The notes under the pieces are model-generated. The model was given only the letters and a program-made list of their open reading frames with translations, was not told the DNA's origin and ran no database searches. The position numbers were made by a program, and so were the translations under genes. A stretch of 47,538 nucleotides of DNA from contig JABANN010000247.1 of assembly GCA_013115125.1 (NCBI GenBank), positions 1 through 47,538 on the forward strand, in the 5' to 3' direction. Position 1 is the first letter of the stretch. Each line of letters begins with the position of its first letter. Shown here in pieces: positions 1 through 47,538 of this stretch. Source of the DNA: Perkinsus olseni (taxonomy: Eukaryota).

Positions 1-363
1 TTGGCTTATTCTGGCACAAGACATCCGCTTGTTGAGTTTCCCCTAAGTGATATCCAAGTCAGTACCGCGACACTAATTTGGTTCTCTGTGCAGGCGTGCA
101 GAAGAACCGACCGTGAAGGGTACCTTTTCGATTCATTATTTCTGTGCCTCTCGTCCCCTAGTGTACTCTACCAGGTGAACGCCGAGGCTAGGTGACCTAG
201 CATGAATCTCTCGTGGGCCATAAGTCAAGCAGTGCGGAATCCAGAGGACCGTATCCCGACTCAGCCAAAAGCATTGCTCTGTCGCTCCCATCGCCGGCTC
301 ATCCCCGTCGTCTTACCAAATGATTCAGTGCTTCAACGTCAGCTTTACCAAGACCAAGTCTCA

Positions 364-975
364 ATGTGCCTCCGTCTTATTGGAATGTACCTCATGGTAG
401 TCGGCGCTCGGTGTGCCCTATTCGACGGAACGTACACGCTGTACTCAACTGACAGTGGAGAGCCTGATATCCAGAGATTCCAGTTCACTAGCCAGCAGGG
501 CGGTAAGGTATTGGTCACTTCTATTAAAGGCCACCTACCGAAAGGTCAATACGATTGTGAGTATGACCTTGATCGGAGCAGCGGCGACCCCAGGTATCCA
601 TTGACTCTTAAGGGTGCGTGTAATGGGCTCGTTATGGATTCTAGCGGTTATTATGATAATGATTTCCTTAATGGCTGCTCTGTAGAGCACAACTACCAGT
701 ACCTCTATGTACCAATTGCCACTACTGGGTACGACATCTACCAGAGCAACAACATCTCCACTACTACGACCAAAACTCCGACCCCCACAACAACTCCCCC
801 TGCTACAACATCGAAAACTACTCCCACCATTACAACAACTACCCTCACGACTAGCGTCTCAACTACAGCCGTCACTACCAATACAACTACACCCAGCAGA
901 GCCTCATGCGATCTTCATTGGGGCACCTTGGCAGCGAAAATGGTGCTATTGACGGCAGTATCATTACTTTGGTGA
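364..975 (+). CDS. Secreted, probably GPI-anchored mucin-like surface protein (single exon)
   Basis: ATG364 begins a signal peptide (MCLRLIGMYLMVVGARCA). It is followed by a Cys-containing domain, a Thr/Pro-rich stalk and a C-terminal small-residue site plus hydrophobic tail (SRASCDLHWGTLAAKMVLLTAVSLLW). The ORF track start at 202 is probably 5' UTR because the paralog's signal peptide starts at the equivalent ATG. Confidence 0.75.
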   Translation: MCLRLIGMYLMVVGARCALFDGTYTLYSTDSGEPDIQRFQFTSQQGGKVLVTSIKGHLPKGQYDCEYDLDRSSGDPRYPLTLKGACNGLVMDSSGYYDNDFLNGCSVEHNYQYLYVPIATTGYDIYQSNNISTTTTKTPTPTTTPPATTSKTTPTITTTTLTTSVSTTAVTTNTTTPSRASCDLHWGTLAAKMVLLTAVSLLW

Positions 976-1532
976 GACTACGCTTTAAATCAGCAGTCAT
1001 GATGCGCCTAGCGCTTCTCGTGCAAGTTTGATACGCATTGGGTGCCGGCTGATATCCCTCGAACATCCGTCAAGAAAGTTTTGACCTAGTCGCCAGGCAC
1101 TGCCTGACAGGCAGCCTGACTCCTGCGAGCAACTCAAAGTTCCTGTGAACTTCTCCTTGTCTTCGGAGACAAAGTTTCGAGAGGATACGATCAATGTCGC
1201 GAGGAACTCATACGCCGCGGATGAGTCATTCTCCCAGCGACTGCGGCTAGTGGGACTCATACCACAGTCGCTTTTCCCCTCGCAAGCAAGATGCTTGGGG
1301 TGGTCGCTCAGCAAACTTCACTGATTCACGTTGGACCAATCGTCGAAGGAACGAGACGGGAAGCCCCTAATCACCATAGTCTACTACACCGTGATATATT
1401 CTAGTGAGTATTTCGTACAAATGCTTATCGAGGTACAGGGAGCGATCCGTACAGAGGCAAAATAGTGCACGACTGATAAATACATTGAGTGTACAATATT
1501 TTATCCTCATGACGAGAATCTGGTCTCGCGCC

Positions 1533-1740
1533 TACAGTTGCTCCTCGTACAGTGTCTTCTGGACCAAAAGTTTTGGTACAGCGTCCAGTGGACACTGTCC
1601 ACTCGTACAGTGGCTTTCAGTATAGTTGCTTCTCGTCCAGTGTCCTTTGGTACAGTGTCCACTCGTACAGCGGCTTTCAGTACAGTTGCTCGTCATACAG
1701 TGTCTTTCGATAGAGTTGCCACTCGTCCAGTCGCAGCAGC
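1533..1740. repeat. Degenerate 15-nt periodic tandem array (consensus ~TACAGTKNCNNYTCG)
   Basis: Units such as tacagtggctttcag, tccagtgtcctttgg, tacagtgtccactcg and tacagttgctcgtca recur at 15-nt spacing. This explains the 5-aa periodic shadow ORFs here. Confidence 0.8.
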
Positions 1741-2038
1741 CTGCTGCCCGCAGGTACACCTGGAATCCCGTGGATGATGAACTCATATCGTGTTCGGCCA
1801 CCGAGGCGATTGAGCTCGACCAAAAATGGTAGTTTCGGTAACACTGAGTGCCAAAATGATGATGACATCATCATAATGGCCATCCTTCGCCCACACTCCA
1901 ACCCACCGTAGCATATACAGTATATTCGATCACGACGAGTCCCTGTGATATTCGATCCCACCGGTACTGCTAATGCCGCTATTCATGACTATAAGCTCTA
2001 TGCTATTCGACAACGCTTCGGAGGGAGAAAGAAACAAG

Positions 2039-2291
2039 CGCTATAGTGACAATTGCTGTTGTGTACCCACCTGGGCCAAGTGACCTGCCTCTTTGTGCGC
2101 AATTGTGCCCATTGTGCGTCCAATTGTCCCGGCGAGCGCGTGCACCCCTACTGCACTGTAACTCATTACAGTGTGGCAGTGTGAGACGGAGCTCGAAGAG
2201 TGGTAAAAACGGACGCGATAGGAGCTCGGGGGAGCTGTGTGTTTGATAGCGTAACGACGAGTGCACGATGGAGGCAGTTGACACTATAGTG
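2039..2291. mobile_element. Candidate ~250-bp MITE-like element with imperfect terminal inverted repeats
   Basis: The left end cgctatagtgacaattgc matches the reverse complement of the right end, cactatagtgtcaactgc, which has a CACTA-like terminus. There is an internal hairpin cactgtaa-ctca-ttacagtg. The target-site duplication is not convincing (aag/cag). Confidence 0.4.
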
Positions 2292-2808
2292 CAGACCTCC
2301 ACTGAAGTTCAGTGACTGAACGTGATAGACGTAGTCAGCTACAGGTTGTTATAATCCGATTCGCCGGCCGCTTCCAAGCCAGCGTCCAGTTGACGACCGG
2401 ATATCCCATTCTTTCGCTCTCACGGTATTATAATGTTCAGGCCCATCCTCCGTCGTTGTCCTGGAAGTGAGGCCCACTCAGTGGGCCGCACAAGTTGTGC
2501 GCGACAGTGTCTAACTAGTTGTGCACGTTCTCTGTGCAGGCGTGCCGGGTTGTGAAGGGTTCTTTACCCGACTCAAGGTTCATCCTTCATGGCCTCTTAT
2601 TGCCTGGTGTTCTCCACCAGGGGAAAATACCATGATTTTTTCAACGCTCATGGGCCATGAGTCATGGCGATTCGGAGTCCAGAAGACCGTAATCTCCGGG
2701 ATTATTCTGGGCTCAGCCAAAAGCATTGCTCTGTCGTTCCCATTAACGGCCTATCCCCATTGTCTCAGGAACGATCCGCTGTTTCAGCTTCAGCTTTACC
2801 ACATTTCA

Positions 2809-3132
2809 ATGTACCTTCGCCTAACTGGACTATACCTCATACTATTGGTACTCGGTGCTAGGTGTGTCGTCTTGGAGCCTGACTACCAGTACCTCTATGC
2901 ACAAGCTGTCTCTACTGAGAACGATGTCAACCAAAACAGCAATGTCTCCGTTACTGCAACTACTACCACTAGGAAAACTTCCCCTGTTACAACTCCTCCT
3001 GTTACAACTCCTCACACCACTAAAGCCTCAACTACTCACCATAAGAAAAAGAGCGGAGCCTCACGCGATGTACATTGGAACACGTTGGCTGCAACGTTGG
3101 GACTATTGGCTGGGGTATCAGTACTCTGGTAA
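2809..3132 (+). CDS. Short paralog of the 364-975 protein: signal peptide, Thr-rich stalk and GPI-like tail, with the globular domain deleted
   Basis: MYLRLTGLYLILLVLGARC...EPDYQYLY...TTT...SGASRDVHWNTLAATLGLLAGVSVLW aligns to the first copy at both ends. Confidence 0.65.
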   Translation: MYLRLTGLYLILLVLGARCVVLEPDYQYLYAQAVSTENDVNQNSNVSVTATTTTRKTSPVTTPPVTTPHTTKASTTHHKKKSGASRDVHWNTLAATLGLLAGVSVLW

Positions 3133-3190
3133 GGCCATCCCCCAAATATAGCACTAGGCTAGTGGTCTGAGGCGTCCAGATCGGCCGCAG

Positions 3191-3432
3191 GTGCTGCTAC
3201 TCATTAGCCCAGCGCTTCTCTTGCAAGTGCTGCTACTTTATTGTTCGCCCAGCGCTTCTCTTGCAAGTGCTGCTACTTTATTGTTCGCCCAGCGCTTCTC
3301 GTGCAAGTGCCGCTACTTCATTGTTCGCCCAGCGCTTCTCGTGCAAGTGCCGCTACTTCATTGTTCGCCCAGCGCTTCTCGTGCAAGTGCCGCTACTTCA
3401 TTGTTCGCCCAGCGCTTCTCGTGCGAGTGCTG
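3191..3432. repeat. 40-bp minisatellite, 5 full copies plus partial copies
   Basis: The unit agcgcttctcgtgcaagtgccgctacttcattgttcgccc starts at 3211, 3251, 3291, 3331, 3371 and 3411 (partial). There are no spacers. Confidence 0.95.
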
Positions 3433-4331
3433 GACGCATTGGGTCCCGGTTGATTTCCTTCGAAGCTAGTGCCAGAGGATTTTGACCTACTCTCTACTAC
3501 TCTGAGATTCCGGTCTTGCGTTAGTACAGACGTCATTAAAGAGAAAACAACTTGAGAGCTCAGTTACTACTCACAATCAACCTTAAGTCAAGGTCAACGA
3601 CTACATCAACCACTTCAGTGAATTATACCCTGGTAGACCTCCCGGCTGGTGTGCCCTACCAACGGGCACTCGAAGAGTCTCTAATCTTCTCCAGGACTTT
3701 CAACGAGATCCAAACGCGATACTACTTCCCCTGACAGGTGTTTTAGGGGTTGTAAGTCTAAACTCCTCAGAACAATTCCAGGACTTCGAGAGTCTCTCGG
3801 AGACGAAATTTTGTGCGAATAAGACCAATGTCGCGAGGAACACACATCCCGAGTAGGAGCCATGCACCCGACGGCTGCAGCTACTGAGACTCTCAATCTG
3901 AGGGCTGCTGAAAGTTCAACACATGTCGGAGACCCCGCTCACCGCTATCATGATGCTAGGGGTAGTCGCTCAGCAAACCCACTGATTCACCTTGGACCGT
4001 CCCACTTCATCTGAACAAGAATGACGGGGTATCGTGCATTTTCAGAGCACAAGCGAAGAGTCACGATTTACCATAGTCGAGATGCACCAGAAAAATAGTC
4101 GGAAAAACGGTTTCTTGCGGACACCGTCTGTCGCATAACTACGTTACCATAACGCAGCATGAGGCATCGGTTCGTACCCTAGCGATGAGTACTTCACTCA
4201 TTTTTCGAGATTGCGACGTGTAGAACGCGCGAAAAGTGCCTCCGCGATATGATGAAACGGAGGTCTGATGACCAGGCTGATCTAGCTGAATTAAGGCTTT
4301 TTAATTCCCGTTCGGGTTCGTGTTTGGACAC

Positions 4332-4479
4332 GTTCAACATAGTGCGGAACCCGCACTATGTTGAACTATGAATTATTATCGGAGTTGCACCCGCAGTGCG
4401 GATGCACTGCCCTTAGTCAGTGCATTAGTCATATAATATGACTCCGATATGACTCATATTATCGCCGATAATATTTCAT
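4332..4479. repeat. Cluster of nested and overlapping inverted repeats
   Basis: A perfect 16-bp hairpin at 4332-4366 is followed by five smaller palindromes and an outer 14/15 stem (4368-4382 with 4465-4479). Confidence 0.9.
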
Positions 4480-4605
4480 TGCCCTTAAAACTGGACATAC
4501 CAGAACACATAGTTCTCTACCAATAGGTTGAAAATCTGCAATTAGAGCTATTCTCGCGGAGATCGGATTCCCGAACGGGAGGGGCCCACCGTGGAGACCA
4601 TAATG

Positions 4606-4985
4606 TACAGTGGCAGCTCGTAGAGAGCATATTGGCTTAAGGCTTTCTCGTACAGTTTCACCTCGAACAGTTGCTTGTCCTCATGACAGGAAATCGACGG
4701 CGCATTTACAGTCTCGCAGTGTCCCGACCAGTGTCAACCCGTCCAGTAACCACAAGTACAGTTTCACTTCGACCAGTCCCAATCAGTGCAGTTGCAACCC
4801 GTATAGTGTCAATTGGTTTTTCCCTACAATCCCGACCCATACAGGGTCAATTTTGACAGTTTCAGTCAGTCAGGTGTCCTGGTCAGGACAGTTCCAAGCA
4901 GTAGACTTCAAGTCCGTAGAGATTCATTCGATACACTGAGAACTAACTCGTTCAGTTTTAAACTGTGCCCAACTCGACAGTCAAG
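4606..4985. repeat. Second degenerate ~15-nt periodic CAGT array
   Basis: Units include tacagtttcacctcg, accagtgtcaacccg, tccagtaaccacaag and tacagtttcacttcg, the same core as 1533-1740. Confidence 0.65.
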
Positions 4986-5157
4986 AGCAAGTGCTAAACA
5001 GATATCTCTACCATATGAAATGGACACAACTAACCTACGACGTGACTGTAGTAGGAACCAATATTAGCTGCTGAGCAAGGCCCAGGCAAGGAACAGTGTA
5101 CCGCATACCACTCCTCGACGGAATCATCTAACCGTCAGGAACCTTATGTGCGCCTAC

Positions 5158-7840
5158 TCAAATCTTCTCTGCCCGATAGGCGACGATCTTGGTGGAGAAA
5201 CGGCCAACGTTACGCACTGTGATGATCAGAGATCCAGGATGTTCGCACCTGACAGGAAAAAAGATGCCCGAGGCGACGCGATGCTCCGCAATTCCGATGA
5301 TTGTTATCACTTGTAAGTTCCCTCCACAACAGCCTTGTCGCCGGTCGGCTGGATCTCTTCATCCCCACTGTCGTACAGACTAACCTCTGAACTTCCATCA
5401 GATGGTCGAAAGGAAACCTGAGCAAACAAGCACGGGATGTACCGTTAGCCACAAGCTCAAAGATTGCTTCTCCGAAGTGGACACGATGGTTCACATCAAA
5501 CTCGCCTCCAACCGAATCTGTGACTGGAAACCCCAACAATTGCCGTGCTGCAATAGCATGCCCGCCGTAAACGTAGAAGTATCGCAATGGCATAAGTTCA
5601 TTACCCGGTTCATTCGGTATAATGATTACCGCGGTAGAGCTTTCAGTAGACAAGCAACTTCCAAGAGAAAAGCCAGCACCGGCGGCTTTGTGCTCCACCC
5701 AACCTCTCCCAGCAGTTCAAACTTACCGTAGCATATACAGCGCCATATGTGGCTCTAACTTGATACATAATTTCCCCCCCTGCTACGACACCTTTCAAGG
5801 CCGCTATCTCTGCAGTCTCTCTTGTTGCTAAACTCCGCGTGTGGCCCTCCGATTTCAACCCCTTACTCAATTCCGTACGCAAACCGCCGTACCTGCAAGA
5901 TGCGCTCAAACCATAGAGTCGCGCGCCACAAAATTAAGCCAATCCTCAGAACCCAGCTCACCGTGGATCGAGCACTCCTGGGTGAATGTACTGGGCCAGC
6001 TTGGACGGAGTCTCGCTGGCGTTGGCGAGTTGGAACTTTTTATAAGTTTTGGCCGGGATGAAGACGGACATCGCCTTGAATAGCAAAACGAAGGGAGTTG
6101 GGAAATTGGCGAATATAGTAACTCCTTTGAACTCGGGATAGCAATCTGCGAAGACCTGAAAAATCCCAAAAAATGACTTCATCTTACAGAGGGCACGCAG
6201 TTTTCTTCAGCTAAAAATCAAGCGCTCTTCAAATGAAAAAAATGCACTTTTTGAAGTCTGAAAGCGGAACGGTGATCGATTTATCGAGACGAGTGCGAAC
6301 TGTTATGCGCTTATGCGGAAATCCTTGCTTAATTTCTTCCACTGTACATTTTTCCCGGATGAACAGAGAGAACTAATATTCCGGGCAAATGATGACGCCT
6401 GCGCGAGGTCAGTAAGCTTCTGTTACAGGAAATACCGAGAGTATAAGCACCCGGGTTCAATTCCCGATCACTCCATATCTTTTCCCGTAATACATGTGTT
6501 GAAGCATTGACAGCCTTCTTGATACTGGACTCTTGAAAGACCATCGGCACTCCAGTGTAATCATGTATTTGCAGCAATGTCTCGGCATCACCACGACGGA
6601 AGGAAAGATGCGCTATGGCACGCTCAAACACCATTACACGGTACCTGGGGTACAATTCAACTACCCAATCTCGCGACGTACCTTCCAGGATTCCACTATG
6701 GCTCGATGAGGTTAGACACTGATGATATTTTTATGCATTAATTAACCTAGCCCACTACTGTACAGTAGAATCTTCTGTGTGCGTTACTCGTATCATTCCA
6801 TCGCATCACTCGCTCGTCATTGGATACTTAAAACCGTCGAAAGATACGCTCATCAATATGATACAAATCTATTCTGGACCCACCTCACAAAAGCATTGAT
6901 ATTTCCGAACACTTTGGCGGGGTCCATGCTACCGAAAGTGGTGAGAAGAATCGGCCTGCCCTCCTTATCCTTGTACTCAGGTGGAGAATCATGACCTCGA
7001 GCGCGGAAGATACAGAAAAGGTCAAGATAAAGATATATACCTTGAAACTCTGGAGGCAACTTCATATCGATGATGGACTGAATATCAGCTTCTCTGCGCC
7101 ACTTCAGGCAATTGACCAGCATCCTGCAAATGACCGCTGCGCCACGAAATGACTGATATTGTCACTCACGTTCGGGCCTTATCAACGTCAAATTCTCTCG
7201 CCCGAAGGAACTTCAAGAGAACTATATCCCGCGCATCTCTATGAAGCTGGTCTTCTGGACAAGGATGCAGAGCTTGACTGAAAGTAAAAGATGGAAAATG
7301 GCACAAAATATATCGATCAAAAATGTCACAATATAATCACATCATGATTTTATAATAAGATAATGAGGCGACCGTGAGATCCATATTGCAGCGGAAGATA
7401 CTGACTAGGTATCTTTGAATCAGAGCACGCTTATACTGTGAGTTCAGAGCTCTGAAAGGAAAGATACACCCGCGGAGGCGAAATCGATACAGATGGAGAT
7501 GAATACGAATGAAAATTGCCAGACAGGCGAGAAAAATTTGAGCTGGAAAAGGGAAAGCTTTCTTTTCACGAAGCGAGAATACCTCGTTTTTGCCAACTTC
7601 ACACTGATGATCGAACGAAATTATGCTAGCGACCAAGTGAGAGTCTATCTTATTATCCGTAGAGCACCAGGATGAAGCTAAGAAACGCCGATGTTATTAC
7701 TTCCATATAGTAACATTATCCCCTTCCTTATGACCGGCATCTAGTACCGCTTGAGGCACCTCCGATCGGAGACGCTCCAATGCCGCCTCCTCGGTGGTAG
7801 TGAGATTACCGAGATAACCAGTTTCGGTGGAGGTAGACAT
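5158..7840 (-). CDS. Patellin/SEC14-like phosphatidylinositol transfer protein (CRAL-TRIO-N + CRAL-TRIO + GOLD-like), multi-exon
   Basis: Spliced exons read MSTSTETGYLGNLTTTEEAALERLR...VTIW / DIVLLKFLRAREFDVDKART / MLVNCLKWRRE / DKEGRPILLTTFG / LLQIHDYTGVP / FADCYPEFKGVTIFANFP / YGGL / VSFRPSDG / CEHPGSLIITVRNVGRFSTKIVAYRAEKI*, with GT-AG boundaries. Confidence 0.9.
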
Positions 7841-8733
7841 GTTAAGGATAGAACCAACCTAAGATACGCTCGACCTCGCACTTGACGGTGAGGTCCTTGT
7901 AGCAGAGTAACATGATCCATCATGGATCATCCATGGATTTCCACACAAGCTGTGGCTGCGCAGAATATGCGCTAGTAGAGTGATAATCCTTGAGTATTGT
8001 TAATATCTAACTCAATTCGCTATTGTGTTAGGCAATGACTACTGGTCCACATAAAGAAGCGCCCGACGATGAAACAAACTGTACCACACTTAAAATTGAG
8101 AGAATATGATTTTAGATAAAACCTCATCTATCATGACGCACACTCTCATGTCTTTTCTGCAATAAGGCGGTCCAGGCCTCCTGAATCAGGAGGGCTTCAA
8201 TGCAGCCCGGCTATTCAAGAATCCTGCCCAGCATCTCAAGAGTGCTCTCAAGGTAGTTTTTTCAGGTGATGCTCTGTGCTGGCAGCGGCGTTGAAGTTCA
8301 ACAGAGGTCTATTGAACGGTCCAACCAGCTAGAAGTATCGAAATCCTCAGTCAGACCGGATGAAGTGTCCCTGAACCGCGGAGCTTGCTCAGCGAGCTGT
8401 TAGAATCCGCGTAGGAACCGATTTGCAGTGAAGATATAGACCGAACCGTTTCATATGCACTGGTGAGGTGTGCTGAGAAAGTTCGAGATTGCAAGATTTC
8501 AAGATAGCTCAACTTGCGGATGGGTTTTTTGCCACCTCGTGATGGTAATATATCAAGACCGATGTACATGTGGTAGGCAGCCTATCACCCGCGAATCAAG
8601 CGTATCTTTTTCCAACAGGTTAACCTCAGATACGAGAGTATCTTGCGTACCGCTTTTAATGGGTTAACCTTGGATTCTCCCCGGGGATAGGTATTTTGCC
8701 CTCGCAGGTTGACCTTGATTTTTTTCTGTTATT

Positions 8734-11700
8734 ATGAGCACTGATGGTCCGGGTTCGTCATCATCATCGGCCGTGCGATTGTTCGGATTGGTGCAAGGGA
8801 GTCGAGTGGGAGATCCAATAACGGCCATGTGCAGTCCACAGGTGGTGATGGGAGGTCAATCCGTGAAGTTCATGCTTGAAAGATTCTTATCGTCGATCAT
8901 ACAATTTGTACTTCGGCTAGACGGTGGAGAGACCGGCAACTCTTCGCGGGAAATTTTCCGGATGGAAGATATCTTTGTATACGAAAGAATTATGAACAGA
9001 AAACCCGTGCCGAGATTCGTTGTTTTCACATCTTTGTGCCACAACTCGTACTCGGCCGAGAATATCTCATCCGCCTGAGGTCGTGGGTTCGATCCTCGGT
9101 AACTTCATCTCTCAGGCCTCTGTTTTCTACGTCGGATACAAGAGCGGCCTTCTTGAACGGTGAGGCGTTCGGAAAGTCGATTTTTCATTTCCCATTCGGC
9201 AAGGTACTTTGTATCGTCATCTCCGAGTTCCGGTGAAATCGTGGCGATAATTACCGCCAAAATCAATATCCCCGGGAAACGACCGATCGATAATATATGG
9301 GCCTGTGAAACGAAAAGTAGTAAAAGAATGCCGTAAGTGGCTAGGCTATGGGACAACTTGCTAGCTACTCGAACCAGTTAGAGAATCTTTGAATTTCTTG
9401 GAAGCGCACAGACGAGGATATGATCTCGCGGTTCTGCAGCCGCTTTTGGAAATTGATTTGAACTATAGGCCTCCGCATCTCCCTGATGATGATGTGAACT
9501 CGGTGGCGCAATCAGAAATGCGTTCGTTGTATGAATTCACGCTCGAAGTTGGATTTTGAAAAATGCTAGACTGTTAGGAGATCGAACCCATCATGATCAT
9601 ATTCAGCGAATCGCTTGTACCTGATAATGCTGCGCGTTCATGCTGGACACGGTGAAGCGTTGCATTTGTATTTTTTACGTGTATTTTTACCAGTGAGATA
9701 TCCTTCGGCCGTTTCATTACTAGCGCTTTCGCGATACCACAAATCGGCTAACTCGTATTGTTACGCCATGCGATGCAGGTACGGCTGGCTCGGGAGGGCA
9801 TATCTTTTCCCTGTGCAACGGCAATCTTTATTTGCTACCTTCCACCTTGGATACCTCTGGGAGTATCATATGTCGATCAGTGAAGTGTGCGGCGCCTCAG
9901 CAGGGCCGTGGTGATGAGGACGGGCTGCCCGATATCGTTGTATGCACTACTAAGGGGAGAGTGTTGATGTAGTAATTTGGGATCGCCGGCAGGTCGAGAG
10001 ACAGAGTAGTTTTTGATTCTTTTATATTAGAGCAAATGAGAATTTTCCGGCAAGAATAATTTCCTCGGTGGGGTTTGGGATGGTGAAAGGGTATTCTTTG
10101 CTGTGCGGTTGCAAATACTCGTATGCGGCTTCGTCTGAAATTTTTCGGATTTTTTTTCGGAAAAAGCGATTATCACGAGACATGACATGATCAGTCATGC
10201 CAAAGAACGTCTGTCTTATTTAGCAAATAGGTCCAGTCTTTTGGTTTTTTTTTCAACGCTGGGGCGAATGATAATTCTCCCATCGCAGAATTTTGAATTG
10301 TTTGAGATATTCTTGGCTGTGCGCTGGCAGATACTCCTATGCGGAATCATCGGGTGGGTATAGGAATGCTGCCTCTGGTGGTGGTACTAGTATGATGTCG
10401 GAGATTTGTGGTATGAATGAGGCACCAGATGGAGTTGTATGGTGGCAAGGATGGATAATACTGGCCGGGGGTGATTTTAGGGAAGGCTAATCGTAGCAAA
10501 AATCGGCGATTGAATTTTCTCGCCCTCGCGCAGCTGTGAATAGTCGTAGTACACGGAGTGTTGCACTTGCATGTTGTGGAATCTGAAAGATATAACGAAG
10601 TTGATGAGTTTGTTAAGTTGTCTGGTGATGCTCTTCGCGGTGTCGGCGGTTCCCGTCTTCTTCTGCATTCTTATTAGAGCGATTCGTATCTTATCTGTTA
10701 TACACATTTCAGCGATTGTCGCCTTTCTTGCATACTCAATAATTTGTCGTCAGGCCGTTCGGGACGAGGGGGTTCGTCCTATCTTGCTGCGTCGAGTGTG
10801 GATGGCTCGGTAAGGGAGCTTTGCCCCATTGATGGGCCCGCCAGTTTAACCCTTATCCCGGAAGCTAATGAGGTACTTCTGAAACGTATCTTTTGTGCCC
10901 GTGGTTGTCATGAGTGTAATAAGAAGTATCTTCAGGTATTGTTGACTGGCCAGGAAGGCCTGGGTATTTTCATATCTTTACCAGAACCGCAGCGGCAAAG
11001 CGCGGGTAGTGTAAATCTCGCTCGCCCAGTATTTTTACGTGAAACGGTCAGAAGATACTATTTAGGTGAAGTGCCTCATCCAGCAGCGCGTAATAATATT
11101 CAGTACTCCGAGGGAGTGGAACTATGCCTGTTGGAAAGGTGGTATGTGACGGAGCGTAAAACTGCATTGGGATGGCAATTCTTGGACGTGCGCGATTTGG
11201 TGCATCCATCTTTTCTTAAAAGATTTTCGTTCGCATATTGGTTTCAATTTCATCCTTGAATGCTTTGAGAAGTGCAGTAAAACGACATATGTGGGATTCG
11301 AACCTGCGTCATTATCAGGTTTATCATCAGTGCCTCGCCAATGGACGGTACGGTTGATATATATTCTATTTGGGACCAGAAGTTGGTACAATCATTGACG
11401 TTACCCGAGCCAGTGATGGCATTGGGAGCATCTCCTACTACTATCGAGGAGGCTGCTTTAGAGGATATGGACACTGGGCGGGTAGTTAGGGATTGGAAGA
11501 TTGGAAATTGATAGATTCTTGGAGTGGTGGTAGTGGATGGGTGTGAGGTCCAAGTGGTTTGATGCTGTGGTTTTGGTAGTGGATTCAATGCCAATGTTGG
11601 TATGTCTGTATAATGACTGTCGTCTGATAAAAAAATCTGCATCGCGGAGCTTTTGAGTAGTCTCCTAGTCGCCATCCATACCGCATTACGACCCGAACGC

Positions 11701-14700
11701 ATCACCTGCGTACTATTACCTAACCAGGTAATAGTTTCCAATGACGATTGGTAGGAGATGTATTTTTCATATTGAGAAACCCCATACAGAATAGACACGC
11801 CGCTGTAGGGTTGGTCTATTAGCAAATCTCTCCGACTTGCGTGTTATGTTGGATGCTTTGCTGTTGCCCTTTCAGAAGCATGTTAGTTTATGCTGCCTTG
11901 GGACGGCGTCCGGATCGGTGTATGGTTTGGTACCAATACCCTTCCATGTGCAGTTGAAAAGATTAATAGTGGGGATGAAGATTGAGCCGGCCTTTGATCT
12001 ACTGAATGCGATGTATCCTATAGGGGTGAGACGGGTGCGAGGATCGATCCGGGGTTGTTTGGATGAAGAGATGCAGTTATGACGTGCTCCGCTGCAGGGA
12101 GGTGCTATTGCTGGTGAAGCTCGAGCGAAGGCTATGGATTTGCTGCATAGAGATGCAGGATGGCAGTTATTCTCCAACTTGCAATTCTCTCAGGTGAGGG
12201 TTATTCGACCTTACTGATGGGCATCTCAAACCTTCTCTTAATTTTCGGTCACACTGGCTGTTCTTAAGGTCGCATTCTGGTGAATCCTGTCATAGCGGAT
12301 GCCCCCTCGCACTGCCGTATGAGCTTGTACACTCTCCATCGTTATCTTTCTGACTGTGTGGTGTGTTTCGACGGTCTGTCGATTGTGAGTGAGTTTTGCC
12401 TACTCCGTTTCATCGAGGTGTTGTGATGGATCGCCAACCCGAGTGGAATGGACTCGGAACCTTAGTTTACTTATGAAATTGAATAGTCAAGTGGAGTTAG
12501 TTCACAGTGAGCTAGTTCTGCACTAGTTCACTGAACTAAGAGAACTTAGAAACTGGTTCCACTTATGCTTTCTCTTCACTTATTACTAAAACTCAGTTTT
12601 TCTGTGACACGAGCAGTTTCGTTGGCCATACTTGAGTTACTGTGCTGCTCAGGCGTTGCAGCACTTGTCGTCACTTCGAGATTCTGAGCTTGACTGGTCG
12701 AAGATTCTCCATTTCTGGATATTCCTCCTTCCGGAAGAGTGGGTATCCGCTGTGGAGGAAGCTGCTCTAGATGAGAGTAGTGTCTTTGAGCCCGTCGAAC
12801 TATCGAGGTAGTATCTTGAGGTTAAGCTGGTAAGATACAAAACAGGCCAGGTCGTGTACCATCGGGGAGTACATCTCTGAGAGGAAGTCGGATCTAACCA
12901 CGAAAGGGACGCCAGTAGAAGCCGCTCTCGAGGAGCTCTCTAGTCTAGCAGGTACGACGTCTCCCTTTTCAAAACGAAATACCGTCATTTCAGATAGGGC
13001 TATGGCGACCTTTCTAGCGTCCAATCGAGATCGAGTCAATTCTGCGAAGATACAGAGGGCGGTGGACTTGGTATTGCTAGTGTTACTGGTGGCTACGGGT
13101 AGGATGAAACCGGTGAGAGAATCCGGGAAGGCGCCATTGGGAACAGTCGTACGGGGCTCGTGTTTGATTTCTTAGTCGGCATGTGAGATTCAGTATGGTT
13201 CTACTCGCAAGCTTCCTTTCCCTCTCTAGCAGATAGTCAAACTTGGGATATTGATTTCCCTCGTCTCTCAATTTTTTGGTGGATCTCAGAATCGATGCTT
13301 TGACGGAAGCATATTTTCTCTCGTAGGTGATCCGAGATGGCGGATGTGGTTGAACCCCAAGGGACCTCAGGGAGCTGATGAGACGCTGAAGCTGCCGATT
13401 AACATCACGCCTGAGGAGTTCAGTGCGGCGGTGAGGAGGTTGCATCAACCACCAGCTGAGGGACGAGAAGCTGCGGCCTGGCTGATGGCGGCAATGGCGG
13501 GTAGTAAGCTGGATTTTATTAATCTCGCTCGCCCCGTCGATCGATCGATAGGGTCAGTGGGGTATGGGTATCGACCGGATATTGGGAATCCTAGGTTGAT
13601 GTGAAAACTCGTAAAAATGCGGGATTGAGATCAGCGATGAAGTGAATGGCCGTCGGTTGTGTCGTCTTTGCATGAGCACGGATGATGATATTTTTTTCAG
13701 GAGAAGAGGAATCCTCGCGGGTGCGCGCTTTATCTGCCCTCGATGAATGCCTACCTCACAGCGCTGAGAGGCTACTTCAGAGCCTGGCCGAGGCGAGACG
13801 ATCGGACCCCGAGCGATGGACTGTGGAGAAGGAGAGGCGTTTTTTTAAGAGCTTGGGAAGGTAGTGAGGTTTCATTCAAAAGGTCTCTGGTTCGATTCTG
13901 GGCTCAGACGTTTTAGCGATATTTTATGTTACTCTCATGCATGGTGAGTTCCTATATGGGTTGTCTCAGATGCCTTGATACGCTTGGATCGGATACGAGA
14001 CGGTTCGATGCTGCTGTGGAAGCTTGGATCGATTTAGTATCACCACTTCCGGCTGAGAAGGTTATCAAGGACTTGGAACCATCGCCTTTGGTAATGCAGG
14101 GAGGGCGTCTCACGATCACTATGGGTAGAGGTTACATCGTAGGGATTTGGACCTAGCAGTGTTAGCGTTGTGTGCAAGAGTTGGAGGATCGTGATCTAAA
14201 GAAGGCGAGGGCCTCATACGGGCCACGCTGTAGTCGACGACTACGATTTTCGAGTTTTCCGCTCTGTTACGCCTGCATGTATATGTACTACATGTTTCTT
14301 CCTATGCAGTCGTCACAGAGTGAAAATCCGCTGTACAATTTTAAAACATCGGGGCTCGTAATTCTCTTGCTAGTTTGATGATGATCTTGTGGAGCTGAGG
14401 ACAGTTGAGGTGTTTTGATGTTTCGAGGCGGATCGGATATCTTCAGGTGTTGGAAGCGTATCTCAGTAAGAAAATTGAGAAGGAGTCTCAGTGCAGCGAG
14501 GAAGAACGGATAGAGCTCAGGACTCAGTTGGCGATACTGTATATGAAGGTAGCAGGGATGGAACCGGGGACCTTCGGGTTACGATTCGTGCCTTAGACTC
14601 CGCAGCTGAGAGGGAAGTTATTACCGTTGTTAAAGAGTGACGAGAAGATCGATGCTGAGAAAGTGATGGACGAGGCGGTGAATTTGGAGCCGGTTGAAAG

Positions 14701-16999
14701 GATGGTAGCTTGTAGTGGTAGACAGTCTGTGTGACTAAACGCTATCATTGCAGGCTCTCTTGGGTCGGATGGGTCGCCACAGGGATGCCCTGTTAGAGTG
14801 TTTGGATAGGGGAGAGGAGTATTGCGGTGATGATAAGGTACTACTTCCGAGGCAGGGTGGTCCAGCATCATAACGCCTCTCTGCTGGGGGATTAATATAT
14901 CACGCGGAACGTGTTCGGGTTTTTGGATGATGTGATTATTCGGGTGAAACTTGTGAAAATGATGGGCCAAGAAGTGAAGTCGGATGCAATGGCAGTTGAA
15001 CAGGCCCTGATGCAAGGTTCGGCCCAGCAGACAGGCTGTAGTTTTCTTTTGTAAGGCTAGCGGGTCGGTCGACGCAGGCCACTACATCAGCTCGAGAGAG
15101 GCGGTTCTGTACTGTGTGATGACTCCCTCGCACCTTACCAGAGCTATTGTGCGCGACTATGCCTTGGGCTTCCGCGGTACACACCCTTACAGAGACAGCT
15201 TCAAGCTTGGCTCTTGCCGAGTACCCACTCAAGCTAGTCTCCCTGGCTCGTTCTCTGAACGATTCCGCGGAAGTGGAGTTTGATCAGAAGTTCAGATTGT
15301 CACCTAGTACCAGAGCTTGTCAGATGTCATCGTCTCACGGCCTCTCATACTCTGAAAAACTTTTCACATTTCTTCGAAGACGGCCTAGCAGCTAGACCCT
15401 AGCTGTTGGCCCTGATGATGTGGAGTGATTGGACGCTTGGTAGACTTGTTTCATCGCGACCGCCCGCGAGGTACCGGGACCGCCATCTTCGCTTCTTCAC
15501 GGATGAACCTTGGCATGTGTCTGAGTATGCCTGTGCAATGGCACAGTCTGAACCACGCTAGGCTGGGCTGCGTCGTTGGCGAGGTTGAATTTCGATGCAC
15601 GATAGAATATGTGGCAGTCGTCGACGTCGAACGGCGAAAGGATCTATGGAATCCATATGAAATGAGGAGGGAGAGCTGGGAAATGTGATTATGGACCAGT
15701 ACCCTGGCGATAAGATCGTCTCATACAGTGTTTGAGCTGATCTTCCCCAAGAGCATAGAGCTACCACTCTGCTGAACGCTCCGTTGAAGGACTATTTCTG
15801 TCATGACGATGAGCAGATGAATGCTAGAGAGCCTTCGTTTCGAGACCAGGATGGTTAGTTGATGGACTGTTTCCTGTGACTGGAATCTATGAAGGATGTC
15901 GTGAAATCAGGCTCTCGTGCCATACTCACAGACGTTCATCGCCCTATGATGAGGAGATATCACCCTGGCCCGATTGTAGAGGCCCATCATGTTAACTAAG
16001 ATTTGAGTTACTACCACGTAGCTGGCATGTGTCATATAATCTGCTTCGCAAGGATCTAGGGAATGTGTGGTACGGCTCCCATTTAGGGAGGGCTTCCTGC
16101 GAGGAACGCTAATATTGTATAATTTATCGTGATCGTTTGGTTTGATATCAAGATTCCCATTGTCCTTCTCAGGGCTTGCTGTTGCTACTGGTATCTCTGT
16201 TATTGGAGTTATCTCGAACATCGGAGGCGCTAGCAGTGCTCAATCGTCATTACCTACAGCTTGACCCGTCTAGAGTGTTGGATCTGCTTCCAGATGATAT
16301 GCCCGTGGATGTTGCCGCAATAAGGTAATGGGGCCCATTGCGGGGAGGATCCTAGTGAGGAAAAGAAGCTTTGAGGTTGGATACTCATTCTAGATGCTAA
16401 GCTTGGAAAGTCTTGTTGTTCGCTGAATTGCAGCTTAGAGTTTTCTACCAAATTCTCCTAGGGAGACTCATTGGTGTTTCTATTGGACAGATATCTCCGA
16501 TCTGCGTGTGTCTCAACACCGGTCACCGCAGAGGATACAGTAATGGCTGCCGAGAAGATGATGGGCTCGGTGTTCTTGGACGAATATTCAGAATGGCAGA
16601 AGGAGAGGTCGAGGTACTACTGAGCAGACTTACCTGGTTTGAGCTGGACCAAATACTGGGTGAATTTGCAAAGCAAGAGTCCAGCGGAGCGTAATCTTGC
16701 CGGGCCAGCATAGCGGAGAATGGGTTACCTGTTGAAATTCGCGAGCCGCCAAGATCTCGATTCTGTTGCGGAGAGATATCGCTGTTTTGAATATGGTATT
16801 TTACAGATATGTGGTGATGTCGGAAGAGAAGGCTTGCCCGGTATGTAATAGGAGGTTCGTGGCGAGTGACGGAGATGTATCTTCGAAGCCTTTCGTGGTG
16901 TATCCGAATAATGTCTGTGTCCACATACAGTGTGCTGACCCTAGTCTGGGCGTTTGTCCGGTCACTGGAGTGAAATTCAGTCAATCGACGTACAAGTGA
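8734..16999 (+). CDS. Vps39/Vam6/TGFBRAP1-like HOPS/CORVET subunit (CNH domain, helical solenoid, C-terminal Cys/His knuckle), many exons
   Basis: Exons: MSTDG...ITAMCSPQ; ASVFYVGYKSGLLER; VLLTGQEGLGIFI; TVDIYSIWDQKLVQSL; LLPFQKH/LKRLI..IEPAFDL; AGWQLFSNLQFSQ/ALQHL; YLQVLEAYL..LRTQLAILY; terminal CPVCNRRF...FVVYPNNVCVHIQC. Confidence 0.85.
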
Positions 17000-17044
17000 C
17001 TGTTTCTAGGCGGTGAGACGGCAGAGTTGATAGTGGTTAAATTG

Positions 17045-17256
17045 GGGAATTTCGTGGCGCGCGGGAAGTTTTCATGTCATGAATGATGCCAAGTTGTTGT
17101 AGGGCTCCGCATGAGTATGCTTTTGAGGAGCTGGTATAGGGTTATGGTTGAGTGGAGAATTTTGTGGCGCGCGGGAGGTTTTTGTGTTATGGGATGACAG
17201 TTTGGAACAGCTTAGTGTCGGCCTTTTCCACATGCTTCTGAGGAGCTGGTACAGGG
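17045..17256. repeat. Degenerate tandem duplication of a ~110-bp unit in intergenic DNA
   Basis: gaattt(c/t)gtggcgcgcggga at ~17047 and ~17157, and atgctt(t/c)tgaggagctggta(t/c)aggg at ~17117 and ~17232. Confidence 0.75.
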
Positions 17257-17959
17257 CGTCGAGTCGAAGTTGTGTTGTGAGCAAACGGTGGCATTCGCAT
17301 GATCATCATCACGCTGGCTCGGAGTGGACGGGAGCCGAGCTTACCGAGGAGTTGAGGGCTGATAGACAGGCGGTAGTGGAGAGGACTAAACGGTGATAAG
17401 GGGGGCATTGCGTGGCGCTGGGGGTTGTTTAACGGCTACCATCGAGTGTCTTTGGGGGTTCTGTTTTAATGAGTCTTCTGCACTTGGCAGGGCGTAGTTG
17501 TTCTCCTGGAGTGATAGTGCGTTTCATATCCCGCGTGGGAGAGCACCCCAGACAGCGTTCGTGGCCTGTTCCGCTGAATGGAGTGTTTGCCGCAGATATG
17601 AAGAAAGTGAAAGCTTCTTGCTGTTGGCAGGGTTCGTAAGGTTATGTCTCCCGAAGAGACGAAGGCGTTGGTGATGCCATCGAGGCTTCCGGAAGACTTC
17701 ATAGAAGAGACCTTGATCCCCCACATGGAAAACTGTATCCGATTTAATATCAAAGTAAAAGAACTGCAAAGACACGTTCGATAATACGTTTAAAAGATTC
17801 TCGAAAATTTTCGGTTTTTGCGTGTGCGCTCGCGAGCGTGCGATTCACTACTTTCAGTTTTTGAAGTATACTCAAAAAGTGCACTTCTGTTCAGCCGACC
17901 CGGTTCGAACCCTGGGGACGTTGGATCGCGTGCGAAGGGCTGTATGAAGGATGATGGAA

Positions 17960-20130
17960 TAGCGTTCTGTCCGCTGGAAAGCGAACCACGGCTTTTCGAG
18001 CAATCTCAATATGGAAAATTTTCGTGGGCGTCGTTTGTTGTGGAGTTTCATGTCGTCTCTTAGACCTACACCCCAGCAGAGTTGACGCAGCTGACACGAG
18101 GCTACGCCCTCTACACGTACAGAAGGGACACCAGTGGTAACGGACCCTTGATGGAGTATCTCGCGGAAATGATCAAGTCGAGGATGGTGGCCTTTACGGC
18201 AATTGAGATTGTACTAGTGGGTGTGTTTTCGGCTGCTGGATGGAGGTGAAGGCTGCAGTTTGATGGCTCAGTAGAGGCCGCCGGCCCCGGGCCGGTGTCA
18301 GAATTGGGGAGAGAGCTACTGTGTTAGCGTATGGGAAGCTTGAAGGGAGTGATGCCCAGGATCGAAAGATCTGCCTTGAGTGTGACCAAACTGTCATGCA
18401 AATGACCTTTACAACCGAAGACTGGGTGATGAAACAACTCTGAAACTGTGTTGACCGATTTCTGAAATCATTATCACTACGTCTGCGGAAGGTGGTCGAG
18501 TAGCTCGCCAATTTGAGAAAGTTATCGCGAAGTGCTTTGCGTAACGGTTTGGTTCACGCTGTAGTCGGGATTTTCGGAAAGAAAGTCGTACCGCAATTCT
18601 CCCACATCAGGCGGACCGTACTGGCGTCGTGGTCTAACTCAGGTTGATGTGCTGCCGGCTTGCCAGACTCTGTTTCCGGATGACACTGAGTTGTTTGATA
18701 TGCTAACTGAGAGGATAAAAGTAAGGTTGGATTGGACGAGCAGGAAGTGGCGGATTTGTAGTATGTGAATTAGGAAACTATAAACGATTACAGCGCGCTG
18801 AATTTGATTGGGTTGGTGAGGACCTTCGCGCGCCGCGAAATTGAGAAGAAGGAGACGAACCAGGGGTATCCAGTCCGGGAGATATTGATACCGAGATTGA
18901 AGGAAGCACTGGAGAGGTGAGAAGCGATCTTGGGAATTTCGTGGCGCGTGGGAAAAATCGGCTATTGTGTTGTGGTGGGATCTCGCGGAACAGACGAGGT
19001 GTTCTCTAGGATGGCTTCTGTGATACCGAGTTTAACGCGATTTTCGCTTCCCTCGTCCGTTTGTGTCTGGCAATCTCCCACTCTAGCTCTGTGAACAAAA
19101 CTGTATTGGACTGACGAGCGTCGTTCATCCATTAACAGATGAAGCACAACCTTTCATCAGTGGAATAGTCGAACTCACGGGCAGACGGGTGGTTGATGAT
19201 GCTTGCAGATATGATACGGCAGAGGTGTGCGATATTATCGTAGCGATTGCCGACTCGGCAGCGACGGACAAGACTATCGGTATGGACTTGCCGATCATGC
19301 AGAGTGTCTTGCCTGAGCTGGAGCACAGGCTGGACGACTTAGGAGAGACCATTCCGTTGGTTAGCCACATATCGATCGCCTGGGCGCTGGCGAGATTGGG
19401 AATTTATCATGAGGAGTATCTTGATCGATTGGCTAAGATACTCCATGAGAAGGAGCATCTTCGGAATGATATTACGCCGAGGTATCTTGTGAGGTTGCTG
19501 TGGATATACAGCAAGTGTGACGCGCTGGAGAAAATAGTGCAAGATGTGGCACCGGTTTTGGAGGGAAGCGTCGGGTATATGGGCCCGGCTCAGTTTGCTA
19601 GGTTGGCGCAGTGTAGTGAACAGATGGCGAAAGTTAAGGATATTATTGATGTCCAGAGCATAGTAAATCGATTGGGTGATCGATTATGCAGCGAGCTTGT
19701 TGTTGGTATTGAGGATAATGTTACTAATGTCAGCAAGATGAGCACGGCTGATGCATGCTATATTTTACTGGGGCTGATAGAATCCGGGACGATTGAGAAG
19801 AACGTGGATCGACCTGAGGATGCGGATGGAAACTTTGTGGCGTGGATGAGAGATGGTTCGCGGTTGGGTCGCCTACTGGCGTACATGCACAAATTTCAGG
19901 ATGAGTTCGAGGCGAGTGAGATCCAGAAAATTATCAAGGTGCTGCATGTTGCACGAAATGGGGAGTACCGAGGCTACCTGGACTTATTGCCGGCCTCCTG
20001 GGAGTCGCAGAAAAAAGACATGATTCACAGAATCGCGAAAAAACGAGAAGTCGAGGAGAAATTTATGTTGGAAGAGGCGAAGAAGGAGAGGAGAGAAAAA
20101 GGGTTTTTGAAACGAGTTTTTGGACTGTGA
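17960..20130 (+). CDS. Alpha-helical repeat protein, FASTK/HPR(RAP-associated)-like, possibly an organellar RNA-binding protein; 5' start uncertain
   Basis: Exons TYTPAELTQLTRGYAL..MVAFTAIEI; VDVLPACQTLFPDDTELFDMLTERIK; DYSALNLIGLVRTFARR; and a long last exon with SIAWALARLGIYHEEYLDRLA and ITPRYLVRLLWIYSK repeats. The family assignment rests on motif resemblance only. Confidence 0.6.
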
Positions 20131-20496
20131 TGGTGGTTGGATGAGTAATTTGTCACGTTTCTGATATGGCACTTGAGCGGCATTCAAGCCTTTGCGTTGT
20201 AGTGTGGCTCGAAAATTGGGAAGGTTTGATGAGGTTGTCTTTTTCTCTCAAGAAGAGAGTGATCGACTGGTGTCTCGTCGGTGAAATCATCTGAAAGCAT
20301 AAATATATTTTTTTCGTGGACCAGAAGCAAAAAATTATTTTCCATCTTACAGGAAACCCTGGTCGCGACGAGCCCACCGGATTAGTCTGGAGTATTGAAT
20401 TGGAACTATCATTTTACCCGCGCTCTGAGCCCACGGTCGTGGGGGACCTGCATAGTTCTGGGCTGTCAGGGTTTCAGCTTCGCCTTCTTCTCCACC

Positions 20497-21842
20497 ATGG
20501 GTAAGAAGAATCGTAGTAAGAAGGCGTCCAAGGCAGGAGCTTCAGCGAAGCCTGATCTCGATGTTGGACAGCTCGCCGATGTAAGTAGAGGAATGGGATT
20601 TGTGATTGGAATGGTATGATGTTACTGGCTGGAGGGTGTCGTTCGCGTGAGGGTTGCTGGTGATTATACGAACGATCGTACCAGATTCAATCGCGAGTGA
20701 TCGGGAGCGTGGGGCAACTAGTGGAGTATTTCGGTTCGATCCCTGCACCCGACGTTTCTCAAAGCTTTGCCGAGAATGCCTGTGATCCGTGTCAGGTCCT
20801 CGCCACCTCTGGCGAGGCTGTAACTTCTACTGGCTCCTCGGCTAATGTTGTCGACTACGGTTACGATGGCGCTCGGTTGAATGTCCAACTCATGCAGGGG
20901 TAAGTGGATCAGGCCCGATCGATGGCACCTCTTCTCTCGAGCGGTCGGGCTAGAAATTGACAGCGAAGTCCCTCCGTAGGAGAGGGATACTGCCCTTGGT
21001 AGCATCCAGTGAAATAATCGGCCAATGAGCGTGTGGTATCAACCACAGAATCATTAATAATCGAAACGCTGTGCTCGACGGTTTTCATTTCTTGCAGACT
21101 CGCTGTTCGAGGGTTGGGTAGTTGACATGAGTCACCTAGTTGTTGATGGTGTGGTATCTTTAGGTCAACACGGCGAGTTCTGGCTGGCTTGGGAGTCACG
21201 GCGTCACGAGATCCGGTACTGTTGCGTCAGGCGATGGACTTCATGAAAAGGTAGTTGCCGGGGTTCGAACCGGGGACCTTCGGCAAGCCTATCCAAGCAG
21301 AATGGAATTGCTTTAGGGAGCCCCACTTTGCAGCTGCGGAAAAGCTTGTCGAGACGGACCGAGGCAGGACCATGGGCAAATACTCCCAGGCTATATTACA
21401 GTAAGGACAACATGACCCACGATTGCGTCGACGCCCTACGAGGGAGCCTTCTGGGCATTCACTTCCCAATGTCTTCCTAGTGTCACTTTCCAATGTTTTT
21501 CGGCTCACGCAGAGGACCTGGGTGTCAGGAGTTGCTCAAGTTGTGGTACTTTGCTGCTTCTTCAGAGCCTTCGAGGACGACCTCAAGGGTTTCGTCACGT
21601 CGCTTCAGAACGCGGCCATTGAGCGGTCCGAGTCGGCAAGGAAGCTGTCAGTGTTGGCAGCATCGAGGAAGGGTGTGGCCGGAGGGAAGGCGAGGCAGTT
21701 GATGAAGGCAACCAAGTCCACTGCGGCCGCGTTGTTGATGGCTAAGAAGGGCAAACCTGTTGTTATCAACAAGGGCACTGCCAGAGGTGGGGGAGCAAGG
21801 GGACTGGTGTCAGAGACTTCGGTCGTCAAAGGAGTATCTTAG
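20497..21842 (+). CDS. Hypothetical multi-exon protein with basic N- and C-termini
   Basis: MGKKNRSKKASK... followed by frame-consistent GT-AG-bounded exons (IQSRVIGSVGQLVEYF..; STRRVLAGLGV..DFMKR; EPHFAAAEKL..; AFEDDLKGFV...VKGVS*). Confidence 0.65.
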
Positions 21843-22322
21843 GTCGAAGCGTGCTCTGTCCAGATTTGTCAGCTGGTTCGGTAGGTCCGATGGCTGCAAC
21901 GAAGGGTTCGACTATCCGGCGAAGCATTCAGAAAAGTCATTAGTTGACCGCCACTTGTTGGGGGTAATCCACCTAGTCGAGAGGCCCCACACTACGTACC
22001 AGCACTGTTTCCAGCTGTCTCCGGGTTGGTTGTGTAAATTATTGAATCGTTCCGGAGGAGGATTCCCCCATACTTGTGCAGCGGAAGGAGCCCGATATGA
22101 ACTGGATGGAAGTTACATCCAATTTCTATCGGGCCCCGTCGTGGGTCGCTTTTGTGCTCTGCTGAGTCTAGGCAGTATTCGCAGGTTGTTCAGGGATAAT
22201 TTTTTTGCTTCCGGCCAGGTGTGATCATCCGATCAGTAGTTCTGCTTCCGGCTGTAGTCCAGCCGACCACAGGTCACATTGACCGTTGTGGTCACCGACG
22301 GATAGTCCGCTTTTTGCCAACC

Positions 22323-22700
22323 ATGTCGTGTGACAGTGTTGCCCGGGCCACCTGCCTCGCGGCGGGGGTGATTGCACTGCAGGGAGAATTTCGTGACCAT
22401 ATTTCTGGTGTGGGTGGCTTGACTGATTTCTCAGCCAAGAGGCCAAGAGGGACAGGCTGTCCCTCTTGGCTGAGGAATCTGTCCCGGACTGCTTGGTCGC
22501 AGATTCGAGATCTTTGTGCGCGCGTGCTTCAAGGAACAACGGACTTGCATGCCCAGGAGTATCCAACCCAAACACTTCGCTATGGTAGCGGCACTAGACA
22601 CGTCCAGCCCGTCTCATCCTTTGGATGGCGACGAGCTCACCCACATGTCCATCCCTGGTGTTGTTGAGTCAACCAGTGCGGGTGTTACTACTAACACGAA
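22323..22700 (+). pseudogene. Fragment resembling the N-terminus of the PDX2/SNO/PdxT glutaminase subunit of PLP synthase
   Basis: GVIALQGEFRDHI matches the family motif GVLALQGxFxEH, and downstream ELTHMSIPGVVESTSAG matches IIPGGEST. I found no downstream GTCAG catalytic motif, and the frames do not join cleanly. Confidence 0.5.
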
Positions 22701-23027
22701 GGCGGAGACCGGGCATCATACTAGCGCCAGCAGTGCAACTGGTGTCCCACTGCTGCGCCTTTGTGTCGAATGTCCCCACACGGCCGGCTTCACGCACGGA
22801 CGGTATGTGACTTCGTCCAAAACTCTAGAAGATCGGCTCCGGATAATGGTCGCGAAACGGTTGGCAATCCATCATGTGTTCTGGCACATCGAGATTGTTA
22901 GTAACACTAACTTAGTATGTGTTTACCATTGCGGAGGATACTGCATCCCTTCGAGCAGTCCCCAGGTCACTCAGGGATCGAGACCGTGACATGATGCTCC
23001 ATCGCAGGTGAGAACTAAGCTGAAGGC

Positions 23028-23047
23028 GTCCCGTGGTGACGTGGCAC
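23028..23047 (+). promoter_or_regulatory. Conserved upstream element of the secreted triplet family (also at 23749-23768 and 25855-25874)
   Basis: gtcccg(t/c)ggtgacgtg(g/a)cac lies ~100-145 nt upstream of each paralog's ATG and contains a TGACGTG core. Confidence 0.55.
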
Positions 23048-23189
23048 CCAAGACCAGCCTAATTTGTGTCCATACATCTTCGTTGATCGAACGCTTATGT
23101 GCGGGGGATCTTGAGATGTCCGATCTGATCGCATCTTTCCTATGAGAGTCCCGTCTGTGTTAGCCATTCCGGGGACTTGTCTTTTCTGA

Positions 23190-23585
23190 ATGATGAACTT
23201 CCTCCCGACTTGGGTGGTGGTCATTCAGGTTGCGATTATCGCAGAGGCTCAGCACTTTGCCATATTCGTCCACACGACGTCGTACTACAGCATCACTTAC
23301 GAGGTGAATAAAAACTATGAGGTCACGTTCGGCGTCCGTGTCACTGTTGAGCCCACCCAGTGGTTTCCTGATGTCAAGTCTAGCGCTTTCCATTACGGTC
23401 CATACCCTTTGAAGAGGCTCACGGAAAGTTCCTTCACCGTAGATTTTGAGGGACATAAACACAGTCTTCGTGATTGGTATATTTCTCTGGAGAAAGCTTC
23501 TCTGGACAGATCGGCCGCAATGATGTATCACAGTAGGCAATCATTGAAAAGGCGGTTCACTACAGTTCTGGCGCATCGAGATTGA
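23190..23585 (+). pseudogene. Truncated copy 1 of the tandem secreted-protein family
   Basis: Closely matches 23903-24709 up to ...RDWYISLEKA (~23497), then runs into unrelated sequence and stops. The second domain is missing. Confidence 0.75.
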
Positions 23586-23902
23586 GTCAGCGATCGAGAC
23601 CATGGCGTGATGCTCCAACGTTGGTGACAGCTGAAAGCGCTGAGGGTTGTAGATAGGGGGAGTTCAAACTCCGAGTTTGCCCAAACCTTATTAACCAGCT
23701 CAAGGACCAAACTGTATACGGATACCAAGTACTAGGACGGTCGGAAGCGTCCCGTGGTGACGTGACACGCAAGACACCCAGGTTAGTATGTGTTCCTACT
23801 TTTTCGTTGATCGAACGCTCATGGGCGGGGATGTCGGACCTAATCGTATCTTCTCAATGAGAGGCGCATCTATATAGCTATCCCGGGACCTGTCTCTTGA
23901 AA

Positions 23903-24709
23903 ATGATGAACTTCCTCCCGAGTTGGTTGATGGTCGTTCAAGTTGCGATTATCGCAGAGGCTCAGCACTTTGGCATGTTCGTCCACAAGTCGGCCTACTA
24001 CAGTATTACTTATGAGGTGAATAAGAACTATGAGGTTACATTCGGCGTCAATGTTACTGTTGAACCCCCCGAGTGGTTACCTGATGCCAAATCGAGTTCT
24101 TTCCAGTACGGTGCATATCCTCTCAAGAGGCTCTCGTCCAACGCGTTCACCGTAGACTTCGAGGGGCATAAACACAGCCTTCGCGATTGGTATATGTCCA
24201 TGGAGAAAGCTATGGTGGCCGGTGGTGTGACTGTGTCCGATGATGAATACCCTCCTATTGGTATGACTGATGGCGACTTGACTGTTCTACAGTACGAAGG
24301 TCCTGACACTCTTACCGTAAACTTCCAAGACGACGCAATTTCGTTCAGTCGGGTGTCCCGTAGTTTAGCGGCGGGCACATTTGTCTACAAGGATTGCATG
24401 AAACCGAGTCTTAGGCTCAGATATAAGGTTTCCAGTGACAGCTCGGTCCATATCAAAGCTGCCTGCGATGAGAAACGTATCAGCCCAACTACCTTTAAGC
24501 TAGTCCGTCGCGACGGTAGTGCTAACTACCAGCACTATGACGTTGAGCCGGCTGGAGAAGGAACCTTAGATGAGTTCCGTCAGCAGATGAGGACTACCAT
24601 TAGATTGAGATATGTTTCTGCCAATGATTTTTCCCGTGTCACCTTCGCAGCTGATGGCGTCATCTTGGTGAGGCTCGGAGATGTCGCCGTGGCTTTAATG
24701 ACGAAATGA
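23903..24709 (+). CDS. Secreted two-domain protein, lineage-specific family, copy 2
   Basis: Intronless ORF with a signal peptide (MMNFLPSWLMVVQVAIIAEA). It is paralogous to 25977-26783 over its full length. Confidence 0.85.
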   Translation: MMNFLPSWLMVVQVAIIAEAQHFGMFVHKSAYYSITYEVNKNYEVTFGVNVTVEPPEWLPDAKSSSFQYGAYPLKRLSSNAFTVDFEGHKHSLRDWYMSMEKAMVAGGVTVSDDEYPPIGMTDGDLTVLQYEGPDTLTVNFQDDAISFSRVSRSLAAGTFVYKDCMKPSLRLRYKVSSDSSVHIKAACDEKRISPTTFKLVRRDGSANYQHYDVEPAGEGTLDEFRQQMRTTIRLRYVSANDFSRVTFAADGVILVRLGDVAVALMTK

Positions 24710-24904
24710 GCAATCTATGAGTGTTGAGGGAGAATCGACGAACTAGCAACCGGAATCGTCCTCCATAACCTCCTGTATTATGTCCTATTCTGTTATCGTC
24801 CGCTTTGGTGACATGAACATTAGAGATCGTATCGGTCTCGTGTTGGAGACGCCGTCTCCCGGTCCCCGTAATTTCCCTAATATGTAATTTCCTAGGCGTA
24901 TTAT

Positions 24905-25049
24905 CTGCAGCTGTATGGCCTATCCACCAATAGATTATTGTTACGGCTAATACCTTATGATCACAACAGATATCAACCTGCAGCTGTATGGCTTATCCAC
25001 CAATTGATTATTGTTACGGCTAATACCTTATGATCACAACAGATATCAA
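24905..25049. repeat. 73-bp tandem duplication (2 near-identical copies)
   Basis: ctgcagctgtatggc(c/t)tatccaccaat(a/t)gattattgttacggctaataccttatgatcacaacagatatcaa starts at 24905 and 24978. Confidence 0.95.
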
Positions 25050-25976
25050 TTTGCTCGCCTAATACGAGAGCTGAGAAATTTTATTGTTTATCCCACCCGC
25101 TGAATCGTGTAGATCCTTTTCCTTATCCGTCCATGCATTGCTCGGAATTCTATCCTCTAACTTTATCTCGAGAGTACACTCTACGTCACGGCCATTGCGT
25201 TTCCCAGCAATTTGCAAGTTAATTCCCGCGGTGCGCATGTTGGAATTCGGCGGGATCCTACAGTGTTTGGTTCCTATCACTTCGCAGCAGTCGAGGGAAG
25301 GCAGCATCAGAGGTGATGGCTGTTTGAACCATCTCCCCGATAAACTATGAAAGTTGTCATCTCGTGTAGATTGTCATCTCCGTCTGTGTTTTCAGAGATT
25401 TGCGGGGCTACTCGCAAGTCACGTCATAGTTGTACGACGCCAATCAGGCCGCCATAAGGGGAGTCCGCATGGTCTGACAGAAGCATGGGTTATGGAATGA
25501 CCCTTCGGATTTGATGGATTAGGGTCAGCGTTTATTGCCCTATTACTACACTACCTATCAATCTCATCTCGTCAATAGTCTAATGGTTAATTACTCAAGC
25601 CAAACAGGAGACAATTCCAGGATGTATGGCACACGCGCCTGCGTCAGGACCACACGCTCACTGATCCGTTCGTTGATAACGCGACTTGAAGTCACTTCCG
25701 TTCGAACTCGGAAATTTCGAGGTCTCGCCGGCAATCTGAAAATCGCGCAACCACAGGGCAAGATTACCTTTGTAATTTTTTACTCAAACCTACATATCAA
25801 TGGTGACTACGGACTGATGATCATCACAGCAGGCGGAGGCTCCACGAGCAGCGTGTCCCGCGGTGACGTGACACCGGGGCGATGCACTGTTCATGCGTTC
25901 ATCGTATCTTGGTTCATGCCGCGCTTCTGTTTAAGCCTTATCCTCGTTAGCTTTCCACGAGACTCGCCTCTCCTGA

Positions 25977-26783
25977 ATGACGAACTTCCTCCCGAGTTGG
26001 TTGATGGCCGTTCAGGTTGCGATTATCGCAGAGGCTCAGCACTTTGGCATATTCGTCCACAAGACGGCGGACTACAGTATCACTTACGAGGTGAATAAGA
26101 ACTATGAAGTTACATTCGGCGTCAATGTCACTGCTGAACCCAGCGAGTGGTTTCCTGATGCACAGCCTAGTTCTTTCCGTCTTGGTCCATACCCTTTGAA
26201 GAGGCTCTCGTCCAATGCCTTCACCGTAGACTTCGAGGGGCATAAACTCAGTCTGCGTGATTGGTACATGCTCATGCAATCGTCTATGGTGGCTGGCGGT
26301 GTGACAGAGGTTGATGATGAATACCCTCCGATGGGTATCAAACTTGGCGACTTGTCTATCATCCACTACGAAGATCTCGACACTATCTCCGCAACTTTCC
26401 GAGGCGAAGAGGTCATTTTCAAGAGGGTTACACGCAGTTGGAAGCCCGGAAGATTCGTCTACAGAGAGTGCATGAATCCGCGGCTTTGGTTGAGTTACGA
26501 CATAGACACCGATGGTTTTGTGAGCATAAGGGCAAAGTGTGAAGAACGTCGTACTCGTCGCGTTCGCTTTCACCTTGTACCTCGGACTGGTGACTCGTAC
26601 GAGTACTATGATGTGGTTCCATCTGGTGATGGTACCACCTTGGCCGAGTTCCATCAGAGTGTGAGATCTGTCTGTCGAACCAAATATGTGACGCATATTG
26701 ATTTTTCTTATGTGACTTTTGCAGGCGATGATGTCCTCTTTGTCATGCTTGGAGGAGAGCACGTGGCTCTCACTGAGGTCTAA
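25977..26783 (+). CDS. Secreted two-domain protein, same family, copy 3
   Basis: Intronless 268-aa ORF with a signal peptide and the shared motif FVHK..YSITYEVNKNYEVTFGVNVT. Confidence 0.85.
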   Translation: MTNFLPSWLMAVQVAIIAEAQHFGIFVHKTADYSITYEVNKNYEVTFGVNVTAEPSEWFPDAQPSSFRLGPYPLKRLSSNAFTVDFEGHKLSLRDWYMLMQSSMVAGGVTEVDDEYPPMGIKLGDLSIIHYEDLDTISATFRGEEVIFKRVTRSWKPGRFVYRECMNPRLWLSYDIDTDGFVSIRAKCEERRTRRVRFHLVPRTGDSYEYYDVVPSGDGTTLAEFHQSVRSVCRTKYVTHIDFSYVTFAGDDVLFVMLGGEHVALTEV

Positions 26784-27509
26784 GCTTCTCCCAGTGCTCC
26801 TGTGTCTTTGAAGACACCGCTGAGGGGGGCCCTATACGGCACTTCCATCCTATTGCCGTTTTTTGGCGTCTACATTGCCAGATGGAAGGAGAACAGCATC
26901 ATCGTCATTTATGGCCGATGTTCACTCGAAGCTTCGTAGTTGCTTCCGGATACTGGAGAAGACTAACCGAAAATCCGTTATTGTTACTTATTGGTGCTAC
27001 CCTTGTCATTCTAAGGACACCGAGGTCCTCTCGGGTGGCCGAGGTAGGATTACTTCAGGATTCACCCCATTTAAAGATTTATGTAGATCACTTCCCAATA
27101 TACTTGAGCTTCGCTTTGCGCTGTGACTTGAGCCCGCCTGGTGCAGCATCCCTCGGCCTTTGCGTTTGGTAGCTTTCGCGTCACTCTTGGCGACTCAGAA
27201 GTGTATCACGCGTGATTGTCGAGTGGAGGTTTGTCTCCTCTTGATGAGCACATTCCGCGGATCCTATCTTGCTCCGAAGGGAGGCTACGCTGAATGGTTG
27301 TTGGCAAGAAAAGACAGCAGATCGAAGACTGGATTCTGAACGGCAAAACTCGGGTGTTGTGTTCTCAATACGTCGTCGCTCTCAAACACTCTGGCAACCT
27401 TCGAGGGAGGGCCGCATCGCTGGTGATGACCCTAGCGTGTCCGGTGTATCCAGCAGCTCGTGATTGGTATTGTGCGCTGCTGTTTTCTGAACTACTCTTG
27501 AGTTTCCTC

Positions 27510-30271
27510 ATGGTTGGTGGTAAGGATGGTAGACGACGGTCAGGCCGAGACGAGAAGGCCCCACTTGTTTCGGCAGAGGCGGCGGGTAAGGCGGGTGAAG
27601 GGTCGATGTCGTGTTCATCATTCTTTCGGTTGGTGATAGGGTCGGTGGACCAGCGCGTTTCTATCGTACCAATACTATTCATAGCAATAGTACATCCTCG
27701 CCATCGCTACGTTCACCCCTCTCGGTAGCCTAAGTCCTACGAACGAGAGCGTCGCATATTTAAGTTGAGAGGCCAACTTCTATCCTTATTATCTCGTACC
27801 ACCCTAGTACACGCCTTCTCCTACGCGGATCTCAGAACTTCGAGCGTCGACTTCACCGTTGTGTTGTCACTGTTTGTCTACCTCTCGTCGAAGTCATTAG
27901 TGCTGTGCAGCATGTCAGTCGCTTCTTCGAAATTTCCACCGCCTTCCAATCGTCTGCTCGTGGCATCAACGCTGTCGGTGTCCAGTAAAACAATCTTGCT
28001 GGGCTTTCCTCGAGGGCGTGACCTTGAGTGATGACCAGCTGAATTCAATGGCGAAATCTGCATCAACCGTTCTTCAGAGCCTCAGCGTGGCAGAGCTCCC
28101 GAAAGACCACCCGAGGGCCCTCACGCGTCGAGGAGACGACTCAGCCAATTCAGTCCGAAAATCGGGTAACGTCACGGCGACTGAAACCGCTGCGTTCCAT
28201 CTCAATCGGCAACGTGAAGAGGGGTTCAGGTACGAGGCCGATGGCTTAGCGGCGATTCACGACTCGAGTCATCAAACTGGTGATTGTGAGAGTAGCCCTT
28301 GGCGGGATTTTCCTGGAGCTGTTCATGGATCCATCATTAGGCTCAGCATTGTCATCTGCCCAAGTGGGTGGAGTCTCGAGGTACGCAGCATTCAGTCAGA
28401 CGGGAAGGGTTCCTGTGAATCCCCGGAAGGTGAACCAAGATTCCTTCTGGACCATTGAGGTAGCCTCGGCTGCTGGTAGGCCTGCTTTAGGGTTGCCCCT
28501 GTGACGTCAGGACCGAGCTCAGAAGTACTCGTTCTTCGGGGTGGCCGACGGTCATGGTGTAGTTGGCCATAAAGTCAGCGGATTGATAAGTCGTCAGCTC
28601 CCGCAGTCCCTCTTGAGAGAGCTGGCCCGCTCGGAGTACGTCCCGGGTTGGATCCTCGGCTGCGACGTTCCGGATTGAGTGCAAGACCCTGCTACCCACG
28701 AACGTCTGATATATGTTATACCTCAGTGCGAGCACCAGGAAGGCACTGGACAGAGCGTTCAAGAAGACCAACCAGGCTGTGTTGAGCGCTGATATGGTGA
28801 GAACTGCCGCTTTGGCTCTGTTCATAGGGGTTTGATCGCCCAACTCCGAGGGGTTTAAGCAACTACATGCGGATAGCAACTACAGCAGGAATCTGATCTT
28901 GCTTTTCCGGTGATGAATTTCATCATGAAAACGAACTTAATTCCGCAAGGCTGGGTTGCGTCGAACGTAATTATATATATATATATATATAAATTCAGTG
29001 GTGATAGCTGTACCGCATAACAATCCACGTAGGCTCTGCTACTCAATCTTAGTTTTCTTATGTTAGGACGTTACACTGAGTGGGAGCTCCTGCGTCTCAG
29101 TGCTCATCAAGGACTCGAAAATGTGACGCGGGTCTCATGGCTCTGCTCGGTTCCTCCTGCCACTTCCTAGAGCTGCAGAATCGGCAGATACTGTGCCAAC
29201 ACTGGGGACTCGAGGGCAGTCCTCGGGCGACGGTCCAATGGTGGTCAGTGGACTGCTCTCCCGCTGTCGAACGATCACAAGCCTGATAGCCCTGGTGATC
29301 TGCATTCCTCGGAGCGTTGAGTGAGGTCATTCGCGTAGATGAGCTGAAACGGATCACAAAGATGGGCGGTCGCGTCGAACCATTCCGTACAGGAATTTTC
29401 AGTATACCGATGGGGCCGAGCCGAGTGTGGTTGAAAAAACAGGTCGGCCGAGTGAAACATAGCACGTGGACAGTCTGGGCCGGACTTGTGGTGGTGTTCA
29501 GGACTTGCCGGGCCTCGCGATGTCAAGAGCTTTTGGAGACACGATTGCAGCAAGCATCGGGGTGACTGCAGAGCCTGAGATATCTAAGCATACTATATCG
29601 AATGAGGATAAATTGGTTGTAGGCGAATTGCTATAACGACCGCATATCTTGTTTGTGATATACTCCCGGCGGGGGTCGAACCCACGACCTACGGCTCATA
29701 AGACCGTCGCTCTAACCACTGAGCTACAGGAGCTGTGGTCATGTCGGTGTTTCGGACGCCCCATGGCCGGTTCCGTGCTGGTAGCACGGTGCCACTCTGA
29801 GACGCCACTCAAGTGTACTTCGAGATGCGGTAACGACTTCCCTGTCCGCAGGTTCTAGCCTCGGATGGCGTTTGGGATTTCATGCCGAATGAGGAGGTCA
29901 TCCAGATGGTGGCTAAGTACGATCCTTCATCCATCACCCCACGTTTGGCCGCAACCCGTCGTGGCCGCGACGGACGCTTCGGGAAGTTATCATTTTCAGG
30001 ATGAGTTGGATCTTGGTGTGCGCAAAATTTTCCCGAAACTTGCCGTTTGTGCAATTGGATATTTCTTCGACTCTGCTACTCGGAGAAGCAGGTACTACAA
30101 CCAAGAGAATTGCCGGAAGGCCGCCAGAGCCGTGGTGAAGGAGGCATCAGAACGATGGCAAAGCAATGTGAGGTCAGATAGGAGTAGGGCGGTGTAACGT
30201 ATCTTGGTCAGGAAGAAGTCGTCGATGACATTACTTGCGTTGTGGTGTTTCTTGGTGATAAGCAACGTTGA
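27510..30271 (+). CDS. Protein phosphatase 2C (PPM family), multi-exon; start is 27510 or 27912
   Basis: All canonical PP2C motifs occur in order across exons: SQTGRVPVNPRKVNQDSF; FFGVADGHG; SGSSCVSVLI; YCANTGDSRAVL; LSNDHKP; GPSRVW; GLAMSRAFGD; VTAEPEI; VLASDGVWDFM; VDDITCVVVFL. Stop TGA at 30269-30271. Confidence 0.93.
28972..28990. repeat. (TA)n microsatellite in a PP2C intron
   Basis: Uninterrupted TA run visible directly. Confidence 0.9.
29661..29733 (-). tRNA. tRNA-Ile (anticodon TAT), intronless, nested antisense in a PP2C intron
   Basis: The reverse complement GCTCCTG TA GCTC AGTGGTTA GAGC G ACGGT CTTATGA GCCGT AGGTC GTGGG TTCGACC CCCGC CGGGAGT A folds into a full 73-nt cloverleaf with A and B boxes. 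Confidence 0.93.
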
Positions 30272-30299
30272 CGTTTAGCATGCCAATGAAGTTATTGAG

Positions 30300-33200
30300 T
30301 GTCGCCCTGCTTAGCTCCTCGGCTTTGGTTCGAGGGTTGGAGGGTTGCCTTCTCGTTCGAGCGGTAATCATCGCGTTATACGTACGTGCCTTGAGGCGAG
30401 GGGCTCGTCGATAGTACTGTGGCAGCTCTCCGGCAGACTGATTATCATCACTGATGACGTCAACAACGAGGCGCATGTCGGCGCGGCTGAGAAATTCTCG
30501 GGTGAGTTTGGTAACTGCATCACGTCTGCCCTATCGCTCCTTGCTCAGACGTCCTCGCAAGCATCATCTCCGGTCAATCTCTCCCCGCGTGTTGACGACT
30601 CGGCCGTTGGTCCTAATGGGACGCCGAAGGGCTTCGCCGCCGAGAAGAGGGTAGGGCGCTCCTCGAGCGTTGGATCTTCGCATCGGGCCCAGGTGGAAAG
30701 TTAGGAAAGGCTAGCACGTCTCCGCTGCGCCAGAAGGACGTGGTAGGTTTGTGTAGGTAGCATCTCCCGCTCCCGATGTATGCGGCCCTCGGCGGAAGTC
30801 TCAAAGACTCGCCTCGAGGAGTCAACCCGAAAATGATGTAAGAAATAGTGAACGACGCATCCCCCCGCCGGGAGTGACTATCATCATCCTACGTTCCTCT
30901 CGGCGACGCATTGCCGCTGCACCACATCGGCCTGAGGCCGGCGGCCTCTTCCTTCCTAGGCCTGACGCCTTCGTGTGCGTCAACGGTCTTGACTCAGATT
31001 AAAGCTAGCACTGCCACAGGCGACGCTCCATCTCACTTCCACTCAGCCTTATGGCGTCACTTATGGCGTTTTTGTTGCTCTGATGTCAGGTGTTGGTAGA
31101 GGATCATGGAAGCGAAGAGGGTAGCGGTAAAAGTGAAAGCAGCAGTTCCTCAGGAAGCGACACCTATGAAGACTCTGGTGGGACTGCTGGATTCACTTTA
31201 CTGAGCGCATGAGAAATCATCTGACTCCAGCACGCTCCACTCTTCAGCACTCAACTCTTCTTGCCAATGGATTGTTTGCATGGTAACTGCTTCTGTTTAT
31301 GACAACTGTTGGTCATTGCCCGACTGTTGGATTCTTGTGTAACTCATACTCGAGCACTCCATTCTGCTTTACTTCATCCGACGAAGTGCGTCCAGTGTAG
31401 TTGTTGATGTCATGGCGTGTCAGGTCATGAACAGCCGGATGAGAGGGCTCAGAGATTAGAACGTCGACGGGCGGGCATTCCAGCGAGTGCAGCAGAGGTG
31501 AAGGTTGAGGAGCAAGATGCTCAGCGATACCCAAAGAGAGAGCGAATTGAGATTAGCAGGTGAGAACGTAATCCTGTGTGAGTCATCCATGAGACTGAGA
31601 TACACGTCCGAGACGCGTAATTTCAAGGCGCGTAACGGCGAAGTTGTCCCTCTGAGCAGGTTCGAACCCGAGCCCGTTTATCCGCGTCACATGCGCAAGA
31701 CTACAGCACACCATCGGGGAGGCGACACTCGTCGTAAGAATCACGGTTGCGGCTCCTGGAGTTACTACAGCCACAAGGCTGCATTTTTCTCATACTGTTG
31801 TTGGACGACTGTTGTCCATTGTGCCGTCGCTTCTGCACTTTATTATTACTCCAGCATCTTCCAGCCATGCTTCCTACCGCCAAAAGACGCCCCAAGAGCT
31901 TCTCTAGTAATGCGTAGTGCCCAAATCGCCGGAGCCTATCCAATCCCGCCAATGGCGGAATCCGAAGCGCGCATCGCATTAACTACAGTGATCTTCGTCG
32001 GATGAGTATGTAGCTGATGAGAACCTGGACATCGGGCTAACCATAATGAAATATCCGCTGATCGTGGTGGCTGAGAAATGGTGATGGCAACTTGGCTGCT
32101 TTCGCTACACCCTATTCATTTCTCCAATGCAGGACGTCCTTATCATGCGGACCGTATTGTGCCAGACTCTGGCAGCCAGCGGCGGCAGAAGCATTGCCAC
32201 AATAGCTCGGCGGGCTATCATCAAGGTTATCGGAGATGGGTTGGACTACAGAGCCGTTGCCAAATTCCACGGTATCAACACAGACACGGCCTACTGAATC
32301 TACGAGAGGATTCGTTCTAGAGGAAGTGAGCTAGGAGTCCTGGGGACAAGATGATCACAAAACCTGGAAGGTAGCTGGTGGATTGTCTGGCCGCCAGAAA
32401 GCCAGCTCGACCTCACAGCAAGTGGCAGGATGCATCGTGCCCTACATTGAACCATCAGCACAAACAGAGCTGTTCGGGCGCAGGAAAGCTGGCTTATCAC
32501 CACGGTTTTGGAAAACTCATTCGCGTTAGCTTACGATGACGATAACGACGAACAGAAGCGACGTGAGCTCGCCGAAGTGACTCCAGCGGAACGTCAAGTA
32601 GCAGGCTCTTCTGAATCCGAAGTTCTCATGATTCATGCCGGAGAGATAGAACCCATTGTTGTCGTTTGGGTGTCAATAAATGTGCTGGAGATGGAGGTTT
32701 GGGGCTCTCAATGGTTGGGACGTATGAGCTTCATTCACTACTGCAGTGACTCAGTTCTCCTGATCAAACGTCGTGATCCCACGGGAATCGGAAACACGAC
32801 CGGAGCAACGCTGCAGTTCGTTTGTCAGGCGCACAGTACAGATCGAGGCGTCAATCGCGGAGGCGAAGGGATAGTAGCGGTCATCACAGTAGGCGGAGGC
32901 GACATAGATACTATGCTGATGATGACAGTGGAGATGATGTCTATTACAGCTCGGATTCTAGTGAGGAGTAAGAACGGATTGGATGCAGTGGCGGGCTAGT
33001 GGAGCTCTGATGTTGAGCTCAGCAGCGGGGGGTGAAGAAATGATAATGGTTGATTGAAAATTTGAGCTCGAAATGGAACGGCCGTGAACGGGCGCGCGCT
33101 GCAGCAATAAATCGAGGAACGGGTCATCACCTTGTGACTTGACCATCGCTCGGACCAGGTTCGAAGCACTGTTCATCCGTTTCGTTAGGACTAGAGATTA

Positions 33201-33378
33201 TAATTAGCCTCCCGTGGGTGATAGAGTGAAAGATCGGAATGCTAACCTTCTCGACAGCGGGGCATGGTTCGAGCGCCGACCTCAGATACGGTGACGGTAA
33301 GCGACATCGGAAGCGGCCAGATGGGACGAGGAGTAGGATCGAGACTAGCTTTCTACTGAAGCGACCGGAGCAGCTCAT
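30300..33378 (-). CDS. Possible multi-exon hypothetical gene; structure unresolved
   Basis: Several AG/GT-bounded open segments on the minus strand (SALEPCPAVEK; LTKRMNSASNLVRAMVKSQ; DSVGRVCVDTVEFGNGS; LMRCALRIPPLAGLDRLRRFGHYALLEKLLGRLLA). No recognisable domain. Confidence 0.35.
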
Positions 33379-33860
33379 AGCCGGTAAGGGTGCCACTCGG
33401 GTGAGATCACTGATACTATAGGACAGTATAACAGTGCAGTGAGTCCAGTGGAGTCACAACCGCGATACTGCTGAGTTGCACATTCCTCATATGGTATTGC
33501 GAGTTCGCGAGCAAGTGGTATGAAAAAAGCCCTGCTTGCGTTTCACTTGGTCAAGTTGCAAACGTTCTCTCATGCTCTATCGGCGCGCCACGGTGGGTGA
33601 CCGTGGTATGGCGTTCTTGATGATGTGCATTTCGCGAGGTGTTTCGCGTTGATGTCAACTTGCAATTTCTCCCTCTGCCACTAAACATAGTAATGCTGTC
33701 CGCGGGCGAAACTCTATTGTGGTTCCCAAGATATCCTACAAAACCGTGAAGGGTAGGATTCAATCAGTGGACTTCCAGATGAGCACGCGTAGTCTGCCGC
33801 GTAGCAGTTGAGCTATTGGCTTCCTGTACGATCGGTTGGATCTGTTTTCCGCCCTCAGAC

Positions 33861-40862
<7,002 letters not shown>

Positions 40863-41307
40863 ATGCTAGTCACTGTTTCCCACACTCGCAAGGCGCGGTA
40901 TTGTGTTGACGAGTCCGCGGAGCATTAACGAGTGTGAAGCACTCGGTAGGGTTCAACGAAGGCCGTAGCTATAGTAGTAGCCGCGAGTCTTAAAGCACCT
41001 AACCCCGGCCACCGATCAGCATGGCGTGCTCTTTCGTCGTTGACACGTATGGAATTCCGTCCGTGCAACTTGCTGCTATTCCCCCTGCTGATCGATGGCT
41101 CGATGACACTGAGCTCTCATCTTCGACACAGTTGGAATGGAATATTGTCGGGGCGGTGAGCCAGGGTCTTTCGACCTCATTCGATTGCCCGAGGAATCTT
41201 ATCGGCATCAATTTGAGTATCTCACGGAGGGCTATACGTCACTCGAGTCAGCTTCGCACTGCGCAGGTCTCGTTGTCTTGTGAGGTAGGTAGCATTCTCC
41301 TCATCGT

Positions 41308-43326
41308 ATGGGATTGACCTTCTCTCGTCTCGGTTTGCTGCTAGCAGCAGCGGCTACGCAACCCAACCAACACCAGGATACCGATCACGACTTCTGGGTT
41401 CCCCCATTGCCCGGCCACTACAAAAACGACAATCCAAGAGTCGGCGAGCTGCCCAGCGTCTCGCTAGACATTTCGTTAAACGAGGCTGATAAACGACAAG
41501 ACTTTAACATCAAGTTGGGAAAGCACTCTCAGCGAGGATACCTCGTACCAATCGCAAGCACTGCACGTATCCTCCTCCAGAAGACGGACCTCACCGAAGA
41601 CTTCAACTGCTCGTTCAAGAAATGCGCTCGTCTTCATTTTATTGAACCTACTGTTGGACTAACTAAGGCATACGTGACATATTCCATTCCCAAGGGTGAT
41701 AGGAGGGTGCATCCGCCTGGCATTTATCTATGCCCGGTCAAAGACCAGGGATGGACGCTCTACTTCGGTCCTACCAGGCAAGGCTATCTAAGGCAGATTT
41801 CCAGCCTGCGTTTCCCGGTTGCACTCGAATTCGTTCCCGGTTCAAAGGTGGCCAGTCGTGCATCTGAGGTGGCGGCGATGTTAGAGGTTCTTGGTGACTT
41901 GTGGATCCCACCTCGACTCGGCGAATATACCAGCGTGCGCTACCCTACTGGTGTCGGGCAACTGCCAAGCGCCATGGTGAAAATCTCGTACGACGAAGCT
42001 AATCGACGCCAGGTGTTTGAAGTCGACCTCGGAGGTTATTCTGAGCGAGGATATCTATCGCCGACGACAACTAGGCGATTCGTGAGCCTCAAGAAAATCG
42101 ACGGCACTGAGGAGGCTCGCTTCCCGCTGGAGCGCTGCGCTCGGTTCATTTTTGCCGAGAAGTATAACGCAGCCAGAGAGGCTTACCGTGCATACGGCCT
42201 CCCAGGCAAGTTAACTGGCTATCCGACCACCGCCATGCACTTGTGCCGAGTCGACGACCAAGGATGGACGATCTACTTGGGAGCGAAGCGGGAAAATTCA
42301 CATGTTGTAAGGCTTTTCGCTCCTGTGGTGCTCAAGTCGCCTCCCATTCCCGGCCCCGTCGCGAGCCGGAGGGAATCTGAGCGAGCAGCGGAAAATAGTC
42401 CGCCAGGTTCCAGCCCGGAGCCTGCTCCAGCAGACCCAACACTCGAAGCATCGGATGAGGGAAATAATGCTACAACGATAAGCTACGGTGAATCTGAGGA
42501 GATCCCTTCCGTGGAGACACTCGGAAAGACCCCGCCGGATTCTGCCAAAAGGACGATCTCTGGAGGCTCCGCGTTTGAAGGGGGCGATGAGGTGTCTCGA
42601 CCCAACATCGGGCCCAAGAGGGTCGTTACCGTGAAAACACTTGAAGAAATCCTGCCCAGATATAACCAGGAGGCAGCCTCTTCGATGGACGCTGCGCCAG
42701 TGATCGCCGAGGAGAATCGACTAGTCTTTCCGGCGAACCATGACGGGTTTGAGGAGACCACTACTGTGAACACACTGGGTGAAACCCCGGTGGAATCTAG
42801 CCTTGGGGCGGCACAGACTGCAGCACTCGACGGAGCTGGCCCGTCGATAAACCACCAAGTTCTCAGTCCACCAAGCACTGGTTACTACATGGGAGCTTTC
42901 GGCATCGAGGAACAAGAGGAGAAGGGCACGGTGGAGGTTAGAGTGGGCATCACGGACTTAAGCGCCAAACTCATTCTGCGAGCCGATCTTCGTCAAGCCC
43001 ACGTAGATCTAGATCCGGCTCCTCTGGAGCGAGCTTGTAATGACTGCTGGCGCCTCGCGGTGAAGTCTTCGGATGAGAACTCGGACCATGTTGAGGGTGC
43101 GGTTGACGCTATCAGGGACTTGGCCGGAATCGACAGCCTCGATATGGAAGACATTCTCCTCTGCTTCGTTGACGGGAAGTGGAAACTGTTACTCGGCAGC
43201 AGGTCACTTCGGGTCGTGTACTTGGACAAGTGGAACCCCAAGAGGTCGGCGTCGAGGAAGAGAACATCGACGACGAGAAATAGGATACCGGCCCCGACCG
43301 AGAAGAGGCGAAAACGACGATCATAA
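41308..43326 (+). CDS. Intronless 672-aa predicted secreted protein with three related Cys-containing domains and a basic C-terminal tail
   Basis: Long ORF with an N-terminal hydrophobic signal (MGLTFSRLGLLLAAAA). Repeats: FWVPPLPGHY..IYLCPVKDQGWTLYFG / LWIPPRLGEY..MHLCRVDDQGWTIYLG / SPPSTGYY..ILLCFVDGKWKLLLG. Tail: KRSASRKR...KRRKRRS. Confidence 0.85.
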   Translation: MGLTFSRLGLLLAAAATQPNQHQDTDHDFWVPPLPGHYKNDNPRVGELPSVSLDISLNEADKRQDFNIKLGKHSQRGYLVPIASTARILLQKTDLTEDFNCSFKKCARLHFIEPTVGLTKAYVTYSIPKGDRRVHPPGIYLCPVKDQGWTLYFGPTRQGYLRQISSLRFPVALEFVPGSKVASRASEVAAMLEVLGDLWIPPRLGEYTSVRYPTGVGQLPSAMVKISYDEANRRQVFEVDLGGYSERGYLSPTTTRRFVSLKKIDGTEEARFPLERCARFIFAEKYNAAREAYRAYGLPGKLTGYPTTAMHLCRVDDQGWTIYLGAKRENSHVVRLFAPVVLKSPPIPGPVASRRESERAAENSPPGSSPEPAPADPTLEASDEGNNATTISYGESEEIPSVETLGKTPPDSAKRTISGGSAFEGGDEVSRPNIGPKRVVTVKTLEEILPRYNQEAASSMDAAPVIAEENRLVFPANHDGFEETTTVNTLGETPVESSLGAAQTAALDGAGPSINHQVLSPPSTGYYMGAFGIEEQEEKGTVEVRVGITDLSAKLILRADLRQAHVDLDPAPLERACNDCWRLAVKSSDENSDHVEGAVDAIRDLAGIDSLDMEDILLCFVDGKWKLLLGSRSLRVVYLDKWNPKRSASRKRTSTTRNRIPAPTEKRRKRRS

Positions 43327-44452
43327 AGAAAGCTTCTCTATCCTCGTCATTCGCACAGACTATTCTGCGATGTCAAGTCAAAGCACGATGTTGATGTTGA
43401 AGGCATCGTCTCGTTGTGTAGAAAAGTCGCATCAATGTGAATGTTGATGAGTAAGCTTTGGTCTGTTCTGTCGAACTGTGACGGCACAGTTGGCCGCGTT
43501 TCTCCGCTCGGAGGGCACTGGCTTGCACGCCAAAACATGGCGGTGTTCCGCACTGCTCGAAGCCCCTCCCACTACCTCTAATTGTTGTCACAAAAGTTTT
43601 GCGACAAAGCAGCAGTCCTAGAGAGGCGTTAGTTAACGCGGAGCCGACGATGGGCATCCAGAAATTCCTTGATGGCCTTCAGCACGGGGGCTTTCTTTTC
43701 GCCTGTGACCTCCTTGTACGAACAGAATGGCACACCGCCGCCGACGGTCCGCCGGCCACATTCCTTCTGGGTAACTGGGTTCACTAGCGGACCGTTCTTG
43801 GGTTCCCTTCGTGTCGCGAACTTCATGACAGAGTCGGTAAAATTCCCAAGGTTCTCTGGGTGGTCCCAGTGGCTAGCCCAGTAACTATTCTAGGATTAAT
43901 TCACTGCACAAGCACAATGCTTGTTCGTGGTTCTGGTTCTATGCTTGAAGCATGGAACCGCCAGAATACACTAAAAGGTCGACTAAGTAGGTCCCAGTGG
44001 GGCCGTCCCATTGAGCTAGCTTTGGGAACCTCCATGCCAGTTTGTCATTGTATTCCCGAGTATCAAAACTAGCGTGTCAACCACCTACTACCAAGTCAAC
44101 GCAAGTGCCGCCAAGTAATAGATACCTAGTTGAAGCGGATAGGGCGATTGTGGCCAACGACGCCAGGCGCTGCAGCAAGCGTTACGTTACCATTGACGAA
44201 AAAGTCGTTTGGACGAGTATCAAAGCAACCGTGGATACTCGCTATTGATGAGAGGCAGCACCGAAGACCCTGATTCGTAAAATCAGCGAGACGATACGTC
44301 AAATGTCGGAGTGCAATGCGACAATGATGCCAAAACTGTGCAGAATCGGGATATCAGACGATGACCACTCGGCGGTAAGGGGCTCTCACCAGTACGAGCT
44401 CTCAGTGAGGGCTTTGTATGGGCGAGCATCGTGTCTTCGGCAGCGAGTACCG

Positions 44453-44782
44453 TTACTGGTTGTCGGGAATGGACTTTGGACCGCAAACTCATCTCATTGC
44501 AACTTTGAAGCTCGGGATGTCTAGTGGGTTGAGAAGGCGTTTCCCACCCTGATTGAAGTCCTCAGCGGGGATCCTAGCGCCCTACCGCTCGGTTGTAGAC
44601 TCGAAGAGAGGGTCTGGTACCGAGTCGCCACGGCATGATACCCTAACCATCACATCATCATACTGATCGAACCTGGTGTAGGCAATGTTGGTGCCCTCAT
44701 AGACGGAATGGTATTCAATGGTCTGCCCGCCTGCACAAGCGAATAGCAGGGCCAAGAGCAGCGGCGTTAGGGTAGTGGGCAT
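44453..44782 (-). pseudogene. Small secreted-protein pseudogene (left arm of the inverted duplication)
   Basis: MPTTLTPLLLALLFACAGGQ...DPLFESTTER*GARIPAEDFNQGG..NPLDIPSFK..MR*VCGPKSIPD, with in-frame stops at 44582-44584 and 44489-44491 where the paralog is open. Confidence 0.7.
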
Positions 44783-45543
44783 GCTTGAGATGAAGGAGTG
44801 AGTCCCAAAGAAGCTACCCAATAGGTGAAGCGCTTCATATCTGACACCTATAGGAGCCCCTGAACCGAGCCTAGTTCGATGACGCGTTCGAGAGTGTCGA
44901 ATCAAGCCCACGGAAGCGCGAACGAATAAGAAAGCTTAGTGTGCGTGCTCACCAAGTGGGGCAGTCTCTTGGTTGCCTTCTTCCCGCAGGGTTAGGAGCA
45001 TGCGTTTCCTACCGTAAGACCAGCAAGTGTACGATCGTATTCAGGGGCTGTGGGATCAAATCGTCACAAGCAGCGTGCACTGATGGCCGCCCGCCCTGAG
45101 CGCACCTCGTTGGGTTTGAAAGCCGCCGCCGTCACGGCTGTCCCTGGCGTTCCGACGCTGGCCCTGTGTTCGCATGCGTTGTGGCCCGACGCGTGGCGCC
45201 GAGGACAGCCCCGATGTCGCCTCGTCATAAGCCGTGTACAAGCTCCGATCGCTCCCCTACCAGTGAGTCACTAGTACTGCCCACTTCTTATGATGCCTTC
45301 TAAGCTATGACTGTGCAGTCGTTATCCTTACCGTAGGCAGCACATACTTGGCAAGGCCCATGGAACGATCGCACTAAGGGACTGTCCCAATTCGGCGAGC
45401 ACGCATACTATCGTTGGGTATACCACACGCGTACTACACGCCTGAGTATTTGATCGGGCAACCGGGGTCTCTCGCGCATAAACAAAAGGTCGGGCGGGTA
45501 AACTTTTCAGTAGATTTTCTCGGACTCGTTTTCTTTTTGAGAT

Positions 45544-45881
45544 ATGCTGATCACCCTGCTGCCGCTGCTTTTGGGTATGCTCTTCGCCGTTGTGGGCGGT
45601 CAAAAAGTTACATACAATTACAACTACCAGGGCATCGATGTTCAATACAACGGAGACAATACCGAACTTCGGTAACCGAAGATGCAGTTATTCTGCTATC
45701 ATGCGGTCGCAAGTTTGTAAAAGACCCTCCCTTCGAGACTTCGAACAATGAGTATCGCGCCAAGTTCCCAGCCAGAAGGTTTCAACAGGATGGGCAACTT
45801 GTCGACCCACTGAGCATCGGTTGGTTCAAGGAAATCGTGAGAAAGGTTTGCGGTCCGAATGCCATCCCCGACGACTACTAG
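45544..45881 (+). pseudogene. Small secreted-protein pseudogene with a frameshift (right arm of the inverted duplication)
   Basis: MLITLLPLLLGMLFAVVGGQKVTYNYNYQG in one frame. Homology to the left copy continues in another frame (SCGRKFVKDPPFETSNNEYRAKFPA..VCGPNAIPD). Confidence 0.7.
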
Positions 45882-46584
45882 TGGTCCTTGCTGCTGGTAG
45901 CACGATGTTGACTTATGCCTGACTTATACTTGTAAGAGCCTCTCGCTTAGGGGTGGGCATCTTGTGATCAGTTTCGGCGACGGCATTGTACTCCGGCATC
46001 GCCGTATCTCCTCGCTGAACCCAACCTTTCAGGGTCTGGGTCTTCTGTGTGACGTGAGGTATTACGGTGTAGCTCTTATTTTTCAGAGTAAGTAGTGTCC
46101 TCTTACGGATAGCGGGTAGCCACGGTTACTATCACGCTCTCATTCGAATGACTTTTTCGTCAACAGTAACATAACAGCCGCTGCAGCGCCACTTATTGTT
46201 TTAACTAGGTATCACAGCGTTGGCAGTACTTGCGTTGACTCAAGAGGGTCACAATCTAACAATGAAGGGCTGGTGTGGTTTTACCAAACTGATCTCACTG
46301 AACGGGCTGCAACCGTACGAATGTTTGAGTCGAAGGAGTATGGGAAATGCTCCTTCCAGTATGCGCTCTACAGGCTGCCACTGAAGCATGACATTGTAGA
46401 ACTTGTTCCTATGTCTGTTAAGCGGTCAATGGTTAGTGGGATCCCATCTTCAATAACACTGATAAAGTCATTCACTACTCGCTAGTGACAAGCTGAGCTA
46501 AGGTTCCATAGTTGCGCGCTCGAACAGCACAATCGAGGACGATTCATCATTGACGGGCATAGGCTATTCGGGATACCGTATCCG

Positions 46585-47538
46585 TGTTGGGTACGACGAT
46601 GCGAGTATATGACCGTTGCTACTATTGTTTGTGTATCCTTATTGTTGCATTATCGCTCGCCGAGATACTCGCATGTATATCTGAAACCGCCGGCCCCGTA
46701 GGCCGAGATGGTCGTTCTAATTAAGCTCCATCCATCCAGTCGGGGGAGGTTGCGTTGTCAACTACGGATCTAACATGGTGACAGCCGACGAAATCGAGAA
46801 CCCGCCCAATAGGGAGACTTTGACCAGGCTACGAGGAACTCTTCGGTCGTCAAGGACACGGAAGATGAAGGACCTCTTAGCGCTGCGGAACCGTACCCGC
46901 AATTTCGACGTCAACGCCGACGATTTTGATGAGAAGGAGCTGGCCAGCCTGTATGCTGACGAGGAAGAGTTCGAGGGTGTTATCGAAGGCCTCACTCGAC
47001 TGATCGACCGAGCTTCGGCCTGGTTATTGGAGTCCTAGGGCTCAGGGGTCGGTGGAGCCGTAAAAGTCGAAGCCACATAGATTGTCAGAGCGCACGGAAT
47101 CGTCGCACGAATGGTGCCACTAGGATGGGTATGTGCTCTCGTGAACTGGTCGCGAGGTGATCTCGATGACTAGTTGGGACGGTGCGGATGATGCCCGGTG
47201 TCTAAGAGTGCAAGCAGGCCCGGACTGCAACTGAGTGGCATGCCTTGGATTTGGAATGCCTAGATGCTGGTTTCCTTCCAGGAACTCAGACTTGGCTACA
47301 TAAGCTCCGAGCTGAAAGCTTGCCAGACAACACAAGAGCGGGTGCCACCCAGTCAGTAGTCCCCAACACCCCCGACCGACCGTCCGTCGTTGATGCCGAT
47401 GGGTCGTGTCTCGACGCCCATAATCACGAGATCGTGGGAACTTCCCACTGGGAAGATCATACAGTACGCGCAATCTAAAGAGACAGTTTCATGTCACCGG
47501 CACAACTTCTTCCCTAGAGCTCATATGGACCTGAAATT
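46585..47538 (+). mobile_element. Probable 5' end of a degenerate LTR retrotransposon (LTR ~46585-46775, PBS 46776-46785, gag-like ORF 46775-47038)
   Basis: The segment is bounded by TGTTGG...CTAACA (TG..CA with short inverted ends). It is followed directly by TGGTGACAGC, a tRNA-CCA-complementary PBS pattern, then a charged helical ORF and stop-riddled sequence. No pol or 3' LTR is visible within the window. Confidence 0.5.

What the first reader, a model, noticed from the sequence alone, without database searches (positions are those of the whole stretch)
14549..21316. Two short introns in different genes share a 17-nt antisense-tRNA core (introner-like)
Intron 14549-14596 (48 nt, Vps39-like gene) and intron 21251-21316 (66 nt, hypothetical gene) both start GTAG. 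Both carry the exact 17-mer gaaccggggaccttcgg (14561-14577 and 21267-21283) a similar distance from the donor. The reverse complements read tcgtaacccgaaggtccccggttccatcc and ccgaaggtccccggttcgaaccccggc, which look like the variable loop and T arm of a tRNA, with anticodon-arm sequence in the first. The tRNA-like sequence makes up much of each intron. Inference: a tRNA-derived intron-generating or intron-homing element.
Basis: partly seen in the sequence, partly recalled or inferred. Interest (0 to 1): 0.7.

Follow-up and report, generated by a model that had tools for sequence, protein, structure and literature searches.

The report
Decayed tRNA-gene relics inside Perkinsus introns
Two short introns of the mollusc parasite Perkinsus really do share a backwards-facing piece of a tRNA gene, but it looks like one of many decayed tRNA-gene leftovers scattered through this genome's introns rather than a dedicated intron-making element.

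Summary
The exact 17-mer occurs only at 14561-14577 and 21267-21283. Both hosts are real GT-AG introns, spliced in RNA contigs. Both match a tRNA profile in antisense and in register (E 0.009 and 1.7e-4, above all 60 shuffles). The window is Perkinsus olseni-like.

The "introner" reading is not supported by what I could test.
- GTAG is the ordinary donor here (13 of 29 mapped introns).
- Similarity between the two introns is confined to the most conserved tRNA segment: anticodon-stem end, variable loop, T stem.
- No third copy exists in the window at up to 3 mismatches.
- The same profile finds three more partial tRNA-like stretches in other introns, of all sizes, in both orientations, with different anticodons.
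- Three T-loop-like sites carry TTTT exactly where a Pol III terminator follows a tRNA gene.
- An intact tRNA-Ile(TAT) gene sits antisense inside a PP2C intron.

Best reading: 5'-truncated relics of dispersed tRNA genes riding as passengers in introns (0.6). P. marinus is already known to hold hundreds of tRNA gene copies. Intron birth from antisense tRNA fragments stays open (about 0.2), because no Perkinsus genome was available for a census or an ortholog comparison.

The parts
8734..16622 (+). Vps39/TRAP1-like (CNH-domain) gene, 23 exons and 22 introns by the P0001 model. It hosts intron 1 and three other tRNA-like relics.
   Evidence: P0001 maps at about 100% identity. The names come from the sources. 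Pfam gives only a weak TPR_Vps41 match below its cut-off.
14549..14596 (+). Intron 1: 48 nt, phase 0, GTAG...TTAG
   Evidence: contig-length arithmetic, table 8
14551..14584 (-). Antisense tRNA-like relic in intron 1, tRNA profile positions 34-67. In register the anticodon reads CGT (Thr-like). The T loop is degraded (TTCCATC).
   Evidence: 11.7 bits, E 0.009
14561..14577 (+). Shared exact 17-mer, copy 1
20497..21943 (+). Small, highly covered hypothetical gene: 6 exons, a protein of about 210 aa beginning MGKKNRSKK... It hosts intron 2.
21251..21316 (+). Intron 2: 66 nt, phase 2, GTAG...TTAG
   Evidence: joint in 4 of 4 runs
21256..21284 (-). Antisense tRNA-like relic in intron 2, tRNA profile positions 40-68: anticodon-stem 3' side, variable loop, T arm and start of the acceptor strand.
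   Evidence: 17.3 bits, E 1.7e-4
21267..21283 (+). Shared exact 17-mer, copy 2
21246..21249 (-). TTTT on the relic's strand, exactly 12 nt after the T-loop 10-mer (tRNA position 74, the usual Pol III terminator place). It lies in the upstream exon as AAAA of ...AAAAG|GT.
13870..13914 (+). Sense tRNA-like relic (profile positions 34-69, anticodon reads TTC) followed by TTTT at 13911-13914, inside the 109-nt intron 13861-13969.
   Evidence: E 0.011
9074..9099 (+). Sense tRNA-like relic (profile positions 41-66) near the 3' end of the 274-nt intron 8842-9115. It is 79% complementary over 34 nt to the strand opposite the intact tRNA-Ile gene.
   Evidence: E 0.018
11279..11308 (-). Antisense T-arm relic (profile positions 49-64) with TTTT at position 74 (11279-11282), near the 3' end of the 180-nt intron 11139-11318.
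   Evidence: E 0.067
17899..17914 (.). Weak T-arm-like site (GGTTCGAACC is palindromic, so its orientation is open) inside the intron between exons 17632-17790 and 18064-18219 of the neighbouring gene.
   Evidence: E 0.6, not significant on its own
20733..20758 (+). Weak T-loop-like site with TTTC at position 74, inside the 215-nt intron 20581-20795.
   Evidence: E 3.9, not significant on its own
29661..29733 (-). Intact tRNA-Ile(TAT) gene, antisense inside the 233-nt intron 29619-29851 of a PP2C gene. Its 3' end lies 42 nt from the donor.
   Evidence: 67.6 bits. PP2C profile positions 167-204 end at 29618 and 206-242 start at 29852. The intron is inferred from this; no RNA was laid here.

Best explanation
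Each intron carries, in antisense, a decayed and 5'-truncated relic of a tRNA gene: anticodon loop or stem, variable loop, T arm and part of the acceptor strand. The shared 17-mer is the most conserved stretch of that part: the last bases of the anticodon stem, the variable loop AGGTC, the T stem CCCGG and the first T-loop bases.

The relics belong to a wider population of tRNA-gene leftovers in this Perkinsus olseni-like genome. They come from several isotypes, lie in both orientations, and survive in introns because introns are where insertions in this gene-dense DNA are tolerated.

I read them as passengers. The introns are removed by the ordinary spliceosome at ordinary GT-AG signals, and the tRNA-like part does nothing for splicing.

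Shown:
- tRNA-likeness in register.
- Several isotypes and both orientations.
- Terminator-like T runs at the canonical position.
- An intact tRNA gene nested in an intron.
- Splicing of both introns.

Inferred:
- The copies arose by a dispersal process that keeps the 3' end and loses the 5' end. This could be retroposition of Pol III primary transcripts or capture of tRNA-gene DNA at breaks.
- The two short introns shrank around the relic.
For: 1. An independent tRNA profile finds the true tRNA gene plus 5 partial hits at E<=0.1 in the real window. Sixty dinucleotide shuffles gave a mean of 0.07 such hits. Four partial hits (17.3, 11.7, 11.4 and 10.8 bits) exceed the best shuffle score of 9.6. 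The two introns are the top two partial hits.

2. All 5 partial hits lie in mapped introns: 2 sense and 3 antisense, in introns of 48, 66, 109, 180 and 274 nt, at varied distances from the splice sites.

3. In register the anticodons differ: CGT in intron 1 and TTC at 13870. The relic at 9074 resembles the local tRNA-Ile and reads CAT where that gene has TAT (my own alignment of the two arms printed). So there are several source tRNAs, not one element.

4. None of the 5 partial hits reaches the D arm (model starts 34, 34, 40, 41, 49). All reach positions 64-69.

5. The T-loop/B-box pattern GGTTCGANNCC occurs 7 times. Shuffles gave a mean of 0.48. Three thousand composition-matched permuted patterns gave a mean of 0.37 and a maximum of 4.

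6. TTTT stands exactly 12 nt after the 10-mer at 3 of 14 oriented sites, and TTTC at a fourth. The background frequency of TTTT is 0.0045 per position.

7. An intact tRNA-Ile gene lies antisense in a PP2C intron.

8. The same 17-mer occurs in real tRNAs of five isotypes: 37 of 117 ARAGORN tRNAs from the 234 fetched prokaryote and metagenome loci (Pro 21, Met 9, His 3, Arg 2, Val 2). It sits at positions 41-57. Two different tRNAs can therefore share it.

9. Kojima and Jurka 2013 (PMC3706591, sections 10 and 13 read) counted more than 500 copies of five tRNA gene types in P. marinus.

10. Similarity between the two introns outside the core is at background level, and GTAG is the commonest donor (13 of 29).
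Against: - Rfam's tRNA covariance model reports nothing at E<=10 on either intron with 30-nt flanks. ARAGORN at default settings finds only the true gene. The cloverleaf is gone, and the case rests on sequence similarity of about 30 nt.
- The 17 nt are identical while the flanks differ, which is uneven for neutral decay from a single source.
- Two of the 5 significant relics sit in short introns. Short introns hold only 592 of 6281 mapped intron bases. My rough Poisson estimate for this is p about 0.1.
- In both short introns the relic runs right up to the donor. In intron 2 its terminator-like T run lies in the exon. A simple passenger model does not predict this.
- Four of the 5 relics are in one gene.
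- The weaker sites at 6450, 31656 and 34054 were not placed as exon, intron or intergenic.
- No genome-wide census was possible.
Confidence: 0.6

Rival explanations
1. Intron birth (introner-like). An antisense fragment of a tRNA gene or transcript was inserted into coding sequence and was spliced out from the start. The reverse complement of the acceptor strand supplied a GTAG donor and a downstream AG supplied the acceptor. The two introns would be young gains from one tRNA-derived source.
For: - The relic fills almost all of intron 1: the nhmmer envelope is 14544-14595 for an intron at 14549-14596.
- It fills the first 40 or so nt of intron 2, starting at the donor.
- Both relics are antisense, with the core 12 and 16 nt from the donor.
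- A third short intron (12026-12097) has a weaker antisense T-arm-like GGATCGATCCGGGG 15 nt from its donor. It scores 11 against both introns.
- Two of the 5 significant relics lie in short introns, which hold only 9% of mapped intron bases.
Against: - GTAG(T) is simply the local donor consensus (13 of 29 GTAG, 9 of 29 GTAGT).
- There is no similarity beyond the tRNA core, no third copy in 47.5 kb and no clear target-site duplication (by eye).
- Other relics sit mid-intron or near acceptors, in sense orientation and with other anticodons.
- In intron 2 the terminator-like run is exonic, so insertion and intron do not coincide.
- All 9 P. olseni models that cover the site use the intron 1 donor. 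A related fragment, P0008, starts in the conserved 3' end of intron 2. This hints that both introns are shared among relatives, though this is weak evidence.
Confidence: 0.2
2. Exonization at intron 2 only. The relic lay inside an older 417-nt intron (20900-21316). Its antisense acceptor strand offered a GTAGT donor, which turned the 87 nt upstream (21164-21250) into a new cassette exon. Intron 2 is what remains downstream.
For: - The relic with its T run straddles the exon-intron border.
- The exon is 87 nt, or 29 codons, so skipping it keeps the frame.
- A 93%-identical P. olseni gene model (P0002) joins ...NVQLMQG|EPHF..., skipping exactly this exon.
Against: - All 4 runs laid show contigs that include the exon.
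- P0002 may simply be a prediction error.
- No DNA of that haplotype or of other species was available.
- The full-library search with P0002 found no orthologue outside its own cluster that could show whether the 29 residues are old.
Confidence: 0.15
3. Functional B-box elements. The T-loop-like GGTTCGANNCC sites are kept because they bind TFIIIC, either as extra-TFIIIC sites or as promoters of small Pol III transcripts nested in introns.
For: - The motif is strongly over-represented: 7 against about 0.4-0.5 expected.
- T runs stand at the terminator position in 3-4 sites.
Against: - In intron 1 the T loop itself is degraded, while the part upstream of it is the exact one.
- No A-box or D-arm signal accompanies any relic.
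- The motif count is partly ascertainment, because I searched for intact motifs.
- No expression or binding data are available.
Confidence: 0.05
4. Chance or compositional convergence: the 17-mer match and the tRNA resemblance are coincidental.
For: - My estimate: a single exact 17-mer repeat somewhere in 47.5 kb is not very rare a priori, of the order of 0.1 expected for any 17-mer.
- Rfam gives no tRNA hit.
Against: - Shuffle controls.
- The I1-I2 pair is an outlier among 78 intron pairs.
- Both introns align to the tRNA profile in the same register and on the same strand.
Confidence: 0.03

Closest known systems
tRNA pseudogenes and tRNA-gene relics, and tRNA genes nested in introns of protein-coding genes (general knowledge, recalled, e.g. 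nematodes and mammals)
   Same: - Partial, non-folding copies of tRNA genes lie in non-coding transcribed DNA.
- An intact tRNA gene sits antisense inside an intron in the same window.
- Both orientations and several isotypes occur.
   Different: - The density is high here: 5 significant relics plus 1 intact gene in 47.5 kb.
- Only 3' parts are seen.
- In two cases the relic makes up most of a 48-66-nt intron.
Amplified tRNA genes and tRNA-targeting Dada transposons of Perkinsus marinus (Kojima and Jurka 2013, PMC3706591; sections 10 and 13 read)
   Same: - Same genus.
- It documents hundreds of copies of tRNA genes (349 Leu-CTT, 116 Gly-GGA, 46 Ile-ATT, 23 Tyr, 9 Ile-ATA).
- This gives a ready source of tRNA-derived DNA. 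tRNA-Ile-ATA is the type present intact in this window.
   Different: - That paper counts near-intact genes (>95% identity and length) and transposons inserted into them.
- The parts I read do not describe truncated relics in spliceosomal introns.
- No Dada element was looked for or seen at the two introns.
Introners and introner-like elements (Micromonas, Aureococcus, fungi, dinoflagellates, Amoebophrya; passages read in PMC11282704 and PMC7789003)
   Same: Short repeated sequence shared by introns of unrelated genes, in an alveolate related to lineages where introners are known.
   Different: - Introner copies resemble each other along the whole intron. They come in families of many copies and often have terminal inverted repeats and target-site duplications that supply a splice site.
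- Here similarity is limited to about 20-30 nt of tRNA-like core.
- There are 2 copies in the window, no inverted terminal repeats and unremarkable folding (z -1.3 and -1.2).
tRNA-derived SINEs
   Same: tRNA-related sequence dispersed in the genome, with a Pol III-type B box and T runs.
   Different: - A SINE head carries both the A and B boxes at its 5' end, followed by a body and a tail.
- Here only the 3' part of the tRNA is present, there is no A box, body or tail, and several isotypes are involved.
Antisense Alu exonization; spliceosomal introns made from captured filler DNA such as organelle DNA (both recalled, not read here)
   Same: A dispersed Pol III-derived repeat in antisense can offer splice sites, and captured foreign DNA can become an intron. 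These are the models behind the two rival readings.
   Different: No case with a tRNA-gene fragment is known to me, and nothing here shows that the relic created the splice site.

Membership tests
Introner / introner-like element family | Many copies in unrelated genes | tested here: inconclusive
   There are only 2 copies of the 17-mer in 47.5 kb at up to 3 mismatches. No genome is held. Scans of metagenome and prokaryote collections returned only unrelated DNA, with no match beyond 28 nt.
Introner / introner-like element family | Similarity along the whole intron, including its ends | tested here: not met
   The local score of 19 comes from the core alone. Nt 3-16 rank 345 of 406 pairs. The last 9 nt match at 7 of 9, equalled or beaten by 25 of 406 pairs. 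Lengths are 48 against 66 nt.
Introner / introner-like element family | Terminal inverted repeats, target-site duplication, or structure that brings the ends together | tested here: not met
   Folding z-scores are -1.30 and -1.24, like the control introns. Only AG or AGG is repeated at the borders.
Introner / introner-like element family | Presence or absence between strains or species | not testable with these tools
   No DNA of other Perkinsus genomes is available. The gene models give only indirect hints.
tRNA gene (functional) | Cloverleaf recognised by a covariance model or ARAGORN | tested here: not met
   Rfam gives no tRNA hit at E<=10 on either intron. ARAGORN at default settings finds only tRNA-Ile at 29661-29733.
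tRNA-gene relic / pseudogene | Significant sequence similarity to tRNAs in the correct register | tested here: met
   nhmmer with a profile of 69 tRNAs that lack the 17-mer gives E 1.7e-4 (positions 40-68) and E 0.009 (positions 34-67). The best of 60 shuffles was 9.6 bits and the reversed window's best was 4.1.
tRNA-gene relic / pseudogene | Gene-type 3' end: T run right after the discriminator base | tested here: met
   TTTT stands at position 74 for intron 2's relic and for the relics at 13889 and 11304, and TTTC at 20733. It is absent in intron 1.
tRNA-derived SINE | tRNA-related head with A and B boxes, then a body and a tail | tested here: not met
   No partial hit reaches the D arm or A box (model starts 34-49). 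No shared body or tail exists among the relics.

The most novel reading that the evidence does not exclude
In Perkinsus, antisense fragments of tRNA genes or pre-tRNA copies are a source of new short spliceosomal introns or of new splice donors. The reverse complement of a tRNA 3' part happens to fit the local GTAGT donor, and it is long enough to make a minimal 45-70-nt intron. Part of the parasite's short introns would then descend from its hugely amplified tRNA genes.
Probability: 0.18. Interest if true: 0.7.

Novelty: new member of a known kind. Interest (0 to 1): 0.35.

Why it matters
If these are passengers, the finding is ordinary genome litter. It still records something useful. In a Perkinsus olseni-like genome, tRNA-gene relics are dense in introns, and an intact tRNA gene is nested in one. 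This extends the known tRNA-gene amplification of the genus, and gene annotators should expect tRNA-like hits inside introns.

If the bolder reading holds, it would be a concrete, datable source of intron or splice-site gain. That source would differ from the transposon-type introners known in dinoflagellates and algae. It could be tested by comparing the several Perkinsus assemblies that exist.

Tried and rejected
- Whole genome: none is held.
- Earlier findings of this scan: nothing on this genome or on look-alike stretches. The word search gave only unrelated tRNA-intron cases.
- Read laying: it printed 15 of 36 joints and the intron 1 joint was not among them. I used contig-length arithmetic instead.
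- Rfam at permissive thresholds. On the whole window it found only the true tRNA and sub-threshold noise. On the two introns it found no tRNA hit, only a 15-bit Twister-P5 match that I take as chance.
- ARAGORN at lowered thresholds: 34 and then 203 calls across the window, so it is noise and was not used.
- Collection scans for the 17-mer. In 8 of the first 60 prokaryote loci the 17-mer lies inside a tRNA gene; the rest are other DNA. None matches either intron beyond 28 nt, so no further eukaryotic copy was found.
- Folding of both introns on both strands: unremarkable.
- PDB sequence search with P0001: no hit.
- Full-library search with P0002: no orthologue that could date exon 21164-21250.
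- A whole antisense tRNA spanning intron plus downstream exon. The 3' ends read CTAA(G/A)GCA in reverse complement and both downstream exons hold GCAGCTG. The profile gives no D-arm hit there and the 3'-end likeness is at background level. I rejected this as unsupported.
- A recalled resemblance of intron 1's reverse complement to eukaryotic tRNA-Thr(CGU): a lead only. No eukaryotic tRNA-Thr sequence was available to test it.
- A brute-force exon search timed out and one script failed on an option. Both were redone.
Full report
**What is there.** The 17-mer GAACCGGGGACCTTCGG occurs at 14561-14577 and 21267-21283 and nowhere else in the window. This holds at up to 2 mismatches (shuffle mean 0.02) and at up to 3 mismatches (shuffle mean 0.08).

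**Organism.** No genome is held for the window. Exon translations hit proteins that their sources name Perkinsus olseni at 93-98% identity. A Perkinsus marinus orthologue hits at 79%. The window is therefore from a P. olseni-like alveolate parasite of molluscs.

**Both hosts are real introns.**
- I mapped the 900-aa model P0001 onto the window. This gives a 23-exon gene at 8734-16622 whose exons match at about 100%.
- That model removes 14549-14596 and joins ...LYMK|TPQLRGK.... If kept, the intron would read into a stop.
- Eight of 9 P. olseni models that cover the site have this junction. The ninth, P0021, uses the same donor and an acceptor 39 nt further on.
- The joint of intron 1 was not among the 15 of 36 joints printed by read laying.
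- The RNA contig of run X10 (record 8) has exactly 849 letters between genome positions 13499 and 16805. That equals the sum of the exon pieces only if all seven introns in between are removed, the 48-nt one included.
- For intron 2, the joint 21248->21315 (GT..AG, cut +2) is present in contigs of all 4 runs laid, from 4 studies. Only X10 is on record as RNA.
- Removing intron 2 with four other introns gives one open frame for a protein of about 210 aa.

**'Both start GTAG' is not a shared mark.** Of 29 introns I could map, 13 start GTAG and 9 start GTAGT. It is the local donor consensus.

**The core is tRNA-like in antisense.**
- Rfam's tRNA model reports nothing on either intron, even at E<=10 in a search space of about 100 nt. 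ARAGORN finds only the true tRNA-Ile(TAT) at 29661-29733. No cloverleaf survives.
- I collected 117 tRNAs with ARAGORN from the 234 prokaryote and metagenome loci that the 17-mer scans had brought in. Thirty-seven of them hold the 17-mer: Pro 21, Met 9, His 3, Arg 2, Val 2.
- In these tRNAs it always runs in the sense direction, at about positions 41-57. This covers the end of the anticodon stem, the variable loop, the T stem and the first T-loop bases.
- From 69 class-I tRNAs that do NOT hold the 17-mer I built a sequence profile and ran nhmmer over the window.
- After the true gene (E 2e-13), the best hits are intron 2 on the minus strand (model 40-68, 17.3 bits, E 1.7e-4) and intron 1 on the minus strand (model 34-67, 11.7 bits, E 0.009).
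- Sixty dinucleotide shuffles gave a best score of 5.2 on average and 9.6 at most, with 0.07 hits at E<=0.1 per shuffle. The reversed window's best was 4.1.
- In register, intron 1 reads U33, anticodon CGT and A37.

**The two introns are not alone.**
- The same search gives three more partial hits at E<=0.1: 13870-13905 (+, model 34-69, anticodon TTC), 9074-9099 (+, model 41-66) and 11308-11293 (-, model 49-64).
- All three lie in introns of the Vps39-like gene, of 109, 274 and 180 nt.
- The relic at 9074 is 79% complementary over 34 nt to the strand opposite the intact tRNA-Ile gene. By my own reading of the two arms printed in that call, they share a 15-nt exact run.
- Weaker T-arm-like sites (E 0.3-4) lie in the intron 17791-18063 of the next gene and in intron 20581-20795. 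Another lies 12 nt after a GTAAGG donor in an AAA-ATPase gene. Three more, at 6450, 31656 and 34054, I did not place.
- The T-loop/B-box pattern GGTTCGANNCC occurs 7 times. Shuffles gave 0.48. Three thousand composition-matched permuted patterns gave a mean of 0.37 and a maximum of 4.
- At 3 of 14 oriented sites TTTT stands exactly 12 nt after the 10-mer. That is tRNA position 74, where Pol III terminators follow tRNA genes. A fourth site has TTTC. The background frequency of TTTT is 0.0045 per position.
- One of these T runs belongs to intron 2's relic and lies in the upstream exon, as AAAA of AAAAG|GT.
- None of the five partial hits reaches the D arm, and all reach positions 64-69. The copies therefore look 5'-truncated.

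**A living counterpart.** The intact tRNA-Ile(TAT) gene lies on the minus strand inside a 233-nt intron (29619-29851) of a plus-strand PP2C gene, 42 nt from the donor. The PP2C profile runs to position 204 in the exon ending at 29618 and resumes at position 206 in the exon starting at 29852. I laid no RNA on this part, so this intron is inferred.

**How alike are the two introns?**
- With the splice consensus trimmed, their local alignment score is 19. The other 77 pairs of 13 short introns have mean 6.8, sd 2.2 and maximum 11.
- That score comes from the core alone. Nt 3-16 rank 345 of 406 pairs. The last 9 nt agree at 7 of 9, which 25 of 406 pairs equal or beat.
- Neither intron folds unusually: z -1.30 and -1.24, like two control introns.
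- So the features that define introner families are not met: full-length similarity, terminal repeats, end-joining structure.

**Reading.**
- The simplest account is that these are relics of tRNA genes, or of their primary transcripts. They were copied from several isotypes, 5'-truncated, inserted in either orientation, and kept only where they do no harm, which here is mainly introns.
- The 17-mer is the part of a tRNA that different tRNAs most readily share. In my prokaryote sample five isotypes hold it.
- This fits Kojima and Jurka (PMC3706591, sections 10 and 13 read). They counted 349 Leu-CTT, 116 Gly-GGA, 46 Ile-ATT, 23 Tyr and 9 Ile-ATA genes in P. marinus.
- The dispersal mechanism is inferred, not shown.

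**What does not fit neatly.**
- The 17 nt are identical while the flanks differ.
- Two of five significant relics sit in short introns, which hold only 592 of 6281 mapped intron bases.
- In both short introns the relic runs to the donor. In intron 2 its T run is exonic.
- A third short intron (12026-12097) has a weaker antisense T-arm-like stretch 15 nt from its donor.
- These points keep two bolder readings alive. One is that antisense tRNA fragments gave birth to the introns. The other, for intron 2, is that the relic supplied a donor inside an older 417-nt intron and so created the 87-nt exon 21164-21250.
- A 93%-identical gene model (P0002) skips exactly that exon, although contigs of all 4 runs include it.
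- A 38-aa fragment from a relative (P0008) begins in what corresponds to the 3' end of intron 2. That acceptor region is therefore shared with a more distant relative. This says nothing about the tRNA-like part.

**Literature.**
- I searched for Perkinsus with introns and tRNA (51 papers, 20 listed). I searched introner with Perkinsus (2 papers). I searched Perkinsus, SINE and tRNA-derived, and intron gain, tRNA, antisense and introner.
- I read passages of PMC7789003 (Amoebophrya introners; Perkinsus appears only as a comparison genome in the 12 of 21 passages shown) and of PMC11282704 (a review of transposon-derived introns).
- I also read passages of PMC3101222, which reports P. marinus introns of 39-1622 bp, mostly under 100 bp.
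- In these searches I found no description of tRNA-derived introns or of tRNA relics in Perkinsus introns.
- Supplements were closed, so the genome lists of the large introner surveys were not seen.

**Verdict.** The tRNA origin of the shared core is supported. The intron-generating element is not supported, though it is not excluded without a genome. I rate this a new member of a known kind, with modest interest.

Noticed in passing
window 29619-29851 (tRNA at 29661-29733, minus strand): An intact tRNA-Ile(TAT) gene is nested antisense in an intron of a PP2C phosphatase gene. No run of four T follows it before the exon.
   Followed up: partly
window 14838-16172: A 1335-nt intron of the Vps39-like gene. 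Contigs of X1 (14809-16059) and X20 (15736-16139) lie colinear with the genome inside it. Minus-strand open frames of 110-162 aa lie there (14593-15081, 14936-15283, 15907-16239), without a Pfam match. It could be a nested gene or unspliced RNA.
   Followed up: no
window 21164-21250 and 14597-14635: Gene models of other P. olseni isolates differ here. P0002 skips the 87-nt exon before intron 2. P0021 uses an acceptor 39 nt downstream of intron 1, dropping 13 residues. These may be alternative splicing, haplotype differences or prediction errors.
   Followed up: partly
window 17045-17067, 17155-17177, 17403-17425, 18932-18954; inverted copy at 5920-5935: A repeated motif around TTTCGTGGCGCGCGGGAA, mostly in the spacer between the Vps39-like gene and the next gene. 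It recalls an E2F-type site (recalled consensus, not tested).
   Followed up: no
window 44094-44217 and 46139-46240: Two inverted-repeat arms (41 and 52 nt, 78-79% complementary) bracket about 2 kb. Possibly the ends of a DNA transposon.
   Followed up: no
window 23171-23470, 23884-24183, 25958-26257: Three copies of a 300-nt stretch at 83-86% identity, with shared upstream blocks. This looks like a small tandem gene family. Contig depth is high around 23341-24007.
   Followed up: no
window 3164-3470 and 1592-1741: Tandem repeats of period 40 and 15/30 nt inside open frames, with a weak Mucin-like Pfam hit on 2515-3132.
   Followed up: no
window 35909-35965 (minus strand): A sub-threshold match to a C/D-box snoRNA family (sn3071: 24.8 bits, gathering score 40) within the AAA-plus-bromodomain gene region.
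   Followed up: no
window 12026-12097: A 72-nt intron with GGATCGATCCGGGG 15 nt from the donor. It is a weak look-alike of the antisense T-arm core of the two introns, and the tRNA profile does not detect it.
   Followed up: partly
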